From IMG/VR virus record IMGVR_UViG_2698536620_000014: DNA of 55,939 nt, one strand, 5' to 3'. This document shows, piece after piece, positions 1 through 55,939 of this stretch. Positions within the stretch are counted from its first letter, which is position 1; every line of letters begins with the position of its first letter. The notes below the pieces were generated by a model. That model saw only the letters and a program-made list of their open reading frames with translations, had not been told where the DNA came from and did no database searches. The DNA comes from a virus. Taxonomy: Duplodnaviria > Heunggongvirae > Uroviricota > Caudoviricetes. The translations under genes and the position numbers were made by a program.

Positions 1-1236
1 CTACGATAACCGCGCATTCAACATGGCTACCTGTTCGTCGTTCATGTCATCAATCCACATACCGTAAATTTCATACACCATCTGCGCAGTTTCATGCCCC
101 ATCTGGCTGGCTATAAACGCCGGGTTCGCTCCTGCCGTCAACAGCCAGCAGGCAAAAGTATGCCGCGTATGGTACGGATTACGGCGGCGAATACCAGCAC
201 GTTTTACTGCTGCATTCCATCTCGCACCCAAACTGCTTACCGAGTAATAAGGTTTCTGTTTTCCGTTACACACTCTGGGCATGAAAACAAAATGCAGTTT
301 TTGCTTTTCGGTTCTGCCGTACTCCCGATGATAAAAAGTGATTTCGCTTTTGCGATGATGCCCGGTCAGTTTGTATTGCTCCTTCAGTGCTTCAAGAGCA
401 GGCTGCAGTAGTGTTACCGTCCGGATCCCCGCATTTGTTTTTGGGGGACCGAACATATCCAGTATCGTCAGGTTTCTTCTGACATTCACAACTCCCTTCT
501 CGAAATCCACATCCTCCCACGCCAGAGCAGCCAGTTCCCCGTGACGAAGCCCGGAGTATACGGCAAATTTCCACAAGTTCTGGCTCTGTCCTTTTTCACT
601 TTCCATTAATGCATTGAATTCTGTTTTAGATAACGGGTCAGGCTTTATTCTGTTTCTCTGTAATTTCTTTACTCCTTCAAATGGTTTGGTTGATATAAAT
701 CCCGACTGATACGCAAAACGTAACAACGAACAGAGCAGGGCGATATAGTTATCAACTGTGCGCACGGTTCTTCCTTTTTTGTTGGATCTTGGATTATCCA
801 GGTAAAGCGTTTCTCCATGCAGCAGTTCATTCCGGTAGTTTAAGATATCGCTATAACGAATATGCGATATCGGAGTACTCTCACAAATTATTATCCTGAG
901 TGTTTTTAATTGTGATTTCGTTTTCTTCATTGTGTTTGTTGTTAACTCTGTTTCTTTAATTTTTGTCCAGATATCACAAAGCTCCCCGAACGTTTTTATG
1001 ACCCTCGTTGTCACCATTTTTGCCCCAGTGCTGGACTGGGGAAAACGTCTTAAATACTCAAACTCACCGGAATTGATTTCATGAACTATCAACGCTCTTA
1101 AATTCCCGGCTTTTTTAATGTTACTGTTAGTAACCTCCCAGCCTTTCAATGTTTCCCGACATCGTTTTCCTCGAAACATGAACCAGATGCGAATGTATTT
1201 ACCTCGAATCTCGACACCTGTTGGTAATTTAGACAT
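1..1236 (-). CDS. intR: Phage tyrosine integrase (Rac-type), 411 aa
   Basis: Full-length ORF with stop at 1-3; followed by the Rac early-region gene order (xis, ydaC, ralR, recT, recE). Symbol assigned from context. Confidence 0.85.
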   Translation of the reverse strand: MSKLPTGVEIRGKYIRIWFMFRGKRCRETLKGWEVTNSNIKKAGNLRALIVHEINSGEFEYLRRFPQSSTGAKMVTTRVIKTFGELCDIWTKIKETELTTNTMKKTKSQLKTLRIIICESTPISHIRYSDILNYRNELLHGETLYLDNPRSNKKGRTVRTVDNYIALLCSLLRFAYQSGFISTKPFEGVKKLQRNRIKPDPLSKTEFNALMESEKGQSQNLWKFAVYSGLRHGELAALAWEDVDFEKGVVNVRRNLTILDMFGPPKTNAGIRTVTLLQPALEALKEQYKLTGHHRKSEITFYHREYGRTEKQKLHFVFMPRVCNGKQKPYYSVSSLGARWNAAVKRAGIRRRNPYHTRHTFACWLLTAGANPAFIASQMGHETAQMVYEIYGMWIDDMNDEQVAMLNARLS

Positions 1237-1237
1237 A

Positions 1238-1453
1238 TCATGAGTCTTTGATAAACTGATTTATCTTTGGATAGTTATACCAGATAATCCCTCGCTTACT
1301 GTCTGGCTTCCCTAAAGGAGATACTCGTTTGAAGTGGAAGCCTTCCACCCAACAGTTCTGGCGGTATGCTTCAATTTGTCTGGCCCCCAGACCAGTGCGA
1401 AGCATCAGGCCGTATTCAACCATCCACTCTTCATTAAAGATTACTTGTGCCAT
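1238..1453 (-). CDS. xisR: Excisionase-like protein (YdaQ/XisR-like), 71 aa
   Basis: ATG at 1451-1453 (M9 of the track ORF) gives [15 protein letters not shown]...; small basic protein directly upstream of int. Confidence 0.7.
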
Positions 1454-1552
1454 CGCATCACCTCTGGCAGGCGCCAATGTTAGACTTAAATTGACGCCCG
1501 ATGTTGATTATTAATAATCAGCTATGAAGTTTTAATTTGAATACAATGCAAT

Positions 1553-1741
1553 TCACGAGGACTGAAGTTTCTCGCAATTAAAATTTATCAGTTTTACTTT
1601 CTGCTCTCTGGAAACGCCTGCTTCTTTTTTACCTGAGAGCATTTTTTCGCATTCTGATTTCGTTAGTTTAGATTTTGAATATCTTGTCCAGTTAGTAGGA
1701 GTGCCACCTTCCTTTTCAATAGTGGCGGTAATTTTATACAT
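1553..1741 (-). CDS. ydaC: YdaC-like small protein, 62 aa
   Basis: ATG at 1739-1741 preceded by GGAGGTG; product MYKITATIEKEGG... Confidence 0.65.
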   Translation of the reverse strand: MYKITATIEKEGGTPTNWTRYSKSKLTKSECEKMLSGKKEAGVSREQKVKLINFNCEKLQSS

Positions 1742-1928
1742 GAACACCTCCATTATTATTTCCAGTGGTTCGTTTATTTCATCGTTCGAGTGCTTCTTTT
1801 TCACTTCCACCATAACCGGTTCGGGATTCGCATCCGTTACACTTCGCTCGGTAATATCCTGAAATGGCTTTCACCGTTACTGATGGACAACCACAAAATG
1901 GACATGGTTTAACATTGTCATATCTCAT
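1734..1928 (-). pseudogene. ralR: Restriction-alleviation protein RalR/Lar, interrupted by in-frame TGA after codon 49
   Basis: Minus-strand ATG at 1926-1928 gives MRYDNVKPCPFCGCPSVTVKAISGYYRAKCNGCESRTGYGGSEKEALER then TGA (plus 1779-1781); the same frame continues NKRTTGNNNGGVHV to TAA at 1734-1736, which would give the 64-aa length I recall for K-12 RalR. Confidence 0.55.
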
Positions 1929-1983
1929 AATTTTTCTCATAAAAATATTTCAAGTTGGCGGTGCATTACACCGCCAGGCTGAA

Positions 1984-2793
1984 TTATTCCTCTGAATTAT
2001 CGATTACACTGTATTCCCCGGTTAATACAGAGGAATCTGCAGGATCGATTGTCAGTGGTTCCTTTTCATCCATTGATACTGCACGCTGGATCTCAATTGA
2101 TACGGGCAGATATTTGAACAGGCGACGAATAGCCGTTTTCTTTGCCATTTCTTCCCAGTGAGTTACCCACGGCCCGTTATTACCAGCTTTACTCTGGCTG
2201 CGCACCAGCTCAATCTGTTTGCGCGTCATAACTTCAAACTGAGTACCTCCGTCTTTCAGTCTTGCGACAGCATAGACGTGGGTAACAGGGGCATCTTCGT
2301 TTTCTCCTGGGCGGTGTATTAACTTTTCATCAAGGCCAAATTCGAAATTAAACTCGTCACCTTCACGGACAACACGGGCTGACAGGCTGGCGATTTGACC
2401 TGAACGGCGAGCCAGATCAATCATGCCGCGATAGCCAATGATTAGCTGAACGTTTTTTTTACCGCTCTTTTCGTTTTTATTACCAAAAGGCAGTAAATAT
2501 GCATGACCGAGGGCGCTACCGGGCTCAAGTCCGAGCTGTGAACACTGTACGATTGCACTGACAAAACTCATAGTGTCACAGTTTCCTAACGCCGGAACTT
2601 TACGAATTTCTGTGGTGGCGATACGGATCATACGTTCAGCCGTCATATGGCGTGGAAGAGCTGCTGCCAGTTGCTCTTTCATTGATGGCTGGTTAATAAA
2701 ACTAATCACGTCGTTATTTTTAATTGCTGCTGGTGCACGGTTTCCCTGAGTTTTTTGCAGATCGGCTTTTGCGATTGGTGGTTGCTTAGTCAT
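1984..2793 (-). CDS. recT: RecT single-strand annealing recombinase, 269 aa
   Basis: Start at M20 of track ORF ([13 protein letters not shown]...); overlaps recE stop, as in the Rac recET operon. Confidence 0.9.
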
Positions 2794-5386
2794 TTGCATA
2801 TTCCTTAGCCCAGCGGGGCAGTGATAACGTCTTAATAGCTGGCCATTCATCGGTATTGAGGCAGTCAGCCAGGGTTCGCAGATTGCGGTGATATTCCAGC
2901 TGACCTGCCAGTTTTGCTTCTTCGCCCATCATGAAAATTTCAACCGGATAACGTCCGCATTCAATAGTTGTGCTGGCAACCAGAAAAACGAAAGTTGGCT
3001 GCACTCCAAACTGTGCTTCATAACCGTCACTGTAGAATGCATCCTGAACGTGATAGCGGTAGTCGTAATAAGCGGTTTTGAATCGTTGAATATCCGCCGT
3101 AGTTTTCACGTCCATGATCCAGTGAAATTCAGGGATAATTTTGTCCGGACGGCACCGACACAAAATTGCTGTTTCAGGATCTTCCCAGTAAATTGATGAT
3201 TCAGCGTGTCCGGCGCTTTCAACAAGCCATTGCCCCAGCGGCAAAGCCATAACGCTCTGATACATGAGTTCAATTTTCCGGCCTTCTTCGGCAGTGATAA
3301 CCGTTTTTCCTGTGCTTGCGCATTCCCTCAGAAACGCTTTCTCTTCTTCTTTTCCGGAGTTTGTCCGGCGGTTAAATTCAGGTGCTACGATAAAGCGGTT
3401 ACTGAATTCTTCCGGCTCAAGTACCCGGCAGTGGAAAGCGGTTCCTAAATCGAGCGTTTTTGTCTTTGTGGTGTCCACGGGGGCATTTTTACGCCACAAA
3501 TACAGTGCCGGAGTATCAGCAATGTCATCGAGCTGAGACTTACTGACACCGGGACCCGCGTGGTAATTCTCATTCGAAATTCCGTAATAAATACCTGGCT
3601 CTATGTCTTCTACGATTACGGGATCTGCGACTTCGCCAGTTTCATCACTGCAATCGCGATGCGGATCGCTGCCAGCATTCTCATTGTGCGGATGTTCAGC
3701 GCCTTCCATTTCCTCCGGATCATTTTCCTTAGCTTCAACCTGACTCTCTTCATCGAATGTTTCCTGGTATGTTGCGTCGCCCATCACCGCACCACAGTCA
3801 GGGCAGTTATCCCCGCCAGTCTGGCCGCAGGCATTGCAGGCTATTTCCGGTTCCTGTTGCACTACTGGCTCAGGTTGATTCATATCCGGGCTGGTTTTTT
3901 CCGTTTCTGGCTGGTTCTGGTACACACAATCGCGAGTCTGGATCCCCTTTACCCATTTCGGATCGTTCGGGTCGCTAATTCCGTCAACAAATTCACCACG
4001 TGATGCAGCAAGCAATTTATCGGCATCGACAGGATTTTTTGATGGAATGTTTTTCCGGGCTTCATGGAGTTCTGCCCGCAGTTCCTGATATTTCGCATCA
4101 ACAGAATTTACCTGTGACTGAGCATCCAGCGGCTGCGTGTCCTGATGATGTTCAGTTGCGTCCGGTTCCATTGTTTCAGCCTCTCCCTGTTCAACTGCCG
4201 TTGTTCCAGATGGTTGCGGTTTTTCTTCATCATCCTGTTTTCCTTCTTCTGTTACTCGCTGCGGCATCGGGGCAGAGGAGCGACCGCAGGCAATATCCAC
4301 GATTTCCGGATCAGGGTTGGCATGATCGGTTTCAGTCAGTACTTTGTTCAGATATTCAGTGACGTGCGCGGGGATGACCTCGATCCCAATTGGTGCTTCT
4401 TTTACGGACGCAACCACGATGGCGCGGGAATAATCCAGCCCGCCAGGCATGGTGATGAATTTGTCGCGGAAAACAGAAAAGGGCGGTTTATTTTCAGCGA
4501 TAATTTCCTCAATGCGTTTAGCGTGTGCCGGATGAAGGTTATAGATGTCCAGATCCATTGAACGGGCCAGTACGCCAGTGGCTACGTCCCGCGCCAGTGA
4601 CGTCAGATCGTGTACGAAACCTTCGCCGCGATCGGTGAGGTTTCCGCCGCCAGCATTAGCACCGGAAGCCGTGCGAGTGATGTGTGAAACACGATTACCC
4701 TTCATCCACTCTTTTGTCAGCAGTCCTCGATCGGTGTAGTCAGCGTTCAGGTATGCTTCGAAAAAAGCAGTTATCAGTCCCAGGTTTGAATTACCAGGAT
4801 TAGGGAAAACTTTGTCAGTGTCACGAACCAGTTTGTGGAGTTCGCGAATTTCCAGCGGGTCGAGCAGGCTGGTTTTGTGGGAAACAGCCAGGGCAGTAAC
4901 AGCCGGTAGTTCTTCAGCCCGAGCAATGTGTAATGCCTGGAGTCCGTCGCGTGAAACGTGCGTTACCGGTTTTTCGCTGCCGTGTTGAGCAAGCCAACGA
5001 ATGGGCAGTTCCTGGCCAGAAATTGGGAGTAGCATATTCTCCTCAATCTCAGGCATGTCTTCGCCGTTGACGTTGGTATTGCCTTGATAGTGAGCGTTGT
5101 CTGGTGCTGCTCCCGGTTTTAGTTCCCATGTCATGGAGTCTTTGCTGAGTTGATAGCGTTCACTCCAGGTAAAATCGATCTCACCTTCAGCGGGCAGGTC
5201 ATTAACGACAGGAAAATTCGTGGCAACAGCTTTAAAATAGCTGCTCAGTTTTTTACCTGACTTAACGATCAGGTAGTCCAGAGTGGCACAGGTCGATTCA
5301 AAATCGTTGCTTGCCCACAGGACGACGTCAGGTTCACCGGATGATTTTTTCGCTTTCCGTAACAGGAAGAGTGGTTTTGTGCTCAT
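2786..5386 (-). CDS. recE: RecE exonuclease VIII, 866 aa
   Basis: 866-aa ORF, same length as K-12 RecE; acidic Cys-rich middle region; operon with recT. Confidence 0.9.
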
Positions 5387-5487
5387 TGTTTTTTAACCTC
5401 AACTCAGATTAAAATTCGTTTTGTTCAGTGAATGATCTTGCCGGATACACACTGTTCATAGCCTGCGCCATACGCAGGCTATTTCTT

Positions 5488-5763
5488 TCAGATTTCACCT
5501 TTTAATTTCATTGCAATTAGAGTTGCCAGAAATTCGGCTTTTTTTTCTGCGGGCAGATTCTTTCCGATATGCACCAGGCACATTTTTTTGACACCTTCAT
5601 CAAGTGTTTTTACGTTGCCTGATGGACCATCGATATCAACCACAGTGAATGGGGTTTCTTTATTTTCTGTTTTAATTACGTAGCCAATGCGCTTTCCTTC
5701 CAGATTCACCTCGTGAACAATGTCATCGGTAGTTACAACAGTGGCTTCATAATTGGTAATCAT
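5488..5763 (-). CDS. racC: RacC, 91 aa
   Basis: ATG at 5761-5763 preceded by AAGGAG; product MITNYEATVVTTDDIVHE... Confidence 0.75.
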   Translation of the reverse strand: MITNYEATVVTTDDIVHEVNLEGKRIGYVIKTENKETPFTVVDIDGPSGNVKTLDEGVKKMCLVHIGKNLPAEKKAEFLATLIAMKLKGEI

Positions 5764-5837
5764 GTTTTTCTCCTTAATTAAGGTTGAGCGAATACCTGCC
5801 ATTTCTGGCATAAATTCAGTTTCGAATAGTCAATTAA

Positions 5838-6008
5838 TTAAAGTTCATGTGCCATCTGGTCTTTTTCGGCACAAGCTTCACTGCAATATTTTCTCGGTTC
5901 GTCTTTTGATAAAATCCCGTGCATGAAGTGAAGCATTCTTTCAATAGCTTTGCTTTCTTCAACGTCTTTTTTGCAAAGGTGGTAAGCACATTTTATTTTC
6001 TTAGTCAT
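5838..6008 (-). CDS. ydaE: YdaE-like small Cys-containing protein, 56 aa
   Basis: Not in ORF track (<60 aa). ATG at 6006-6008 overlaps kilR stop by 1 nt; product [56 protein letters not shown]. Confidence 0.6.
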   Translation of the reverse strand: MTKKIKCAYHLCKKDVEESKAIERMLHFMHGILSKDEPRKYCSEACAEKDQMAHEL

Positions 6009-6229
6009 CACCATGACTCCGCCTTTACAGGTAAACCATCACGACCGAGGAAGACTTTAATCATGCGGTCAGTAATGCATGTTTTTGTGGTCAGGTTACG
6101 AATATATAGTTTTCGCTTTTTAATATTGTTTGCCGAGGCAATATATGTCCGGCCTTCATGAAGAACATAATCGCCAGGAGTCACACACTGACGTGGTATT
6201 TCATCAGTTCCGAAGTGATGTGCAATCAT
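6008..6229 (-). CDS. kilR: KilR, FtsZ-targeting killing protein, 73 aa
   Basis: Start at M5 of track ORF ([14 protein letters not shown]...); 73 aa as in K-12. Confidence 0.8.
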
Positions 6230-6670
6230 AATTATCTCCATTTTTACAAATGAACTTTGTTGATGCGGTGCCTGGTGCCTCCAGGTGACTGCAACCAGTT
6301 AACAATTACAGTCGGCTTTCCCACCCAAACCAATAAGGACTAACATGACTTTTAACTGTGCCACGTGCGCTTAGCCGCATTCACCGCATCACAAAATTCA
6401 CTTTAAAAAGGGCGGACATCAGCCGAACTTCAAGAAAAAAACTGATGCCGCCAGGACTACACACAGCAATGTCGTTATTTACAACCGGAGGCGCACTCCC
6501 ACCATTTAAATTTAACAGACAAGACCGACTCTTTATGGATATCGGAAATGCGCCTTCGTGTTGTGCCCGGTTTTATTTCACCACCTCCGGGCTTCGGTGG
6601 TCTCGGCTATACCCCTACAGCGAGAGCTTGTGTTAACATTTCAATACCCTTACAGTTGAGAGTTATTGAT

Positions 6671-7159
6671 ATGTTGGATGTATTTACTCCATTGTTGAAA
6701 CTTTTTGCTAACGAGCCACTCGAAATACTTATGTATACGATTATCATTTTTGGTCTCACTCTCTGGCTGATACCGAAAGAGTTTACTGTCGCATTCAATG
6801 CTTATACTGAAATACCTTGGCTCTTTCAGATTATCGTTTTTGCCTTTTCTTTCGTGGTCGCCATTTCCTTCTCAAGATTGCGAGCACATATTCAAAAGCA
6901 TTATTCATTACTACCAGAGCAACGAGTATTGCTTCGTTTATCTGAGAAAGAAATCGCTGTATTTAAAGATTTCCTTAAAACAGGAAATCTTATTATCACT
7001 TCTCCTTGCCGTAACCCGGTTATGAAAAAATTAGAACGGAAGGGCATCATTCAACATCAGAGTGATAGCGCAAACTGTTCTTATTATCTCGTCACCGAAA
7101 AATACTCCCATTTTATGAAGTTATTCTGGAACAGCAGGAGTAGACGTTTTAATCGTTAG
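6671..7159 (+). CDS. sieB: SieB superinfection exclusion protein, 162 aa
   Basis: Internal ATG at 6671 (MLDVFTPLLKLFANEPLE...); two hydrophobic helices near the N-terminus. Confidence 0.8.
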   Translation: MLDVFTPLLKLFANEPLEILMYTIIIFGLTLWLIPKEFTVAFNAYTEIPWLFQIIVFAFSFVVAISFSRLRAHIQKHYSLLPEQRVLLRLSEKEIAVFKDFLKTGNLIITSPCRNPVMKKLERKGIIQHQSDSANCSYYLVTEKYSHFMKLFWNSRSRRFNR

Positions 7160-7311
7160 CTTACTGTGTGCTTCTCCAACCATCGGCGCGCACCAGTTTC
7201 GGTTTTAAATGTTTTGCTTTTGGTATACGTCATGGCAGTGAACGTTCCATCCTGGTTGGGGAACACGCCGCACACCAGGGATTCGTTGTTGCCGAGGTCG
7301 ATTTTTTGCAT
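7156..7311 (-). CDS. ydaF: YdaF-like small protein, 51 aa
   Basis: Not in track. Minus-strand ATG 7309-7311 to TAA 7156-7158: MQKIDLGNNESLVCGVFPNQDGTFTAMTYTKSKTFKTETGARRWLEKHTVS; convergent with sieB. Confidence 0.5.
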   Translation of the reverse strand: MQKIDLGNNESLVCGVFPNQDGTFTAMTYTKSKTFKTETGARRWLEKHTVS

Positions 7312-7321
7312 TTTGCGAATC

Positions 7322-7456
7322 TCACATCTTGTTGCTGTGTATAGCGACTTCTGCCTGCCAGAGATCCCAGTCGTTGCTGCGTAAAGCCTGCACAGCCTGG
7401 TTGTAAGTGATACCGCAACAATCCATCAAATACTGAACTACTTCGTAATGCACCAT
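7322..7456 (-). CDS. ydaG: YdaG-like small protein, 44 aa
   Basis: ATG at 7454-7456 preceded by GGGGAGAG; product MVHYEVVQYLMDCCGITYNQAVQALRSNDWDLWQAEVAIHSNKM. Confidence 0.55.
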   Translation of the reverse strand: MVHYEVVQYLMDCCGITYNQAVQALRSNDWDLWQAEVAIHSNKM

Positions 7457-7746
7457 CTTATCTCTCCCCTTAACGCCGGGTGGCGGAACTGAAACCTGCT
7501 GCACTGCAAAATCTGAACCCTGCCGTCATGTTCATACGCCTCGGGCTGGCTACTTAACCCCTGACCACTGCCTGGTAACTCGAAGTATTGCCCTGCGTTC
7601 TGTGGGGCGGGGTGGGTTGGTAGGTATATAATGTACTTTGTGTTCATTGATGTAAAGTACTATAAGTACATTTTGTGTGTAAAAAAATGAGATGGGATAA
7701 AGTGAAGCACAAACCCGGAGGGGGACGCTACCGGATTTATGCTGGT

Positions 7747-8184
7747 TTAAGAGGCTTTTTGTTTTTTCTTTCGTGCTAGCTCTTCGTAAATTGCATTGTA
7801 CTTCTGTTTTTTCTCCTCAAGAGTTTTTAAAAGTTCATCTGTCTCACTGTCAGGGAGCTCGTCCAGAAGGTCAATGATGATTTTTTGTCTTGGATTTAAC
7901 TCCTGATAGAAACGTACCTGTCCACTTTCTTCTGTATCCTCTCCCAAAAGATAGGTTGGTGTTGTTCCAATGAGTGTTGCTAATTCCCTTAATTTCTCTC
8001 GGCGAGGAATTGTTTCGCCATTAAACCATTTGCTAACCGCTTTTGGTGTTAATTTCATTCGACGGGCAATTTCTGCCTGCCTTCCATGTTGTTCATAACC
8101 AGCGTTTTCACAGGCTAGCGCAAGCCTACTGGCGAACTCTTTACGCGCTTTATCTTCATGAACCATAAGTTCAATGATATTCAC
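7747..8184 (-). CDS. racR: RacR prophage repressor (HTH, XRE-like)
   Basis: HTH-like segment GRQAEIARRMKLTPKAVSKWFNGETIP; divergent from ydaS-ydaT. Start uncertain: GTG 8184 or ATG 8166; an in-frame stop lies just upstream. Confidence 0.8.
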   Translation of the reverse strand: MNIIELMVHEDKARKEFASRLALACENAGYEQHGRQAEIARRMKLTPKAVSKWFNGETIPRREKLRELATLIGTTPTYLLGEDTEESGQVRFYQELNPRQKIIIDLLDELPDSETDELLKTLEEKKQKYNAIYEELARKKKQKAS

Positions 8185-8245
8185 TCTTGAATGTACTGTC
8201 AGTTCTGTTATAGCATGTACTCAAAGTTCACATTGTGAGGGTGAT
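8185..8245. promoter_or_regulatory. racR / ydaS divergent promoter-operator region
   Basis: 61-bp intergenic region between divergent racR and ydaS with repeated TGTACT motifs (aatgtactgtcag ... catgtactcaaag). Confidence 0.4.
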
Positions 8246-8500
8246 ATGAACCAGAAAACACTTGAAGATGTAATCAAAACTGTTCGCGTTTCTGTTGTGG
8301 CCGACGTTTGTGGTGTCAGCCAAAGAGCAATCTACAAATGGATGGATAACGGAAAATTGCCTCGCACAGAATATACCGGCGAAACAAATTACGCTGAAAA
8401 AATCGCTCATGCATCAAACGGATTATTTTCTGCTGATGTAATTTTAACTATTGGCAGAAATAAAACTACTACGAAAAAGCTGATGGGAGTTGATTCATGA
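8246..8500 (+). CDS. ydaS: YdaS-like HTH protein
   Basis: ATG at 8246 after GTGAGGGTGAT; product MNQKTLEDVIKTVRVSVVADVCGVSQRAIYKWMDNG... The track's upstream ATG at 8174 would overlap the racR start. Confidence 0.7.
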   Translation: MNQKTLEDVIKTVRVSVVADVCGVSQRAIYKWMDNGKLPRTEYTGETNYAEKIAHASNGLFSADVILTIGRNKTTTKKLMGVDS

Positions 8501-8919
8501 AAATCAAGCATGAGCACATCGAGTCAGTGTTGTTAGCCCTGGCAGCCGAAAAAGGGCAGGCATGGGTAGCCAATGCCATTACTGAAGAATATCTGCGCCA
8601 GGGGGGCGGCGAATTGCCCCTGGTACCAGGCAAGGACTGGAATAATCAGCAGAATATCTATCACCGTTGGTTGAAAGGTGAAACGAAAACGCAAAGAGAA
8701 AAAATTCAGAAGCTGATCCCAGCAATTCTGGCAATCCTTCCGCGCGAGCTGCGTCACCGACTCTGCATCTTCGATACCCTGGAACGCCGTGCATTACTGG
8801 CGGCGCAGGAAGCGTTAAGTACGGCAATTGATGCGCATGATGATGCAGTCCAAGCCGTTTACCGGAAAGCGCATTTCAGCGGCGGCGGGTCTTCCGACGA
8901 TTCTGTCATTGTTCATTAA
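8497..8919 (+). CDS. ydaT: YdaT-like protein, 140 aa
   Basis: 140-aa ORF coupled to ydaS by ATGA overlap; same size and position as K-12 YdaT. Confidence 0.8.
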   Translation: MKIKHEHIESVLLALAAEKGQAWVANAITEEYLRQGGGELPLVPGKDWNNQQNIYHRWLKGETKTQREKIQKLIPAILAILPRELRHRLCIFDTLERRALLAAQEALSTAIDAHDDAVQAVYRKAHFSGGGSSDDSVIVH

Positions 8920-8931
8920 GCAAAAGTTTCC

Positions 8932-9789
8932 ATGCTGTTTGTGCTTATTCTAAGCCACCGGGCAGCATCATACGGGGCAATTATGGCCGCATTACCATAC
9001 ATGCAACTGTACATAGCTGATTACCTGGCTGACACCATGCATTTGTCAGCAGAGGAGCATGGTGCGTATTTGTTGCTGATGTTCAATTACTGGCAAACAG
9101 GAAAGCCAATACCTAAAAACAGGCTGGCAAAAATTGCCCGTCTGACTAACGAGCGATGGGCTGATGTTGAACCATCCTTGCAGGAGTTTTTTTGCGATAA
9201 CGGCGAGGAATGGGTGCATCTTCGGATTGAGGAAGATCTGGCATCAGTCAGGGAAAAATTAACCAAAAAATCAGCCGCAGGAAAAGCATCTGTTCAGGCC
9301 AGAAGAAGCAGAAAGGAAGCAGATGTTCAAACAAAACAAGAGAGAAATTTAACAGGTGTTCAAACAGATGTTGAAGTGGTGTTTGAACATGATGTCAACA
9401 CAAAGGCAACTAATAAAGATACAGATAAAGATCTAAAAACAGATCCCCCCCTAAATCCCCCCCGGGGGAATCGAGGTGTCAAAAAGTTTGACCCTCTGGA
9501 TATTGCTTTGCCGAACTGGATTTCTGTCTCGCTTTGGCGTGAGTGGGTTGAATTTCGCCAGGCATTGCGAAAACCGATTCGAACGGAGCAGGGCGCTAAC
9601 GGGGCGATACGGGAGCTGGAAAAATTCCGCCAGCAGGGTTTTTCACCTGAGCAGGTGATTCGACACAGCATCGCCAATGAATACCAGGGCTTGTTCGCGC
9701 CGAAAGGTGTTCGACCTGAGACGTTACTCCGACAGGTTAACACCGTCTCGTTACCGGATAGTGCGATCCCGCCAGGCTTCAGGGGGTAA
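8932..9789 (+). CDS. ydaU: YdaU-like replication/primosomal protein, 285 aa
   Basis: 285-aa ORF directly upstream of the DnaC-like gene; position and size as Rac ydaU. Confidence 0.8.
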   Translation: MLFVLILSHRAASYGAIMAALPYMQLYIADYLADTMHLSAEEHGAYLLLMFNYWQTGKPIPKNRLAKIARLTNERWADVEPSLQEFFCDNGEEWVHLRIEEDLASVREKLTKKSAAGKASVQARRSRKEADVQTKQERNLTGVQTDVEVVFEHDVNTKATNKDTDKDLKTDPPLNPPRGNRGVKKFDPLDIALPNWISVSLWREWVEFRQALRKPIRTEQGANGAIRELEKFRQQGFSPEQVIRHSIANEYQGLFAPKGVRPETLLRQVNTVSLPDSAIPPGFRG

Positions 9790-9795
9790 CTGACC

Positions 9796-10542
9796 ATGAA
9801 AAATATTGCGACAGGCGACGTTCTTGAACGTATCCGCAGACTGGCCCCGTCACATGTAACCGCGCCATTCAAGACGGTAGCGGAGTGGCGCGAGTGGCAA
9901 CTTTCCGAAGGCCAGAAACGTTGTGAGGAGATCAACCGTCAGAATCGTCAGTTGCGGGTGGAAAAAATTCTGAATCGCTCTGGCATCCAGCCATTGCACC
10001 GCAAATGCTCGTTTTCGAATTACCAGGTGCAGAACGAAGCGCAGCGATACGCGTTGAGTCAGGCGAAATCCATCGCTGATGAACTGATGACCGGGTGTAC
10101 AAATTTTGCGTTCAGCGGAAAACCTGGTACCGGGAAGAACCACTTAGCGGCAGCTATCGGGAATCGCCTGCTGAAAGACGGTCAGACAGTGATTGTGGTT
10201 ACCGTGGCTGATGTTATGAGTGCCCTGCACGCCAGCTATGACGATGGGCAGTCAGGCGAAAAATTTTTGCGGGAACTATGCGAAGTGGATCTGCTGGTTC
10301 TTGATGAAATTGGCATTCAGCGCGAGACGAAAAACGAGCAGGTGGTGCTGCACCAGATTGTTGATCGCCGGACAGCGTCGATGCGCAGCGTGGGGATGCT
10401 GACAAACCTGAACTATGAGGCCATGAAAACATTGCTCGGCGAGCGGATTATGGATCGCATGACCATGAACGGCGGGCGATGGGTGAATTTTAACTGGGAG
10501 AGCTGGCGTCCGAATGTCGTCCAGCCAGGAATTGAGAAGTAA
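9796..10542 (+). CDS. ydaV: DnaC-like replication ATPase (helicase loader), 248 aa
   Basis: Walker [18 protein letters not shown] and Walker B LLVLDEIG in the translation. Confidence 0.85.
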
Positions 10543-10564
10543 TTTTTACCGGGAGGAAATTTTT

Positions 10565-11326
10565 ATGGAGACTGTTTTTGACGCACTGAAAGCAATGGGA
10601 AAAGCCACATCCATAGAACTTGCTGCGCGACTTGATATCAGTCGTGAAGAAGTGCTGAACGAACTATGGGAACTGAAAAAAGCTGGTTTCGTTGATAAAA
10701 GCGCGTACACCTGGCGTGTGGCTGATAACAACGTTCAGCAGGAACAGCCAATGCAGGCAGAACTGCCGGAAGAAACCACCACGGCAACTGTAGTGAAAAT
10801 CTCAGAGTGCGATTTAACCGCGACGATTGAACAACGCGGACCACAAACGGCGGATGAACTGGCTACGCTGTTCGGTACAACATCCCGCAAAGTTGCTTCA
10901 ACGCTGGCAATGGCAATCAGCAAAGGACGCCTGATTCGCGTAAACCAGAACAGTAAATTTCGTTACTGCATGCCGGGCGATAATTTACCAGCAGAGCCGA
11001 AAGCTGCATCGGTAGCGGAAACTGATGGTAAAGCCTTTCCTCAGCCAGCCGGTGTTGCGTTACCAGTACAGGAAGCGGCAACACAGGAAGATATTAAAAC
11101 AGAAACTGTGGCGGACATTGTGCAGTCGCTGCCATCGTTTACTGAAACGCAAGCGGATGACCTAGTTTTACCATCGCTGCATATGGCAAACCGCGAACTG
11201 CGTCGGGCGAAAAATCATGTCCAGAAGTGGGAGCGAGTCTGCGCCGCGCTGCGGGAGCTGAACAAGCACCGGGATATTGTCCGACAGATTGTCGATTCCT
11301 CCAGTCGTATTGTGTCGGAAAAGTGA
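10565..11326 (+). CDS. YdaW-like protein with N-terminal winged-helix-like region, 253 aa
   Basis: ATG 10565 preceded by GGGAGG; product [46 protein letters not shown]... Appears full-length here. Confidence 0.6.
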
Positions 11327-11341
11327 TTGCCGGAGGCGCTT

Positions 11342-11758
11342 ATGGCAAAAGTTTTTACACAGGAAGAGCGTGAAAAAATTAAGGAGCAGGTTGTTGAGTT
11401 GGTACGCCAGAGTGGGCGCGAGACGTTAAGGCAACTGGAGGCCAAGACAGGTGCGACAAGATATCTGATGAGCATTCTTGCCAGAGAGTTGGTTGCCAGT
11501 GGCGATGTATACAACTCTGGCTATGGGTTATTCCCGTCTGAACAGGCTCGTAAGGATTGGAAAAACGCCCGCAAAAAACTATCCAGGGCAAAGGTGAAAA
11601 AAACGGTTGTGGTTGATCCTGACCTTATCTGGTCATTACCAGACGGAGAAATACGCCGCTATGACAGGCGTCAGAACATAATCTGTCGCGAGTGCCGGAA
11701 GAGTGAAGTTATGAAACGTGTACTGGCATTTTATCAAGGAAATCTTCGGTATTTATAG
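11342..11758 (+). CDS. Hypothetical basic protein, 138 aa
   Basis: ATG 11342 after GGAGG; C-terminal CxxC (CRECRK). Confidence 0.55.
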   Translation: MAKVFTQEEREKIKEQVVELVRQSGRETLRQLEAKTGATRYLMSILARELVASGDVYNSGYGLFPSEQARKDWKNARKKLSRAKVKKTVVVDPDLIWSLPDGEIRRYDRRQNIICRECRKSEVMKRVLAFYQGNLRYL

Positions 11759-11896
11759 ACGTTACTAGATCAAAGAGCATTAGTTCATATGTAAATTGAC
11801 ATTTTTCTGGCACAGGGGAGAGCTAGCGTGGTTGTCCGCTTTGTGCCAATAGCGGACATTGCTGGCTCATGGTATGTTAGTTTAAGGAGGCAGGTT

Positions 11897-12919
11897 ATGC
11901 CCTGTATTTCGCTGTGGTATAATAGTTGCGCAATTGATACAAGGGAGCGTTACATCGTGAAAATTGTTTTCGAGGTTAATGGAAAGAAAGTTCCACTAAA
12001 ATCTTTAAAATACATAAGCAAAAAAGATCAACTCGAAGTAATGAAAAACTGGTTCTTTGAAAACTTTGAAGATCCGGCAAATGCTTGTCCGTATGAAAGT
12101 AGAGAAGGTGGCTATGCTTACATATATGGCGGGCCGTATGATGCGAGCGAAGAACTACAATCCATCTTCGGTCAATATGTTAAATCTGAGTATATTGAGG
12201 AATTAGTAGATGAATTACAAACACAATGTTTTGACTGGTCTGGAAACTCAAATAATATAGATGATTGGTACGATGATGATATCTACGACGCTGTAACGTC
12301 TTCCGGTAATCCGTATTTAAAATTCATTGATAATATCGATAAAATAAAAAAACTTGCAAAAGATAAAACTGAACAACAGCAAAAAAACCACTTGCTTAGT
12401 TTGCTCTACACGAATGTTATTACAGCTTTGGAAACGCTTTATGTTGAGCTATTCATTAATTCTATAGAGAAAGATGATGTCTACATAGCCAATTGTATAG
12501 AAAAAGGTAAGACTGAATTTAAAGTAAGCAAAGATATTGCTGCGTTGCCTTTCAAGGGTGAACCCATCGAGAAAATTAGGGGAGAGCTAATCAGGTCAAT
12601 CAAGGAACACTTGATCAGTGCAAGCTGGCATAGCACTAAAAAGGTAATCGACCGCTATGAAGCTACATTCGATATAAAAGTACAAAAAGACTGTCCGATA
12701 GAAGCTATTGAATTGGCAACCCTCAATCGAAATCACTTAGTGCATCGTGGTGGAAAGGATAAAGAAGGGAACCTCGTAGTGATTACAGACCAGGATCTTG
12801 AAACGCTGATTGAAAATGCATCGAACCTGGCAATTATGCTCTACAACAGTTTAAATGTAGCAACGAATAAAACCACCATTTTGCAACCAGATGACAAACC
12901 GTTCATTCATGAATTTTAA
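11897..12919 (+). CDS. Hypothetical protein with C-terminal HEPN-like R-x4-H motif (candidate RNase toxin); AT-rich
   Basis: ATG 11897 with AAGGAGG 6 nt upstream; alternative in-frame GTG 11957 with AAGGGAG. C-terminal ATLNRNHLVHRGG matches the HEPN RNxxxH signature. Coding region visibly AT-rich against GC-richer flanks. Confidence 0.6.
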   Translation: MPCISLWYNSCAIDTRERYIVKIVFEVNGKKVPLKSLKYISKKDQLEVMKNWFFENFEDPANACPYESREGGYAYIYGGPYDASEELQSIFGQYVKSEYIEELVDELQTQCFDWSGNSNNIDDWYDDDIYDAVTSSGNPYLKFIDNIDKIKKLAKDKTEQQQKNHLLSLLYTNVITALETLYVELFINSIEKDDVYIANCIEKGKTEFKVSKDIAALPFKGEPIEKIRGELIRSIKEHLISASWHSTKKVIDRYEATFDIKVQKDCPIEAIELATLNRNHLVHRGGKDKEGNLVVITDQDLETLIENASNLAIMLYNSLNVATNKTTILQPDDKPFIHEF

Positions 12920-12934
12920 TAGCGCAGGTCATAC

Positions 12935-13936
12935 ATGGATATTCGCACACGAAAGACAAAATTTTTAGAGTCGTTAGATTCAACTGAAGTGATACGCAAA
13001 GCAGTAAGTCTCGCTATAGATTGCATTATTGATAATCATAATAGTAATGAAGATACCCCCTTAGTTATTACCAGCTATGATGATCTCTGTAGAATCCAGG
13101 TGCTAAATTATGTACAGGAGTTTTGCGAAGCTGCATTCCCTGATATGGATGAATATTACTTTAGTCCTAACATACTTCGCATCAACGGCAAGACTAGTGA
13201 AGAAGCTTGTATTAACTTAATTAAACTCTTAAGAAGTACAAAAGGCATGCTATTCTGGTCCGATGCCCCATCGTGGTTCGCTAGCCTCCCCGACGGATTA
13301 TTCCATGTTGTTAACATTGATCAAAAAATCGTTACTCGCGGCCTTAATAAGAAAAACTCTAAGCCGACAATAATCAATAAAGATTACAGTGTAGATACAC
13401 TACTATCAGAGCTATTTTTGAATGGCGCACACATGGAGCAACCCAACGTACACAACGTTTCTGAGGGAAACATGAAGTTCTATGATGAATGCCATGCTGG
13501 ATTAATCAGACCAATACCCGCTCCAATAGGCGCGTCATACGATGAAGAGATCACAATTAATTCTCCAGATTGGCAAAAGCTCGCGTGTGTAGCTTTACGC
13601 CGCTATCAGTCGAAGGAATGTCATGACGGAATGCAATGGGATACAACCGATCATGGTTGGACTGATGTAATCGCGTATCCATTCGTCGAAGAAATACAAT
13701 CAATGGATAATAGTGGTTATCGACAATGTTTAGTTGGGCTGGTCACAATAAACAATTCAAATGCAAATTCTCCGTACCTATCTACCGTTTGGATACATCC
13801 ATTTTATCGCAGGAGAGGGTTATTAAGTAAGTTATGGCCAAAATTACAAGAGTTATATGGAAGTAACTTCGAAATTGAGCGACCTAATGAAAATATGAAA
13901 GCATTTCTGAAAAGTGCGAAACACGCAGATTACTAA
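12935..13936 (+). CDS. Hypothetical protein with C-terminal GNAT-like acetyltransferase motif; AT-rich
   Basis: 333-aa ORF 15 nt after the previous gene; C-terminal VWIHPFYRRRGLLSKLWPKL resembles GNAT motif A; N-terminal about 200 aa has no motif I recognise. Confidence 0.6.
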   Translation: MDIRTRKTKFLESLDSTEVIRKAVSLAIDCIIDNHNSNEDTPLVITSYDDLCRIQVLNYVQEFCEAAFPDMDEYYFSPNILRINGKTSEEACINLIKLLRSTKGMLFWSDAPSWFASLPDGLFHVVNIDQKIVTRGLNKKNSKPTIINKDYSVDTLLSELFLNGAHMEQPNVHNVSEGNMKFYDECHAGLIRPIPAPIGASYDEEITINSPDWQKLACVALRRYQSKECHDGMQWDTTDHGWTDVIAYPFVEEIQSMDNSGYRQCLVGLVTINNSNANSPYLSTVWIHPFYRRRGLLSKLWPKLQELYGSNFEIERPNENMKAFLKSAKHADY

Positions 13937-14556
13937 TTTATGAATCAGTCTGTGGAGTTAGGGTTGGTGTGAACAAGTAGGGTAAGAGCCTCAACGTGAT
14001 GCTATGCCGACCTGCTCCCTGAGAATTCACACAGAAGGCTGCTAGCAATGTCTGCAGATCGCTCAAAGCGGACTAAAATGTTGGCTTGTTTCTGACTTAG
14101 AGCATTTAAGGAAGTGCTGGTGGTGACTGGTTGTTGTGTTCCATTTCTACAGAATAAAATCACAGAAACTATACCCAATAGTTGTATTGAATCACTGACG
14201 AGACAGCCTCATATTTATCAGGACTGGTGTGCGTCTAATACAGGGGGTTGTCGTGCTGGTTCTCAAATGTGCGCTGGCTATTGCGGCTGTAATGGCAATT
14301 TATTGTCTTGCTGTTGTTCTTATGGAGCGGCTTTCTGATTGATTACATACTGGCTAGAAAAAAGGTGTTACCTTGGTTTATCTTTGTCCGGCAAGGTGCG
14401 CTCATTAATCTTAAGTAAATTTATTGCTCAAGTATTCAGATTACTTCTTATGGTTGAAGTCTCCTGTCAATGTAGAACCAATATATTTACAAAAATGAGA
14501 CCCGTCGGGGATAGCCCTGCCGGGTCTGACTGTTAAAGCATTTTTAATATGATCAT

Positions 14557-14895
14557 CTATTTTTTGGTGCTATAGACTTTTTCGCCCGAAAAGTCTGGAG
14601 CGACCCAAAAGTTAATATTAAACTGAGCATCATCGCTTAGTTCAACACGGTGCCAGTATTGTGGTGGGCTTGTTGCAAAAGCGCCAGCATTAATGACTAC
14701 TTTTATCTCCGGTTCAGTAGCATTCTCATCAGTAAAACCATAATATGTTACAGTGCCTTCCATTACGCACAACTGCCCAAAAACACCTGCTGCTGTATTA
14801 TGATGTGTTAATAACGCTGAAGGTACGTTCTCTTTTGTGAAGAACGGAGTTGAGCGTTTGATTACCCAATCTTTAGGAATTCTCTTGTGTGTCAT
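14557..14895 (-). CDS. Hypothetical protein, 112 aa
   Basis: ATG at 14893-14895 preceded by GGAGGAGGTGG; convergent with the AT-rich cassette; hairpin plus T-run downstream on the minus strand (about 14495-14525). Confidence 0.6.
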   Translation of the reverse strand: MTHKRIPKDWVIKRSTPFFTKENVPSALLTHHNTAAGVFGQLCVMEGTVTYYGFTDENATEPEIKVVINAGAFATSPPQYWHRVELSDDAQFNINFWVAPDFSGEKVYSTKK

Positions 14896-15708
14896 AACCA
14901 CCTCCTCCAAAACATGCATTAAAAATGCATCTTTTGGAGGGTTATGTCAAGCTGTTATGAAACACATAATTGATATGTTGATTAGAGGAGAAGATAGAAT
15001 AAATATGGTTGTTTTTCGTATAACTATTTGTTTTACTTTTAGTTTATGCATTCTGTGTGTTAGGAATAAGTTATTAAAGTTTAATCAAAAAATCTCGATG
15101 TAGTCCACATAGATTACTGTTACTGAACCTTATTGTGTGTATTAGTTGTGTTCTGAAATTTCAGCTTAATTATTTATGATGTATTTTTTAACGATAAATA
15201 TTTTCCCAGGATACCTTTACTGTGTATATAAATAAATTATATACGCATAAATAATGTAAAGGCGTCCTTTTAGATATATCTTATCAAATGTTAATGACTT
15301 GAGTGGGAAATATGATTCCAGCAACTTATCATGTGGCTACTTTATAAAAATAATGCCCATATAAAACAACAAGCGAAAAGGATTACGGATAAAAAAGGAG
15401 CGAGATGTGCGAACTTGTTATTTTCCATGTTTAACCACCTTAAATAATTGATGATGACGGGATGATTGCATCTGTAATGCTTTTATTGAAATGTTATGAT
15501 AAAAAAGAACTTTTGCATAACATTAAAATGTAATTTATCTAATCGTTTTTAATAATAAGTGTCGTATTTCTATCCTTGTACCAGCTATTTGATATGTAGT
15601 GTTTGTTCATGCTATGTGGGGCTTTACACCATAGCCAGTTTATTTATACTTTATTCGTCAGCCTGAACAACTGGCATCTGCTGCGCTGCGCCATCGAGAG
15701 ATTGAGAA

Positions 15709-16308
15709 ATGGCGCATATACAACTGGTCAAACAAACCTCTTCTGGTTTACTTCTCCCGGCGACGCCGGAGAGTTGCGATTTTCTGCATCAAATCAAAAT
15801 AGGTGAGTGGATACACGCAGACTTTAAGCGTGTGCGTAACTACGCATTCCACAAGCGTTTTTTCAAACTCCTGCAACTGGGATTCGATTACTGGACTCCG
15901 GTCGGTGGGGCGATCACGCCTCGCGAACGAGAACTGCTGTCTGGTTTCGTTGATTACCTGTGCGAATCAGTTGGTCGGGAACACACGCCAGCCCTGAGTG
16001 ATGCCGCAGAGCAATACCTTAACACCGTTGCGACTCGTAGAACCCGGGATACGGCGTTGCTAAAGTCGTTTGAGGCTTTCCGCGAGTGGGTAACCATTCA
16101 GGCCGGATTTTACACCGAGCATATTTATCCGGACGGTAGCCGTGGGCGTCGGGCAAAATCCATCGCTTTTGCGAATATGGACGAAGTCGAGTTTCAGCAG
16201 GTTTATAAATCTGTACTGAATGTGCTGTGGAACTGGATTCTGTTCCGTAAATTCTCCTCTCAGGAGGAAGTTGAAAATGTGGCCGCACAACTACTGGAGT
16301 TTGCGTAA
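15709..16308 (+). CDS. Lambdoid nin-region protein, 199 aa
   Basis: 199-aa ORF in the position of nin-region genes; translationally coupled to the next gene (ATGG overlap at 16308). Confidence 0.6.
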   Translation: MAHIQLVKQTSSGLLLPATPESCDFLHQIKIGEWIHADFKRVRNYAFHKRFFKLLQLGFDYWTPVGGAITPRERELLSGFVDYLCESVGREHTPALSDAAEQYLNTVATRRTRDTALLKSFEAFREWVTIQAGFYTEHIYPDGSRGRRAKSIAFANMDEVEFQQVYKSVLNVLWNWILFRKFSSQEEVENVAAQLLEFA

Positions 16309-16598
16309 TGGTGAATTTACGTAAAGCGGCTAAAGGCCAGATGTGCCAGATCAGAATCCCTGGCTACTGCAATCACAATCCCGAAACCTCTGTGCTGGCG
16401 CATTACAGGCTGGCGGGGACGTGCGGAACAGCGACAAAACCACATGATATGCAGGCGGCGATAGCCTGTAGCTCATGCCACGATCTAATCGACGGGCGGG
16501 TAAAAACCAGCGATTACACCAAAGAAGAATTGCGCCTGATGCATGCTGAAGGGGTTTTTCGCACACAAGAAATCTGGAGAAAGAAAGGTCATTTATGA
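16308..16598 (+). CDS. YbcO-like Cys-rich nin-region protein (putative nuclease), 96 aa
   Basis: 96 aa with CQIRIPGYCNHNPETSVLAHY...CSSCHDLIDG metal-binding-like Cys/His pattern; same size as DLP12 YbcO. Confidence 0.65.
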   Translation: MVNLRKAAKGQMCQIRIPGYCNHNPETSVLAHYRLAGTCGTATKPHDMQAAIACSSCHDLIDGRVKTSDYTKEELRLMHAEGVFRTQEIWRKKGHL

Positions 16599-17137
16599 TT
16601 TACCCAACGAATACAGGAAAAAGCGGAGAACACCTTCGCCTCACCACGCTGGAAAGTGTCTGGATTCAGGGAAAACTACGTATGTGGGGGCGCTGGTCGT
16701 ATATTGGCGGTGGCAGGTCAGGGAATATGTTCAATCAGTTGTTGGCATCCAAAAAACTGACGAAAACAGCCATTAATGAAGCCCTGCGCAGAATGAAAAA
16801 AGCGGGAATAGAGAAAGCTGAGCTGGAAGCGTTTTTGCGAGAGATGATCAACGGCAAGCAAAAGAGCTGGCTGGCGCATTGTACTGATGCAGAGGCGTTA
16901 TGTATTGATCGAGTCATAAGTGAGGTGCTGGCAGAGCATCCAGGATTGATTTGCATTCTCCGGCAACGCTATGAAGGGCGGGGGATGACTAAGCGCAAAA
17001 TGGCTGAATTGCTAAATGATGCACACCCAGAGTGGTGTTTTAGCACATGCGAAAAACGGATTGCTAATTGGTTAGCTGTTGCTGAGTATGCCCTATATAT
17101 TCCCATGCGTGAATCATTTGCTGAGAAAATGGCTTGA
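16595..17137 (+). CDS. Q-like late-gene antiterminator, 180 aa
   Basis: Last gene before the lysis region; contains an RWG-W motif (LRMWGRWSY) like Q-family antiterminators; followed by a terminator 80 bp downstream. Confidence 0.55.
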   Translation: MIYPTNTGKSGEHLRLTTLESVWIQGKLRMWGRWSYIGGGRSGNMFNQLLASKKLTKTAINEALRRMKKAGIEKAELEAFLREMINGKQKSWLAHCTDAEALCIDRVISEVLAEHPGLICILRQRYEGRGMTKRKMAELLNDAHPEWCFSTCEKRIANWLAVAEYALYIPMRESFAEKMA

Positions 17138-17215
17138 TTTCTTACGTATAAACTGCTTCAATTTTGCTATGCTTCGCAAAGCTGTATCGCGAGGCGGATT
17201 GCAGACATGGACATC

Positions 17216-17245
17216 GTAAAAAAACCGCTTAATGCGGTTTTTTTA
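17216..17245 (+). terminator. Rho-independent terminator downstream of Q (tR'-like)
   Basis: aaaccgc-ttaat-gcggttt hairpin (17222-17240) followed by T-run to 17244. Confidence 0.6.
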
Positions 17246-17564
17246 CGTCAGGAAAGCAGGGGAGAATGCTGCTAGTTGGGCAACTGGTCTTTCTGCTCCA
17301 AATTATAACAGAGACCAGTTATAGTTTCGGTGCTGTGTTTTTTTTACAATATTGTGATAACACATTGCTGGCGGGAGTTTTGATATTTCTTGGCAGGGGC
17401 TGATGATGCGTTATCCTGATGTCGTCAACTCATATAAAATGAGATGAGAGATCATTGCAGGGTGGTTTGTAATTCGCTGTTTAGCGGGACAATATGTTGT
17501 CTGATACAAGACACCCGACGCCTCAGATTACTATAATAAAGACGAAGCATCCTTTGTATTGACC

Positions 17565-17590
17565 AACCGCCTGTTTAGGCGGTTCTTTTT
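17565..17590 (+). terminator. Hairpin plus T-run (second terminator-like element in the Q-lysis intergenic region)
   Basis: aaccgcc-tgttta-ggcggtt stem-loop followed by cttttt; a TATAAT hexamer lies about 30 nt upstream (17532-17537). Confidence 0.4.
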
Positions 17591-18122
17591 GGGCTGGTTT
17601 ATTGTATGCCAAATGATTATTAAAAAGGTTGTGTTAATAACAAGATCCGAAATAATATGCCTGCATATTTTTATCTTGCTTATATTCTGCATATTGTGCA
17701 TAGCAGGCTCATCCCTGCAATCAAAACTGTATGATGAGTATTTTTTGTTTTCCTTTTTTCCAGTCATCTGATGATGACCTGCTTCTTTTTAATCCGGATC
17801 GACATCAGTTTTTTAAGATAATTCCTGCGAGTTATATGCATAAATGCCACAAACTCCGCATTTTATGTGGTTGGGAGTTGCCGGGCGCGCAGTGAGTTTG
17901 CTAAGAAAACTCCTGCATGGTGAATCCCCCTGTGCGGTGGGGTGATACCATTAACCTTTTCTGTCGCCGACAGGTATCACGAACATTTTGTTCACCGGGA
18001 GGCACCCGGCACCATGCACTTCAATAGATTCTCTCCACATTATGGATATTCTTTCAGAATATCCCACGCAGACTTTGTGTAAATGTTAACAAATGTGCGT
18101 TTTATTTGATCTGATTCGCTGT

Positions 18123-18152
18123 TTGAGCGTCCAAAACAACGGTATATATAAT
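18123..18152 (+). promoter_or_regulatory. Putative sigma70 promoter for the lipoprotein moron
   Basis: TTGAGC (18123-18128), 18-nt spacer, TATAAT (18147-18152); about 30 nt upstream of the RBS and ATG at 18182. Confidence 0.4.
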
Positions 18153-18181
18153 CCTTTACTATATGACATATGTGAGGAAAA

Positions 18182-18610
18182 ATGGGTTTTCGTAGCGCAT
18201 CAATTCTTACGTTGATTATTAGTGGGATTATTATCGGGTGCACTGATGCTGTATCGACAAATTATCATGACCGTACATCATATTACTCCGATAAAGCAAT
18301 AGAGACACAGTATGTGAGTTCATCTGAACGTACTTCTGATGTTAGTGAGGATATCCGTCTGTATGCCCATCAAATCAAGAGCGCCATCGAAAAACAGTTC
18401 GGGGATGCGAGTAAGTATTCAGGAAAAGAGTGTACACTGAGAATGCATATGGCCCCGAATGGCCTTCTACTGGAGGTTAAAAGAGAAAGTGGAGACCTCG
18501 ATTTATGTCGTGAAGCGATGAATGCGATAAAGAATGCTGATATACCTGCCCCCCCTTCGCCGGAAGTATATAAAGTATTTCAAAATGGGGTGCTGGATTT
18601 TAAACCCTGA
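18182..18610 (+). CDS. Lipoprotein with TolA C-terminal (domain III)-like fold, 142 aa
   Basis: Lipobox IIGC near the N-terminus; C-terminal YAHQIKSAIEKQFGDASKYSGKECTLRMHMAPNGLLLEVKRESGDLDLCREAMNAIKNADIPAPPSPEVYKVFQNGVLDFKP closely parallels the C-terminal domain of E. coli TolA as I recall it. Confidence 0.75.
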   Translation: MGFRSASILTLIISGIIIGCTDAVSTNYHDRTSYYSDKAIETQYVSSSERTSDVSEDIRLYAHQIKSAIEKQFGDASKYSGKECTLRMHMAPNGLLLEVKRESGDLDLCREAMNAIKNADIPAPPSPEVYKVFQNGVLDFKP

Positions 18611-18760
18611 TATTTATTGTTTTGTAATAAACGGTTTCGGCTTAGGTTTGTTCTGACACAGCTACGGCACTGAGCTAAATTTAGCGGATAGTCAGCTCTG
18701 AGCCAGTGGCGGACGTAACAACTACTATTGCTGAGATTTTAATGGATTGAGGAGCAAGAA

Positions 18761-19156
18761 GTGGGATTAAAGAAAATCGTTATGTTGACTTTTTGGGTCG
18801 GTTTTGTTGCGGGATGCACACCTTTACACCCTTCAGATTGCCACAAAACTACTGCTACAGGTAGTTGCAGTTCAGGACGCTGGGATGATCAGGATGAATG
18901 GGGGGCGCAAGCGCGGGGAATCAGAGCTGCAATTAATGCCAAACTTGATGAGCCGCATAACTGGAAAGGGAAAAAATGCAGGTTGCATATGGAATTCTCT
19001 CAGGATGGCACGGCGTTAAAAATATCTACCAGTAACGGTGATAAAGCCTATTGCGAAGCGATAAAGTCCGCAGCTCATAAAGCCAAATTTCCGGCCTTCA
19101 ACAATCCGGAAGTCTACAGAGATTTTCAGAAATCTGGCTTTGACATGCGAGGTTAG
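18761..19156 (+). CDS. Second, diverged TolA-domain-III-like lipoprotein, 131 aa
   Basis: GTG start after GAGGAG; lipobox VAGC; C-terminal KCRLHMEFSQDGTALKISTSNGDKAYCEAIKSAAHKAKFPAFNNPEVYRDFQ is paralogous to the preceding gene. Confidence 0.7.
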   Translation: MGLKKIVMLTFWVGFVAGCTPLHPSDCHKTTATGSCSSGRWDDQDEWGAQARGIRAAINAKLDEPHNWKGKKCRLHMEFSQDGTALKISTSNGDKAYCEAIKSAAHKAKFPAFNNPEVYRDFQKSGFDMRG

Positions 19157-19407
19157 CTCTTCAATTACTATATCTCATTCATAGCAAACTGACAGATTTG
19201 ATGATGTTCTATATACGAAACCTGTGATGTCAAGTCTGAGCTAATACAAATAAACATAATATCAGAGAAATACATTTTATTAGCTCGCTACGGCGAGCTT
19301 TTTATATTGCATCGTCTCCAGCATATATATCAATTAAGGCTCTGATTGATGTGTCTGAAAGCCTACACATAATAACTATGCCATCCGTTCCGTGCGGAGG
19401 TGAGGCT

Positions 19408-19623
19408 ATGAAATCCATGGACAAAATTTCAACAGGCATTGCCTACGGCACCTCCGCAGGCAGTGCTGGCTACTGGTTTTTACAGTTGCTCGATAGAGTA
19501 ACTCCGTCACAGTGGGCTGCAATCGGTGTGCTGGGTAGTCTGGTATTTGGCCTGCTGACGTACCTGACAAACCTTTATTTCAAGATTAAAGAAGATAAGC
19601 GCAAGGCTGCGAGAGGTGAATAA
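19408..19623 (+). CDS. Class II holin (phage 21 S-like pinholin), 71 aa, dual-start motif
   Basis: ATG 19408 after GGAGGTGAGG; [14 protein letters not shown]... with second Met at codon 4; two TM segments; stop overlaps the endolysin start. Confidence 0.85.
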
Positions 19624-20099
19624 TGCCTCCATCATTACGAAAAGTCGTTGCTGCTGCTATTGGTGGCGGAGCAATTGCTATAGCATCAGTGTTAATCACT
19701 GGCCCAAGTGGTAACGATGGTCTGGAAGGTGTCAGCTACATACCATACAAAGATATTGTTGGTGTATGGACTGTATGTCACGGGCATACAGGAAAAGACA
19801 TCATGCTCGGTAAAACGTATACCAAAGCAGAATGCAAAACACTCTTGAATAAAGACCTTGCCACTGTCGCCAGACAAATTAACCCGTACATCAAAGTCGA
19901 TATACCGGAAACAACGCGCGGCGCTCTTTACTCATTCGTTTACAACGTGGGTGCTGGCAATTTCAGAACATCGACGCTTCTTCGCAAAATAAACCAGGGC
20001 GATATCAAAGGCGCATGTGATCAGCTACGTCGCTGGACATATGCTGGCGGTAAGCAATGGAAAGGTCTCATGACTCGTCGTGAGATTGAGCGTGAAATC
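19623..20099 (+). CDS. SAR endolysin (lysozyme, phage 21 R-like); 3' end lost in assembly gap
   Basis: N-terminal signal-anchor-release segment ([23 protein letters not shown]) followed by a lysozyme-like core; ORF runs into the N stretch at 20100. Confidence 0.8.
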
Positions 20100-20342
20100 N
20101 NNNNNNNNNNNNNNNNNNNNNNNNNNNNNNNNNNNNNNNNNNNNNNNNNNNNNNNNNNNNNNNNNNNNNNNNNNNNNNNNNNNNNNNNNNNNNNNNNNNN
20201 NNNNNNNNNNNNNNNNNNNNNNNNNNNNNNNNNNNNNNNNNNNNNNNNNNNNNNNNNNNNNNNNNNNNNNNNNNNNNNNNNNNNNNNNNNNNNNNNNNNN
20301 NNNNNNNNNNNNNNNNNNNNNNNNNNNNNNNNNNNNNNNNNN
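20100..20342. other. Assembly gap (243 N)
   Basis: Run of N; removes the endolysin 3' end and the Rz/Rz1 5' ends. Confidence 0.99.
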
Positions 20343-20344
20343 CG

Positions 20345-20584
20345 AAAGCTGAAAATGATGCTCTGCGTGATGATGTTGCCGCTGGTCGTCGTCGGTTGCA
20401 CATCAAAGCAGTCTGTCAGTCAGTGCGTGAAGCCACCACCGCCTCCGGCGTGGATAATGCAGCCTCCCCCCGACTGGCAGACACCGCTGAACGGGATTAT
20501 TTCACCCTCCGGGAACGACTGGTAATGATGCAGGCCCAACTTGAAGGTGCTCAGCAATACATAACCGAGCAGTGTTTAAAGTAA
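20345..20584 (+). CDS. Rz i-spanin, C-terminal part (5' end in gap)
   Basis: Frame after the gap reads KAENDALRDDVAAGRRRLHIKAVCQSVREATTASGVDNAASPRLADTAERDYFTLRERLVMMQAQLEGAQQYITEQCLK, lambda Rz-like. Confidence 0.75.
   Translation, partial: KAENDALRDDVAAGRRRLHIKAVCQSVREATTASGVDNAASPRLADTAERDYFTLRERLVMMQAQLEGAQQYITEQCLK
20355..20525 (+). CDS. Rz1 o-spanin lipoprotein embedded in Rz (+1 frame)
   Basis: MMLCVMMLPLVVVGCTSKQ... with lipobox VVGC and proline-rich tail; true start may lie a few codons upstream inside the gap. Confidence 0.7.
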   Translation: MMLCVMMLPLVVVGCTSKQSVSQCVKPPPPPAWIMQPPPDWQTPLNGIISPSGNDW

Positions 20585-20721
20585 AATCTTAACTACAATA
20601 TGATTCATTTTGATGATTGTTTCATAAGGAACAGTGAAGTAAGATCTAAGAGGAGTTAAATTTTATACAGTATAATCATAATATTGCAGCAAGGTGGTTA
20701 TAATTGAAAGAATATTTAGAT

Positions 20722-22179
20722 ATGAATACATCTCATGTAAGAGTTGTTACTCATATGTGTGGGTTCCTGGTTTGGCTCTATAGTCTTTCAATGTTGCCAC
20801 CAATGGTTGTAGCATTGTTTTATAAAGAAAAAAGCCTGTTCGTTTTCTTTATAACTTTCGTTATATTTTTTTGCATTGGTGGCGGAGCGTGGTATACAAC
20901 TAAGAAATCTGGCATTCAATTACGTACCCGTGATGGGTTTATTATAATTGTAATGTTTTGGATTTTGTTTTCTGTTATTAGTGCATTCCCTTTATGGATT
21001 GACTCAGAACTTAATTTAACGTTCATTGATGCTCTGTTTGAAGGGGTTTCTGGAATAACAACAACAGGAGCAACTGTAATTGATGATGTTAGTTCATTAC
21101 CTCGGGCATATTTGTACTATCGGTCACAGTTAAATTTTATAGGTGGTTTAGGAGTTATTGTTCTGGCGGTTGCAGTATTGCCATTATTGGGTATTGGTGG
21201 TGCAAAGCTTTATCAGTCAGAAATGCCGGGGCCATTTAAGGATGACAAACTCACTCCCCGCCTGGCCGATACGTCACGGACACTGTGGATAACTTATTCT
21301 TTATTAGGTATTGCTTGTATTGTCTGTTATAGACTTGCAGGAATGCCTTTGTTTGATGCTATTTGTCACGGGATTTCCACAGTTTCGCTTGGTGGTTTCT
21401 CAACTCATAGCGAGAGTATCGGATATTTTAATAACTATTTGGTTGAGCTGGTGGCTGGTTCTTTTTCCCTGCTATCGGCTTTCAACTTCACTCTTTGGTA
21501 TATTGTTATTAGCAGAAAAACGATAAAACCTTTAATCAGAGATATTGAACTTCGTTTCTTTCTGTTAATAGCCTTAGGGGTGATCATTGTTACCTCTTTC
21601 CAGGTCTGGCATATAGGTATGTATGACTTGCATGGAAGTTTTATTCATTCGTTTTTTCTTGCCAGCTCCATGCTCACTGATAATGGTTTAGCTACGCAGG
21701 ATTATGCAAACTGGCCCACGCACACGATAGTGTTTTTGCTGTTGTCAAGTTTCTTTGGGGGATGTATAGGTTCAACCTGTGGTGGAATTAAGTCACTTCG
21801 ATTTCTTATACTTTTCAAACAAAGCAAACACGAGATAAATCAGCTTTCTCATCCCAGAGCGTTGTTGAGTGTAAATGTAGGAGGGAAGATAGTTACAGAT
21901 CGTGTAATGAGGTCTGTATGGAGTTTCTTTTTTCTTTATACTCTCTTCACGGTGTTTTTTATACTGGTGTTAAATGGTATGGGATATGATTTTCTTACAT
22001 CATTTGCAACAGTGGCTGCATGTATTAATAATATGGGATTAGGTTTTGGGGCTACTGCATCGTCATTCGGAGTGCTTAATGACATTGCAAAATATTTAAT
22101 GTGCATAGCTATGATTCTTGGTCGCCTTGAAATTTATCCTGTTATTATATTGTTTTCAGGTTTTTTTTGGCGCTCCTAA
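20722..22179 (+). CDS. trkG: TrkG potassium uptake protein (TrkH/TrkG family), 485 aa
   Basis: ATG 20722 (MNTSHVRVVTHMCGF...); polytopic membrane protein; same length as the Rac-encoded TrkG of K-12; AT-rich. Confidence 0.9.
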   Translation: MNTSHVRVVTHMCGFLVWLYSLSMLPPMVVALFYKEKSLFVFFITFVIFFCIGGGAWYTTKKSGIQLRTRDGFIIIVMFWILFSVISAFPLWIDSELNLTFIDALFEGVSGITTTGATVIDDVSSLPRAYLYYRSQLNFIGGLGVIVLAVAVLPLLGIGGAKLYQSEMPGPFKDDKLTPRLADTSRTLWITYSLLGIACIVCYRLAGMPLFDAICHGISTVSLGGFSTHSESIGYFNNYLVELVAGSFSLLSAFNFTLWYIVISRKTIKPLIRDIELRFFLLIALGVIIVTSFQVWHIGMYDLHGSFIHSFFLASSMLTDNGLATQDYANWPTHTIVFLLLSSFFGGCIGSTCGGIKSLRFLILFKQSKHEINQLSHPRALLSVNVGGKIVTDRVMRSVWSFFFLYTLFTVFFILVLNGMGYDFLTSFATVAACINNMGLGFGATASSFGVLNDIAKYLMCIAMILGRLEIYPVIILFSGFFWRS

Positions 22180-22316
22180 TATATGGCTGATTTATAATTG
22201 TGAGTTTAATATTATGTTGACTCACTCATTGATCCAATACCTAACTTTACCAGCAACACCTCCGCCCCCAGTAGCACTGGCTGCTGGGGTGCGTTTTATT
22301 CATAAAGCAAGGCTGT

Positions 22317-23105
22317 ATGAGCGAGAAATTAAAGATAGTCTATCGCCCATTACAAGAATTGTCACCGTATGCGCACAACGCCAGGACGCACAGTACTGAG
22401 CAGGTGGCACAACTGGTAGAAAGTATTAAGCAATTCGGCTGGACTAATCCGGTGCTGATTGACGAAAAGGGCGAAATTATTGCGGGTCACGGTCGTGTTA
22501 TGGCGGCTGAAATGCTCAAAATGGATTCTGTTCCGGTCATTGTTCTGTCTGGCCTGACGGATGAGCAGAAAAAGGCGTACCGCCTGGCAGATAATCGCCT
22601 GCCGATGAATGCTGGCTGGGATGAAGATCTGTTGCGGATGGAGCTGTCGGACCTAATCAATGCTGATTTTGATGTCTCCCTGACAGGCTTCATCCCGGCA
22701 GAAATTGATGAACTGTTGACGGATGTTTTGCCCGGTACAGGAAATGAGGAGGAGCCGTATACGACGAAAATTGATACGCCTGTTTATGAGCCGTCAGGCG
22801 GTAAACCGGATATCAGTGAACTGTACGACGATACGAAAACTCAGGAGCTGATCAGCCGGATACGTTCGGCGTCCCTTGATCCTGATATTGAGAAATTCCT
22901 CCTGTGTGCAGCAGAACGTCACACGGTGTTTAATTTCAGCAGAATTGCGGACTATTACGCTCATGCCCCCGCTGAAATTCAGTGCCTTTTCGAGGAGTCG
23001 GCGCTGGTGATCATTGATTATCAGCAGGCTATTGAAAATGGATTTGTCCGAATGACGCAGCGCATGGTGGAGATCATGCATGGCGGGGAGGAGGAATATG
23101 CGTGA
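22317..23105 (+). CDS. ParB-like nuclease domain protein, 262 aa (full-length counterpart of the short K-12 ynaK)
   Basis: N-terminal LKIVYRPLQELSPYAHNARTHS...IIAGHGRVMAA is a ParB/Srx-type motif. Confidence 0.75.
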   Translation: MSEKLKIVYRPLQELSPYAHNARTHSTEQVAQLVESIKQFGWTNPVLIDEKGEIIAGHGRVMAAEMLKMDSVPVIVLSGLTDEQKKAYRLADNRLPMNAGWDEDLLRMELSDLINADFDVSLTGFIPAEIDELLTDVLPGTGNEEEPYTTKIDTPVYEPSGGKPDISELYDDTKTQELISRIRSASLDPDIEKFLLCAAERHTVFNFSRIADYYAHAPAEIQCLFEESALVIIDYQQAIENGFVRMTQRMVEIMHGGEEEYA

Positions 23106-24030
23106 TGATTTTTGCGCCTTTATTCTGACTCACGGGCGACCGGACAAAGTTCTGACTTACCGGACGTTGCGTCGTGCTGGCTATACCGGGAAAATTTTTA
23201 TCGTTGTTGATGATGAAGATAAGACACGGCATCAGTACATGGCTGAATTTGGTGAACAGGTGCTGGTATTTTCCAAAGCCGATATTGCTAGTCGTTTTGA
23301 CGAAGCCGATAATTTTAGTGACCGCCGCTCAATTTTTTACGCCCGTAATGCCTGTTTCGACCAGGCAAAACTGGTCGGGTGTAAATACTTCATTCAGCTC
23401 GATGATGATTATCACGAGTTCCAGTTTCGGGTGGATCGCAACTATGACCAGGCCTATTTCCCGATAAGGAAACTGGATGAGATCCTTTCTGAAATGCTTG
23501 CGTACTACGAATCAATACCTGCTCTTTCCATCGCTATGTCGCAGGGCGGGGATTTTCTTGGTGACAATGGCGGCCATGCTTCGTGGGTGAAACGCAAGGC
23601 AATGAACAGCTTTATCTGTTCGGTTGATCGACCGTTCTCATTCATGGGGCGCATTAACGAGGATGTGAATACGTACACGAATCTCGGTCGCTGTGGTGAA
23701 TTGTTTATGACGATCGGTGCTGTCCAGTTAGGGCAGAAACAGACGCAGAAAAACAGCGGCGGAATGACCGAGCTGTATCTGGATTCCGGAACCTACGTTA
23801 AAAGTTTTTACTCCGTCATGTATGCGCCGTCGTGCGTAAAAATCTCACTTATGGGTGCCAGTCATAAACGCATTCACCATCAGGTCACCTGGAACAACGC
23901 TGCAGTAAAAATCCTTCACGAAAAATACAGGAAGAAGACACCCTGCATATCAATGGGGGTGACAAATGATTCCGTATTCGAAAGTCGAGTCTCTGGCAGC
24001 GTGCCGGATGACTGCACAACAAATCGCTGA
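23098..24030 (+). CDS. YdaY-like protein, unknown function, 310 aa
   Basis: ATG 23098 after GGAGGAGG; acidic DDD-containing segments (FIVVDDEDK, IQLDDDYHEF); paired with the ParB-like gene upstream of terminase. Confidence 0.6.
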   Translation: MRDDFCAFILTHGRPDKVLTYRTLRRAGYTGKIFIVVDDEDKTRHQYMAEFGEQVLVFSKADIASRFDEADNFSDRRSIFYARNACFDQAKLVGCKYFIQLDDDYHEFQFRVDRNYDQAYFPIRKLDEILSEMLAYYESIPALSIAMSQGGDFLGDNGGHASWVKRKAMNSFICSVDRPFSFMGRINEDVNTYTNLGRCGELFMTIGAVQLGQKQTQKNSGGMTELYLDSGTYVKSFYSVMYAPSCVKISLMGASHKRIHHQVTWNNAAVKILHEKYRKKTPCISMGVTNDSVFESRVSGSVPDDCTTNR

Positions 24031-24217
24031 CGTTCTGGATGTTGATCTGAACCGACTGAAAGAAAATCGGGAAGCAATGACAGATTTTTATGCGGCCATC
24101 CGTAAGGGCAGAGCGAAAGGTGAAGCCGAGTTACGAGCGGCATTGTTTAAGCTTGCCAGAAAAGGGGATGCCTTTGCTCTGCGCGAACTACTCAGGGTGG
24201 ATAAAAATCAGGACTAA
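23966..24217 (+). CDS. Hypothetical small helical protein, 83 aa
   Basis: ATG 23966 after GGGGGTG; overlaps the 3' end of the previous gene in another frame; directly precedes terS. Confidence 0.4.
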   Translation: MIPYSKVESLAACRMTAQQIADVLDVDLNRLKENREAMTDFYAAIRKGRAKGEAELRAALFKLARKGDAFALRELLRVDKNQD

Positions 24218-24220
24218 CTG

Positions 24221-25315
24221 ATGAGCAGACCGGACTGGGGGGCGTTGCAGCAGGAGTATATTGCTGAATACACCCGCTCCGGTATATCTCCGGTGGCATG
24301 GTGTGAAGCAAGGGGACTGAATTACGCAACAGCCCGTCGTTACATCAAAAAAACTCCGAAAAATGCGCAGACAGAAATGTGCAAAACTGCGCAAAAAAGT
24401 GCGCAGAAAAAATCTGCGCAGACTGCACAAAAGCGGAACGAAAAATCTCAGGAAAAAAAGCCAGTATTCGATGCGGGCCTGAATGAGGGCGACGCGGAGG
24501 AATTTTCGTTCTGTCCCGATGAATTCGGCATTTCTGACCAGCAGGCTAAGTTTGCGATGCTTGTTGCTCAGGGTAAAAAGCCGACAGAGGCGTACCGACT
24601 AGCCGGTTATGAGGGGCAAGGTGCGACAGCTAACAGCAACGCCAGTCGTATGCTTAGAAATGCCAGGGTTTTTCGCGCTATCAGCTACTTCCGCAATCAG
24701 TACCAGAAACGCTATACCGCAGACCTGGATTTACTAGTGAGTCAGTTGATGGCTATTGTCCTGGCCGACCCCAATCAGCTTGCACAATTTCGCCGTGTTA
24801 ACTGCCGTTATTGCTGGGGCGAGAATCATCTCTACCAGTGGCGCGATATAGCAGAATTCGACAAGGCAGCGGCGCAGGCTTCCAGAGATGGCAAACCCGA
24901 ACCGGAATATGGAGGCCTCGGCTTTGTTGATAACGCCATACCCAATCCGGACTGCCCGAAGTGCTGCGGTGAGGGAACGGGACAGCTTTATATGGCTGAT
25001 ACCACTCTGCTTGATGGGGATGCGCGGCAATTATATGCAGGGGCAAAATTCGGAAAATTCGGCGTTGAGATCCTGCTGGAGGATAAGGCTGCCGCCCGGC
25101 GTGAATTGTTGCGTTTGTTTTCTGCTGGCGGGGCTTTATGTGCAGATAAGCGGCTACGGGAACTGGAAATTGAACGGCGCAGAATGGAAAACCAGAAGCT
25201 GCGCAAAGAGATCGAAACGGTGGAAGATAATGAACATCCCCAGCCTGTGGCGATCAATATTAATGTGGTTGATGCCAGAGTAAGGAGTGATGAAGATGAT
25301 CTCTCCGACGCTTAA
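24221..25315 (+). CDS. Terminase small subunit, 364 aa
   Basis: N-terminal HTH-like segment, basic/Gln-rich linker, Cys cluster; immediately upstream of and overlapping the large terminase. Confidence 0.65.
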   Translation: MSRPDWGALQQEYIAEYTRSGISPVAWCEARGLNYATARRYIKKTPKNAQTEMCKTAQKSAQKKSAQTAQKRNEKSQEKKPVFDAGLNEGDAEEFSFCPDEFGISDQQAKFAMLVAQGKKPTEAYRLAGYEGQGATANSNASRMLRNARVFRAISYFRNQYQKRYTADLDLLVSQLMAIVLADPNQLAQFRRVNCRYCWGENHLYQWRDIAEFDKAAAQASRDGKPEPEYGGLGFVDNAIPNPDCPKCCGEGTGQLYMADTTLLDGDARQLYAGAKFGKFGVEILLEDKAAARRELLRLFSAGGALCADKRLRELEIERRRMENQKLRKEIETVEDNEHPQPVAININVVDARVRSDEDDLSDA

Positions 25316-26597
25316 TGTGCCTCAGGCGCGATTTCTTTCAATGCCCCATAAATTTAAAGCCTATATTGCTGGTTTTGGCTCGGGCAAAACATGGGTTGGG
25401 TGTGGCGGCATATGCAAGGGGATTTGGGAGCATCCAGGTATAAATCAGGGATATTTTGCGCCAACGTATCCCCAAATTCGCGATATTTTTTACCCTACAG
25501 TGGAAGAAGTTGCTGCTGACTGGGGATTGAACGTAAAAATTAATGAGGGAAATAAAGAGGTTCACTTTTATTACGGACGCCAGTATCGGGGAACCACTAT
25601 CTGCAGATCGATGGAGAAGCCACAAACGATCGTCGGTTTCAAAATTGGTAATGCGTTGGTGGATGAACTGGACATTTTGCCGAAGGAAAAAGCCAGAACG
25701 GCGTGGCGCAAGATAATTGCACGTATGCGTTATAAGATTGATGGACTTCGCAACGGTATTGACGTTACAACCACGCCGGAAGGATTCAAATTTGTCTACG
25801 AGCAGTTTGTTAAAGCCGTGCGTGAAAAAACAGAGCTGGCCTCACTGTATGGTCTGGTGCAGGCATCTACTTTCGATAATGAAAAGAACCTGCCAGCAGA
25901 TTACATTCCTTCGCTTCTTGAATCATACCCTCCAGAGCTGATTAAAGCCTATCTTCGAGGACAGTTTACTAACCTGACAAGTGGTACTGTTTACCATCAG
26001 TTTGACCGGAAACTGAATAATTGCGAAGAAGTGGAGCAGCCAGGGGAGCCGATTTATATTGGGATGGATTTTAACGTTGGAAAGATGGCGGGAATCGTCC
26101 ATGTGCTGCGTTTGGGGCTTCCATGTGCGGTAACTGAAATCATCAATGCCTACGATACGCCGGATATGATCCGCATCATTAAAGAACGCTTCTGGCTGTA
26201 TGATGGGAATGATTACCGGAAAGTGAGGGAAATTTATATTTATCCAGATGCTTCCGGGGATTCCAGAAAATCAAGTAACGCAAGTACGACGGATATAGCC
26301 CAGCTTAAGCAGGCTGGTTTTAACGTTGTGGTGAACAGCTCGAACCCGCCAGTAAAAGATCGCGTTAACTCAATGAATGCAATGTTCTGCAATGCCAATG
26401 GTGAGCGTCGCTATAAAGTTAATGTGAAGCGTTGCCCGTTATATGCCGAATCTCTGGAGCAACAGGTCTGGGATGAGAAGGGGGAGCCTGATAAAAAATC
26501 TGGCAATGATCACCCGAATGATGCCGGAGGTTATTTCATCGTTAAGCAATTCCCTATTGTCAAACCGACCGGAAGAGTCACATCACTTCGGATTTAA
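25287..26597 (+). CDS. Terminase large subunit, 436 aa
   Basis: Walker A-like GFGSGKT near the N-terminus; first gene of the head module. Confidence 0.85.
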   Translation: MMKMISPTLNVPQARFLSMPHKFKAYIAGFGSGKTWVGCGGICKGIWEHPGINQGYFAPTYPQIRDIFYPTVEEVAADWGLNVKINEGNKEVHFYYGRQYRGTTICRSMEKPQTIVGFKIGNALVDELDILPKEKARTAWRKIIARMRYKIDGLRNGIDVTTTPEGFKFVYEQFVKAVREKTELASLYGLVQASTFDNEKNLPADYIPSLLESYPPELIKAYLRGQFTNLTSGTVYHQFDRKLNNCEEVEQPGEPIYIGMDFNVGKMAGIVHVLRLGLPCAVTEIINAYDTPDMIRIIKERFWLYDGNDYRKVREIYIYPDASGDSRKSSNASTTDIAQLKQAGFNVVVNSSNPPVKDRVNSMNAMFCNANGERRYKVNVKRCPLYAESLEQQVWDEKGEPDKKSGNDHPNDAGGYFIVKQFPIVKPTGRVTSLRI

Positions 26598-26599
26598 TT

Positions 26600-28006
26600 A
26601 TGGCTGATATATCAACACCCAACCTCGACTATAACGATATGCTGGAGGCGTGGGATATTAACGACGCACTGATGGGCGGTACGCTTGAAATGCGCAGGCA
26701 GGGGGAAAATTATCTCCCAAAATGGCCTAACGAAGATGAAGACGCTTATAAAAAACGCCTGTCTGTGGCTACGCTACTTCCTGTGTATGAAGAAAGCATC
26801 AAGCAAAATATTGGGCGCATATTTGCAGAGCCGACAGTATTGAGTGAGGAAACGCCGGCAAAAATCAGGGAATATGCAGAAAATATCGACATGGAGGGGA
26901 GCCGACTGGATGTGTGGGCGCAGCAATTTTTCAGCCTCGCATTTCAGTATGGTGTGGCACATGCGCTGGTGGACTATCCACGAACGGATATGAAAGAGAT
27001 TCGGACAAAAGCCGATGAAAACGCGACCGGTGGTCGTCCGTACGTTACGATGCTGAATCCACGCCAGGTTATTGGATGGAAATCGAAAGTTGAAAAAGGG
27101 AAAGTTGTTCTCACTGATTTGCGTATAAAAGAGGTCATCATTATTGATGGTGATGATTTCGGGCAGAAGAAGGTGGAGCAGATCCGCCATATTATGCCCC
27201 GTCGAGTTGAAATTTATCGACGTAGCGAAGGCACTAATGGCGAATCTGTCTGGACGCTTCATGAGTCATGGAATACCAGCCGTGATGATATTCCTCTGGT
27301 AACACTGTACACGAAGAAAACAGGATTTATGCGTGGTACACCGCCATTGCTTAATCTTGGCTTGCTGAATATCAAGCACTGGCAAAGCCAGAGCGAGCAG
27401 GACAATATTCTTCATGTTGCCCGCGTTCCATTGCTGGTGGCCTACGGGCTGGACAGGAATGAAGAACTGACGGTTGGTGCATCCACCGCTACGATTTTTG
27501 AGGACAGAACAAAAAATGGCCTCGAATATGTTGAACATAGTGGCGCAGCGATAGAATCTGGCGAAACATCACTTGAGAAGCTGGAAAATCAGATGCGTCA
27601 TGCCGGCGCTAAACTTCTGCGTGCTGAAAATACATCCACCAAATCTGTTGATCAGACTAATGAAGAGCGAATGCAGGAAAACTCGCCGCTTTATACAATG
27701 GCGAACTCCCTCGAAGATGCCCTCGATAATATTCTCCAGATAATGGCGGAATGGATCGGAGAGAGTTGCGGTGGCAATGTGGATGTGCGCACTGAACTGG
27801 ATGTATCTGCCCAGGTGTTTGACTCATCCTCCGCGCTGGCTGTTCAGTCATTGCGTCAGGGCGGTGATATACGTCAGATTGATGCGGTTCGGGTGTTGCA
27901 GGCGTTGAAATTTATCGATCAGGATTCCCGTCCAGAGGAAGTGATCGATGAATTAAAAAATCAGAGTGTAATGCTGATGGAAATCAATGATGCAAACCGT
28001 GAATGA
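26600..28006 (+). CDS. Portal protein, 468 aa
   Basis: Size and position immediately after terminase; acidic C-terminus. Confidence 0.75.
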   Translation: MADISTPNLDYNDMLEAWDINDALMGGTLEMRRQGENYLPKWPNEDEDAYKKRLSVATLLPVYEESIKQNIGRIFAEPTVLSEETPAKIREYAENIDMEGSRLDVWAQQFFSLAFQYGVAHALVDYPRTDMKEIRTKADENATGGRPYVTMLNPRQVIGWKSKVEKGKVVLTDLRIKEVIIIDGDDFGQKKVEQIRHIMPRRVEIYRRSEGTNGESVWTLHESWNTSRDDIPLVTLYTKKTGFMRGTPPLLNLGLLNIKHWQSQSEQDNILHVARVPLLVAYGLDRNEELTVGASTATIFEDRTKNGLEYVEHSGAAIESGETSLEKLENQMRHAGAKLLRAENTSTKSVDQTNEERMQENSPLYTMANSLEDALDNILQIMAEWIGESCGGNVDVRTELDVSAQVFDSSSALAVQSLRQGGDIRQIDAVRVLQALKFIDQDSRPEEVIDELKNQSVMLMEINDANRE

Positions 28007-29102
28007 ACGGCTGCGTGATGAATCAATTGCTCATGCAGTCTGGATATCCCGCTATAGCACTGGCGTGGCTGCCAGAATGGTGAAAATACTGAATGACAGC
28101 GATGCGGAACTTACTGCTCGCCTGCTGATAGCACTGGACAGCCTCGATCCAGGTAGTTTTACCGTTAAGCGCCTGGAGTCACTTCTGGCGAGCGTCAGAG
28201 AGGTTAACCGCACTGCTATTAACAGCATGTTTACCAGTCTCTCCGGAGAGCTGAACGAGCTGGCAATTTATGAGGCTGGTTATCAGTTAAGTCTGTTTGA
28301 TTCTATGCTACCTGATTTTGTTGCTGATGTTCACCCTCTGGTTGGTATCTCTCCTGATGCACTTTATGCCGCTGCAATGGCGCGACCATTCCAGGGACGA
28401 CTGCTCAGTGAGTGGGCCTCAGATCTTGAGGCGGATCGGCTCAGACGCATAACAAATACAGTGCGTCAGGGTTTTTTGCTGGGGGATACCAATGAGCAGA
28501 TCGCAAGAAAAATTCGGGGACATGTCAGTAAGGGATTTCAGGATGGTGCATTGCAGATGAGCCGGGCTAATGCGGCCAGCATTGCAAAAACAGCGGTTGG
28601 ACATCTTGCTGCTACTGCCCGTGAGAGTTTTGCCAGCGCGAATAATGATTTGATTAAGGGTAAGCAATGGTTATCAACGCTTGATAATCGTACTACGCCA
28701 CAATGTCGAATCAGGGATCGCCTCAAATATACGCTGAATAATAAACCTGTAGGTCACAGCGTGCCTTATTTGCAGGGGCCGGGAAAAATTCATTTCTGCT
28801 GCCGCTCAACGGAAACGTTCATTCTGAAATCAGCGAAGGAACTGGGTATTGATGTTCGCGATATTTCCCCGGCTGAGCGGGCCAGCATGGATGGCGTGGT
28901 GGCCGGAGATACAACCTACAGGGAATGGTTTTTGCGTCAGCCTTACACCAGACAAAAACAGATTGTGGGGGAAAGCCGAGCAAAGCTGATTCGGGATGGT
29001 GGTATGTCGCCAGATGAATTTTACACCGATAAAGGCGAATGGCTGACGCTGAAGCAGCTCCGTGAGCGTGATGCACAGGTATTCAGAAAAGCAGGGATTT
29101 AA
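27987..29102 (+). CDS. Head morphogenesis protein (Mu F / SPP1 gp7-like minor head protein), 371 aa
   Basis: Follows portal with a short overlap; typical size. Confidence 0.65.
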   Translation: MMQTVNERLRDESIAHAVWISRYSTGVAARMVKILNDSDAELTARLLIALDSLDPGSFTVKRLESLLASVREVNRTAINSMFTSLSGELNELAIYEAGYQLSLFDSMLPDFVADVHPLVGISPDALYAAAMARPFQGRLLSEWASDLEADRLRRITNTVRQGFLLGDTNEQIARKIRGHVSKGFQDGALQMSRANAASIAKTAVGHLAATARESFASANNDLIKGKQWLSTLDNRTTPQCRIRDRLKYTLNNKPVGHSVPYLQGPGKIHFCCRSTETFILKSAKELGIDVRDISPAERASMDGVVAGDTTYREWFLRQPYTRQKQIVGESRAKLIRDGGMSPDEFYTDKGEWLTLKQLRERDAQVFRKAGI

Positions 29103-29121
29103 ATAAATCATTTATTACAAC

Positions 29122-29146
29122 AGGCTACCTTCGGGTGGCCTTTTTT
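29122..29146 (+). terminator. Hairpin (UUCG loop) plus T-run
   Basis: aggctacc-ttcg-ggtggcct followed by tttttt; lies inside the track's N-terminal extension of the scaffold ORF, arguing for the downstream start. Confidence 0.5.
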
Positions 29147-29206
29147 ATTGCTGCGATCCGGATGGTGAGCAGCGTAACTGTCGGAAGACTTAAACCAGGT
29201 ACTAAT

Positions 29207-29971
29207 ATGAAACTGAAAACGGTCGAGATTAACGGAAAACAATACGCAGAAATTGATACTGCTGGCCTGCCAGTTTATGTGCACGACGATGGTAAAGAAA
29301 TTGGCTTCGATGCACCGCTGGCGACAAAAAAAATTACAGAGCTTAATGGCGAGGCAAAAAATCATCGCCTGGCTAAAGAAGCTGCAGAGGAAAAACTGGC
29401 TAAGTTTGCCGCTATCGAAGACCCGAAGAAGGCGATCGAGGCACTGGAAATGCTGTCAAAAATCGACCAGAAAAAGCTGCTCGATGCGGGACAGGTTGAC
29501 CAGGTTAAGGCAGAAATTACGAAAAATTTTCAGCAGCAATTAGATGAAGAAAAGCAACGCTCTCAGATGCTGGAGAAGCAGCTTTACGATTCTATGATTG
29601 GCGGTAGTTTTGCGGGTTCAAAATATATTGCCGATAAAATTGCGATCCCGGCAGATTTATTACAAGCCCGCTTCGGGCAGGCATTCAAAGTGGAAGAAGG
29701 GAGGATCGTTGCTTATGACGCTTCCGGCAACAAAATTTATTCCCGCGCGAAGCCTGGCGAACTGGCGCAGTTTGATGAGGCGCTGGAGTTCCTTGTCGAA
29801 AATTACCCTCAGAAAGACTACATCCTGAAAGCCAGTGGCAACAATGGCGGCGGCTCCCGTCCGACACAGCATGATATTGGTCAGAAAACGATGAAACGCT
29901 CTGCTTTTGATGCACTGGATGTTGCAGGTAAGCAAAACGCATTGAAAGACGGTATCACAATCGTTGATTAA
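29207..29971 (+). CDS. Scaffolding protein, 254 aa
   Basis: ATG 29207 (MKLKTVEINGKQYAEIDTAG...); highly charged, helix-prone, Gln/Lys/Glu-rich; precedes the capsid gene. Confidence 0.6.
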   Translation: MKLKTVEINGKQYAEIDTAGLPVYVHDDGKEIGFDAPLATKKITELNGEAKNHRLAKEAAEEKLAKFAAIEDPKKAIEALEMLSKIDQKKLLDAGQVDQVKAEITKNFQQQLDEEKQRSQMLEKQLYDSMIGGSFAGSKYIADKIAIPADLLQARFGQAFKVEEGRIVAYDASGNKIYSRAKPGELAQFDEALEFLVENYPQKDYILKASGNNGGGSRPTQHDIGQKTMKRSAFDALDVAGKQNALKDGITIVD

Positions 29972-30069
29972 CACATTTGTCAGCTTCCGGATGGGAGCTG
30001 GTGTCAGGGCTGGATAGCTCATTACTCCATCTATTCACAATTACGCAAATTTTTAAGGAATATTTAATT

Positions 30070-31209
30070 ATGGCTGGAAATACCCTGACCGGGTTGATCC
30101 CGACTATTTATACCGCCCTGGATGTTGTATCCCGTGAGCAGGTAGGTTTTATCCCTGCGGTAGCAAAAAACGCAAAAGCTGACGCCGCAGCAAAAGATCA
30201 GACGGTAACCGCGCCAGTTGCGCCTGAGGCGAAAACCGAAGATATCGTACCGGGGCCGTCAGCTCCGAATACCGGTGATCAAAATATTGGCACTGTTGAT
30301 GTAAAAATTACTAAATCCAAAATGGCACCGGTTAAATGGAATGGTGAAGAACAACTGGCTCTTGGCCCTTCAGGGACTTACAACACCATTCTGGCTGATC
30401 AGTTCAAGCAGGCTTTTCGCGCCCTTGCAAACGAGGTTGAGGCTGATCTTGGTGCGTTGTATTTCGGTGCTTCCCGCGCCGTGGGAACCGCAGGGACAAC
30501 GCCGTTTGGTGTTAAAGATGATCTTTCTGATGCTGCTCTGGCTCGTCAGGTTCTGGAGGATAACGGCGCACCGACAACCGATCTGCAGATGGTGCTTGGC
30601 TCCACTGCCATTGCTAATTTGCGCGGAAAACAGTCTGTATTGTTTAAAGTGAATGAATCCGGCACTGAACAGCTACTGCGTGAGGGCGTGTTGGGGCGTC
30701 TGGAGGGATTCAATATTCACAGTTCGGCAGGTGTGAAACGAGCGCCAAAGGTTGCTGCAACTGGTTATCTCGTGAATGGAGAGAAAAAAGAAGGCGATGT
30801 TCTTATTTCCATTGATACTGGTTCGGGGAGTATTTCTGCAGGTCAGATTGTTACGTTCGCTGGTGATCCGAATCAGTATGTTGTGGCAGCAGCGACCAGC
30901 AATCTGATTACTCTTGCAGCGCCCGGACTGCGTCAGGATCTGGCCGATGATACTGCCATCACAGTTGTTGGGGCCTTTACTGCAAATATGGCGTTTGATC
31001 GCAACGCGTTTCTGCTGGCATCCCGTACTCCGGCAATGCCGGAAGGTGGCGATAATGCTGATGATGTAATGAATGTTACGGACCCGATTTCAGGGATTAC
31101 GTTCCAGATTGCACTGTATCGTCAGTATCGCCAGGTGCGCTATGAAGTTGGACTGGCATGGGGTGTTTCATCAGTGAAGCCGGCACATGGTTGTCTGATT
31201 CTTGGTTAA
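30070..31209 (+). CDS. Major capsid protein, 379 aa
   Basis: ATG 30070 after AAGGA; Ala/Gly/Thr-rich; followed by a strong terminator. Confidence 0.7.
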   Translation: MAGNTLTGLIPTIYTALDVVSREQVGFIPAVAKNAKADAAAKDQTVTAPVAPEAKTEDIVPGPSAPNTGDQNIGTVDVKITKSKMAPVKWNGEEQLALGPSGTYNTILADQFKQAFRALANEVEADLGALYFGASRAVGTAGTTPFGVKDDLSDAALARQVLEDNGAPTTDLQMVLGSTAIANLRGKQSVLFKVNESGTEQLLREGVLGRLEGFNIHSSAGVKRAPKVAATGYLVNGEKKEGDVLISIDTGSGSISAGQIVTFAGDPNQYVVAAATSNLITLAAPGLRQDLADDTAITVVGAFTANMAFDRNAFLLASRTPAMPEGGDNADDVMNVTDPISGITFQIALYRQYRQVRYEVGLAWGVSSVKPAHGCLILG

Positions 31210-31219
31210 ACATTCAAAC

Positions 31220-31239
31220 GGGGCTTCGGCCCCATTTTT
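31220..31239 (+). terminator. Rho-independent terminator after the capsid gene
   Basis: ggggc-ttcg-gcccc hairpin followed by attttt. Confidence 0.55.
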
Positions 31240-31251
31240 AATGGGGGGCAT

Positions 31252-31428
31252 ATGGCCGGATTAACTAAAGAGCAAAGAGCACAGCGTGAAGCCGCACAAA
31301 AAACGCAAATTGAGTTAGTGGTTATGGTGACCGATTATCAGATGTTTCCCGGCGCACCAACTATCGCTAATGTTCATCCTGATGAAGTTGACAACTGGAA
31401 GGCTATGGGCTGGAAAACTCAGGAGTAA
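31252..31428 (+). CDS. Small ORF, 58 aa (possible head decoration or packaging accessory protein)
   Basis: Not in track. ATG 31252 to TAA 31426-31428: MAGLTKEQRAQREAAQKTQIELVVMVTDYQMFPGAPTIANVHPDEVDNWKAMGWKTQE; its 3' end supplies the AGGAG RBS of the next gene. Confidence 0.35.
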   Translation: MAGLTKEQRAQREAAQKTQIELVVMVTDYQMFPGAPTIANVHPDEVDNWKAMGWKTQE

Positions 31429-31431
31429 CAC

Positions 31432-31827
31432 ATGATCACTTACGTGACCTGTGATGACGTTGATAATGCGTTTGGGAACGCCTGGACGAGTGAGAACGCT
31501 AAAAATAAAGCTGTTTTAATGGCTAATGCCTGGCTTAATGGCTTCAACCTGAAAATTAACCCATCCCGTATTCCGGAAGAGGTAAAACTTGCGGGAGCAT
31601 ATGCAGCCAGAATTGCCTCATTCGGTAAGTTGTTTCAGCAGAAAAATGATTCTGGCGTTGTTATCAGTAAAGCCGTGTCGGCTGACGGGGTCAGTGTATC
31701 GAAATCATTTTCTGAGTTGCCAGCAAACAGCACTGCATTGCTTGAACCCGATTTACAGCTTGCGATAGCACTGCTGAAACCGTACGGACTTAGTCGCTCA
31801 CAAGTCAGGGTTGTGAGGGGGGGATAA
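31432..31827 (+). CDS. Head-tail connector protein, 131 aa
   Basis: First of four small translationally coupled ORFs between capsid and major tail genes. Confidence 0.55.
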   Translation: MITYVTCDDVDNAFGNAWTSENAKNKAVLMANAWLNGFNLKINPSRIPEEVKLAGAYAARIASFGKLFQQKNDSGVVISKAVSADGVSVSKSFSELPANSTALLEPDLQLAIALLKPYGLSRSQVRVVRGG

Positions 31828-32210
31828 TGGGGCTTCGTGAAGAGATTCAGTCAGAGGTTGCCGCTGCTTTTGATGAGGATTTAGCGGACGCCGTGAGTGA
31901 TTTTTCTGGTTCTTACGTTACGCACCGGCACTGGGATCCTGTGACGGAAACTGGCGGCGAATCAACCGCAATCTATACCGGGCGAGGCGTGTTGACACGT
32001 TATAAGCTGGGCAGAATTGATGGGATTAATATTTTGCATGGTGACCTTAAATTAACCGCTCTGGTATGCGAGGTTACGGATAAACCAGCTGTCGACCATA
32101 TTATTGAGATTTATGATCCTGTATCAAGGCAGTTACAACGATACGAGGTAATTACAGCAAGTGTAGATCCTTCCGCATCAGTTTACTCTATCCAGTTAAG
32201 GAGAGCGTAA
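31827..32210 (+). CDS. Head-tail adaptor / head closure protein, 127 aa
   Basis: ATGG overlap with the previous gene; position in module. Confidence 0.55.
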   Translation: MGLREEIQSEVAAAFDEDLADAVSDFSGSYVTHRHWDPVTETGGESTAIYTGRGVLTRYKLGRIDGINILHGDLKLTALVCEVTDKPAVDHIIEIYDPVSRQLQRYEVITASVDPSASVYSIQLRRA

Positions 32211-32591
32211 ATGGCAAAGGCATGGGATATAGAACCGTCAATATTTGCCGGGATGATTGAGGAAGATGTAGGGCTGAAGATTCGCTACATCGCTATGCAG
32301 ATTCTTACTGCTATTGATATTGCTGCTCCGGTTGATACCGGACGTTTCAGAAATAACAACCTGGTGTCGTTACAGCATCCCGATTTTGGTATATCTGATA
32401 ACGTGGATCCGAACGGTACGATTGCTGTTCAGCGTGGGATCGGGGTTATTTCGAAAGCTGCAAATTACGGGGTTATTTATATCCAGAATAACCTTCCTTA
32501 TGCAGAGGCTCTTGAAAACGGTCATTCACAACAAGCGCCAACTGGCGTGTATGCCAACGCTTTTCATGGTGTTTTACAGGCTTACAAATGA
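32211..32591 (+). CDS. Head-tail joining protein (HK97 gp10-like), 126 aa
   Basis: Position and size. Confidence 0.55.
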   Translation: MAKAWDIEPSIFAGMIEEDVGLKIRYIAMQILTAIDIAAPVDTGRFRNNNLVSLQHPDFGISDNVDPNGTIAVQRGIGVISKAANYGVIYIQNNLPYAEALENGHSQQAPTGVYANAFHGVLQAYK

Positions 32592-32980
32592 AGTTTACTG
32601 AAATCAGAAATACGGTTATTTCCAGAATGACGGCACAGACGATTATTGATGGAAAAGACGTATTGTATCCGAACGGGCCAACGTTCGATCCTTCCGGTAA
32701 GTTAATCTGGGCGCGGTTAAGTAATATTCCCGGGCAGGCTGGAGTTAATGAAATTGGCGCGGGGCCGGTTGTTTATCGCACGGGGATAATCATTATTCAG
32801 TTATTTGTCCCCGCAGGTTCTGGTTCAAAACTCATTACTGAGACAGCCGATAAATTGCGGGAACTGTTTGAGTTTCAGGATGACGATCGTCTCAGTTACC
32901 AGGCTGTTTCCTCAATAGCCGTTGGCGAAAAGAATGGCTGGTTCCAGCTTAATCTTCAAATTCCATATCGCGCGCTCTAG
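32588..32980 (+). CDS. Tail completion / tail terminator protein, 130 aa
   Basis: ATGA overlap with the previous gene; precedes the major tail gene. Confidence 0.55.
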   Translation: MKFTEIRNTVISRMTAQTIIDGKDVLYPNGPTFDPSGKLIWARLSNIPGQAGVNEIGAGPVVYRTGIIIIQLFVPAGSGSKLITETADKLRELFEFQDDDRLSYQAVSSIAVGEKNGWFQLNLQIPYRAL

Positions 32981-33006
32981 CGCAATTAATGACATAGGAG
33001 GCTCCT

Positions 33007-33969
33007 GTGAGTTCAGGTGCAAAGGTTATCTCGGCATTTATCCGGGAGACGGTTGCAGGCACTACGCCAGCAAGTGGTGACTGGAGTTTATTAAAACGCA
33101 CAAGCTGGGGAGTAAAACCCACCCAGAATAAAGGCGAAAATAATGAGATTGGTGGCTCCCGGATGGCTCAGGGGGCGACGCCTGGCACTGTGGATGTCGG
33201 CGGTGATGTTGGTACCAAATTTCGCTGGGGTCAACATGATGATTTTCTTGCATCCTGTTTCGGCGCGGAATGGTCAGGCGATTCTCTGACAATGGGGAAT
33301 GAGCGAATAACATTTTCTCTGGCGACCTATGCGTCCGATGTCGGAATTGCCTCTGTCGTCAGAGGAGCGCAGGTTGGCTCATGGAAAATGCAGATCCCTA
33401 ACGACGGCGATATTACAGCGACCGTAACCTTTGCCGGACTGGACTGGGAATCAAAGGCCGATGATACGAATTTTATCAAAGGCGAACCTGTGGATAGTGC
33501 AGGAAAGCTACGTTATTCGTTTAAGGAGGTTTCAGCAGTAAGCCTGAATGGTGTTGCCGGAGGTAACGGTTTTTGTATCGACAGTTTTGATATTCAGTTC
33601 GATAACAAACTCCAGACACAGCGTTGTATCGGGACTGGCTCGCCTTATGCAGGAGCAAATATTCCGACTACTTTTACACCGTCCGGTACGGTGACGCTTT
33701 CATGGTCTAAAGCCGCGTGGGAAATCTGGAGTAAAACACTGACTGGAGAAACAGTTCCGTTCAGCTTCACGCTTTCGAATGGAGAGGGGGCATACACTTT
33801 CAGTTTCCCGAAGGTTCAGGTGTCAGGTGAATGGCCTGATGGGGGTAATAGCGACATTATCCAGGTTCAATTGAGCATTACCGCAGCAGATGAAGCACCT
33901 ACGATAACCAGAAAAAAAAATTCCCCGGCTGCCGTGATCGCAAAAGCCAGTGCTGAGGCGATTAGTTGA
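33007..33969 (+). CDS. Major tail protein, 320 aa
   Basis: GTG start after AGGAGG; Gly/Thr/Ser-rich beta-type composition; precedes the chaperone pair. Confidence 0.7.
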   Translation: MSSGAKVISAFIRETVAGTTPASGDWSLLKRTSWGVKPTQNKGENNEIGGSRMAQGATPGTVDVGGDVGTKFRWGQHDDFLASCFGAEWSGDSLTMGNERITFSLATYASDVGIASVVRGAQVGSWKMQIPNDGDITATVTFAGLDWESKADDTNFIKGEPVDSAGKLRYSFKEVSAVSLNGVAGGNGFCIDSFDIQFDNKLQTQRCIGTGSPYAGANIPTTFTPSGTVTLSWSKAAWEIWSKTLTGETVPFSFTLSNGEGAYTFSFPKVQVSGEWPDGGNSDIIQVQLSITAADEAPTITRKKNSPAAVIAKASAEAIS

Positions 33970-34017
33970 TTTTCCGTTATTCCTCCTGTGGTACTGCCCT
34001 ACAGGGGGACGCATTGA

Positions 34018-34479
34018 ATGAGGTTATGGATGTTTATTCTTAATCAGAAAATTATCATTGGTGGAGAACGCTGGTTTACGCCAATGAAGGACTTAAAACC
34101 TGTAGACGGGTTAAAACTGTTGGTGGCAAGCAGCGATAACGATCAGTATCGCTCCCGTAATGCATTAATCCGTCGCCACATTGAGAAAATGGATGCCAGT
34201 TTGCACGTCGGAACGAAGGAGTTTGATATTTCAAAGGTTTCCGAGGTGGATTCTGTTGATGATTTACTCATTGATAATGCCGCTCGTTATCTGCTGAAAG
34301 ACTGGAAAGGGGTTGGTGAACTGGTTAATGGTGTTGAGGTTGCACTGGAATATACGGCAGAACGAGGGATCGCGCTGCTTAAGCAGAATCCAGAGTTGTA
34401 CTGGCAGATCCTTGCAGAAGCAGCCAGCATCGCCCAGGGTAAAGAGCAGCAGAAGCAGGATACGATAAAAAAGCCATAG
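34018..34479 (+). CDS. Tail assembly chaperone (gpG-like), 153 aa
   Basis: Ends just after slippery A_AAA_AAG (34467-34473); immediately upstream of the tape measure gene. Confidence 0.65.
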   Translation: MRLWMFILNQKIIIGGERWFTPMKDLKPVDGLKLLVASSDNDQYRSRNALIRRHIEKMDASLHVGTKEFDISKVSEVDSVDDLLIDNAARYLLKDWKGVGELVNGVEVALEYTAERGIALLKQNPELYWQILAEAASIAQGKEQQKQDTIKKP

Positions 34480-34787
34480 CTGCCCAGCGGTGGTTATCGG
34501 AGTTCGGGGGAGAAAGGGGGGAAAAGGCAAGATGGAAGCGAGAAAAACTCAGGTTGCCACCGATACCGGAACCAGAAATAGACCCGGTGCTTAAGGAGTT
34601 GTTGTACGCCTATTCGGTAATATCCCGTGCCCGACGTTATGCTGGAATGGCTGGGGTGCCTTTGCCTTTATCTCTGACAGAGATAAATGAATATTTAGCC
34701 ACTCATCCGGTATTGATTGAGCGCGATGAATTTGAAGCAGTGATCTTTGCACTGGATGACCAGTATTTTCAGGAGCAGTGTGTGTAG
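34018..34787 (+). CDS. Tail assembly chaperone fusion (gpGT-like) by programmed -1 frameshift
   Basis: After a -1 slip at A_AAA_AAG the frame stays open through 34787 and is the same frame as the track ORF 34554-34787. Confidence 0.5.
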
Positions 34788-34952
34788 TTGTTAATTACGT
34801 ACACTCTGTTACAGAGATGTGATGGTGTCTTTAATTAAATCGATGATGCTCCTGGAGAAAAGCATTGCGTGGCCTCGTAATCGCTATATCTACTATTATG
34901 TCGCCTGAAACCCACTTCGCGGTGGGTTTTTTGTTGTCAGGAGTTTTAATAA

Positions 34953-37900
34953 ATGGCAGAGCAAACCTCGCGTCTCGCAATAATTATTGATAGCACTGGA
35001 GCGAAAAATAATGCTGACAATCTGACCTCCTCATTAGTCAAAATGACGCAGGCTGGGGAAACTGCTGCAAATAGCGCAGGGAAAGTGACTAAGGCAACAG
35101 AAGATGAGAAGAACGCGCTCGCAAAATTAAAAGCAGCTATTGATCCAGTTGGTGCCGCAATTGATACTGTCGGTCGACGCTATTCTGAATTAAAGAAATT
35201 TTTCGATAAAGGGCTTATTGATAAAGAAGAATATGAATTTCTTGTCCGTAAACTTAATGAAACCACAGAGGAATTGAGCGGGGTTGCGCAAGCGCAGAGA
35301 GAAGCCGAGAAGGCCGGAAAACTTGCTGCCGCCCAGCAGGAAGCGCAGGCTCAGGCCTTTCAAAGAATGCTGGACAAGATCGACCCTCTGGCTGCGGCGC
35401 TAAGAAATCTTGAACAACAGCATGATGAACTTAATGCTGCGTTTGCATCCGGGAAAATAAATGGTTCTCAGTTTGAGAATTATAGCCGAAAAATACAGGA
35501 AACACGGCGAGAGCTTACCGGAGAGGCTCAGGCAGAGCGAGAAGCAGCAAAAGCGCATGATGAACAGGTTGTTGCTTTGCAACGTCTGATTGCTCAACTT
35601 GATCCTGTCGGAACTGCTTTTAATCGTCTGGTAGAACAACAGAAACAGCTCAATGAAGCAAAAGCTAAGGGGATGCTTTCTCCTGAAATGTATGAGGAGC
35701 TTTCTGGAAAACTTCGTGCTATGCGGAGTGAGCTTGAGGTTACTCAATCACAATTAAGCAAAACCGGAATGTCGGCAAAACAAACGGCTTTTGCTATGCG
35801 CATGTTGCCTGTACAAATGACGGATATTGTTGTTGGGTTGTCCACTGGTCAGTCGCCATTTATGGTGTTAATGCAGCAGGGCGGCCAGCTAAAAGATATG
35901 TTCGGTGGGATTGGCCCGGCGATCAAAGGTGTAGGTTCTTATGTGCTGGGATTAATTAATCCTTTTACCCTGGCCGCAGCAGCCGTTGGGGTCTTAGGAC
36001 TGGCTTACTATAAAGGCTCTCAGGAGCAGGACGAATTTAATAAATCTCTTATTCTTACCGGAAATCAGTTGGGGACAACCAGCGGGCAATTGGGCGATAT
36101 AGCTCAACGTGCCGGGAATGCGGCTGATTCGACAACTGGTGCTGCGGCGGCAGTATTAAATCAGCTTGTGCGTTCGGGAAAGGTAGCGAGCAGTTCGCTG
36201 GAGCAAGTGACGACAGCGATAGTAAAAACGAGCGAAGTAACAGGAATATCAACCGAACAACTGGTTAATGACTTCAATGAAATTGCAAAGGATCCTGTCA
36301 GTGCCATATCAAAACTTAATGATCAGTACCATTTTCTGACACTTGCGACTTATAACCAGATTAAGGCGCTACAGGATGAAGGGAACCAGCAGGAGGCCGC
36401 CCGCATTGCGACAGAAGAATACTCATCCTCAATGATCCAGCGCACCAACCAGATTAAAGAAAATCTTGGTTATCTTGAGACTGCATGGAAAGCTGTCGCA
36501 GACTCCGCAAAATGGGCATGGGATTCCATGCTGGATATTGGCCGTGAGGCCTCCCTTGATCAAAAAATCTCAGATGTTCTCCGTCAAATTGATGAAATAG
36601 AAAAAAATACCCGACCCGGAGTTTTCGGGTTAGGTGGCATTGGAGATGGCGGAGCTCAAAATAAAAGGCTGGCACGATTAAAGCAGCAATTGGGCGTACT
36701 TCAAGCAGAAAAAATTGCTCAGGACGTACTAAATTCATCAATAAACGATTACAACAAGCGACAACAGGAAGGAATTGAACTCAGACAGAGAGCAGATGCC
36801 TTTTCAAAACAATATCAGACCCGGGAGCAGCAGAGAGCTAGTGAACTTGCAAAACTGGAAAAGCTAAAGAATCAGTATTCAAAGGAAGAATATAATAATC
36901 TTATCGCTCAAATAAATGAGCGTTATAAAGATCCAAAGCAACCAAAGGCGAAAGGTTATTCTGATGATGCAGCCCAACGAATGATTGATCATCTGAATCA
37001 ACAGAATGCGTTACTAAGTTCACAAGCTGAGTTGACCGTTAAATTAAGTTCCTCTGAACAGGAACTGGTTAAGTGGCGTCAGCGGATTGCCGACCTAGAG
37101 TCACGACCATCATCGAAATTAACCCAGGATCAGAAATCGCTTCTCTTACACCGGGAAGAAATAACCACGTTGATGGAGAAAAATGTTGCGATTGAAAAAA
37201 ATAACAGGCTAATCAAGGAATCCGCCGAAATAACAGCATGGCGTGATTCATTGCAGGCTTCGATTGATAATCGTCAGCAGGGGTATGATATTCAGATTGC
37301 TGGTTATGGGGTTGGCGATAAAAATCAGCAACGCCAGCAGGAATTACTGCGGATTGAACATGGATATAACAATCAGCGTCTGCAACTTGAACGTGACTAT
37401 GCAGATAAATCCCGTGGAATGTCAGATCATGTTTTTCAAGAGAAAATGCAGGCTCTGAATGATGCTCTGGAACGGGAAAAAGAAATTGTCAGACAGAAAA
37501 ACGAGCAGCTCGATATTCAGGCAGGAGACTGGGTTAGTGGTGCCTCCCAGGGATTCAATAACTGGCTGGATGACACTAAGGATATCAGTGAGCAGATAAA
37601 ATCAACCACGACTCAGATGTTTGATGGGATGACCGATGCGCTGGGTGATTTTGTCACGACAGGCAAGGCAAATTTTCGTTCTTTCGCTACTTCCGTGATT
37701 TCGGATCTTAGTCGAATAGCATTAAAGGCTTCAATTACTGGGATTTTCGACAGCATTAGTAACAGTTCTTCTGGGGGGATTTTAGGAACTATCGGGAGTG
37801 CTATTAGTAAATTTATTCCGAATGCAAAGGGCGGTGTTTATGAGTCTCCGTCATTGAGCACGTATTCGAACGGTATTTATGATTCCCCGCAATTTTTTGC

Positions 37901-38186
37901 TTTTGCAAAAGGGGCTGGTGTTTTTGGTGAGGCTGGACCGGAAGCCATTATGCCATTAACACGAACTTCCGATGGTTCTCTTGGTGTCAGAGCTATTAAT
38001 AGTAAAAGTGGTAATGGAGGCGGAGATATTACCTATGCCCCTGTATACCAAATCACTATTCAAAATGACGGCCAGAATGGAGAGATTGGCCCTCAGGCAA
38101 TAAAAGCACTTATGGGGATGGTTGATCAGCGGGTGCAGGGCAATCTGTTAAATATGCGACGTGATGGGGGAATGTTAAGTGGCTAA
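34953..38186 (+). CDS. Tail tape measure protein, 1077 aa
   Basis: Long coiled-coil-rich ORF (LAAAL, QQQ-rich repeats) with Gly-rich C-terminal region. Confidence 0.9.
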
Positions 38187-38517
38187 TACGGAAGAATTTC
38201 ACTGGTTACCAGAGGATGGAATGAAAACAGAAAATAAACCATCGATAAAAACTGTAAGATTTGGTGATGGTTATGAGCAACGAAGTCCAAATGGACTTAA
38301 TCATTCTCTGCGCGTTTTCACCTGTGATTTCAAAGTTGAGGCGAATGAACGTGATTCATTTGAAAAATTTTTAGCCCGGCATGAAGGCTATAAATCTTTT
38401 TTTTGGCGCCCGCCGGGTATTAACAGAAAAATCAGAGTGGTGTGTCGAACGTGGTCAGCGACAGAACATATCACCTATACCGATTTTTCGTGTCAGTTTG
38501 ACGAAGTGGTGATCTGA
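38179..38517 (+). CDS. Minor tail protein M (lambda gpM-like), 112 aa
   Basis: [16 protein letters not shown]...FWRPPG...FSCQFDEVV parallels lambda gpM. Confidence 0.85.
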
Positions 38518-39215
38518 TGCAGGACATACAACAGGAAACGCTGAATGAATGCATTCGTGCGGAGCAGTCGGCCAGCGTGGTGCTCTGGGAAATCGACCTG
38601 ACCGAGGTAGGCGGGGATCGCTACTTTTTCTGCAATGAGCAGAACGAGAAAGGAGAGTCTGTCACCTGGCAGAGTCGGCAGTATCAGGCCTATCCCATTC
38701 AGGGGAGTGGATTTGAGATGAACGGCAAAGGTGCCAGTGCAAGGCCAACGCTGAAAGTCTCTAATCTGCACGGCATGGTCACCGGGATGGCGGAAGACCT
38801 GCAGAGTCTGGTCGGCGGAACGGTGGTCAGGCGTAAGGTTTACGCCCGTTTTCTGGATGCGGTGAACTTCGTCAACGGAAACAGTGACGCCGATCCGGAG
38901 CAGGAGGTGATCAGCCGCTGGCGTATTGAGCAGTGCAGCGAACTGAGCGCGGTCAGTGCCTCCTTTGTACTGTCCACGCCGACGGAAACGGACGGCGCTG
39001 TTTTTCCGGGGCGCATCATGCTTGCTAATACCTGCACCTGGACCTATCGCGGTGATGAGTGCGGTTATCACGGTCCGGCTGTCGCGGATGAATATGACCA
39101 GCCAACGTCCGATATCACGAAGGATAAATGCAGCAAATGCCTGAGCGGTTGTAAGTTCCGCAATAACGTCGGCAACTTTGGCGGCTTCCTTTCCATTAAC
39201 AAACTTTCGCAGTAA
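38517..39215 (+). CDS. Minor tail protein L (lambda gpL-like), 232 aa
   Basis: Position after gpM; C-terminal Cys cluster (CSKCLSGCKFRNN). Confidence 0.85.
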   Translation: MQDIQQETLNECIRAEQSASVVLWEIDLTEVGGDRYFFCNEQNEKGESVTWQSRQYQAYPIQGSGFEMNGKGASARPTLKVSNLHGMVTGMAEDLQSLVGGTVVRRKVYARFLDAVNFVNGNSDADPEQEVISRWRIEQCSELSAVSASFVLSTPTETDGAVFPGRIMLANTCTWTYRGDECGYHGPAVADEYDQPTSDITKDKCSKCLSGCKFRNNVGNFGGFLSINKLSQ

Positions 39216-39220
39216 ATCCC

Positions 39221-39964
39221 ATGACACAGACAGAATCAGCGATTCTGGCGCACGCCCGGCGATGTGCGCCAGCGGAGTCGTGCGGCTTCGTGGTGAGAAC
39301 ACCGGAGGGGGAAAGATATTTTCCCTGCGTGAATATTTCCGGTGAGCCGGAGGAGTATTTCCGGATGGCTCCGGAGGACTGGCTGCAGGCAGAGATGCAG
39401 GGTGAGATTGTGGCGCTGGTCCACAGCCACCCCGGTGGTCTGCCCTGGCTGAGTGAGGCCGACCGGCGGCTGCAGGTGCAGAGTGATTTGTCGTGGTGGC
39501 TGGTCTGCCGCGGGGCGATTCACAAGTTCCGCTGTGTGCCGCATCTCACCGGGCGGCGCTTTGAGCACGGGGTGACGGACTGTTACACGCTGTTCCGGGA
39601 CGCTTACCATCTGGCGGGAATTGAGATGCCAGATTTTCATCGTGAGGACGACTGGTGGCGTAATGGTCAGAATCTCTATCTGGATAATCTGGAGGCTACA
39701 GGGCTGTATCAGGTGCCGTTGTCAGCGGCGCAGCCGGGCGATGTGCTGCTGTGCTGCTTTGGTTCATCGGTGCCGAATCATGCCGCCATTTACTGTGGTG
39801 ACGGCGAGCTGCTGCACCATATTCCTGAACAACTGAGTAAACGAGAGAGGTACACCGACAAATGGCAGCGACGCACACACTCCCTCTGGCGTCACCGGGC
39901 ATGGCACGCATCTGCCTTTACGGGGATTTACAACGATTTGGCCGCCGCATCGACCTTCGTGTGA
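39221..39964 (+). CDS. Tail assembly protein K (lambda gpK-like; MPN/JAB plus NlpC/P60 domains), 247 aa
   Basis: HSHPGG metalloprotease-like motif and a downstream Cys/His peptidase-like region. Confidence 0.85.
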   Translation: MTQTESAILAHARRCAPAESCGFVVRTPEGERYFPCVNISGEPEEYFRMAPEDWLQAEMQGEIVALVHSHPGGLPWLSEADRRLQVQSDLSWWLVCRGAIHKFRCVPHLTGRRFEHGVTDCYTLFRDAYHLAGIEMPDFHREDDWWRNGQNLYLDNLEATGLYQVPLSAAQPGDVLLCCFGSSVPNHAAIYCGDGELLHHIPEQLSKRERYTDKWQRRTHSLWRHRAWHASAFTGIYNDLAAASTFV

Positions 39965-40509
39965 AAACGGGGGCCGAAGCCATCCGGGCACTGGCCACAC
40001 AGCTCCCGGCATTTCGTCAGAAACTGAGCGACGGCTGGTATCAGGTGCGCATTGCCGGGCGTGATGCAGGCGAAAATGAATTATCTGCCCGTCTTAATGA
40101 ACCGCTGGCAAATGGTGCCGTGATCCACATCGTTCCGCGTCTGGCGGGTGCCAAAAGTGGCGGTGTGTTTCAGGCGGTGCTGGGTGCGGCGCTGATTGCG
40201 GTGGCATGGTGGAACCCTGTGGGCTGGCTGGGGGCCGCGGCTGTATCGGGTATGTATGCAGCAGGGGCCAGTATGATCCTGGGTGGTGTGGCGCAGATGC
40301 TGGCACCGAAAGCCAGGACGCCCACGGCAGCCAGTACAGATAACGGCAAACAGAACACGTATTTCTCGTCACTGGATAACATGGTTGCCCAGGGTAATGT
40401 TCTGCCTGTTCTGTACGGGGAAATGCGCGTGGGGTCACGTGTGGTTTCTCAGGAGATCAGCACGGCAGACGAAGGGGATGGTGGTCAGGTTGTGGTGATT
40501 GGTCGCTGA
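39862..40509 (+). CDS. Tail assembly protein I (lambda gpI-like), 215 aa
   Basis: MAATHTLPLASPGMARICLYGDLQRFGRR... matches my recollection of lambda gpI; overlaps the 3' end of K. Confidence 0.8.
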   Translation: MAATHTLPLASPGMARICLYGDLQRFGRRIDLRVKTGAEAIRALATQLPAFRQKLSDGWYQVRIAGRDAGENELSARLNEPLANGAVIHIVPRLAGAKSGGVFQAVLGAALIAVAWWNPVGWLGAAAVSGMYAAGASMILGGVAQMLAPKARTPTAASTDNGKQNTYFSSLDNMVAQGNVLPVLYGEMRVGSRVVSQEISTADEGDGGQVVVIGR

Positions 40510-40569
40510 TGCAAAATGTTTTATGAGAAACCGCCTGCGGGCGGTTTTGTCGTTTATGGAGCGTGAGGA

Positions 40570-43500
40570 ATGGGTAAAGGCAGCAGTAAGGGGCATACCC
40601 CGCGCGAAGCGAAGGACAACCTGAAGTCCACGCAGCTGCTGAGTGTGATCGATGCCATCAGTGAAGGGCCGGTTGAAGGTCCGGTGGATGGATTAAAAAG
40701 CGTGCTGCTGAACAGTACGCCGGTGCTGGACAATGAGGGGAATACCAACATCTCCGGCGTCACGGTGGTGTTCCGGGCAGGTGAGCAGGAGCAGTCACCG
40801 CCGGAGGGGTTTGAATCCTCCGGCTCCGAGACGGTGCTGGGTACGGAAGTGAAATATGACACGCCGATCACCCGGACCATCACGTCGGCAAACATCGACC
40901 GTCTGCGCTTTACCTTCGGTGTACAGGCACTGGTGGAAACCACCTCAAAGGGAGACAGGAATCCGTCGGAAGTCCGCCTGCTGGTTCAGATACAGCGTAA
41001 CGGTGGCTGGGTGACGGAAAAAGACATCACCATTAAGGGCAAAACCACCTCGCAGTATCTGGTCTCGGTGGTGGTGGATAACCTGCCTCCGCGCCCGTTC
41101 AGTATCCGGATGCGCAGGATGACACCGGACAGCACCACAGACCAGCTGCAGAACAAAACGCTCTGGTCGTCATACACCGAAATCATCGATGTGAAACAGT
41201 GCTACCCGAACACTGCACTGGTCGGCGTACAGGTGGACTCGGAGCAGTTCGGCAGCCAGCAGGTGAGTCGTAATTATCATCTTCGCGGGCGCATTCTGCA
41301 GGTGCCGTCGAACTATAACCCGCAGACGCGACAATACAGCGGTATCTGGGACGGAACGTTAAAACCAGCATACAGCAACAACATGGCCTGGTGTCTGTGG
41401 GATATGCTGACCCACCCGCGCTACGGCATGGGGAAACGTCTTGGTGCGGCGGATGTGGACAAATGGGCGCTGTATGTCATCGGCCAGTACTGCGACCAGT
41501 CAGTGCCGGACGGCTTTGGCGGCACGGAGCCGCGCATCACCTGTAATGCGTACCTGACCACACAGCGCAAGGCGTGGGATGTGCTCAGTGATTTCTGCTC
41601 GGCGATGCGCTGTATGCCGGTATGGAACGGGCAGACGCTGACGTTCGTGCAGGACCGACCGTCGGATAAGGTGTGGACCTATAACCGCAGTAATGTGGTG
41701 ATGCCGGATGATGGCGCGCCGTTCCGCTACAGCTTCAGCGCCCTGAAAGACCGCCATAATGCCGTTGAGGTGAACTGGATTGACCCGGATAACGGCTGGG
41801 AGACGGCGACAGAGCTTGTGGAGGATACGCAGGCCATTGCCCGTTACGGTCGTAACGTCACGAAGATGGATGCTTTTGGCTGTACCAGCCGGGGGCAGGC
41901 ACACCGCGCCGGGCTGTGGCTGATTAAAACAGAACTGCTGGAAACGCAGACCGTGGACTTCAGCGTGGGCGCAGAAGGGCTTCGCCATGTGCCGGGCGAT
42001 GTCATTGAAATCTGTGATGATGACTATGCGGGTATCAGCATCGGCGGGCGCGTGCTGGCGGTAAACAGCCAGACCCGGACGCTGACGCTCGACCGTGAAA
42101 TCACGCTGCCATCCTCCGGTACCATGCTGATAAGCCTGGTTGACGGAAGTGGCAATCCGGTCAGCGTGGAGGTTCAGTCCGTCACCGACGGCGTGAAGGT
42201 GAAAGTGAGCCGTGTTCCTGACGGCGTTGCTGAATACAGCGTGTGGGGGCTGAAGCTGCCGACGTTGCGCCAGCGCCTGTTCCGCTGTGTGAGTATCCGT
42301 GAGAACGATGACGGCACGTATGCCATCACTGCCGTGCAGCATGTACCGGAAAAAGAAGCCATCGTGGATAACGGGGCGCACTTTGACGGCGACCAGAGCG
42401 GCACGGTGAATGGTGTCACGCCGCCAGCGGTGCAGCACCTGACTGCCGAAGTCACCGCAGACAGCGGGGAATATCAGGTGCTGGCGCGCTGGGACACGCC
42501 GAAGGTGGTGAAGGGGGTGAGCTTTATGCTTCGCCTGACCGTGGCAGCGGATGACGGCAGTGAGCGGCTGGTCAGCACGGCCCGGACGACGGAAACCACA
42601 TACCGCTTCACGCAACTGGCGCTGGGACGGTACACGCTGACAGTCCGGGCGGTAAATGCCTGGGGACAGCAGGGCGATCCGGCGTCGGTATCGTTCAGGA
42701 TTGCCGCACCGGTAGCACCGTCGCGGATTGAGCTGACGCCGGGCTATTTTCAGATAACTGCCACGCCGCATCTTGCGGTTTATGATCCGACGGTACAGTT
42801 TGAGTTCTGGTTCTCGGAAACGCGGATTACCGATATCAGGCAGGTTGAAACCACAGCCCGCTACCTTGGCGCGGGGCTGTACTGGATAGCCGCCAGTATC
42901 AATATCAAACCGGGCCATGATTATTACTTTTATATCCGCAGTGTGAACACCGTTGGCAAATCGGCATTCGTGGAGGCCGTCGGTCGGGCGAGCGATGATG
43001 CGGAAGGTTACCTGGATTTTTTCAAAGGCAAGATAACCGAATCCCATCTCGGTAAAGAGCTGCTGGAAAAAGTTGATCTGACGGAGGATAACGCCAGCAG
43101 ACTGGATGAGTTTTCGAAAGAGTGGAAGGACGCTAACGATAAATGGAATGCGATGTGGGGCGTCAAAATTGAGCAGACCAAAGACGGCAAACATTATGTC
43201 GCGGGTATTGGCCTCAGCATGGAGGACACGGAGGAAGGCAAGCTGAGCCAGTTTCTGGTTGCCGCCAATCGTATCGCGTTTATTGACCCGGCAAACGGGA
43301 ATGAAACGCCGATGTTTGTGGCGCAGGGCAACCAGATATTCATGAACGACGTGTTCCTGAAGCGCCTGACAGCCCCCGCCATTACCAGCGGTGGCAGTCC
43401 TCCGGTATTTTCCCTGACATCAGACGGAAAGCTGACCGCTAAAAATGCGGATATCAGTGGTAGTGTGAATGCGAACTCAGGAACGCTCAACAATGTCACG

Positions 43501-43983
43501 ATTAACCAGAACTGTACGATTAAGGGCATGCTGGAGGCGACCCAGGTCAGAGGGGATTTCGTTAAAGCTGTATCAAAAGCCTTCCCGAAAAAAGTCGGTA
43601 CGTGGGGTAACACGGAAACACCAGACGGTACGGTTACAGTCACCATCAGCGATGATCATAACTTTGACCGCCAGATTATTATTCCGCCCATTATTTTTAA
43701 CGGTATAGCGTATGACGATCCGGGGAGCGGAAATAACCCAGGAGGCACGCGATACACGGGTTATGGTTTTGAAGTTCGCAAAAACGGCGTATTAATCGCA
43801 TCCAGAGAAACTAAAGGTGCCATTCCCGGTAGTTACAGTGCAGTTATTGATATGCCTAGTGGTGGTGGTAGCGTCACTCTGGAGTTTAAGATTTTCCAGA
43901 AAGGCAATCAGGGGGCAGGCAATATCACCGACTGTACGGTGATTGTGACCAAAAAAGCGGCTTCCGGCATCAGTATTCGTTGA
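40570..43983 (+). CDS. Tail tip / host specificity protein J, 1137 aa
   Basis: Lambda gpJ-sized ORF following gpI. Confidence 0.9.
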
Positions 43984-44053
43984 AATATTTATAACCCCAA
44001 TAAATGGCGTCAGGAATGACGCCTTTTTTATTGCAGAAAAGCGAGAGGTAATT

Positions 44054-44697
44054 ATGCGTAAACTTTATGCCGCCATTTTGTCCGCAGCCATTTGTCTGGC
44101 CGTATCCGGTGCGCCTGCATGGGCGTCTGAACATCAGTCCACGCTGAGCGCGGGGTATCTTCATNNNNNNNNNNNNNNNNNNNNNNNNNNNNNNNNNNNN
44201 NNNNNNNNNNNNNNNNNNNNNNNNNNNNNNNNNNNNNNNNNNNNNNNNNNNNNNNNNNNNNNNNNNNNNNNNNNNNNNNNNNNNNNNNNNNNNNNNNNNN
44301 NTTCAGCTATGCAGGAGACAAGAATCGCCAGCTGACCCGTTACAGCGATACCCGCTGGTATGAAGATTCCGTGCGTAACCGCTGGTTCAGCGTGATGGCG
44401 GGGCCGTCTGTGCGCGTGAATGAATGGTTCAGCGCGTATGCGATGGCGGGTGTGGCTTACAGCCGTGTGTCGACTTTTTCCGGGGATTATATCCGCGTAA
44501 CTGACAATAAGGGGAAAACGCACGATGTGCTGACCGGAAGTGATGACGGTCGCCACAGCAACACGTCTCTGGCGTGGGGAGCTGGCGTGCAGTTTAACCC
44601 GACCGAATCCGTGGCCATTGATATTGCTTATGAAGGCTCCGGCAGTGGCGACTGGCGCACTGACGGTTTCATCGTGGGTGTCGGTTATAAATTCTGA
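44054..44697 (+). CDS. lom: Lom/Ail-family outer membrane protein; middle of gene replaced by assembly gap
   Basis: Signal peptide MRKLYAAILSAAICLAVSGAPAWA before the gap; after it, beta-barrel C-terminus ...SGSGDWRTDGFIVGVGYKF closely matching lambda Lom. Confidence 0.7.
44165..44301. other. Assembly gap (137 N) inside lom
   Basis: Run of N. Confidence 0.99.
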
Positions 44698-44724
44698 TTA
44701 GCCAGGTAACACAGTGTTATGACA

Positions 44725-44750
44725 GCCCGCCGGTTCAGGCGGGCTTTTTT
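44725..44750 (+). terminator. Rho-independent terminator after lom
   Basis: gcccgcc-ggttca-ggcgggc hairpin followed by tttttt. Confidence 0.6.
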
Positions 44751-44761
44751 GTGGGGTGAAT

Positions 44762-46542
44762 ATGGCAGTAAAGATTTCAGGTGTACTGAAAGACGGCACA
44801 GGAAAACCGGTACAGAACTGCACAATCCAGCTGAAAGCAAAACGTAACAGCACCACGGTGGTGGTGAACACGCTGGCCTCAGAAAATCCGGATGAAGCCG
44901 GGCGTTACAGCATGGACGTTGAGTACGGTCAGTACAGCGTTATTCTGTTGGTGGAAGGATTCCCGCCGTCACATGCCGGGACCATCACCGTGTATGAAGA
45001 TTCCCGACCCGGTACGCTGAATGATTTTCTCGGTGCCATGACGGAGGATGATGCCCGTCCGGAGGCTCTGCGCCGTTTTGAACTGATGGTGGAAGAGGTG
45101 GCGCGTAACGCGTCCGCGGTGGCACAGAACACGGCAGCCGCGAAGAAGTCAGCCAGTGATGCCGGCACATCTGCCCGTGAGGCGGCAACCCATGCGACTG
45201 ATGCTGCAGGCTCAGCGCGTGCAGCCAGCACGTCAGCCGGACAGGCCGCGACTTCGGCTCAGGAGGCGTCTTCCAGCGCAGGAACGGCATCAACAAAGGC
45301 CACTGAAGCATCAAAAAGTGCTGCCGCTGCAGAGTCCTCAAAAAGCGCGGCGGCCACCAGTGCCGGTGCGGCGAAAACGTCAGAAACGAATGCTGCAGCG
45401 TCACAAAAATCAGCAGCCACTTCTGCATCCACTGCGACAACGAAAGCGTCAGAAGCCGCCACTTCAGCCAGAGATGCGGCGGCCTCCAAAGAGGCGGCAA
45501 AATCATCAGAAACGAACGCCTCCACAAGCGCCAGCAGTGCAGCCTCCTCGGCAACGGCGGCAGGAAATTCCGTGAAGGCGGCAAAAACGTCCGAGACGAA
45601 TGCTAAGTCTTCTGAAACGGCAGCGGAACAGAGCGCCTCAGCTGCGGCAGACTCTGAGACAGCAGCTGCATCATCGGCCCGTGAGGCGTCCATTAAGGCA
45701 GAGGAGGCAGCAGTCAGTGCCACCGCCGCCGGAAAATCGGCAGAAAGCGCCGCATCATCCGCTTCAACAGCCACAACGAAGGCTGGCGAAGCCACTGAAC
45801 AGGCCAGCGCAGCAGCGAGGTCTGCTTCCGCAGCGAAGACATCCGAAACGAACGCGAAAGCGTCGGAAACCAGCGCAGAATCCTCAAAAACGGCTGCCGC
45901 ATCGTCCGCCAGTTCGGCGGCGTCATCGGCATCATCTGCGTCTGCTTCAAAAGATGAGGCGACCAGACAGGCGTCAGCAGCGAGGGGCAGCGCCACGACG
46001 GCATCCACGAAGGCGACAGAGGCTGCTGGCAGTGCGGCAGCGGCAGCACAGAGCAAAAGTACGGCGGAATCCGCGGCAACGCGCGCCGAGACAGCAGCAA
46101 AACGGGCAGAGGATATTGCATCCGCCGTGGCGCTTGAGGATGCGAGCACGACGAAAAAGGGGATAGTACAGCTCAGCAGTGCGACCAACAGCACTTCCGA
46201 GTCACAGGCGGCAACGCCAAAAGCCGTTAAGGCCGCGTATGACCTGGCTAACGGGAAATACACCGCACAGGATGCAACGACAGCACAAAAAGGAATTGTC
46301 CAGCTCAGTAGTGCAACCAACAGCACATCTGAAACGCTTGCTGCGACACCGAAAGCAGTGAAAGCAGCTAATGACAATGCGAATGGTCGGGTACCTTCTG
46401 CCCGTAAGGTGAATGGTAAGGCGCTTTCAGCGGATATAACACTGACGCCGAAAGATATTGGTACGCTTAACTCAACAACAATGTCATTCAGCTATGCAGG
46501 AGACAAGAATCGCCAGCTGACCCGTTACAGCGATACCCGCTG
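44762..46542 (+). other. Side tail fibre gene, diverged 5' copy; reading frame runs into lom-derived sequence and a contig junction
   Basis: ATG 44762; near-identical to the N-terminus of the stf at 46814 for about the first 130 codons, then diverges in the Ala/Ser/Thr repeat region; after ...LNSTTMS (46486) the sequence is the 56-57 nt lom segment also found at 44302-44358, then a single N. Confidence 0.5.
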
Positions 46543-46749
46543 GNTCGCGTAACTGACAACAAGGGGAAAACGCACGATGTGCTGACCGGAAGTGATGACG
46601 GTCGCCACAGCAACACGTCTCTGGCGTGGGGAGCTGGCGTGCAGTTTAACCCGACCGAATCCGTGGCCATTGATATTGCTTATGAAGGCTCCGGCAGTGG
46701 CGACTGGCGCACTGACGGTTTCATCGTGGGTGTCGGTTATAAATTCTGA
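46487..46749 (+). other. Second partial copy of the lom 3' region (contains single-N contig join at 46543)
   Basis: Matches 44302-44358 and 44494-44697 of the first lom copy with at least one substitution; about 136 nt of the first copy is absent at the N. Confidence 0.5.
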
Positions 46750-46776
46750 TTAGCCAGGTAACACAGTGTTATGACA

Positions 46777-46802
46777 GCCCGCCGGTTCAGGCGGGCTTTT
46801 TT
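46777..46802 (+). terminator. Rho-independent terminator (copy of the lom terminator)
   Basis: Same gcccgcc / ggcgggc hairpin plus T-run as at 44725-44750. Confidence 0.6.
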
Positions 46803-46813
46803 GTGGGGTGAAT

Positions 46814-49800
46814 ATGGCAGTAAAGATTTCAGGTGTACTGAAAGACGGCACAGGAAAACCGGTACAGAACTGCACAATCCAGCTGAAAGCAAAACGTAAC
46901 AGCACCACGGTGGTGGTGAACACGCTGGCCTCAGAAAATCCGGATGAAGCCGGGCGTTACAGCATGGACGTTGAGTACGGGCAGTACAGCGTTATTCTGT
47001 TGGTGGAGGGATTCCCGCCGTCACATGCCGGGACCATCACCGTGTATGAAGATTCCCGACCCGGTACGCTGAATGATTTTCTCGGTGCCATGACGGAGGA
47101 TGATGCCCGTCCTGAGGCACTGCGCCGCTTTGAACTGATGGTGGAAGAGGTGGCGCGTAACGCGTCCGCGGTGGCACAGAACACGGCAGCCGCGAAGAAA
47201 TCAGCCAGCGATGCCAGCACATCAGCCCGTGAGGCGGCAACCCGTGCGACTGATGCTGCAGGCTCAGCACGAGCAGCCAGCACGTCAGCCGGACAGGCCG
47301 CTTCGTCGGCTCAGTCTGCGTCTTCCAGCGCAGGAACGGCATCAGCAAAGGCCACTGAAGCATCAAAAAGTGCTGCCGCTGCAGAGTCCTCAAAAAGCGC
47401 GGCGGCCACCAGTGCCGGTGCGGCGAAAACGTCAGAAACGAATGCGGCAGCGTCACAACAATCAGCTGCCACTTCTGCATCCACCGCGACCACGAAAGCG
47501 TCAGAAGCAGCCACCTCAGCCAGAGATGCGTCGGCTTCAAAAGAGGCGGCAAAATTATCAGAAACGAGCGCAGCTTCGAGCGCCAGTAATGCCGCTTCCT
47601 CGGCAACGGCGGCAGGAAATTCCGCGAAGGCGGCAAAGACGTCTGAGACAAACGCTAAGTCCTCTGAAACGGCAGCAGCACAGAGTGCCTCCGCAGCAGC
47701 AGGCTCAAAAACAGCGGCTGCGTCGTCTGCCAGTGCAGCGTCAACAAGTGCCGGGCAGGCCTCAGCCAGTGCTAGCGCCGCCGGAAAATCGGCAGAAAGC
47801 GCCGCATCGTCCGCTTCAACAGCCACAACGAAGGCTGGCGAAGCCACTGAACAGGCCAGTGCAGCAGCGAGGTCTGCTTCCGCAGCGAAGACATCGGAGA
47901 CGAACGCGAAAGCGTCGGAGACCAGCGCAGAATCCTCAAAAACGGCTGCCGCATCGTCCGCCAGTTCGGCGGCGTCATCGGCATCATCGGCGTCTGCTTC
48001 AAAAGATGAGGCGACCAGACAAGCGTCCGCAGCGAAGGGCAGCGCCACGACAGCATCCACGAAGGCGACAGAGGCTGCTGGCAGTGCGACGGCGGCAGCA
48101 CAGAGCAAAAGTACGGCGGAATCCGCGGCAACGCGCGCCGAGACAGCGGCAAAACGTGCAGAGGATATTGCATCCGCCGTGGCGCTTGAGGATGCGAGCA
48201 CGACGAAAAAGGGGATAGTACAGCTCAGTAGTGCGACTAATAGCACGTCTGAAACGCTGGCGGCAACGCCAAAGGCAGTAAAAGCAGCCAATGACAATGC
48301 TGAGAAACGTCTGCAGAAAGACCAGAACGGCGCTGATATACCCGATAAGGGACGCTTCCTGAACAACATTAACGCGGTCAGTAAAACAGACTTTGCTGAT
48401 AAGCGTGGTATGCGTTATGTGCGGGTTAACGCTCCTGCAGGTGCAACATCTGGAAAATATTACCCTGTTGTTGTTATGCGTTCTGCTGGCTCAGTAAGCG
48501 AACTGGCATCAAGGGTCATTATCACCACGGCAACGCGAATCGCAGGCGATCCGATGAATAACTGCGAGTTTAACGGATTTGTTATGCCTGGTGGCTGGAC
48601 TGACAGGGGGCGTTATGCTTATGGAATGTTCTGGCAATATCAAAACAATGAACGAGCCATCCACTCAATAATGATGAGTAATAAGGGCGATGATTTGCGC
48701 TCTGTGTTCTATGTTGATGGCGCTGCTTTCCCTGTTTTTGCGTTTCTCGAAGATGGCCTGTCAATATCCGCACCTGGTGCTGATCTCGTTGTTAATGATA
48801 CGACCTATAAGTTTGGGGCAACAAATCCGGCGACTGAATGTATCGCGGCGGACGTTATCCTTGATTTTAAGAGTGGGCGTGGTTTTTATGAGTCTCATTC
48901 GTTAATCGTTAACGATAACTTGTCGTGCAAAAAACTTTTTGCCACAGACGAAATTGTAGCGCGTGGTGGTAATCAGATTCGAATGATAGGTGGGGAGTAT
49001 GGTGCATTATGGCGTAATGATGGCGCTAAAACTTACCTGCTGCTTACCAATCAAGGTGATGTTTATGGTGGCTGGAATACATTAAGACCGTTTGTTATTG
49101 ATAACGCAACCGGCGAACTGGTTATTGGAACCAAACTGTCTGCAAGTCTGAACGGTAACGCATTGACAGCAACAAAGCTGCAAACGCCAAGACTGGTTTC
49201 TGGTGTTGAGTTTGATGGTTCCAAAGATATTACTTTAACCGCCGCGCATGTGGCTGCTTTTGCCAGAAGGGCAACGGATACATATGCCGATGCGGATGGT
49301 GGCGTTCCATGGAATGCCGAATCAGGCGCTTACAATGTCACCCGCTCTGGCAACAGCTATATTCTGGTTAACTTCTATACCGGAGTCGGAAGTTGCCGGA
49401 CCTTGCAGATGAAGGCGCATTACAGAAATGGTGGTCTGTTCTACCGTTCTTCAAGAGACGGTTATGGTTTTGAGGAAGACTGGGCAGAAGTTTATACCTC
49501 GAAAAATCTTCCACCAGAAAGCTACCCAGTCGGTGCACCAATCCCGTGGCCATCAGATACCGTTCCGTCTGGTTATGCCCTGATGCAGGGACAGACTTTT
49601 GACAAATCTGCTTACCCGAAACTTGCAGCCGTTTATCCGTCAGGTGTGATCCCTGATATGCGTGGCTGGACGATTAAGGGCAAACCTGCCAGTGGTCGGG
49701 CCGTATTGTCTCAGGAACAGGACGGCATTAAATCGCATACCCACAGCGCCAGCGCATCCAGTACGGATTTGGGGACGAAAACCACATCGTCGTTTGATTA

Positions 49801-50212
49801 CGGCACTAAATCCACGAATAACACTGGTGCGCATACCCATAGTTTAAGTGGCAGCACGAATGCAGCTGGTAATCACAGCCATAGAGATGGCCGTCGATTT
49901 AACCCCAGTGTTTTTAAAGATACTTATCAATATGGTTATACAAGCTCAGGTCAAAATACCTGGGGTGTACAAGGCTCAGTAGGTATGTCTACGGGGTGGT
50001 TAGCGAATACCAGTACAGATGGTAATCATAGCCACTCACTGTCCGGCACAGCAGCATCTGCAGGTGCACACGCGCATACTGTCGGTATTGGTGCTCATAC
50101 GCACTCCGTTGCGATTGGTTCACATGGACATACCATCACCGTTAACGCTGCGGGTAACGCGGAAAACACCGTCAAAAACATCGCATTTAACTATATTGTG
50201 AGGCTTGCATAA
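46814..50212 (+). CDS. stfR: Side tail fibre protein (StfR-like), about 1132 aa
   Basis: ATG 46814 after GGGGTG; long Ala/Ser/Thr-rich repeat region; His-rich C-terminus (GAHTHSLSG...GNHSHSLSG...[24 protein letters not shown]) typical of fibre tips; followed by tfa. Confidence 0.85.
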
Positions 50213-50796
50213 TGGCATTCAGAATGAGTGAACAACCACGGACCATAAAAATTTATAATCTGCTGACCGGAACTAATGAATTTATTGGTGAAGGTGACGC
50301 ATATATTCCGCCTCATACAGGTCTGCCAGCAAACAGTACCTATATTGCACCGCCAGATATTCCGGCTGGCTTTGTGGCTGTTTTCAACAGTGATGAGGCA
50401 TCGTGGCATCTCGTTGAAGACCATCGGGGTAAAACGGTTTATGACGTAGCGTCAGGGGACGCGTTATTTATTTCTGAACTCGGTCCGTTACCGGAAAATG
50501 TTACCTGGTTATCCCCGGAAGGGGAATATCAGAAGTGGAACGGTACAGCTTGGGTGAAAGATGCAGAAGCAGAAAAACTATTCCGGATCCGGGAGGCGGA
50601 AGAAACAAAAAACAGCCTGATGCAGGTAGCCAGTGAGCATATTGCGCCGCTTCAGGATGCTGCAGATCTGGAAATCGCAACGGAGGAAGAAACCTCGTTG
50701 CTGGAAGCCTGGAAAAAGTATCGGGTGTTGCTGAACCGTGTTGATACATCAACTGCACCTGATATTGAGTGGCCTGCGGTCCCTGTTATGGAGTAA
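50212..50796 (+). CDS. tfaR: Tail fibre assembly protein (Tfa), 194 aa
   Basis: ATGG overlap with the stf stop; size and position of lambdoid Tfa. Confidence 0.85.
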
Positions 50797-50908
50797 TCGT
50801 TTTGTGATATGCCGCAGCAACTTGTCATGGCAGGATACTGCGGCTGATTTGTGAATTTAAATAGTGTGTTTATTGCTTTATATATAAAGGATTTAATGGA
50901 TTACATAT

Positions 50909-52279
50909 CTATGATATCCCTGAAATGTCCTCTTCAAGCTCTTTTACTGATTTCGCAATTTTAAATTTAAATTTTCTCTCTATTTCACTATTGCTAAGTT
51001 TTTTTTCATTCTCTTTCCCTATCCACATAGAAACAATTTCTCGTTTCTGAGATATATGTAGATTGTCAAAGTTAGGTATGTATTTAAAAGTCTCCGCTCT
51101 ACCCCTGCGGAGTTCATAGAAAGTTTTAATCAAAGACTTTGGTTTTATTTCTGATGAAAGGCCGAATCGGCGGATAAGATTATTGATCGTATGATTAACA
51201 GCTCGAAGTTGAGCTGTTGACGTTATTTGTGAGAAGTACGATACCCATCCCAATCGTTTACCTTCAAACACACATCCCGTAATTCTAAGATTTAGTTTCC
51301 ACTGACAATATGCAACAGCTCGTTCTTTATCGCGCTTATTTTTAGCTTGTAGTAGAGCGTGTCTATATGCAGTAAAAATTTTTGCTAAGGATGACTCAAA
51401 TCTAAGAATGCTCTCATGTTTTATCAATAATTCTCGATTTTTTATGTGGTAGCCCAAAAAGTTGAAACTTTCATCCAAGCTGCCTACTTTGGATTTTGAG
51501 TTCTCTTCATTTAATGGATGTGGGTTTAAATTTAATGATTGAAGCTTATCAATGATATGAGAAGCTATTTTTGTTGCTTGATATTTTGGTGTTAAAATAA
51601 GAATGTCATCAACGTATCGCATGTACCATATGTCATGCATTTTATTGATTTCATCATCGAAATTAGATAGTGATATTTCAGCTAAAATGTTTGATATCGC
51701 TAATCCCTGAGGTACTCCTCTGGTATTATTAGGGATACCTTTGCTTCCTGTGGTTCCACTTACAGTAGGCACGATTAATGATGATGTTATTAACTGTCTA
51801 ATTTCTTTTTTTCTAATTTTATTTTTTATTGCATTAATTATCAATTTATGTTCAATTGAAGGATAGAAACTTTTAAGATCTATTTTTGCATATTCAGCAT
51901 ATAGACTGTTGTTTAATGCTTCTTTCAATGAGTCAATTACTGTATGTGGTAGTTTTAATCTGGACTTAGGATATATTTCCGTAAGGCATTCACAGAGAGC
52001 TCTAAGAGTAATTCTGTCCCTAGCAGTTGGTATGGAAATCTGTCTGGGTGTAGAGTTAGCGCCTTTAGATATTAATTTTTCTTTATATGCTGTAAATTTG
52101 TAATTGCCAGAATTAACCTTTTCAAAAATGAAAGTGATCTCATTTTTTATTGTCAAATCAAGTTTTGATGGGCGAATCCGATCTATGCCAATCGCTCCTG
52201 ATTCTTTGATTTTTTCAGAGTATACTTTTAGAAGATTTTTTTTCGAGAATGACTTTTTAAAAATTCTGCTTGCAGTCAT
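50909..52279 (-). CDS. Reverse transcriptase (defence-associated type: retron-like or UG/Abi-like), 456 aa
   Basis: RT motifs in translation: KIDLKSFYPSI, GVPQGLAISNILAEISL, YMRYVDDILIL (YxDD active site), FNFLGYHI. ATG at 52277-52279 lies 23 nt inside the upstream membrane-protein ORF. AT-rich. Confidence 0.85.
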   Translation of the reverse strand: MTASRIFKKSFSKKNLLKVYSEKIKESGAIGIDRIRPSKLDLTIKNEITFIFEKVNSGNYKFTAYKEKLISKGANSTPRQISIPTARDRITLRALCECLTEIYPKSRLKLPHTVIDSLKEALNNSLYAEYAKIDLKSFYPSIEHKLIINAIKNKIRKKEIRQLITSSLIVPTVSGTTGSKGIPNNTRGVPQGLAISNILAEISLSNFDDEINKMHDIWYMRYVDDILILTPKYQATKIASHIIDKLQSLNLNPHPLNEENSKSKVGSLDESFNFLGYHIKNRELLIKHESILRFESSLAKIFTAYRHALLQAKNKRDKERAVAYCQWKLNLRITGCVFEGKRLGWVSYFSQITSTAQLRAVNHTINNLIRRFGLSSEIKPKSLIKTFYELRRGRAETFKYIPNFDNLHISQKREIVSMWIGKENEKKLSNSEIERKFKFKIAKSVKELEEDISGIS

Positions 52280-52808
52280 AGTCAATCCAAAGATATATTA
52301 ATGGGAGTATATAAAGTGCGGCAGTAATAAATATTCGAAGTAATATCCATAAAATAACAATTATTTTTTCTTTTTGTGTGGGGATCCTCGTCTTAAGTCC
52401 AACTTGAGTTACCCTTGAAATTTTATCATCTATGTCACGGTGATTCTCAACCTCATTGAGCAAATTAAAATATTTTTCTTTCTGTTCAAGAGATAACTGT
52501 TGACTGGTGGTAATGTCAAAATAGAGTCGCTGTAGTGCAATATAATTCCTTCTCATGGCTATTGCTCGACCACGAAAATCTAGGTTAGATACGATCAGAG
52601 AAATACCCAGTAGAGCCACTGAAAGTATCGCCGCAACGACATCTGTATTATCTCCTAGAACCTTTGGAAATCGCAACGTTACAATTGAAAGTACCGCACT
52701 CAATATAGCATACCAAACGAGGATAAATTGAGAGTGTTTTTCAAGCCATTCTAGTCGATGGTGCGCTTGGATACGTGCTTTATATGTAAACCAAATATTG
52801 TCATGCAT
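52257..52808 (-). CDS. Multi-pass membrane protein co-transcribed with the RT (candidate effector), 183 aa
   Basis: ATG 52806-52808 after AAGGA; hydrophobic helices LVWYAILSAVLSIVTL, VVAAILSVALLGISLIVSNL and IIVILWILLRIFITAALYILPLIYLW. Confidence 0.7.
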   Translation of the reverse strand: MHDNIWFTYKARIQAHHRLEWLEKHSQFILVWYAILSAVLSIVTLRFPKVLGDNTDVVAAILSVALLGISLIVSNLDFRGRAIAMRRNYIALQRLYFDITTSQQLSLEQKEKYFNLLNEVENHRDIDDKISRVTQVGLKTRIPTQKEKIIVILWILLRIFITAALYILPLIYLWIDYDCKQNF

Positions 52809-53030
52809 AAAAGATCCTTTTTAAAAGCGGAAGGGGCAGGATATATTGGAACCGTTGAACATCCTGCCCGGCAGGATCAGTGAGCATAAGCTCAACAGTA
52901 AAATATTACTGTTCATTATCAGAGCCGCCCTTGCATGCGCAAGAGGAAAAACCTGCCCCATCCCTTTGAATTATTACAATTTAATGATCTTAAAGTCAAT
53001 ACAAGTGAATGGTGTCCAGAGATGATGAAC
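52809..53030 (-). ncRNA. Structured non-coding region upstream of the membrane-protein/RT operon (candidate RT-associated ncRNA or operator)
   Basis: Four copies of a GGGCAGGAT-type arm in alternating orientation (52833-52842, 52861-52869, 52870-52877, 52952-52959) plus a small cttgc-atgc-gcaag hairpin (52930-52943); no ORF. Confidence 0.3.
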
Positions 53031-53279
53031 TTAATGAACAAACCACTCGTCAGCAGACTCCCAGGTATCTTTCAGAGTCTCCTGAACAAAAGTTTTAGCT
53101 GAATCTTTATCAGCGGTGCGCGTAACAGAAAGGCCATCGTTGCTGGTGGCTTTTACGATCACTTCTACATCGTCATAACGTTTACTGATGCGTCGGGTTA
53201 ATTCTTCCTTTAACGCATCCACAGCACCGGTTGGCATTTTAGTCATTTTTTCTTTGGCTATGCAGATTTCAATACGCAT
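53031..53279 (-). CDS. DinI-like protein, 82 aa
   Basis: [35 protein letters not shown]...[17 protein letters not shown] resembles E. coli DinI as I recall it. Confidence 0.8.
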
Positions 53280-53339
53280 AAAAGTCCCCTACACTGTATT
53301 TGTATACAGTATTATTTTTAACTGTATGGATAAACAGTG

Positions 53340-54437
53340 TCAAGAGGTCTTATTTCTGCTCCTTTGGAGTTCTTCAAAACGATTATGTAAAGATTTCGGA
53401 TACAGTTCGGTATATACCTGCCATAGCACGTTTAATGAACGATGCCCTGTAACCTGAGCGACTTCCTCAATACTAAAACCAGCCTCAAATAAGCGACTTG
53501 CCCCTTCTCTACGCAAATCATGGTATCTCAGATCTTTAATACCTAATTTGCTTCTTACCCTCTGAAATCCTGCGGTAACAGAAGTGCTGTTATATGGAAA
53601 AATGAATTCTGATTTTTTGGGTTGTCGCTGGACGATATCCCAGGCTTCCCCAAGCAAGGCAACTTTCATATGGTTGCCTTCCTTTTTACGTGGATCTTTC
53701 CTGTCTCTTACTAGTATAGATTTTTGTTCCTGGTCGAGATCTTCCCATCGTAACCGGCATACTTCTCCGATTCGCATACAGGACCACACAGAAAATTTGA
53801 GGATATCAACGAACGGAATTTTTGAGCATTTATGAGTAGATCGTTGTTGAAGGCCTTCAATGAGCATGTTCAGTTCATCAGATGCTGGTCTACGATTACG
53901 ACGGTTTGATTTACCAATCAAACCGAGTTTAAGTAGATATGGACGAGCGCTTTTCGCCGGGTTTGATGTGTAATTGATTCCGTATACAGGTTTTGCCGCA
54001 TCCAGAACACTGCCAAGATAACTAACATCGTGGCTGACTGTTGCTGGGCCTGCACCAGCGTTGTTTCTTAGCCTGCAATGTTCAATTACGTCATTTTCTG
54101 TCAGTTCAGATAGTTTGATCGCGGAGATGTCACTATCCATAAGCAGTTCCAGCACATATCTTTTAGTACGGCCTGCTTTACCTCCGGCATTTGGGTCATT
54201 TAAATATTTGTGTAGTAAGTCACGGACTGTAAGTCCGTCAACAGCATTTGATGATGGAATGCCATATAGATCTAATTCCATCACTTTCTGTGCGCCCCAT
54301 GTTTTGGCATGAGCATGTTTAGGGAATGTTTTGCTTTCCCTGTAAGTGATAACACCTTTTTCTTTGATAATCACATTACAGCGATAGCGTGGTGTGCCAT
54401 CGGATTTTAGTCGTTTCTCTATGTTATAGTACGCCAT
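53340..54437 (-). CDS. Tyrosine integrase adjacent to dusA (candidate DusA-associated integrase), 365 aa
   Basis: C-terminal catalytic region with HDLRREGASRLFEAGFSIEEVAQVTGHRSLNVLWQVY (H-x-x-R ... Y); divergent from dusA with an 88-bp spacer. Confidence 0.85.
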   Translation of the reverse strand: MAYYNIEKRLKSDGTPRYRCNVIIKEKGVITYRESKTFPKHAHAKTWGAQKVMELDLYGIPSSNAVDGLTVRDLLHKYLNDPNAGGKAGRTKRYVLELLMDSDISAIKLSELTENDVIEHCRLRNNAGAGPATVSHDVSYLGSVLDAAKPVYGINYTSNPAKSARPYLLKLGLIGKSNRRNRRPASDELNMLIEGLQQRSTHKCSKIPFVDILKFSVWSCMRIGEVCRLRWEDLDQEQKSILVRDRKDPRKKEGNHMKVALLGEAWDIVQRQPKKSEFIFPYNSTSVTAGFQRVRSKLGIKDLRYHDLRREGASRLFEAGFSIEEVAQVTGHRSLNVLWQVYTELYPKSLHNRFEELQRSRNKTS

Positions 54438-54456
54438 TACACGACCTCGTTATTTC

Positions 54457-54493
54457 GGGTTCCCATAAAGCGTGGGAACCTGTGCGGGAACCT
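54457..54493. repeat. Inverted and direct GGGAACC repeats in the int-dusA spacer (candidate integrase-binding or att-associated sites)
   Basis: gggttccc (54457-54464) is the inverted partner of gggaacc (54474-54480); gggaacct is directly repeated at 54486-54493. Confidence 0.35.
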
Positions 54494-54525
54494 AACGCGA
54501 GAAAAATAGCCTGAAATGTTCAAAA

Positions 54526-55563
54526 ATGCACGATAATCCTGAAACACAGAAAACTAATCAAACCAGCGTGATGCCTGAAAAAACTGGCGCTTACTGGAGT
54601 TCTCGGTTTAGCATTGCTCCTATGCTCGACTGGACGGACAGACATTGCCGCTATTTCTTGCGTCTGCTTTCCCGCAATACGTTGCTGTATACCGAAATGG
54701 TGACCACAGGGGCGATTATTCACGGTAAAGGTGATTACCTGGCGTACAGTGAAGAAGAACATCCGGTAGCGTTGCAACTCGGCGGTAGCGATCCGGCGGC
54801 GCTGGCACAGTGTGCGAAGCTGGCAGAAGCGCGTGGATATGATGAGATCAACCTGAATGTCGGCTGCCCGTCTGACCGGGTGCAGAACGGCATGTTTGGT
54901 GCGTGTCTGATGGGTAATGCGCAGCTGGTTGCCGACTGCGTGAAAGCGATGCGCGATGTGGTGTCGATTCCAGTGACGGTGAAAACGCGTATTGGCATCG
55001 ATGACCAGGACAGCTATGAATTTCTCTGCGATTTCATCAACACCGTTTCCGGCAAAGGCGAGTGTGAGATGTTTATCATCCACGCACGTAAAGCCTGGCT
55101 TTCGGGGTTAAGCCCGAAAGAAAACCGTGAAATCCCGCCACTCGATTATCCGCGTGTGTATCAACTGAAGCGTGACTTTCCGCATCTGACAATGTCGATT
55201 AACGGTGGTATCAAGTCGCTGGAAGAGGCCAAAGCACACCTGCAACATATGGATGGCGTGATGGTCGGGCGCGAGGCGTATCAGAATCCGGGTATTCTGG
55301 CGGCGGTAGACCGGGAGATCTTTGGTTCCTCGGATACCGATGCCGATCCGGTGGCGGTAGTGCGCGCCATGTATCCGTACATTGAGCGTGAACTCAGCCA
55401 GGGGACGTATCTCGGCCATATTACCCGGCATATGTTGGGCTTGTTCCAGGGTATTCCTGGCGCGCGGCAGTGGCGGCGTTATTTAAGTGAAAATGCCCAT
55501 AAAGCGGGTGCAGACATTAATGTGCTGGAACACGCGCTCAAACTGGTGGCGGATAAGCGTTAA
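54526..55563 (+). CDS. dusA: tRNA-dihydrouridine synthase A, 345 aa
   Basis: Dus-family core with [22 protein letters not shown]...[14 protein letters not shown]...; host housekeeping gene. Confidence 0.9.
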
Positions 55564-55696
55564 CTTTTCACCAAAAAGTAGTCAAATTCACCACGCCCTG
55601 CGCACCGTCGCGGGGCGTTTTGCTGTTAAATCAATAGATTATTTTTGGCATGATTCTTGTAATGCCAGCAAGAGATTTCATATTTGGGAGAGCATC

Positions 55697-55939
55697 ATGC
55701 TGGAACTACTTTTTGTGATTGGCTTTTTTGTCATGCTGATGGTCACCGGCGTTTCGTTGCTGGGCATTATCGCCGCGCTGGTTGTGGCGACGGCCATTAT
55801 GTTCCTCGGCGGTATGCTGGCATTGATGATTAAGTTGCTGCCGTGGTTACTACTGGCGATTGCGGTGGTGTGGGTTATTAAGGCGATTAAAGCACCAAAA
55901 GTGCCGAAATATCAGCGTTATGACCGCTGGCGTTACTAA
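55697..55939 (+). CDS. pspG: Phage shock protein G, 80 aa
   Basis: ATG 55697 after GGGAGAG; MLELLFVIGFFVMLMVTGVSLLGIIAALVV... small inner-membrane protein downstream of dusA, as in K-12. Confidence 0.85.
   Translation: MLELLFVIGFFVMLMVTGVSLLGIIAALVVATAIMFLGGMLALMIKLLPWLLLAIAVVWVIKAIKAPKVPKYQRYDRWRY

Follow-up and report, generated by a model that had tools for sequence, protein, structure and literature searches.

Apparent lom-stf tandem duplication in a lambdoid prophage scaffold is very probably a mis-join of Rac-site and dusA-site prophages

Does a lambdoid prophage carry two tandem, diverged copies of the 3' end of lom and the 5' end of stf, or did the second copy arise during assembly? 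The question is raised by record CWVG01000002.1 of the short-read, scaffolded draft assembly GCA_001249615.1. The window, by which we mean the whole 55,939-nt stretch of DNA analysed, consists of three pieces, contigs A, B and C, whose features are listed in Table 1. Comparison with sister assemblies and finished genomes indicates that the lom/stf tandem copy is very likely an assembly artefact, in which a prophage at the Rac site was mis-joined to a prophage at dusA via the genes that they share, and we are highly confident that the apparent duplication would not be a real feature of the chromosome.

Table 1. Coordinates of features in the window (CWVG01000002.1).
Feature	Position	Strand	Remarks
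Contig(s) A, Rac-site lambdoid prophage	1-44164	+	intR to J and first 37 lom codons
intR	1-1236	-	
N run, 243 N	20100-20342		Within contig A; benign
J	40570-43983	+	Within contig A
lom, first 37 codons	44054-44164		End of contig A
N run, 137 N	44165-44301		Scaffold gap inside lom; true span 93 nt in related gap-free assemblies
Contig B	44302-46543		
lom 3' part, 131 codons	44302-44697	+	Start of contig B; Pfam Ail_Lom
stf1, 5' 1,731 nt	44762-46492	+	Side tail fibre gene, Rac site; PF08400, Phage_fiber_2
Putative false junction, 10-nt overlap GTCATTCAGC	46483-46492	+	Common by chance to natural stf1 and natural a-type lom
57-nt lom segment S	46487-46543	+	Identical to 44302-44358; putative collapsed exact repeat
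N run, 1 N	46544		In place of 134 nt of lom (equivalent of 44359-44492); L006 has the full lom here, without N
lom 3' end, dusA-site prophage	46545-46749	+	Start of contig C, on a paralogue SNP position
stf2, intact, 1,132 aa	46814-50212	+	Side tail fibre gene; PF08400, Gp34_trimer, Collar
Rest of dusA-site element and host flank	50212-55939	+	46545-55939 matches the dusA-integrated element in complete genome NZ_CM151362.1 at 99.3% identity
tfa	50212-50796		
DRT UG17 reverse transcriptase	50909-52285	-	PADLOC
SLATT	52257-52808	-	Gene calls and PADLOC for this part of the element
dinI			Listed between SLATT and integrase
Integrase	53340-54437	-	
dusA	54526-55563		Followed by a spacer and the first bases of pspG

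We found that the two copies are clearly distinct. Positions 44493-46251 and 46545-48303 form a gap-free alignment with 112 mismatches (93.6% identity), and with one 132-nt (44-codon) indel, based on a 14-residue repeat unit found twice in contig B and once in the second copy, the similarity extends to 46380 and 48300, respectively. The original prediction, which described a repeated segment with many substitutions and an indel in stf, is borne out in this respect, with the repeat ending near 48300 and not at about 48250. Exact runs of 420, 104, 100, 71, 71 and 68 nt are common to the two copies, and past 46380 and 48300 their fibre genes are unrelated. It had also been noted that the first stf copy runs from fibre sequence into lom, and indeed an ORF of 596 aa with one X (44762-46552), found in CWVG01000002.1 only, passes from Stf directly into the Lom residues FSYAGDKNRQLTRYSDTRW. 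Both stf copies match PF08400 (E of about 1e-71 to 1e-72) and are placed downstream of J-lom, as befits lambda-type Stf, stf1 being truncated. All three lom fragments (37, 131 and 56 aa) match PF06316, the family of Ail/Lom outer-membrane beta-barrels; an intact lom of 199 aa is present in the sister assembly L006 and none is present in the window. The arrangement does not read as uninterrupted sequence, since 137 Ns precede the first copy, an N lies 57 nt past the fibre-to-lom junction, and the second copy resumes after this N at the equivalent of 44493, with 134 nt of lom (44359-44492) absent.

The left flank was assigned through identity of the RecE neighbourhood (29 index blocks), IntR being too unspecific as a flank marker (15,968 index blocks). 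The 24 contigs read that carry the exact RecE showed one common neighbourhood (one place shown), with intR-ttcA-dbpA-zntB adjoining. Positions 1-44164 of the window are colinear, at 98.1-99.4% identity, with the NCTC9082 prophage at ttcA/intR, whose terminal gene order is J-lom-stf-tfaR-sitDCBA-uspF, and positions 30570-44164 are 99.94% identical to locus L013, which has a Rac-site lom. The end of contig A aligns to position 13595 of L013 and the start of contig B to 13689, and the stretch of lom missing at the 137-N gap is dense in paralogue SNPs. Overall, positions 1-46492 are 98-99.4% identical to Rac-site prophages (the cryptic Rac of K-12, with lomR-stfR-tfaR, and its intact NCTC9082 relative), sharing the order intR, recET, kilR, sieB, ydaSTUV, lysis genes, trkG, P22-like head genes, lambda-like tail genes, J, lom and stf as well as the attachment-site integrase. 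In contrast to these prophages, the window is cut inside stf1, is without the stf 3' half, tfa and the sit/uspF flank, and has a different cargo cassette in place of iteAS (11737-15340). The K protein (39221-39964) is unique to CWVG01000002.1 and carries D-type alleles, showing that contig A contains a paralogue-mixed consensus.

Contig B is best assigned to this same main prophage of the window, at the Rac site. Over about 1.5 kb, its stf part and the stf of loci L013-L016 differ by a single mismatch, apart from one 141-nt repeat unit missing in contig B, whereas the difference from stf2 is 6.4%. The exact J protein was listed in 517 index blocks, and in the three J loci shown with a long enough contig, J is followed by lom, a 986-aa stf, tfa, sitDCBA, uspF and ompN. 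The natural stf1 continues TTCAGCGGTGGTGC... to a protein of about 986 aa, followed by tfa, sitDCBA and uspF; in the window it would be cut short because of the false join. A search of 5.8 billion proteins with the 575-aa Stf1 fragment returned only cluster representatives, at 96% identity or less. The lom part of contig B has eight differences from the Rac-site lom of L013, a point against this account, and the SNP pattern of another lom paralogue; contig B may itself be a paralogue mosaic.

From position 46545 onward, the window matches an element integrated at dusA. No mismatches were found to L006 over the first 119 compared bases, nor between the lom part of contig C and the complete genome 09A22CPO026, and the exact Stf2 protein occurs in eight contigs, all of which have tfa-RT-SLATT-dinI-int-dusA downstream. 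The order lom-stf-tfa-cargo-int-dusA-pspG is that of dusA-integrated prophages or islands with an adjacent tyrosine integrase, such as those of ESBL 15 and 09A22CPO026, the latter being 99.3% identical to 46545-55939 including the RT-SLATT cargo. The dusA-site element has its own tail module (TMP of 1,021 aa and D-type J), which in the window would have been replaced by the Rac-site prophage via the false join. In the sisters L006 and L004, a D-type module lies upstream of stf2, and among complete genomes it is best matched (97.9%) by sequence at dusA in strain ESBL 15. In finished genomes, the joined pieces lie at different loci, A and B in the Rac-site prophage next to sit/uspF and C in the dusA element. 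The original suggestion that a second lambdoid prophage had been scaffolded in was correct, but with the roles reversed: contig B is native to the Rac-site prophage, and the foreign sequence begins at 46545 and takes up the remainder of the window. What is misplaced is the right flank, and the mis-join affects the whole right quarter of the window, more than one small repeat contig. The strain has at least two lambdoid prophages with near-identical J-lom-stf modules, and probably three. On this view, other contigs of GCA_001249615.1 would be expected to carry the missing stf1 3' half with tfa-sit, as well as the D-type tail module.

The contig boundaries point to how these prophages were connected. 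Contig A stops just short of a SNP cluster, on the last base that is shared, contig B starts at a 57-mer, and contig C starts on a SNP, the joins coinciding with contig ends or N runs and with exact-repeat boundaries as is characteristic of mis-joins. Contig B begins and ends with the same sequence, followed by a single N, as had been reported, although the repeat is 57 nt long throughout and its second occurrence ends at 46543, not 46542. This segment, S, is unchanged in 11 of 11 lom copies from 10 loci, with variable flanking positions at -1 (a/g) and +58 (c/t). It appears to be the maximal exact repeat of all lom paralogues, bounded by paralogue SNPs, and the earlier view of the terminal repeat as the sign of a repeat contig that a scaffolder had placed was essentially right. 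A search for the same prefix and suffix identity in the other contig pieces of the window and of six sister loci found none, and a general quirk of the pipeline was rejected since the pattern occurs in contig B alone.

At the junction itself, stf matches in complete genomes extend to 46492 and lom matches in phages begin at 46483. Ten-mers common to the two genes are not rare: natural stf1 and lom have four distinct common sites (six overlapping 10-mers), compared with 1.7 10-mers expected. The 10-nt overlap equals the default at which GapFiller closes a gap, namely an overlap of at least 10 nt (PMC3446322), and SSPACE and GapFiller are greedy, with false joins possible, according to the Sanger pipeline paper (PMC5320598). 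The window resembles such false joins in that they lie at contig ends, with closure on a 10-nt overlap and a single N left where the gap estimate was exhausted. The scaffold path would thus have run from intR of the Rac-site prophage to J and lom-5', across the gap into lom-3' and stf1-5', and would then have jumped to the lom-stf2-tfa end of another prophage at dusA. The second diverged copy would be the paralogous lom-stf of that prophage, the gap at the fibre-to-lom junction (46486/46487) would have been falsely closed on a chance overlap, and the N at 46544 would conceal the missing lom sequence. From the N pattern, the match to the GapFiller default and the accession series, we infer false closure by a pipeline of the Velvet/SSPACE/GapFiller type. 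On the GapFiller reading, the 61-nt lom block between the closed junction and the single N requires an extra short repeat contig between B and C. A pure de Bruijn self-loop was rejected as a sufficient cause of the S+U+S structure, as it needs k-mers across a junction at which only 10 nt are shared.

It is improbable, if the least so of the alternatives, that the junction of stf1 to lom was real in the sequenced culture, as a recent tandem duplication mediated by the microhomology GTCATTCAGC or as an excised circle. The unit duplicated or excised would be the 2,185-bp lom'-stf' segment of the Rac-site prophage, assembled as a self-looping contig; in a version that is equally improbable it would be present in part of the culture, and in both the link to contig C would still be an artefact. 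Contig B does consist of exactly one unit with 57 nt of the following one appended, the form that a circle or an identical tandem duplication takes in a de Bruijn graph, and the 10-nt microhomology suits RecA-independent duplications, whose junctions have short microhomology. Genuine microhomology duplications in bacteria likewise have a novel junction and a contig end repeating its start; here, however, the copies are 6.4% diverged paralogues from different loci and the junction is in one record only. The lom side ends exactly with the universal 57-mer and then an N, rather than continuing with contig B's own allele. In addition, the base before S is a, as in the a-type lom of L013 (Rac site) and L006 (dusA site), whereas lom of the contig B pattern (L007 and L008) has g, and the overlap is just that at which a gap closer acts by default. 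Neither the 5,426 complete E. coli genomes nor the 50,697 phage records searched contained a sequence that spans the junction, which was also absent from all six sister loci.

The sister assemblies also bear on a false join between two prophages as the preferred explanation. All six have an identical Stf2 and an identical host flank, with no differences downstream outside lom, stf and tfa, and yet upstream of stf2 they disagree: L004 and L006 have the D-type module, L005 and L010 the A-type module, and L007 and L008 jumbled pseudo-tandems. Three of the seven assemblies (the window, L005 and L010) thus link the A-type module to the dusA end, which we take for the coin-flip expected of a two-copy repeat, although another reading would count it in favour of the join. 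L006, which has no Ns, carries a single intact, gap-free lom-stf and aligns with NZ_CM151362.1 without a mismatch from the end of J, across lom and into stf2. On the K-12 map, stfR is located at 1.43 Mb (+ strand), with the Rac site (ttcA/intR) at 1.41-1.43 Mb, and dusA at 4.26 Mb (+ strand), about 2.8 Mb away in the same orientation; from these positions and orientations, the join in the window would equal a deletion of 2.83 Mb.

An old tandem duplication of lom-stf within one prophage, diverged to 93.6% and ordered as in the scaffold, is highly improbable. It would account for the sequence order and for the A-type tail genes upstream of stf2 in those three assemblies, but N gaps mark both joins, the second lom lacks 134 nt, and the first stf breaks off in frame into lom, an arrangement for which no natural counterpart was found; the scaffold ends come from sites 2.8 Mb apart, and the sister L006 has a single gap-free copy. 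With the left flank at the ttcA/intR Rac site and the right at int-dusA-pspG, instead of one locus, and with a junction seen in no other record searched, the real tandem duplication that the original prediction had allowed for is not upheld.

Scarcely credible, too, is a genuine recombination event involving both prophages, at the Rac site and at dusA, which would have yielded a hybrid prophage or a chromosomal rearrangement, with a real link from A to C and contig B as the sole misplaced piece. In its favour, lambdoid prophages of E. coli are well known to undergo homologous exchange, exact runs of up to 420 nt are common to the modules, and L010 has an N-free path from an A-type J into stf2. 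Against it, the K-12 map has both modules in direct orientation, so that the A-left/C-right order is the product of a 2.83-Mb deletion that would lose oriC; isolates with an identical host flank have a D-type module at the junction, and L010 switches exactly at the common 57-mer, as in a graph path switch. A real inter-prophage recombinant was rejected on orientation, the observed product being the deletion product.

In conclusion, our analysis directly supports the loci assigned to contigs A, B and C, the inconsistency between sister assemblies, the lack of the junction in the other records searched and the nature of the 57-mer as a repeat node. On the preferred explanation, the 596-aa Stf::Lom ORF would not correspond to a real gene, and no biological mechanism would lie behind the arrangement. 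The finding brings no new biology, and its consequences are confined to annotation and downstream analysis. In CWVG01000002.1 of GCA_001249615.1, a chimeric "prophage" appears with two integrases, three lom fragments and one ORF in which Stf and Lom are fused. Prophage predictors, surveys of tail fibres and host range, and pangenome analyses based on it or on its sisters (for example, CWWC01000004.1) would log a false hybrid phage, a false gene duplication and protein variants that are unique to one record. The case clearly illustrates why, when short-read scaffolds seem to show tandem duplications in the J-lom-stf region of lambdoid prophages, the positions of Ns and the SNP boundaries of paralogues should be examined.

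The apparent lom-stf duplication is not a real feature of this genome but a scaffold mis-join combined with a false gap closure. We found three runs of N in the window, at 20100-20342 (243), 44165-44301 (137) and 46544 (a single N), and the last two enclose contig B (44302-46543), whose first 57 nt are identical to its last 57 nt. The second copy resumes after the single N at the equivalent of 44493. A gapless alignment of 44493-46251 with 46545-48303 gave 112 mismatches (93.6% identity), and when one 132-nt indel was allowed the similarity extended to 46380/48300; 14-residue protein repeat units number two in contig B and one in the second copy. In addition, a 596-codon ORF (44762-46552) passes directly from fibre sequence into Lom residues. 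The original prediction had therefore described the repeated lom 3' and stf 5' sequence correctly, apart from small coordinate corrections. Both fibre genes, stf1 in contig B and the intact stf2 (46814-50212), match PF08400 and are unexceptional side tail fibre genes of the lambda type. Nothing is unusual about the lom pieces, which are Ail/Lom fragments, or about the two prophages involved, which fall into the Rac-site and dusA-site groups. In the NCTC9082 prophage, about 240 nt of the lysis-gene region (L003 6699-6938) occupy the place of the 243-N gap, which seems to be a harmless scaffold gap of the right size.

The left three quarters of the window belong to a Rac-site prophage. Apart from a swapped cargo segment at 11737-15340, positions 1-44164 (contig A) are colinear with a prophage in NCTC9082, a complete genome, at 98.1-99.4%. 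The NCTC9082 prophage begins at intR beside ttcA, terminates with J-lom-stf-tfaR-sitDCBA-uspF and occupies the Rac attachment site of K-12. The exact RecE of the window was found in 24 read contigs, reported as one shared neighbourhood, and the one place shown has intR-ttcA-dbpA-zntB on that side. The exact J protein was listed in 517 index blocks. In the three places shown with a long enough contig, the genes after J are an intact 199-aa lom, a 986-aa stf, tfa, sitDCBA, uspF and ompN. On L013, a related Rac-site locus with a natural lom-stf, contig A stops at 13595 and contig B begins at 13689, so that the 137 Ns take the place of 93 nt. The stf of contig B differs from that of the Rac-site relatives by one base over about 1.5 kb, minus one 141-nt repeat unit, whereas it differs from stf2 by 6.4%, so this fibre gene belongs to the main prophage of the window. 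The natural stf1 gene goes on as ...ACAATGTCATTCAGCGGTGGTGCTGG..., and this true continuation is missing from the window. The lom part of contig B departs at eight positions from the Rac-site lom of relatives and agrees with a different lom paralogue, which suggests that contig B may itself be a mosaic.

Two further observations concern this prophage. At about 46276, stf1 lacks the 141-nt (47-codon) repeat unit of L013 15565-15705 but is otherwise identical to stf in related assemblies; this is either real variation in repeat number or a tandem repeat collapsed by short-read assembly. The segment 11737-15340 is unmatched in the NCTC9082 prophage, where its place is taken by the anti-phage genes iteS/iteA. 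Its two ORFs gave no PADLOC hit and only sub-threshold Pfam matches (HEPN_RES_NTD1, E = 2e-4; GNAT acetyltransferase, E = 9e-4), and the pair may form a cassette of uncharacterised cargo genes situated in a defence hotspot.

The right quarter is a dusA-site element. Positions 46545-55939 (contig C) are 99.3% identical to part of the complete genome NZ_CM151362.1, where the gene order is lom-stf-tfa-RT-SLATT-dinI-integrase-dusA-pspG. Upstream of stf, both NZ_CM151362.1 and L006, a gap-free sister assembly locus with the same Stf2, carry different lambda-like tail genes (gpG/T, a 1,021-aa tape measure and J), here called the D-type module as against the A-type module of contig A. The D-type J gene is 95.6% identical to the J of the window, and L006 and NZ_CM151362.1 show zero mismatches from the J 3' end through lom into stf2. 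The best complete-genome match to the D-type module (97.9% over 9.9 kb) is in strain ESBL 15, adjoining integrase and dusA. The dusA end also carries a two-gene reverse-transcriptase defence candidate, RT plus SLATT, flanked by tfa on one side and dinI/integrase on the other; the same cargo is present in NZ_CM151362.1, and DUF4765 genes are found at that position in ESBL 15.

Candidate cargo genes of the window and the arrangement upstream of stf2 in six sister assembly loci
Feature or locus	Coordinates	Strand	Description
ORF	11828-12919	+	363 aa; cargo segment 11737-15340
ORF	12935-13936	+	333 aa; cargo segment 11737-15340
RT	50909-52285	-	PADLOC RT_UG17, E = 1e-158
SLATT partner	52257-52808	-	RT-associated SLATT model, E = 1.5e-56
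L006			D-type module, single intact lom, no Ns
L004			D-type module, gap in lom
L005, L010			A-type module
L007, L008			jumbled pseudo-tandem arrangements, four or five gaps

The anatomy of the fibre-to-lom junction points to assembly software. The terminal 57-mer is unchanged in all 11 lom copies examined (10 loci), while its borders vary among paralogues (a/g directly before, c/t directly after); this makes it a maximal exact repeat, of the sort that an assembly graph merges into a single node. The first base of contig C is another paralogue SNP. Natural stf matches extend to 46492 and natural lom matches begin at 46483, thus the join is a 10-nt overlap, GTCATTCAGC, beyond which the base differs on each side. 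Six 10-mers, at four distinct sites, are common to natural stf1 and a lom gene where 1.7 would be expected, and an overlap of this length is therefore nothing unusual. By default GapFiller treats a gap as closed when the two extensions share 10 nt or more and the inserted length deviates from the estimated gap by no more than 50 nt (PMC3446322). The Sanger assembly pipeline uses VelvetOptimiser (k 66-90% of read length), 16 SSPACE rounds and 120 GapFiller rounds, and its authors caution that SSPACE and GapFiller are greedy and can produce false joins (PMC5320598). We infer that CWVG01000002.1, the record matching the window, was built by a pipeline of this type and that the junction is a false GapFiller-type closure; a short repeat contig would have lain between contigs B and C, with the single N as a second gap left unclosed. 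It is quite unlikely that the junction was real in the culture, as a recent microhomology-mediated duplication or circle of a 2,185-bp unit. Such an event would also yield a contig whose end repeats its start, but on the lom side the sequence breaks off precisely where the 57-mer ends and gives way to N, the base preceding the 57-mer is a-type whereas lom copies with the SNP pattern of contig B have g, the overlap length equals the software threshold, and the junction is in no sister assembly. If the join is an artefact, the true stf1 past 46492/46493 would read on as GGTGGTGCTGG, with stf1 (...TTCAGCGGTGGTGCTGGTTGG...) running into tfa-sitDCBA-uspF; if it is real, reads would cross from ACAATGTCA directly into TTCAGCTATGCAGG.

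The two halves also have incompatible map positions. In K-12, stfR (1.43 Mb) and dusA (4.26 Mb) are both + strand genes, and both halves of the window are oriented as these genes are. Assuming the usual E. coli backbone order, a chromosome with this join would have arisen by a direct-repeat crossover that deleted 2.83 Mb, an interval that includes oriC on the K-12 map. On that backbone order the Rac-site and dusA-site halves cannot be neighbours. A real tandem duplication, one of the two readings originally offered, is thus contradicted by halves from different loci and by disagreeing sister assemblies; an old, diverged duplication is extremely improbable, and the same evidence (Rac-site left, dusA-site right, incompatible positions, disagreeing assemblies) leaves a real Rac/dusA recombinant almost no chance. 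The other reading, that a second lambdoid prophage had been scaffolded in, was correct in principle, except that what is foreign is the entire right flank from 46545, which matches the dusA element, and not contig B, whose stf is of the Rac site.

The exact Stf2 protein is present in eight public contigs. Over the 19 kb compared, CWVG01000002.1 of GCA_001249615.1 (82,049 bp) matches the window at 100% identity, and among 153 billion indexed gene positions the chimeric 596-aa product was absent outside this record; searches of 5,426 complete E. coli genomes and of 50,697 phage records gave none that spans the junction. An identical Stf2 is encoded in six other assemblies. In the shared downstream stretch their differences from L006 are confined to lom, the 5' part of stf2 and tfa, and in L010 the change from A-type to D-type SNPs falls exactly at the common 57-mer. 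The near-even A-type/D-type split is expected from a greedy scaffolder on a two- or three-copy repeat.

Signs of paralogue mixing were also seen within contigs. The gene index contains the K protein (39221-39964, C40 peptidase) from this one record alone; within its gene, bases 39725, 39930 and 39933 are D-type alleles of the dusA-site prophage in an otherwise Rac-type contig, and bases 39757, 43818, 44063 and 44067 are private to CWVG01000002.1, probably through paralogue-mixed consensus calling. Over 9.4 kb, all 16 differences between the window and L006 fall in tfa (50526-50715) and the stf2 5' end (46981, 47008), which are multi-copy phage genes, and the remaining single-copy genes are identical; this clustering suggests paralogue mixing or gene conversion, not point mutation.

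Larger pseudo-tandems occur in two assemblies of the same clone: L007 (CWWC01000004.1, 1-10000) reads J'-lom-stf'-fibre-tfa-J'-lom-stf2 with four N gaps, and in L008 (CWWD01000004.1, 1-9300) J pieces are duplicated. Several of the project's public records thus share the repeat problem, and the value of the present result is that a chimeric public record is flagged.

Follow-up and report, generated by a model that had tools for sequence, protein, structure and literature searches.

Two integrase genes mark the ends of the DNA examined here, a window of 55,939 nt (IMG/VR virus record IMGVR_UViG_2698536620_000014), and the question is whether they belong to one element. The left edge carries intR of a Rac-type prophage (1-1236, minus strand), whose product has Arm-DNA-bind_2 and Phage_integrase domains and which is not part of the element at dusA. 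Near the right end, a different tyrosine integrase gene (53340-54437, minus strand, 365 aa) diverges from dusA (54526-55563, plus strand; Pfam Dus, E=8e-105) across an 88-bp spacer (54438-54525). A preliminary description of the window placed these features correctly. It offered three readings of the right-hand part: a minimal island at dusA, the right arm of a larger phage integrated there, or half of a scaffold made from different loci. The second and third both hold. In our reading, to which we give a probability of about 90%, positions 46546-55939 are the attR-proximal arm of a lambdoid prophage of ∼44 kb inserted in the 5′ end of dusA, this prophage has a DRT10 moron aboard, and the Rac-type part of the window was joined to it by scaffolding.

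Extent of the prophage at dusA

The attL site and the left arm lie outside the window, and the bounds of the prophage were taken from complete Escherichia coli genomes. Window positions 46546-55939 align with the right arm of the dusA prophage of strain CDF6 as a single 9394-bp HSP at 98.9% identity. On the plus strand this HSP includes the 3′ part of lom, the tail fibre gene stf (46808-50212) and the tail-fibre assembly gene tfa (50212-50796), which together occupy 46546-50796. In all four complete genomes inspected (CDF6, 6409, A14 and O25b:H4) the tail genes are followed by tfa, the reverse transcriptase (RT) gene, the SLATT gene, the DinI-like gene and the integrase gene, and then by dusA. 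The far end was inspected in CDF6, A14 and O25b:H4, and in all three the Panacea and PrtN genes adjoin zur; for CDF6 and A14 the PGAP annotation has a pseudogene of the dusA 5′ end beside zur. In these two genomes the attL lies 44.4 kb from attR, and the prophage measures 44,430 bp in CDF6 and 44,433 bp in A14.

These distances bear directly on the idea of a 3.6-kb defence island consisting of the RT, SLATT, DinI-like and integrase genes and separate from a neighbouring prophage with its end at tfa. The integrase gene is indeed just 3.7 kb from tfa, the RT-SLATT cassette is AT-rich and cargo-like, and reported dusA islands go down to 4.8 kb in size (Farrugia et al. 2015, PMC4482086). However, neither an att repeat nor a remnant of the dusA 5′ end was found between tfa and the RT gene, and the DinI-int-attP module is that of complete phages that have been isolated, mEp460 for example. 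Moreover, in three other copies inspected the RT-SLATT cassette again lies between tfa and the DinI gene, at the end of prophages located at prfC or yecD, with no integrase gene adjacent. A minimal island is refuted in the complete genomes examined, where attL is located next to zur, and for the window we consider its probability close to nil.

The att sites and the 5′ end of dusA

A three-way alignment of K-12 attB, the window attR and the A14 attL places the crossover core ATGCTCGA at 54622-54629, corresponding to dusA nt 97-104, where recombination takes place. These 8 bp are the identical core of an imperfect 21-bp repeat (54622-54642, plus strand), of which 15 positions agree between attL and attR. 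The direct att repeats envisaged in the preliminary description do exist, since the same core is found at the attL of both A14 and CDF6.

The phage-borne part of attR (54438-54621, plus strand) consists of the spacer and a surrogate for dusA nt 1-96, that is codons 1-32, and the rest of dusA (54630-55563, plus strand) is host-derived. Compared with K-12, dusA in the window has 18 mismatches in nt 1-96 but only 10 in nt 105-1038, and the portion 3′ of the core is ∼99% K-12-like. All 10 amino-acid differences between the two DusA proteins fall within residues 3-30. The spacer plus dusA nt 1-96 is 98.9% identical over 190 bp to the attP of mEp460, versus 73-81% identity to K-12. mEp460 is an isolated free phage, and its predicted attP equals the left part of the window attR (98.9%) followed by the right part of the A14 attL. 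The element thus encodes the N-terminus of DusA, as had been suspected.

The phage attP thus brings in an upstream region together with look-alike first 32 codons of dusA. This phage-borne 5′ end replaces codons 1-32, and consequently dusA stays intact after insertion. The original 5′ end is displaced and persists as the pseudogene at attL beside zur, 44.4 kb away. A PrtN-type gene is annotated near attL in CDF6, A14, O25b:H4 and mEp460, and excision would need a PrtN-type recombination directionality factor (RDF) encoded there in complete copies. The definition of this family of elements, its RdfN excision factor and the replacement of the promoter and 5′ end have been published (PMC4482086, PMC8409611) and match what is seen here; activity of the element-supplied promoter was shown for a Vibrio element (PMC8409611).

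The window is a scaffold chimera

Runs of N occur in the window at 20100-20342, 44165-44301 and 46544, so the concern about scaffolding raised in the preliminary description was justified. We judged linkage from other genomes and from inconsistencies inside the window sequence. Positions 1-6000 (intR-xisR-recT-recE) are found at 100% identity in many genomes, positions 1-8917 match the Rac locus of A14 at 99.3%, and positions 9598-44164 are collinear with the Rac-type prophage of NCTC10444 at 99.3-99.95%. That prophage is full length and has its own stf-tfaR right end. In A14 the Rac-type prophage adjoins ttcA, 1.85 Mb from dusA, with both loci co-oriented. Judged by these alignments, positions 1-44164 are a separate Rac-type prophage of the ttcA locus, unrelated to the dusA arm.

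Between the two parts lies a tangle (44165-46545). A gap of 137 N (44165-44301) falls inside lom and is followed by a contig running from lom into a truncated stf (44302-46472). Next comes a misplaced 71-bp lom fragment (46473-46543), the last 57 bp of which duplicate 44302-44358, and then the single N at 46544, across which 135 bp of lom are missing. The piece containing the dusA arm, from 46546 on, begins with the homologue of 44494 and so steps back by 2.05 kb. By this reading of the sequence the misjoin is more than a break at 44164 and is located at 46473-46545. The lom-stf contig is just 96.3% identical to NCTC10444, with the match stopping at 46380, and it may derive from either the Rac-type prophage or a third lambdoid prophage. 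The preliminary description had missed this location of the misjoin, as well as the DRT10 identity and the ncRNA of the cassette described below.

The tail, lom and stf sequences of the two prophages are ∼94-95% identical, and scaffolding over lom/stf repeats that are common to lambdoid prophages would have attached the pieces to the dusA arm. The same similarity could in principle support recombination, so that a Rac-type left arm would be physically joined to the right arm of the dusA prophage through a tandem duplication or another event in the tail region; with both loci pointing the same way, exactly the order seen in the window would arise at the junction of a duplication. However, because the A14 loci are 1.85 Mb apart and co-oriented, such a join would need the loss of a 2.9-Mb arc or a tandem duplication of 1.87 Mb. 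The join is also not a clean crossover, given the N gaps, the fusion of truncated stf to a partly duplicated lom fragment and the 135-bp skip, and a full-length Rac-type prophage has a right end of its own. Finally, positions 46150-46950 are collinear in 0 of 5426 complete genomes. We therefore regard a physically real junction as very improbable. As far as sequence comparison can tell, scaffolding has fused at least two prophages in the window, and inferences that assume a single element made up of intR, the 46-kb phage body and int-dusA would consequently be wrong.

A DRT10 moron in the right arm

The dusA arm carries a 2.2-kb AT-rich cassette (50846-53030, left edge approximate, minus strand, 33-36% GC) comprising genes for an ncRNA, a SLATT protein and an RT. 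The RT reading frame spans 50909-52285 on the minus strand, and RefSeq starts the gene at ATG 52279 at identical loci. Its product matches the PADLOC model RT_UG17 over the whole profile (1-429 of 429, E=1.1e-158) and Pfam RVT_1, has a YVDD active site in its translation and is near-identical to a protein in the UG17 locus table of Tang et al. The SLATT gene (52257-52808, minus strand) overlaps the RT start by 23 bp and encodes a two-TM effector (Pfam SLATT_5, E=1.3e-28; PADLOC RTasSLATT, E=1.5e-56).

A candidate ncRNA of ∼137 nt (52827-52963, minus strand) lies in the 222-bp gap upstream of the SLATT gene. Its predicted fold has a z-score of -3.8, and the RNAalifold consensus of 11 homologues has 35 pairs, 8 of which show compensatory changes; folded alone, the window sequence has a minimum free energy structure that pairs four GGCAGG/CCUGCC strings otherwise than the consensus. 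No model for a DRT10 ncRNA was found in Rfam. The consensus structure consists of a basal stem (52963-52952 with 52840-52829), the stem-loops SL2 (52947-52925), SL3 (52913-52894), SL4 (52893-52882) and SL5 (52877-52861) and, after SL5, a loop of 20 nt (52860-52841, GUUCAACGGUUCCAAUAUAU), all on the minus strand. This loop holds CAAC-GGUUC-CAAU in an A-B-A′ pattern and is the probable template; the predicted cDNA repeat is 9 nt, GAACCGTTG. A predicted sigma70-like promoter (52970-52999, minus strand; TTGACT-18-AATAAT with a TG extension), recognized by its consensus match only, is positioned to start the ncRNA.

From these matches we assign the RT, SLATT protein and ncRNA to DRT10 (UG17), and with the promoter the system would be complete. 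The moron sits between tfa and the DinI-like gene (53031-53279, minus strand; Pfam DinI, E=1e-19), which is preceded on its 5′ side by a LexA-box-like (SOS box) sequence read from the window, CACTGTATTTGTATACAGTA (53283-53302). Near-identical E. coli systems, three E. coli homologues, make protein-primed tandem-repeat cDNA and defend against phage (PMC12632851). By analogy, if the system is expressed in this strain, tandem-repeat cDNA made from the ncRNA loop would protect the lysogen against other phages.

Using positions 50830-53030 as the query, we found the cassette in 188 of 5426 complete genomes; of these 188 E. coli genomes, 57 have it at dusA. Neither mEp460 nor the other sequenced phages with the DinI-int module contain it. 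As a moron of lambdoid right arms, the DRT10 cassette is portable. The preliminary description was right that an RT and a membrane protein are present, but the copies at prfC and yecD show that they are not tied to the integrase.

The integrase and the repeats in the spacer

The integrase has a Pfam Phage_integrase match at residues 187-346. Its catalytic residues are those of a tyrosine recombinase, with an R-H-R-H tetrad and a nucleophilic Tyr: across 33 homologues each of R222, H306, R309/R310, H332 and Y342 is either without variation or retained in at least 90%. In more than 20 genera, 34 of the 48 informative relatives lie beside dusA and diverge from it; the int-dusA spacer is 86-102 bp in most and conserved at ∼88-90 bp. 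For the 97% identical integrase gene of mEp460, the depositors' note cites INT_Rci cd00796. Membership in a dusA-targeting family had been proposed, and on homology and neighbourhood the product of 53340-54437 is a dusA-specific and probably Rci-like tyrosine integrase.

The spacer contains three exact copies of GGGAACC, at 54458-54464 (minus strand), 54474-54480 and 54486-54492 (both plus strand), in agreement with the inverted and direct repeats noted earlier; within 54458-54492 one copy is inverted and two are direct, 12 bp apart. The 55.9-kb window has seven exact copies versus 4.8 expected, which is no overall enrichment, but three of the seven are in the spacer, versus a calculated expectation of ∼0.003 copies per 35-bp stretch. 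The attP has five motif copies, at -165, -148 and -136 from the core in the spacer, on the P arm, and at +51 and +62 in the other arm. The triple-repeat layout was found in 24 of 32 spacers compared with 1.4 expected, and the remaining 8 are without it under the criterion used. Across ∼20 genera the layout is fixed while the motif, with at least six lineage-specific sequences, covaries with the integrase lineage. This pattern fits candidate arm-type Int sites.

No significant match to a Pfam arm-binding domain was obtained for the integrase. Its structure model nevertheless has a lambda-Int-like three-domain layout, with predicted strands at residues 2-10, 16-26 and 29-38 and a helix at 41-58 (pLDDT 80-93) in the N-domain. 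Full-length lambda Int is among the top structural matches, whose TM scores are low (0.35-0.38) because the domains are oriented differently. We infer that the integrase may be heterobivalent like lambda Int: the beta-sheet-plus-helix N-domain would bind the GGGAACC-type repeats, and the rest of the protein would act at the core.

Our tentative proposal, which we hold at somewhat less than even odds, is that the three spacer repeats and the two in the other arm are arm-type sites that co-evolve with a previously unrecognized Int N-domain, and that in the lysogen Int bound to them would also adjust how strongly int and the rebuilt dusA are expressed, because the sites sit where the divergent promoters are expected. 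Their position in a divergent promoter region would equally suit operators for another regulator or elements of the int and dusA promoters themselves. The lack of a detected arm-binding Pfam domain, and of arm sites in the text of Farrugia 2015 and Durand 2021, would agree with such a role. However, motif copies are present on both attP arms, which a promoter operator does not need, and the motif sequence tracks the integrase lineage with constant layout. The integrase is also the sole protein common to dusA-specific elements, and its modeled N-domain has the strand-strand-strand-helix topology of lambda Int. We consider a role other than Int binding rather unlikely.

For the most part these results clean up a chimeric window, and they give exact coordinates for a complete DRT10 system and its candidate ncRNA. 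The covarying arm-site architecture is a modest new point that gives a simple, testable model of attP recognition by the family.

Comparison with known systems

The dusA-integrated prophage is of a known type, and DRT10 is a known anti-phage system. About half of the known dusA-specific elements are prophages, averaging ∼43 kb (Farrugia et al. 2015, PMC4482086; Durand et al. 2021, PMC8409611). The prophage described here resembles them in its divergent recombinase, the semi-conserved repeat in the dusA 5′ end, the replacement 5′ end and promoter, and the PrtN-type RDF near the other end. There is no essential difference. Neither paper mentions the conserved, covarying triple repeat in the spacer or the arm-binding N-domain predicted here.

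The DRT10/UG17 systems (Tang et al. 2025, PMC12632851; Sanchez-Nieto et al. 2026, bioRxiv 10.64898/2026.04.29.721553) share the ncRNA-SLATT-RT order, the SLATT/RT overlap (UG17-A) and YVDD with the window. The candidate ncRNA likewise resembles the published one: it is ∼137 nt long and has a basal stem, internal stem-loops and, behind the final stem-loop, a putative template loop, with the A′ motif CAAU at nt 116-119, as in Eco3DRT10. Since position 110 is C, the A/A′ homology is 3 nt rather than 4, and the predicted repeat differs. Close variants at prfC read CAAU-GAUUC-CAAU.

The DinI-int-attP module is 97-99% identical to that of mEp460 (NC_019716), Lys8385Vzw, phiSTEC1575-Stx2k, PhiR40_1 and SKA5, and this extends to the surrogate 5′ end of dusA, the core and each of the five repeat motifs. 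In contrast, no RT-SLATT cassette separates the tail-fibre genes from DinI in these phages, and their structural and tail genes may differ too. The prophage-like element at dusA of E. coli O157:H7 has the same DinI-int-dusA junction (98.7%) and also a cargo slot between the tail-fibre genes and DinI. That element is degraded, and its slot holds, instead of DRT10, three DUF1076 genes, which we take to be NleG-type effector genes.

The system is like lambda Int and attP in its modeled three-domain integrase and in having repeated arm-type sites, here candidates, on both arms flanking a short core. It differs from lambda in an N-domain with no detectable sequence similarity to that of lambda Int, in a target within a protein-coding gene whose 5′ end is replaced, and in an RDF of the PrtN type rather than Xis.

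A full-size prophage at dusA

Every feature listed in the preliminary description of this region was found at its assigned position. These are tfa (50212-50796, + strand), a reverse transcriptase gene (RT; 50909-52285, - strand, with ATG 52279 the start used in identical RefSeq loci), a membrane protein gene (52257-52808, - strand), a DinI-like gene (53031-53279, - strand), a tyrosine integrase of 365 aa (53340-54437, - strand), the 88-bp int-dusA spacer and dusA (54526-55563, + strand), after which pspG comes next. Rac intR (1-1236) lies at the left edge of the window. Because the window contains N runs (20100-20342 and 44165-44301, with a single N at 46544), it is a scaffolded draft.

Of 5426 complete E. 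coli genomes, 57 contain the 5.1-kb block 50797-55939 at ≥99% identity. In all four of those inspected (CDF6, 6409, A14 and O25b:H4) it lies directly 3' of a lambdoid J-lom-stf-tfa region. At the far end, Panacea and PrtN-family genes adjoin zur in CDF6, A14 and O25b:H4, and PGAP annotates a fragment there in CDF6 and A14 as 'tRNA-dihydrouridine synthase, missing C-terminus'. The prophage measures 44,433 bp from core to core in A14 and 44,430 bp in CDF6. An exact-string search for att cores at the O25b:H4 locus found none, presumably owing to SNPs; the prophage in that genome was recognized solely from its annotation. The last contig of the window, 46546-55939, matches the CDF6 prophage in a single 9394-bp alignment at 98.9% identity, which bears out the suggestion that the region is the right arm of a larger dusA-integrated phage. 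Since the block follows J-lom-stf-tfa in complete genomes and the alignment is uninterrupted, we assign lom', stf and tfa of this contig, by sequence comparison, to the dusA phage and not to the left-hand phage. Directly inside attL, outside the window, the prophage has genes for one Panacea-domain protein and for two hypothetical proteins of small size (locus L004, 4412-5613; also L003 and L096); the three may represent cargo of a toxin-antitoxin-like kind at this far end.

Attachment sites were located, as had been proposed, by comparison with an empty site, using a three-way alignment of K-12, the window (attR) and the A14 far end (attL). The core octamer ATGCTCGA lies at 54622-54629, dusA nt 97-104. 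The window is phage-type to its left and ~99% K-12-like to its right, while attL follows K-12 up to ATGCTCGA and is phage-derived beyond. The octamer is part of an imperfect repeat of 21 bp, 15 of which agree between attL and attR; dusA-specific elements have been described with this format (PMC4482086). Mismatches to K-12 number 18 in dusA nt 1-96 versus 10 in the other 934 nt, and all 10 amino-acid differences fall within residues 3-30, in agreement with the earlier idea that the element encodes the DusA N-terminus. The free phage mEp460 validates the reconstruction: on the left of the core its attP corresponds to the window (98.9% over 190 bp), and on the right to A14 attL. Isolated phages, among them mEp460, Lys8385Vzw and phiSTEC1575-Stx2k, carry the DinI-int-attP module at 97% identity.

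The integrase and its putative arm-type sites

The integrase has a catalytic domain with R222, H306, R309, H332 and Y342 conserved. NCBIfam contains no specific model for it and gave sub-threshold Xer matches only; phmmer against the PDB returned only distant XerA/XerC, and PADLOC matched neither the integrase nor the DinI-like gene. A scan of one genome per species recovered 52 relatives with 44-99% identity, in genera including Kosakonia, Mixta, Xenorhabdus, Morganella, Proteus, Serratia, Plesiomonas, Shewanella, Idiomarina, Vibrio and Aeromonas. Upstream sequence was long enough in 48 of them, and 34 of these have dusA as divergent neighbour, almost always across a spacer of 86-102 bp. The integrase and spacer together occur in 729-941 of the 5426 complete E. 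coli genomes, O157:H7 among them. The published family definition (Farrugia et al. 2015, PMC4482086) is matched in the position beside dusA, in the presence of a PrtN-type gene close to attL and in the replacement of the 5' end. These features uphold the proposal of a dusA-specific integrase, and the enzyme is assigned to that family by its context.

One subclade of relatives at 58-64% identity (L031, L033-L035, L037, L038, L041 and L055), chiefly from Xenorhabdus and Serratia with one Pseudomonas, does not adjoin dusA. Its neighbours, judged by ORF N-terminal sequences, resemble pgl, upp, pyrD and a DEAD-box helicase, which suggests switching of the target to the 5' ends of other genes. Both pyrD and dusA encode FMN TIM-barrel enzymes.

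GGGAACC occurs seven times in the window, and three exact copies lie in the spacer at 54458-54492, one inverted and two direct, the direct pair 12 bp apart. With respect to the core they lie 165, 148 and 136 bp to the left. The other attP arm, in both A14 attL and mEp460, has two more copies, TGGGAGCCT and TGGGAACCT, at 51 and 62 bp to the right. The layout is kept across genera (inverted at ~+20, direct at ~+35 and ~+47 from the int ATG) while the motif itself varies by lineage: GGGAACC, GGGGTGCT, TGGTGTAC, GGTGTCCT, GGATACC or TGTGACCC. A triple of one inverted and two direct 8-mers was found in 24 of 32 spacers, compared with 1.4 expected from shuffles. When modelled with AlphaFold (pLDDT 85), the integrase has three antiparallel strands and a helix in residues 1-58; behind them come a flexible linker, then a helical core-binding domain, then the catalytic domain. 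The best structural matches include full-length lambda Int, over 358-371 columns. Pfam detected no significant arm domain. At E≤10 it gave a weak Int_N match (E=0.033) in the N-terminal half of the window integrase, and a non-significant Arm-DNA-bind_4 match (E=0.19) in one homologue only (P0040). We infer that the repeats are putative arm-type sites, which the integrase would bind.

A DRT10 cassette as right-arm cargo

The RT aligns with the whole of PADLOC profile RT_UG17 (E=1e-158), and the membrane protein matches both the PADLOC RT-associated SLATT profile (E=1.5e-56) and Pfam SLATT_5. Anti-phage system DRT10 consists of a UG17 RT, a SLATT protein and an ncRNA encoded upstream of SLATT, in which a loop serves as template for protein-primed tandem-repeat cDNA; a nearby tyrosine recombinase is not needed for defence (Tang et al. 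2025, PMC12632851). Near-identical proteins are listed in the locus table of that study, and from sequence we identify the cargo as DRT10.

The 222-bp gap upstream of SLATT holds a sigma70-like promoter with an extended -10 (52999-52970, - strand) and a strongly structured RNA (z = -3.8). Across 11 homologues (SLATT 51-100% and RT 62-100% identical to those of the window), the ncRNA region aligns well despite protein divergence. Of the 35 pairs in the consensus fold, 8 show compensatory changes and hardly any are broken; the fold has an 11-bp basal stem, four stem-loops and, directly after the last, a 20-nt open loop. Because of this covariation it was preferred to the single-sequence MFE structure, which paired the four GGCAGG/CCUGCC strings differently and was set aside. 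With the 5' end placed at 52963, the CAAU motif of the candidate ncRNA starts at nt 116, the number reported for the A' element of Eco3DRT10. The predicted template loop (52841-52860) reads CAAC-GGUUC-CAAU, giving a predicted 9-nt cDNA repeat, GAACCGTTG. An 8-nt repeat, reading UUC-AACGG-UUC, was dropped, since the 9-nt CAA(C/U)...CAAU alone is kept in diverged homologues and fits the published numbering. Loci L075, L011 and L012 have CAAU-GAUUC-CAAU instead; because the loop varies between alleles that are >97% identical, closely related cassettes are predicted to yield different cDNA repeats.

Rfam in E-value mode, searched over 50700-54700, found neither DRT10 nor any other relevant RNA family; the sole matches were a partial IS009 inside tfa and two chance miRNA matches. 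The IS009 match (50700-50753, at the tfa 3' end) is sub-threshold, at 49.9 bits versus a gathering score of 117, and is clipped at the start of the searched range.

The AT-rich 2.2-kb cassette occurs in 188 complete genomes and at dusA in only 57 of them. It ends prophages at prfC (CE10, ETEC4067) and at yecD/aspS (p11A), where the order is tail-fibre genes, RT-SLATT, DinI and host gene, with no integrase alongside. It is found in 31 predicted viral contigs and, at ≥85% identity, in no sequenced phage of the collection searched. Because the cassette recurs at these other sites without an adjacent integrase, it is a right-arm moron, and the alternative of a minimal 3.6-kb island at dusA was rejected. 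In substance the preliminary description was right, apart from its reading of the region as a small island. Together with DinI, the cassette forms the extreme right end of lambdoid prophages L010 (yecD/aspS), L011 and L012 (prfC); p11A has a macro-domain gene between stf and tfa.

O157:H7 strain 2-6-2 (L009) has the same DinI-int-dusA junction but different cargo: the slot between tail-fibre genes and DinI (3533-5530) holds, in place of DRT10, three DUF1076 genes, which we regard as genes for NleG-type effectors. This gap thus appears to be a hot spot for cargo. Between int and the DinI-like gene, at 53283-53302, is a LexA box close to consensus, CACTGTATTTGTATACAGTA (CTGT-N8-ACAG), which overlaps a promoter annotated in the mEp460 record; on this basis the DinI-like gene is probably SOS-induced.

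The left prophage and the scaffold join

Positions 1-8917 match the A14 Rac locus beside ttcA (99.3%). NCTC10444 carries a full-length Rac-type prophage with which 9598-44164 align collinearly (99.3-99.95%). In that prophage 240 bp stand in the place of the 243-N gap, and 93 bp in that of the 137-N gap inside lom if the short contig 44302-46472 (lom'-stf') continues the same prophage. This contig matches NCTC10444 at just 96.3%, and only as far as 46380; it could belong to the Rac-type prophage or to a third lambdoid prophage. At its own end the NCTC10444 prophage has lom-stf-tfaR, and sitDCBA comes next. The AT-rich block 11828-15000 of the Rac-type prophage (36-41% GC) includes two ORFs, 363 and 333 aa long, whose products NCTC10444 lists as hypothetical; PADLOC had no match for four ORFs of this block.

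The structure of the join to the last contig is not that of a crossover. The stf gene ends abruptly at 46472, a 71-bp lom fragment follows whose last 57 bp exactly repeat 44302-44358, and after the single N lom resumes 135 bp on, a 2.05-kb step back relative to the short contig. At the N-free chimeric join 46472/46473, a shared 10-bp GTCATTCAGC carries the reading frame of the truncated stf (...TTMSFS) over into lom (YAGDKNRQ...); this looks like repeat-node contigs merged by the scaffolder. None of the complete genomes searched is collinear with 46150-46950. In A14 the Rac and dusA loci are co-oriented and 1.85 Mb apart, and a real join would therefore need loss of a 2.9-Mb arc or a 1.87-Mb tandem duplication. 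A true hybrid was rejected for these reasons. The simplest reading is scaffolding across lom/stf repeats common to lambdoid prophages; the N gaps, the form of the join and the lack of a collinear genome support the earlier suspicion that the two halves were joined in this way.

Comparison with known systems

The features seen here agree with published experiments on RdfN and on promoter and reading-frame restoration (Durand et al. 2021, PMC8409611). No component falls outside the described families: the prophage is of the dusA-specific integrative kind, with an int/att module of the mEp460 type, and carries a DinI-like gene and DRT10. Arm-type sites are mentioned in neither family-defining paper (PMC4482086, PMC8409611). 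The covarying architecture of the putative arm sites, with the predicted N-domain, is the sole item absent from the literature consulted, and provides a modest, testable refinement.

Follow-up and report, generated by a model that had tools for sequence, protein, structure and literature searches.

A likely intact Eco3-type DRT10 reverse transcriptase system carried as cargo in a lambdoid prophage at dusA

The window analysed here, a stretch of 55,939 nucleotides of caudoviral DNA to which all positions refer, contains a reverse transcriptase (RT) gene that overlaps the gene of a small membrane protein, and the question raised by this pair is to which class of RT system it belongs. An earlier note, made from the letters alone, read it as a defence-type RT system with a small, coupled membrane effector, which proved right, and left its class uncertain between a retron, a UG/Abi-type RT and an unclassified arrangement. 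We consider the locus to be, with a probability of about 0.93, an intact anti-phage system of the DRT10 (UG17-A) family and Eco3 type, borne as cargo by a lambdoid prophage at dusA, where it lies between the tail-fibre assembly gene tfa and the integrase gene. The DRT10 assignment is made because an RT, a SLATT protein and a non-coding RNA (ncRNA) occur together (Table 1). DRT10 has been described in three papers in 2025–2026 (Tang et al, 2025, PMC12632851; Sanchez-Nieto et al, 2026, bioRxiv 10.64898/2026.04.29.721553; Ramirez et al, 2026, bioRxiv 10.64898/2026.06.29.735271), according to which the RT repeatedly copies a short RNA template into repeat DNA and acts with a membrane protein. The system found here belongs to an already known, published family, is complete, and as an allele is almost identical to the main model system; family, architecture, ncRNA, template logic, priming residue and cryo-EM structure have all been published. 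The locus thus falls cleanly into a characterised DRT type, an outcome under which the earlier note had itself said that it should count as known rather than novel. What is read directly from this particular locus is its set of parts, the conserved structure and the residues; activity and defence are predicted from close alleles. Identity with the tested Eco3 construct (OKX54664) is suggested by the coordinates and the template motif; OKX54664 was not among the 15 listed of the 954 members of the protein cluster.

Table 1. Features of the DRT10 locus, in window coordinates.
Feature	Position	Strand	Basis
UG17 (DRT10) RT gene, 456 aa	50909..52279	-	PADLOC RT_UG17, Pfam RVT_1, PGAP start
Ser456 codon, last residue, predicted protein-priming nucleophile	50912..50914	-	invariant in alignment A1
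YVDD catalytic box, residues 222–225	51605..51616	-	invariant in 23 homologues
SLATT_5 effector gene (putative effector), 183 aa	52257..52808	-	Pfam, NCBIfam and PADLOC profiles, hydropathy
DRT10 ncRNA, 137 nt (Eco3 numbering, nt n = 52964 - n)	52827..52963	-	fold, covariation, covariance model
Realignment segment A', nt 116–119, 5'-CAAU-3'	52845..52848	-	Eco3 numbering
Template A–B, nt 107–115, 5'-CAACGGUUC-3'	52849..52857	-	positional homology with Eco3 CAAUGAUUC
Sigma-70-type ncRNA promoter: TTGACT, 18-nt spacer, TG-extended AATAAT	52970..52999	-	promoter scan

The reverse transcriptase and its membrane partner

The RT reading frame with its YVDD box, as first reported, is confirmed. On the minus strand the frame is open over 50909–52285, beginning with a TTG; in identical E. 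coli loci PGAP starts instead at the in-frame ATG at 52279, which gives the 456-residue protein. The longer product of 458 residues, from the TTG, matches the misannotated start of the Eco3 RT OKX54664 described by Ramirez et al (2026). The PADLOC RT_UG17 profile matches over its full length (model positions 1–429 of 429, E = 1.1e-158, 526.6 bits), about 400 bits ahead of the runner-up PADLOC model, Drt3a (130 bits, E ~3e-38), membership of the UG17 clade of UG/Abi Class 2 being judged by such profile scores. With a full-length UG17 RT beside a SLATT_5 protein and an ncRNA, the labels of uncertain class and unclassified arrangement were wrong, and the suggestion of a UG/Abi-type RT rather than a retron was the correct one. 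Pfam RVT_1 covers residues 74–281 of the 458-residue form (7e-21), so that the N-terminal extra residues number about 72, close to the 80 or so first given, but those at the C-terminus about 175 rather than about 100.

Another UG/Abi system with a SLATT accessory, for example DRT3 (UG3 with UG8) or an unnamed UG group, might give a similar picture, given that Drt3a is the second-best profile (3.2e-38 in PADLOC, 2.7e-32 in NCBIfam) and that DRT3 loci can carry SLATT. The NCBIfam Drt3a score, however, is 113 bits against a cut-off of 200; DRT3 needs both UG3 and UG8 (Drt3a and Drt3b) and an ncRNA templating poly(dTdG), whereas there is a single RT gene here, with an ncRNA and template that agree base for base with DRT10. 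Such a system is highly improbable.

A search of the PDB with the RT sequence, in a set without DRT10 entries, gave group II intron RTs as the best matches, and the solved folds closest to the RT model are those of the G2L4 and GsI-IIC RTs, with DRT9 also among the best and retron RTs distant. These nearest folds, together with a match to TIGR04416 (4.5e-42), would be expected of a group II intron maturase or group II-like RT, whether mobile or domesticated. The fold is, however, common to all bacterial RTs and the PDB set compared held no DRT10 structures, the TIGR04416 score is 144 bits against a cut-off of 300, and the Rfam scan of 50700–53400 gave no group II intron RNA domains. Since the RT gene, moreover, has a translationally coupled SLATT gene and a conserved ncRNA of non-intron type as its partners, we give this explanation hardly any credence.

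The residues on which DRT10 activity depends can be found in the RT. S456, R371, K385 and Y388 are, like the catalytic box, invariant across the 23 homologues of alignment A1. Changing YVDD to YVAA kills defence in published DRT10 systems, and experiments on Eco3 have identified S456 as the residue that primes synthesis (DRT10 papers including Tang et al, 2025). In the AF2 model of the RT a long helix spans residues 430–453 and is followed by a low-confidence flexible tail. Judged from sequence and model, the active site and the C-terminal hydroxyl priming residue after a conserved helix are present as in DRT10.

The upstream reading frame had been described as encoding two to three hydrophobic helices and nothing else recognisable. 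The helices stand, a Kyte–Doolittle scan placing three hydrophobic segments at approximately residues 27–46, 56–77 and 148–175, but the protein is clearly recognisable as SLATT_5, with matches to Pfam SLATT_5 (1.3e-28, 100 bits, cut-off 29.5), NCBIfam SLATT_5 (8.5e-40, 136 bits, cut-off 60) and PADLOC RTasSLATT (1.5e-56). No solved relative of it was found in a PDB sequence search. The coordinates confirm that the ATG of the RT lies 23 nt inside this frame (52279 − 52257 + 1), as had been stated, and an overlap is conserved elsewhere, being 23 nt in Xenorhabdus and 4 nt in Pseudomonas. In the published UG17-A systems the SLATT gene predominantly precedes the RT gene, its stop overlapping the RT start (Sanchez-Nieto et al, 2026).

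It is this combination of an RT with a small membrane protein that resembles retrons with 2TM effectors, in which the RT would use an msr/msd RNA to produce msDNA and would restrain the membrane protein as a toxin; a weak match to NCBIfam retron_St85_RT (6.8e-16) and the presence of retron RTs among the distant structural matches point the same way. The retron profile nevertheless scores only 58 bits against a cut-off of 235 and against 527 bits for RT_UG17, and the partner, SLATT_5, is specific to UG17. At the RNA level no Rfam retron RNA was seen at E up to 1 over 50700–53400, and the RNA present has five stem-loops in a conserved scaffold and carries its 9-nt template internally, whereas a retron would have an msr/msd pair flanked by inverted repeats. 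The retron-like reading fails on the profile and RNA evidence, and its probability is close to nil.

The non-coding RNA and its template

A functional RNA had been suspected in the gap at 52809–53030, and the suspicion is borne out by a structured RNA of 137 nt with covariation and a promoter. Its layout is a basal stem SL1, SL2, loop A (nt 40–51), SL3, SL4, SL5 (nt 87–103) and loop B (nt 104–123), with a minimum free energy of −59 kcal/mol (z = −3.6). In its length, its place just upstream of SLATT and its shape, with smaller stem-loops set on a central stem, it agrees with the DRT10 ncRNAs of about 137–143 nt. In an alignment of 25 sequences the 32 pairs are formed in 98.1% of cells, compared with approximately 50% for slid partners; compensatory changes are seen in 18 of the 32, and none of 500 shuffles reached the observed score. 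A covariance model made only from homologues of other genera, with the window left out, finds 52822–52962 (116.7 bits, E = 9.6e-29) as its sole significant match within the 55.9-kb window. The Eco3 positions U43, G44, G86, G104, U105–U106, C107, G111, C116 and A120–U123 all fall on matching bases. A 46-residue reading frame (52821–52961) lies over the ncRNA and was considered as coding; it was discarded, the homologues showing stem-compensating changes and, in the loops, indels of lengths not divisible by three.

Nothing on the ncRNA was found in a scan of 50700–53400 with Rfam 15 at E up to 1, and there would therefore seem to be no Rfam family yet for the DRT10 ncRNA. The only Rfam hits in that interval were a partial IS009 inside tfa and a chance microRNA. 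The promoter has 10 of 12 matches plus the TG extension, with the −10 hexamer ending 7 nt before nt 1 of the ncRNA, and −10 boxes such as TGTAGAAT or TGTAAGAT are seen at the same distance in homologues from other genera. According to the DRT10 papers the ncRNA is independently transcribed.

The A–B–A' segments of the window read CAA(C)-GGUUC-CAA(U) over nt 107–119, in the loop directly 3' of SL5, and in 22 of 25 homologues a (U)CAA...(U)CAA pattern lies at the same place in the loop. According to Tang et al (2025), initiation on the Eco3 ncRNA takes place at C116. From the window template, CAACGGUUC-CAAU, the predicted product is therefore protein-primed (GAACCGTTG)n DNA from the C-terminal Ser456. 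Relative to Eco3 there are two substitutions in the template, U110C and A112G, so that the repeat is predicted to be GAACCGTTG as opposed to GAATCATTG. The exact Eco3 template, CAAUGAUUC-CAAU, is carried by two sister E. coli alleles (L047 and L048), in which RT and SLATT are 98% identical to those of the window (445 of 456 RT residues identical to an Eco3-template allele, with about 11 differing, and 179 of 183 SLATT residues, with 4 differing).

Segments A (CAAC) and A' (CAAU) match exactly over 3 nt, compared with 4 nt in Eco3, and the fourth position would pair as a dG:rU wobble upon realignment. Tang et al (2025) found a 3-nt A–A' homology to be enough, with changes of the fourth base and single substitutions in segment B tolerated. 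U110C and A112G also extend an upstream GUUC...GUUC homology and so create an alternative register, GUUC-AACG-GUUC, that could support a period of 8 nt. Because of the 3-nt homology and this second register the product could differ from the predicted 9-nt repeat. The 8-nt register itself, which would give (CGTTGAAC)n, is disfavoured: it is seen in only 5 of 25 homologues, Eco3 also has a UUC...UUC there that is unused, and the published 5' boundary is C107, with U105–U106 as an uncopied linker. The substituted positions are, in addition, mutually complementary around G111 (AAU-G-AUU in Eco3, AAC-G-GUU in the window), forming a quasi-palindrome in the template (pairs 108/114, 109/113 and 110/112), to which little weight was given because it is not conserved across the family and segment-B substitutions are tolerated (Tang et al, 2025).

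The three-of-four match between CAAC and CAAU might also mean that the locus, although intact in sequence, does not work in its strain, the template allele being unfit for repeat addition; alternatively the system could be silenced, as the AT-rich stretch might be a target of H-NS. However, reading frames, promoter, stems and catalytic and priming residues are all intact, the published 3-nt A–A' homology is sufficient (Tang et al, 2025), and the same template is found in 154 of 188 E. coli carriers as well as in Xenorhabdus and Photorhabdus. A non-working DRT10 is therefore very unlikely.

Those carriers were counted among complete genomes, where CAACGGUUC is the majority form and CAAUGAUUC accounts for the other 34 of 188. 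A minor new point is thus that in nature the Eco3 template, the one studied, is the less common allele. Whether the natural alleles differ meaningfully in the sequence, length or precision of the repeat, with the dimorphism of the template under selection rather than neutral, is a more speculative matter, and we think it doubtful; were it true, the allele difference could matter for sensitivity to ExoI, for foldback or second-strand priming, for recognition by SLATT and for escape by phage counter-defence.

Prophage setting and distribution

The unit is AT-rich, as had been noted, with a GC content of 0.31–0.37 over 50800–52600 compared with approximately 0.47–0.55 on the flanks. The neighbours named at the outset are also correct, comprising a DinI gene (53031–53279, Pfam 1e-19), a tyrosine integrase (53340–54437) and dusA (54526–55563). 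They do not form a free-standing small island, however, the DRT10 unit lying between tfa and int of a Rac-like lambdoid prophage of approximately 54 kb that fills the window. The DinI-ncRNA-SLATT-RT block is found beside tail-fibre genes in prophages at at least three chromosomal sites, and of the three types of prophage examined two have the tail-fibre assembly gene immediately next to it. Seventeen complete E. coli genomes contain an identical locus, and the RT protein recurs unchanged on 732 contigs. A phage collection gave no match to the DRT10 module. A functional link between DinI and DRT10, in which DinI would temper RecA activation by the single-stranded DNA product, was rejected as a general feature because DinI, Int and Tfa lie next to the system in the E. 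coli loci alone, all 44 loci of other genera lacking them as neighbours.

The locus is of practical use for annotation: for the E. coli loci examined, RefSeq gives the two genes no names beyond 'reverse transcriptase domain-containing protein' and 'SLATT domain-containing protein', and none of the 30 records listed has an annotated feature beneath the ncRNA.

Predicted mechanism and comparison with known systems

The way in which the system would operate can be set out from the features above and from close alleles. The 137-nt ncRNA with its five stem-loops is predicted to be made from its own promoter and would be bound by the RT; in published DRT10 cryo-EM structures there are two RT monomers per RNA. 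By analogy with close alleles the RT would prime DNA from the hydroxyl of its own Ser456, opposite C116, and copy nt 115 to 107, halting at the boundary set by SL5, whereupon the new 3' end would realign to the downstream CAAU and the cycle would repeat. The result would be long single-stranded tandem repeats, predicted to be (GAACCGTTG)n, covalently attached to the RT, and in infection the host ExoI (SbcB) and phage single-stranded DNA-binding proteins would alter the level or form of this DNA. The translationally coupled SLATT protein is the putative effector, probably acting through membrane damage that leads to abortive infection. The steps from RNA binding by the RT to the effects of ExoI and the phage proteins have been shown experimentally for close DRT10 alleles in the three DRT10 papers. 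In these papers repeat DNA has been shown for Eco1, Eco2, Eco3, six further homologues and E3659, and defence requiring RT, SLATT and ncRNA for published homologues; the two experimental groups disagree as to whether the cDNA goes up or down upon infection.

The closest known system is Eco3DRT10 (Tang et al, 2025; Ramirez et al, 2026), with which the locus shares the order ncRNA-SLATT-RT, an RT of 456 residues ending in Ser456 and containing R371, K385 and Y388, and the same upstream TTG that gives rise to the misannotated 458-residue form. The ncRNAs are alike in their 137 nt and five stem-loops, with a GC-rich SL1 and an AT-rich SL3, in the 12-nt loop A with U43 and G44, in G86 and G104 flanking SL5 and the U105–U106 linker, and in the 9-nt template at nt 107–115 followed by A' at nt 116–119. 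The difference lies in U110C/A112G, with GAACCGTTG and not GAATCATTG as the predicted repeat and three rather than four A/A' matches. The DRT10 of Escherichia sp. E3659 (Sanchez-Nieto et al, 2026), another lineage within UG17-A, has the same tripartite ncRNA-SLATT-RT organisation, but its ncRNA of 143 nt is drawn with six stem-loops, its repeat is the 7-nt AGTAATA and its SLATT stop abuts the RT start. In E3659 all three parts are needed, tandem-repeat cDNA is made constitutively, the system is toxic without SbcB, and a phage SSB-like protein is the trigger (Sanchez-Nieto et al, 2026).

More distantly, DRT9 (UG28) is also a Class 2 UG RT with a similar ncRNA scaffold and protein-primed, RNA-templated repetitive DNA, but it makes poly-dA from a U-tract, primes from internal tyrosines and forms hexamers, and the two are not alike in SLATT dependence. 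Retrons with 2TM effectors likewise combine an RT, an ncRNA and a small membrane effector and are thought to act through abortive infection, but differ in RT clade, RNA architecture and product, and prime from the 2'-OH of a branching G where DRT10 uses a serine hydroxyl. Telomerase (TERT and telomerase RNA) works in the same manner as DRT10, adding repeats processively from a short template inside its RNA that is bounded on the 5' side by a structured element and accompanied by an alignment segment; homology to telomerase is a phylogenetic claim made by the authors of the DRT10 work. Telomerase is much larger, extends chromosome 3' ends in place of a protein primer and serves genome maintenance as opposed to phage defence, and what makes DRT10 remarkable is that it is a compact telomerase-like bacterial enzyme in the service of immunity.

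Class of the reverse transcriptase and its partner

The unit is a DRT10 defence system and as such already known, where the earlier note had left its class uncertain; assignment to a characterised DRT type is one of the outcomes which that note had named as refuting its reading. The RT matches the PADLOC model RT_UG17 over the entire model (E 1.1e-158, 527 bits), with Drt3a second-best among the PADLOC models at 130 bits, and falls far under the curated NCBIfam cut-offs for group II maturase, Drt3a, Drt2 and retron St85, so that the class of the RT is settled by profile searches. The 183-residue protein, said in that note to hold nothing recognisable beyond its helices, is SLATT_5 by Pfam (100 bits), NCBIfam (136 bits) and the PADLOC model RTasSLATT (1.5e-56), and has three hydrophobic segments in a Kyte-Doolittle scan. 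Of the first reading, the defence RT, its membrane effector and the RNA in the adjoining gap thus stand, while the UG17 and SLATT_5 profiles remove an unclassified arrangement and a retron, the latter rejected with the St85 model well below its cut-off. ORFs, GC content and profiles also bore out the observed RT ORF, YVDD box, neighbouring genes and AT-richness (GC 0.31-0.37 across the RT and SLATT genes against about 0.5 on both sides). The ATG start of the RT is the one chosen by PGAP in E. coli loci 100% identical to the RT-SLATT stretch.

Mestre et al. 2022 (PMC9226505) listed UG17 RTs that have SLATT partners; these were later named DRT10 and dissected by Tang et al. 2025 (PMC12632851), Sanchez-Nieto et al. 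2026 (bioRxiv 10.64898/2026.04.29.721553) and Ramirez et al. 2026 (bioRxiv 10.64898/2026.06.29.735271). According to these three papers the module order is ncRNA, SLATT, RT, with an overlap of SLATT stop and RT start in the arrangement that predominates, UG17-A; the window shows it too, the RT beginning 23 nt within the SLATT ORF.

An AlphaFold2 model of the RT (pLDDT 85) has the expected right-hand fold, with a long C-terminal helix (430-453) followed by a floppy tail carrying Ser456. In a PDB set without DRT10 structures the closest solved folds were the group II-like RTs G2L4 and GsI-IIC, DRT9, DGR and DRT2.

Features of the module, its ncRNA (nt 1 = 52963, Eco3 numbering) and the surrounding prophage
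Feature	Position	Strand	Remarks
Integrase	1-1236	-	tyrosine integrase, phrog_1, beside RecT/RecE
SieB	6548-7159	+	superinfection exclusion, Pfam 3e-31, early region
TrkH-family cation transporter	20704-22179	+	491 aa, Pfam 1e-144, between lysis and packaging genes
Overlapping gene pair	22317-23105, 23080-24030	+, +	directly upstream of terminase
Consecutive tail-fibre genes	44756-46552, 46808-50212	+, +	second 1134 aa, with long low-complexity Ala/Ser/Thr-rich stretch
Tail-fibre assembly gene (Tfa)	50212-50796		flanks unit
Partial Rfam IS009 match	50700-50753	+	49.9 bits, gathering score 117; model positions 146-199
RT ORF	50909-52279	-	456 aa from in-frame ATG 52279; 458 codons from TTG 52285
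YVDD catalytic box	51605-51616	-	RT residues 222-225
SLATT ORF	52257-52808	-	183 aa, upstream of RT
ncRNA	52827-52963	-	
ncRNA promoter	52999-52970	-	TG-extended sigma-70: TTGACT, 18 nt, AATAAT
DinI gene	53031-53279		flanks unit
Tyrosine integrase	53340-54437	-	flanks unit, by dusA
dusA	54526-55563		flanks unit
U43, G44	ncRNA		within 12-nt loop A
G86, G104	ncRNA		either side of SL5
U105-U106	ncRNA		5' linker
C107 to C115	ncRNA		9-nt template
G111	ncRNA		sole G of Eco3 template
C116-U119	ncRNA		A' realignment segment
A120-U123	ncRNA		3' linker

The ncRNA upstream of SLATT

The 222-nt gap 52809-53030, which had been suggested for an RNA search, holds a structured ncRNA, as judged from its promoter, fold and covariation. 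The promoter ends 7 nt ahead of the G at 52963, and the 160 nt downstream fold at -59 kcal/mol (z = -3.6) into a GC-rich basal stem, four more hairpins and two single-stranded loops. Among 44 loci with relatives of the RT, taken from GTDB representative genomes, the element lies upstream of SLATT in all 26 with an RT at least 50% identical (Xenorhabdus, Photorhabdus, Buttiauxella, Pseudomonas, Stutzerimonas, Stenotrophomonas and Bordetella). An alignment of 25 sequences gave a consensus of 32 pairs, 18 of them with both-sided changes, and 98.1% of cells paired, a share that fell to 49-63% on sliding the 3' partners by 1-3 columns; none of 500 shuffles reached the observed covariation score. 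A covariance model built from 24 sequences, the window excluded, found a single significant match in the whole window, at 52822-52962 (-) (116.7 bits, E 9.6e-29). Rfam 15 has no family for the DRT10 ncRNA, and no annotated feature covers it in the 30 E. coli records listed.

Prophage context

A single Rac-like lambdoid prophage takes up essentially the whole window. After the first integrase come RecT, RecE and SieB, then genes for replication and a TrkG-like transporter, followed by terminase, portal, the major head protein, the tape measure, J, a pair of tail-fibre genes and finally Tfa. Between Tfa and the second integrase, the one abutting dusA, are the module and DinI. With an integrase at either end, the element may be a recombinant or tandem arrangement. 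Strain O25b:H4 has a prophage of about 42 kb in which no integrase but the dusA-side one is annotated, which places the module in an accessory region between tail-fibre genes and integrase. The DinI-ncRNA-SLATT-RT block stands beside prophage tail-fibre genes at three or more E. coli chromosomal sites, namely dusA (loci L048 and L001), prfC (L047) and yecD/aspS (L046), the last two with no annotated integrase adjoining it. The module moves with the tail end of lambdoid prophages and not with the dusA integrase. None of the loci of other genera has DinI, the dusA-side integrase or Tfa nearby, so this linkage belongs to the prophage setting in E. coli rather than to the system itself. In a set of 5,426 complete genomes of E. 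coli, 197 have the RT-SLATT stretch, every time on the chromosome, and 188 of the 197 have the ncRNA; the phage collection gave no match to the module.

The tail-fibre gene adjoining the module is 3405 nt long in the window and 3024 nt in O25b:H4, and the region is therefore mosaic. The IS009 match, in the 3' end of Tfa, is ended by the edge of the searched stretch. Rac similarly carries a TrkH-family transporter, trkG. The pair upstream of terminase comprises a ParB_N-domain protein, with a further match to the PADLOC model for a type II methyltransferase (1.5e-38), and a TET-associated glycosyltransferase (Pfam TAGT, 4e-34), and possibly forms a module for hypermodification of phage DNA. SieB is a second anti-phage function of this prophage.

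Relation to Eco3DRT10 and its template

With nt 1 set at 52963, all nucleotides named in the papers on Eco3DRT10, the E. coli model system, fall on the correct base. The last RT residue is Ser456, the priming residue identified by experiment in Eco3 (PMC12632851), and R371, K385 and Y388, which anchor SL5 and SL1 in Eco3 (DRT10 papers), are present and invariant in 23 homologues. Ramirez et al. (bioRxiv 10.64898/2026.06.29.735271) point out a misannotation of the Eco3 RT, entered as OKX54664 with two N-terminal residues too many and so as a 458-aa protein; the TTG ORF of the window is lengthened in just this way.

By homology with the three DRT10 papers, the RT would bind the ncRNA, one pseudo-symmetric RNA holding two monomers. 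The loop B monomer would begin synthesis at Ser456 opposite C116 and copy to C107, stopping at an SL5-defined boundary, whereupon the cDNA 3' end would re-pair with A' for a new cycle; loop A would give just a short abortive product. The product would be kilobase-long ssDNA repeats covalently attached to the RT, predicted from the template CAACGGUUC to be (GAACCGTTG)n. Segments A (CAAC) and A' (CAAU) have three bases in common, which suffice according to Tang et al., who found changes of the fourth tolerated (PMC12632851); here the fourth position would pair as a dG:rU wobble. In 22 of 25 homologues the same loop position has a (U)CAA...(U)CAA pattern. A second register for copying, GUUC-AACG-GUUC, exists in the window and four other homologues of the 25, but needs read-through of the U105-U106 linker, uncopied in Eco3. 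The steps downstream of copying are less settled: SLATT is needed as the effector and ExoI (SbcB) restrains the product (DRT10 papers); a phage SSB-like protein is able to trigger one homologue (bioRxiv 10.64898/2026.04.29.721553).

The exact Eco3 template, CAAUGAUUC-CAAU, is found in loop B of two E. coli alleles, NCCP12480 (prfC) and CFIAFB20190172 (dusA), whose RT and SLATT are identical to those of the window at 445/456 and 179/183 residues. The window ncRNA departs from that of the closer allele, CFIAFB20190172, by G7A, which lies outside the structure, and by two template changes, U110C and A112G, three positions in all. The coordinates and this sister-allele template, rather than the Eco3 sequence itself, strongly suggest that the locus is an allele of Eco3DRT10. 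The two template differences lie symmetrically on either side of G111 and preserve its flanking complementarity (U110/A112 to C110/G112); the symmetry is not conserved across the wider family, defence is not abolished by single substitutions in Eco3 segment B (PMC12632851), and the pattern deserves little weight.

The remaining value of the locus lies in annotation and in a survey of template alleles. Searched as exact words, 33-mers with the template (window 52845-52857 (-) with A') at their centre split the 188 E. coli ncRNA carriers cleanly, with none left over, into 154 with CAACGGUUC, a form also found in Xenorhabdus and Photorhabdus, and 34 with CAAUGAUUC. The Eco3 template is therefore, as newly found here, the minority form among E. 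coli carriers, and the laboratory model a minority natural allele.

What the first reader, a model, noticed from the sequence alone, without database searches (positions are those of the whole stretch)
52809..53030. Structured 220-bp non-coding region with repeated GGGCAGGAT arms upstream of the membrane-protein/RT operon
No ORF is present. The sequence contains four copies of a 8-10 nt arm in alternating orientation (52833-52842, 52861-52869, 52870-52877, 52952-52959), allowing a local 9-bp stem with an 18-nt loop and a long-range pairing about 120 nt apart, plus a short GC hairpin at 52930-52943. This is the kind of layout expected for an RT-associated structured ncRNA with flanking inverted repeats, or alternatively a repeated operator.
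Basis: seen in the sequence. Interest (0 to 1): 0.55.

Follow-up and report, generated by a model that had tools for sequence, protein, structure and literature searches.

The report
DRT10 reverse-transcriptase template RNA (Eco3-type)
The repeated arms are real and belong to a 137-nt non-coding RNA that scaffolds and templates the neighbouring anti-phage reverse transcriptase (DRT10/UG17 with a SLATT membrane effector); this RNA family was fully described in 2025-2026, so the finding is correct but not new.

Summary
All four arms sit at the stated coordinates, and the minus strand folds far better than shuffles (z -4.06).

The downstream genes are a SLATT_5 protein and a UG17 reverse transcriptase, which together form a DRT10 defence system. 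The intergenic region encodes the DRT10 ncRNA on the minus strand, about 52963..52827, behind its own sigma-70-like promoter (52999..52970).

- **Arms:** The four arms are the two strands of the basal stem SL1 and of SL5. SL5 is the template-boundary hairpin. The 20-nt loop between SL5 and SL1 is the template loop.
- **Conservation:** Thirty-eight distinct homologous RNAs support SL1-SL5 with many compensatory changes.
- **Independent test:** A covariance model built only from distant homologues hits the window once (114.8 bits, E 7.5e-28).
- **Relation to Eco3DRT10:** The RNA equals the published Eco3DRT10 ncRNA (RIP-seq, mutagenesis, cryo-EM) apart from two template bases. The template is CAACGGUUC-CAAU instead of CAAUGAUUC-CAAU. 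The predicted product is therefore a protein-primed (GAACCGTTG)n tandem-repeat cDNA.

Novelty: already known. Interest is low to moderate.

The parts
52970..52999 (-). Sigma-70-like promoter of the ncRNA: TTGACT, 18-nt spacer, AATAAT, with TG before the -10
   Evidence: The scan gives 10 of 12 matches. The promoter is identical in five E. coli alleles. It places the transcription start about 7 nt downstream, near 52963. Sanchez-Nieto et al. showed that the UG17-A ncRNA is transcribed from its own promoter.
52827..52963 (-). DRT10 ncRNA, 137 nt (nt 1 = 52963), Eco3DRT10 type
   Evidence: A covariance model built from distant homologues only hits 52966..52827 on the minus strand at 114.8 bits, E 7.5e-28, the single significant hit in the window. 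The ends are inferred from the published Eco3 numbering. With nt 1 = 52963, U43, G44, G86, G104, U105-U106, C107, G111, C116 and A120-U123 all fall on the published bases.
52952..52963 (-). SL1 5' strand (GGA-U-GGGGCAGG).
   Evidence: Seen in the MFE fold. Eight of the 10 SL1 pairs in the model show compensatory changes, and 98.4% of cells are paired.
52829..52840 (-). SL1 3' strand (CCUGCCCC-U-UCC).
   Evidence: (I1).
52928..52945 (-). SL2 (CUCUUGC-GCAU-GCAAGGG).
   Evidence: Covarying pairs include UA:21/CG:17 and GC:18/AU:15.
52914..52927 (-). Loop A (CGGCUCUGAUAAUG, nt 37-50), the second, non-repetitive template loop bound by the second RT monomer
   Evidence: It is unpaired in the fold, and 9 of its 14 positions are at least 90% conserved. 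In Eco3DRT10, U43 and G44 of Loop A template a roughly 10-nt abortive product. The paper counts 12 nt for this loop; my fold leaves 14 unpaired.
52894..52913 (-). SL3 (AACAGUAA-UAUU-UUACUGUU)
   Evidence: (I6). Three compensatory pairs and 100% of cells paired. It has 25% GC, as stated for Eco3 SL3.
52882..52893 (-). SL4 (GAGC-UUAU-GCUC)
   Evidence: All four pairs show compensatory changes.
52861..52877 (-). SL5 (AUCCUGC-CGG-GCAGGAU), the template-boundary hairpin.
   Evidence: (I5). 100% of cells are paired, with CG:19/UA:12/UG:7 at the top conserved pair. Scrambling or truncating SL5 abolishes repeat synthesis in Eco3.
52841..52860 (-). Template loop / Loop B (GUUCAACGGUUCCAAUAUAU, nt 104-123)
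   Evidence: The loop is 20 nt, matching the twenty positions mutated in Eco3. GUUCAA is invariant or nearly so in 38 homologues.
52849..52857 (-). Predicted template A-B (CAACGGUUC, nt 107-115), giving the cDNA repeat GAACCGTTG
   Evidence: It aligns base for base with the validated Eco3 template CAAUGAUUC, which is carried by L055 and L061. The differences are U110C and A112G.
52845..52848 (-). Realignment segment A' (CAAU, nt 116-119). C116 is the priming position.
   Evidence: CAA at loop position 4 recurs 9-11 nt downstream in 36 of 38 homologues. dGTP is seen opposite C116 in the Eco3 cryo-EM structure.
52257..52808 (-). SLATT_5 two-transmembrane effector gene
   Evidence: PADLOC RTasSLATT 1.5e-56; Pfam SLATT_5 1.3e-28.
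50909..52279 (-). UG17 (DRT10) reverse transcriptase, 456 aa counted from the ATG, ending in Ser456
   Evidence: PADLOC RT_UG17 1.1e-158 over the full length. YVDD 222-225, R371, K385, Y388 and S456 are invariant in 25 homologues. RefSeq annotates the same 1371-nt CDS.

Best explanation
The region encodes, on the minus strand, the non-coding RNA of a DRT10 anti-phage system (ncRNA + SLATT + UG17 RT) carried at the end of a dusA-integrated prophage.

**Transcript and fold.** The RNA starts from its own promoter near 52963 and is about 137 nt long. It folds into a basal stem SL1 (5' and 3' ends) that encloses SL2, Loop A, SL3, SL4, SL5 and the 20-nt template loop (Loop B).

**Mechanism, inferred by identity with Eco3DRT10 apart from two template bases:**
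1. Two RT monomers bind one RNA.
2. The monomer on Loop B primes DNA synthesis from its own C-terminal Ser456, opposite C116.
3. It copies CAACGGUUC up to C107. The stop is fixed by the SL5 anchor (the G86-G104 contact with R371), and SL1 anchors the other side.
4. The nascent DNA 3' end (...GTTG) melts off and re-pairs with CAAU (nt 116-119).
5. The cycle repeats, giving a long single-stranded (GAACCGTTG)n cDNA linked to the RT.
6. According to the published models, accumulation or altered turnover of this cDNA during infection activates the SLATT membrane effector.

**Shown here:** gene identities, RNA fold, covariation, the homology-model hit, the promoter match and the A-B-A' pattern.

**Inferred from the literature:** transcript ends, 2:1 stoichiometry, protein priming, the repeat product and the link to SLATT.
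For: - **Genes.** RT_UG17 scores 1.1e-158 and RTasSLATT 1.5e-56. Pfam gives RVT_1 and SLATT_5.
- **Literature.** DRT10 has an ncRNA of 137-143 nt upstream of SLATT, and this RNA is required for defence.
- **Fold.** The MFE fold shows SL1-SL5 plus a 20-nt loop, z -4.06.
- **Promoter.** A match of 10/12 lies on the correct strand.
- **Covariation, MAFFT alignment.** With 38 distinct homologues, 91.4% of cells are paired against at most 54.9% when partners are slid. Twenty-three pairs show double changes against 6-12 in the slid controls, and 0 of 500 shuffles reach the observed values.
- **Covariation, model-fitted alignment.** 98.3% of cells are paired and 19 of 32 pairs are compensatory.
- **Independent model.** A model built without the window clade hits 52966..52827 on the minus strand at 114.8 bits, E 7.5e-28.
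- **One hit per locus.** All 52 related loci that gave a hit have exactly one, upstream of SLATT.
- **Single-sequence folding.** Partition functions recover SL1, SL2, SL3 and SL5 at median probability 0.9 or higher.
- **Template.** L055 and L061 (RT 97% identical) carry CAAUGAUUC-CAAU, the reverse complement of the published Eco3 repeat GAATCATTG. The window differs only at nt 110 and 112.
- **Published landmarks.** U43, G44, G86, G104, U105-106, C107, G111, C116, A120-U123 and the 25% GC of SL3 all match.
- **RT residues.** R371, K385, Y388, YVDD and S456 are present.
Against: - No expression, cDNA or defence data exist for this exact allele, and the transcript ends are inferred by numbering.
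- The window's loop holds a second A-B-A' register, GUUC-AACG-GUUC with period 8, that is formally longer than CAA/CAA with period 9. The product could therefore be less precise or differ from my prediction.
- At the fourth A/A' position the window has C against U. On realignment this gives a dG:rU wobble instead of a Watson-Crick pair.
- Rfam 15 has no family that matches, so membership rests on my own model and on preprints.
Confidence: 0.93

Rival explanations
1. The four arms form a two-state RNA switch. SL1+SL5 would alternate with a fold in which arm 52952-59 pairs with 52870-77 and arm 52861-69 pairs with 52833-42. This second fold closes the template into a hairpin loop and would gate template access or repeat addition.
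For: In the window the alternative fold is only 3.3 kcal/mol above the MFE (-54.2 against -57.5 kcal/mol) and holds about 2.5% of the ensemble. SL5 and SL1 share 8-9 nt in the E. coli clade and 6 nt in the clade with 77-83% RT identity.
Against: The alternative helices have no covariation support: 104 of 500 shuffles reach the paired percentage and 490 of 500 reach the number of compensatory pairs. The 9-bp helix is paired in only 68% of cells. In most homologues SL5 is 4-6 bp and the match shrinks to 3-5 bp in a pyrimidine-rich tail, where chance pairing with GGGAU is likely. In Eco3DRT10, flipping the SL5 base pairs had no detectable effect on defence. As I read that experiment, the flip removes the complementarity to SL1.
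Confidence: 0.04
2. The arms are repeated operator sites for a DNA-binding regulator of the SLATT-RT operon or of the prophage.
For: The arms are 8-10 bp, occur in both orientations, and lie between a promoter and the first gene.
Against: The arms lie downstream of the promoter, inside the transcribed RNA. Across homologues the arm sequences change while complementarity is kept, for example GGGGCAGG/CCUGCCCC, GGGGUGGG/CCCACCCC and AGAGGCAGG/CCUGCCUCU. That is selection on RNA pairing, not on a DNA motif. The SL5 arms are not conserved in length. No regulator gene belongs to the conserved cassette.
Confidence: 0.02
3. It is a retron msr-msd whose flanking inverted repeats (a1/a2) set up 2'-OH-primed synthesis of RNA-linked multicopy single-stranded DNA.
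For: The general layout is similar: a structured RNA with pairing 5' and 3' ends next to an RT and a 2TM effector. Several database names call the homologues a 'retron-type reverse transcriptase'.
Against: The RT matches UG17 at 1.1e-158, and no retron RT model appears among the best 25 PADLOC hits. There is no long msd stem. No Rfam retron family matches. For the near-identical Eco3 system the DNA is linked to Ser456 of the RT and is unaffected by RNase.
Confidence: 0.01
4. It is a terminator or attenuator. The hairpins would end dinI transcription or limit read-through into SLATT-RT, with no trans-acting RNA.
For: The region lies directly downstream of dinI (stop at 53031) on the same strand. 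SL1 is followed by UUCCGCUUUU.
Against: No intrinsic terminator is found on the minus strand. The same RNA occurs upstream of SLATT in loci from other genera, without any conserved flanking sequence. Conservation extends to the unpaired loops and to an A-B-A' pattern that a terminator does not need. A side role in limiting read-through is not excluded.
Confidence: 0.02

Closest known systems
Eco3DRT10 ncRNA (Tang et al. 2025, PMC12632851; Ramirez et al. 2026, bioRxiv 10.64898/2026.06.29.735271)
   Same: Same host species and same operon order (ncRNA-SLATT-RT). The RT is about 97% identical in loci that carry the Eco3 template. Both have five stem-loops, a 20-nt template loop and a 137-nt frame. 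The landmark bases match (U43, G44, G86, G104, U105-106, C107, G111, C116, A120-U123), as do RT S456, R371, K385 and Y388.
   Different: Two template bases differ (U110C, A112G), so the predicted repeat is GAACCGTTG instead of GAATCATTG. A-A' identity is 3 nt plus a wobble instead of 4 nt. The change also creates a stronger off-register repeat, GUUC...GUUC with period 8. One further difference lies just upstream of the start.
UG17-A ncRNA of Escherichia sp. E3659 (Sanchez-Nieto et al. 2026, bioRxiv 10.64898/2026.04.29.721553)
   Same: It is a tripartite ncRNA-SLATT-RT module in which the ncRNA has its own promoter. The basal stem SL1 is essential for RNA stability. The template loop carries a short repeat, ACU...ACU, that gives 7-nt tandem repeats.
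   Different: The sequence is different: 143 nt, six predicted stem-loops and template ACUUAUUACU. Their northern probe has no counterpart in the window sequence.
DRT9 (UG28) ncRNA
   Same: It is a structured ncRNA upstream of a Class 2 UG RT, with the template in a loop and protein-primed synthesis. Tang et al. note that the secondary structures are similar.
   Different: DRT9 makes poly-dA from a conserved poly-U template and primes from tyrosine. Here the template is a mixed 9-mer with an A-B-A' pattern and the RT ends in Ser. I did not compare it with DRT9 sequences.
Telomerase RNA
   Same: It works alike. A short internal template is copied repeatedly. The 5' boundary is set by an adjacent helix, and an alignment segment re-pairs the product 3' end.
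   Different: The DRT10 RNA is not a homologous RNA family. It is bacterial, about 137 nt, binds two RTs, uses a protein primer instead of a chromosome end, and its product serves immunity.
Retron msr-msd
   Same: It is an RT-associated structured RNA with pairing ends, often next to a 2TM effector.
   Different: The RT family, the priming chemistry and the product all differ.

Membership tests
DRT10 (UG17) defence system | RT of the UG17 group | tested here: met
   PADLOC RT_UG17 1.1e-158, residues 3-458 on profile positions 1-429 of 429. The next family, Drt3a, scores 3.2e-38.
DRT10 (UG17) defence system | Adjacent SLATT_5 protein, tightly coupled to the RT gene | tested here: met
   RTasSLATT 1.5e-56 and SLATT_5 1.3e-28. 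The SLATT stop at 52257 overlaps the RT ATG at 52279 by 23 nt.
DRT10 (UG17) defence system | [quoted passage not shown] | tested here: met
   The independent covariance model hits 52966..52827 on the minus strand, 19 nt upstream of the SLATT ATG, at 114.8 bits. Covariation is shown.
DRT10 (UG17) defence system | [quoted passage not shown] | tested here: met
   CAAC-GGUUC-CAAU lies 3 nt after the 7-bp SL5. CAA at loop position 4 is repeated 9-11 nt downstream in 36 of 38 homologues.
DRT10 (UG17) defence system | Conserved C-terminal priming residue and catalytic YVDD | tested here: met
   Y222-V223-D224-D225 and S456 are present and invariant in 25 homologues.
DRT10 (UG17) defence system | ncRNA expressed and bound by the RT; RT-dependent tandem-repeat cDNA; phage defence | not testable with these tools
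   These are shown only for Eco1-3DRT10, six further homologues and the E3659 system in the literature. The window allele itself has not been assayed.
Eco3DRT10-type ncRNA (subtype) | Five stem-loops with 2:1 RT landmarks (G86/G104 at the SL5 base, U105-U106 5' linker, C107 boundary, C116 priming site, A120-U123 3' linker, U43/G44 in Loop A) | tested here: met
   With nt 1 = 52963 every listed base is present at its number (sequence; landmarks). The window is identical to the Eco3-template allele across the RNA except at nt 110 and 112.
Retron | Retron-clade RT and an msr-msd with a long msd stem and a branching G next to a1/a2 | tested here: not met
   No retron RT model appears among the best 25 PADLOC hits. 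No Rfam retron family matches. The fold has five short hairpins and no long msd stem.
Any Rfam family | Score at or above a family's gathering threshold | tested here: not met
   The only hit in the region is MEG8_1 at 15.1 bits against a threshold of 70. The DRT10 RNA does not match any Rfam 15 family.
Intrinsic terminator | GC-rich hairpin with a 3-8 nt loop followed by a T run, on the minus strand | tested here: not met
   The scan found none on the minus strand in 52700-53350.

The most novel reading that the evidence does not exclude
The window carries a natural template allele (CAACGGUUC) of the Eco3DRT10 RNA, and it coexists in E. coli with the CAAUGAUUC allele. Between the window and the Eco3-type locus, the only two substitutions inside the 137-nt RNA fall in the template (3 differences in 217 aligned bases overall). 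This dimorphism might be selected, for instance if the repeat sequence matters for SLATT activation, for turnover by host nucleases or for evasion of a phage counter-measure. The window allele also creates competing 8-nt and 9-nt registers, which could make its product heterogeneous. Separately, the shared SL1/SL5 sequence could still tune folding kinetics.
Probability: 0.1. Interest if true: 0.45.

Novelty: already known. Interest (0 to 1): 0.25.

Why it matters
DRT10 is a striking system. A bacterial RT and a small RNA make telomere-like tandem repeats by a telomerase-like cycle, and this has been used to argue that telomerase has a bacterial origin.

For this window, the practical value is annotation. 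The 222-bp 'empty' spacer in an E. coli O25b:H4-type prophage is an essential, unannotated gene of a defence system. The same RNA sits unannotated in 188 of 5426 complete E. coli genomes.

The natural template variant gives a concrete, cheap prediction, (GAACCGTTG)n, that would test the published geometric boundary rule on a wild allele. Beyond that, nothing here changes current understanding.

Tried and rejected
- **Rfam scan** of 50500-54600 at E up to 10: nothing relevant in the region.
- **My first template reading**, GUUC-AACG-GUUC with an 8-nt repeat. I demoted it after finding that L055 and L061 carry the exact Eco3 template in the same frame, and that the published boundary is C107, a fixed distance from SL5.
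I rejected it for lack of covariation, and the published SL5 inversion also argues against it.
- **The RNAalifold consensus** replaced SL4 with a pairing of nt 40-43 to the SL4 5' strand. That helix shows only one-sided changes, whereas SL4 shows compensatory changes at all four pairs, so I kept SL4.
- **The MFE pairs between Loop A and the template loop** in the window were dropped. Loop A is invariant while the template varies, so the pairing cannot be conserved.
- **Looking up the window RNA in Tang et al. Table S2** failed because the stored file is cut before the Eco3-like rows. Only a near-identical RT/SLATT entry was found, UG17_locus_457 with WP_077903186.1.
- **blastn against the phage collection**: no match.
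- **Alpha-proteobacterial UG17 loci** (RT 31-34% identical): no hit with my model. This fits the report that ncRNA models work only within subtypes, and I did not pursue it.

Full report
**1. What is in the sequence.**

The finding covers the whole 222-bp spacer between a DinI-like gene (53279..53031, minus strand) and a 183-aa ORF (52808..52257, minus strand). The repeat finder lists the following:
- the long-range pair 52829-52840 / 52952-52963, 12 nt and 92% complementary;
- the local 9-nt pair 52834-42 / 52861-69, with 18 nt between the arms;
- the adjacent 8-nt pair 52861-68 / 52870-77;

Three of the four exact GGCAGGAT 8-mers in the 56-kb window lie within 43 nt here. Read on the minus strand, which is the strand of the flanking genes, 52966..52825 folds at -57.5 kcal/mol against -40.95 +/- 4.08 for shuffles. 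That gives z -4.06, with 0 of 200 shuffles folding as well.

**2. The neighbours identify the system.**

- The 183-aa protein is a SLATT_5 two-transmembrane protein (PADLOC RTasSLATT 1.5e-56; Pfam SLATT_5 1.3e-28).
- The overlapping downstream gene is a UG17 reverse transcriptase (PADLOC RT_UG17 1.1e-158 over the full profile; Pfam RVT_1).
- The cassette lies between a tail-fibre assembly gene and dinI-integrase-dusA. That places it at the end of a dusA-integrated prophage.
- The window is 100% identical to E. coli O25b:H4 NZ_CP015085.1, where RefSeq annotates nothing in the spacer.

UG17 + SLATT is the DRT10 defence system. Three papers describe its third component, an ncRNA of 137-143 nt encoded upstream of SLATT. 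This RNA binds the RT and templates protein-primed tandem-repeat cDNA:
- Tang et al. 2025, PMC12632851;
- Sanchez-Nieto et al. 2026;
- Ramirez et al. 2026.

**3. Anatomy on the minus strand.**

A promoter-like site, TTGACT-18 nt-AATAAT with TG before the -10 (10 of 12 matches), lies at 52999..52970. It places the start near 52963. The MFE fold contains these elements:

| Element | Sequence | Window coordinates |
|---|---|---|
| SL1, basal stem | GGA-U-GGGGCAGG with CCUGCCCC-U-UCC | 52963-52952 with 52840-52829 |
| SL2 | (7-bp hairpin) | 52945-52928 |
| Loop A, unpaired | CGGCUCUGAUAAUG | 52927-52914 |
| SL3 | (8-bp hairpin) | 52913-52894 |
| SL4 | (4-bp hairpin) | 52893-52882 |
| SL5 | AUCCUGC-CGG-GCAGGAU | 52877-52861 |
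| Template loop, 20 nt | GUUCAACGGUUCCAAUAUAU | 52860-52841 |

In this lineage the two stems happen to share the sequence GGCAGGAU / AUCCUGCC.

**4. Comparative test.**

I aligned 25 RT homologues (taken). With that alignment I fetched 44 loci from species-representative genomes and 35 from IMG/VR. Every locus with an RT at least 50% identical and enough upstream DNA carries a recognisable homologue of the spacer RNA directly upstream of SLATT. This gives 38 distinct sequences, from Escherichia, Xenorhabdus, Photorhabdus, Buttiauxella, Pseudomonas, Stutzerimonas, Stenotrophomonas, Bordetella and others.

On the plain MAFFT alignment, the five-helix structure performs as follows:
- It pairs 91.4% of cells, against 45.6-54.9% when the 3' partners are slid by 1-3 columns.
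- Twenty-three of 40 pairs show compensatory double changes, against 6-12 in the slid controls.
- No shuffle out of 500 reaches the observed values.

Clear examples of covariation are SL1 GC:23/AU:10 and AU:28/GC:7, SL2 UA:21/CG:17, SL4 AU:17/GC:13 and SL5 CG:18/UA:12.

I then built a covariance model from 26 distant homologues only, excluding the window and its 77-100% clade. It finds one significant hit in the 56-kb window, 52966..52827 on the minus strand, at 114.8 bits and E 7.5e-28 (E-values are rough). It also finds one hit in each of 52 related loci and none in alpha-proteobacterial UG17 loci. On the model-fitted alignment, 98.3% of cells pair and 19 of 32 pairs are compensatory (this alignment leans towards the model). 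Single-sequence partition functions recover SL1, SL2, SL3 and SL5 at median probability 0.9 or higher.

**5.

In the window, a fold that uses this stem plus a pairing of the outer arm with the SL5 5' strand is only 3.3 kcal/mol above the MFE and holds about 2.5% of the ensemble. Across homologues these helices show no covariation. 104 of 500 shuffles reach the paired percentage, 490 of 500 reach the compensatory count, and the 9-bp helix pairs in only 68% of cells.

In most homologues SL5 is 4-6 bp, and the residual match is 3-5 bp in a C/U-rich tail. Ramirez et al. report that inverting SL5, which keeps pairing but swaps identities, leaves defence intact. As I read that experiment, it removes the cross-complementarity. 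I therefore treat the four-arm symmetry as a lineage-specific by-product of a lengthened SL5, not a switch.

**6. Identity with Eco3DRT10.**

Two IMG/VR loci with 97% identical RTs (L055, L061), and E. coli strains GPEC1337 and MS20654, carry GUUCAAUGAUUCCAAU in the loop. CAAUGAUUC is the reverse complement of the published Eco3DRT10 repeat GAATCATTG, and it is followed by the published A' segment CAAU.

If the template is numbered 107-115 as published, nt 1 is window 52963 and the 137th nt is 52827. With that frame, all of the published landmarks fall on the right bases:
- U43 and G44 in Loop A;
- the G86/G104 pair at the SL5 base;
- the U105-U106 linker;
- the C107 boundary;
- G111;
- the C116 priming site;
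- the A120-U123 linker;
- the 25% GC content of SL3.

The RT has YVDD, R371, K385 and Y388, and it ends in S456 when started at the ATG that RefSeq uses. The window RNA differs from the Eco3-type allele only at nt 110 (U to C) and nt 112 (A to G).

**7. Mechanism (literature-based inference for this allele).**

1. Two RT monomers bind one pseudo-symmetric RNA. The monomer on Loop A makes only a roughly 10-nt abortive product.
2. The monomer on Loop B primes from Ser456 opposite C116 and copies up to C107. SL5 and its RT contact fix that boundary.
3. The product then realigns on A'.

For the window the template is CAACGGUUC. The predicted product is (GAACCGTTG)n, and realignment uses three Watson-Crick pairs plus a dG:rU wobble. 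Published mutants at the fourth A position and in B are tolerated, so the allele should be active.

One caveat remains. The substitutions create GUUC...GUUC at period 8. This is a possible cryptic realignment site of the kind that makes Eco1DRT10 imprecise. How the cDNA activates SLATT is still a model; proposed factors are SbcB and a phage SSB-like trigger.

**8. Rivals.**

- **Operator sites.** These are contradicted by compensatory change and by the position inside the transcript.
- **Retron.** This is contradicted by the RT family, the fold and the published protein linkage.
- **Terminator or attenuator.** None is predicted on the minus strand. The conserved loops and the A-B-A' pattern would also be unexplained.

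**9. Verdict.**

The feature is, however, the already characterised DRT10 ncRNA of the Eco3 type. What is specific to this window is a natural two-base template variant. The RNA is present and unannotated in 188 of 5426 complete E. coli genomes.

Noticed in passing
window 50555-50753 (+): There is a full-length match to Rfam IS009 (RF02111), 224.8 bits against a gathering score of 117, E 3.6e-56. It lies inside the tail-fibre assembly ORF 50212-50796.
   Followed up: no
window 52845-52857 (-); L055, L061, L081, L082, L083: E. coli carries at least two natural template alleles of the same ncRNA. CAACGGUUC is in the window and in strain P13-6. CAAUGAUUC, the published Eco3 template, is in L055, L061, GPEC1337 and MS20654. 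Between the window and L055, the only two differences inside the RNA are in the template. Across the genomes, 81 have the RNA at 99% identity or more and 107 at 95-99%.
   Followed up: partly
window 52833-52959 (-): SL1 and SL5 share 8-9 nt, so a four-arm alternative fold lies only 3.3 kcal/mol above the MFE. It is not supported by covariation.
   Followed up: yes
window 52914-52927 (-), Loop A: Nine of the 14 Loop A positions are at least 90% conserved across RNAs whose RTs are only 50-100% identical. Yet published experiments could lengthen Loop A or exchange it with Loop B and still detect robust tandem-repeat cDNA synthesis. The reason for this natural conservation is not obvious.
   Followed up: no
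window 52279-52285 (-): The mechanical ORF list starts the RT at a TTG (458 aa). The ATG two codons downstream gives 456 aa, matches RefSeq, and puts the C-terminal serine at the published number S456.
   Followed up: yes
L027-L042 (alpha-proteobacterial UG17 loci), about 150-250 nt upstream of SLATT: These loci are not hit by the Eco3-type model. Their upstream regions show a different RNA-like layout with long GC-rich terminal pairings, for example GUGUGCGAGGGG...CCUCGCACAC in L029 and L041. They are probably another DRT10 ncRNA subtype.
   Followed up: partly
window 50909-54437: The DRT10 cassette sits between the tail-fibre assembly gene and dinI-integrase, at the dusA end of the prophage. 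The integrase next to it is probably the 'associated tyrosine recombinase' that Tang et al. found dispensable for defence.
   Followed up: no
Pseudomonas loci L004-L023, 8-12 nt upstream of SL1: A -10-like TAGAAT or TAAGAT lies at a fixed short distance upstream of the SL1 5' strand in nearly all Pseudomonas loci. This suggests the ncRNA promoter position is conserved even though the flanks are unrelated.
   Followed up: no
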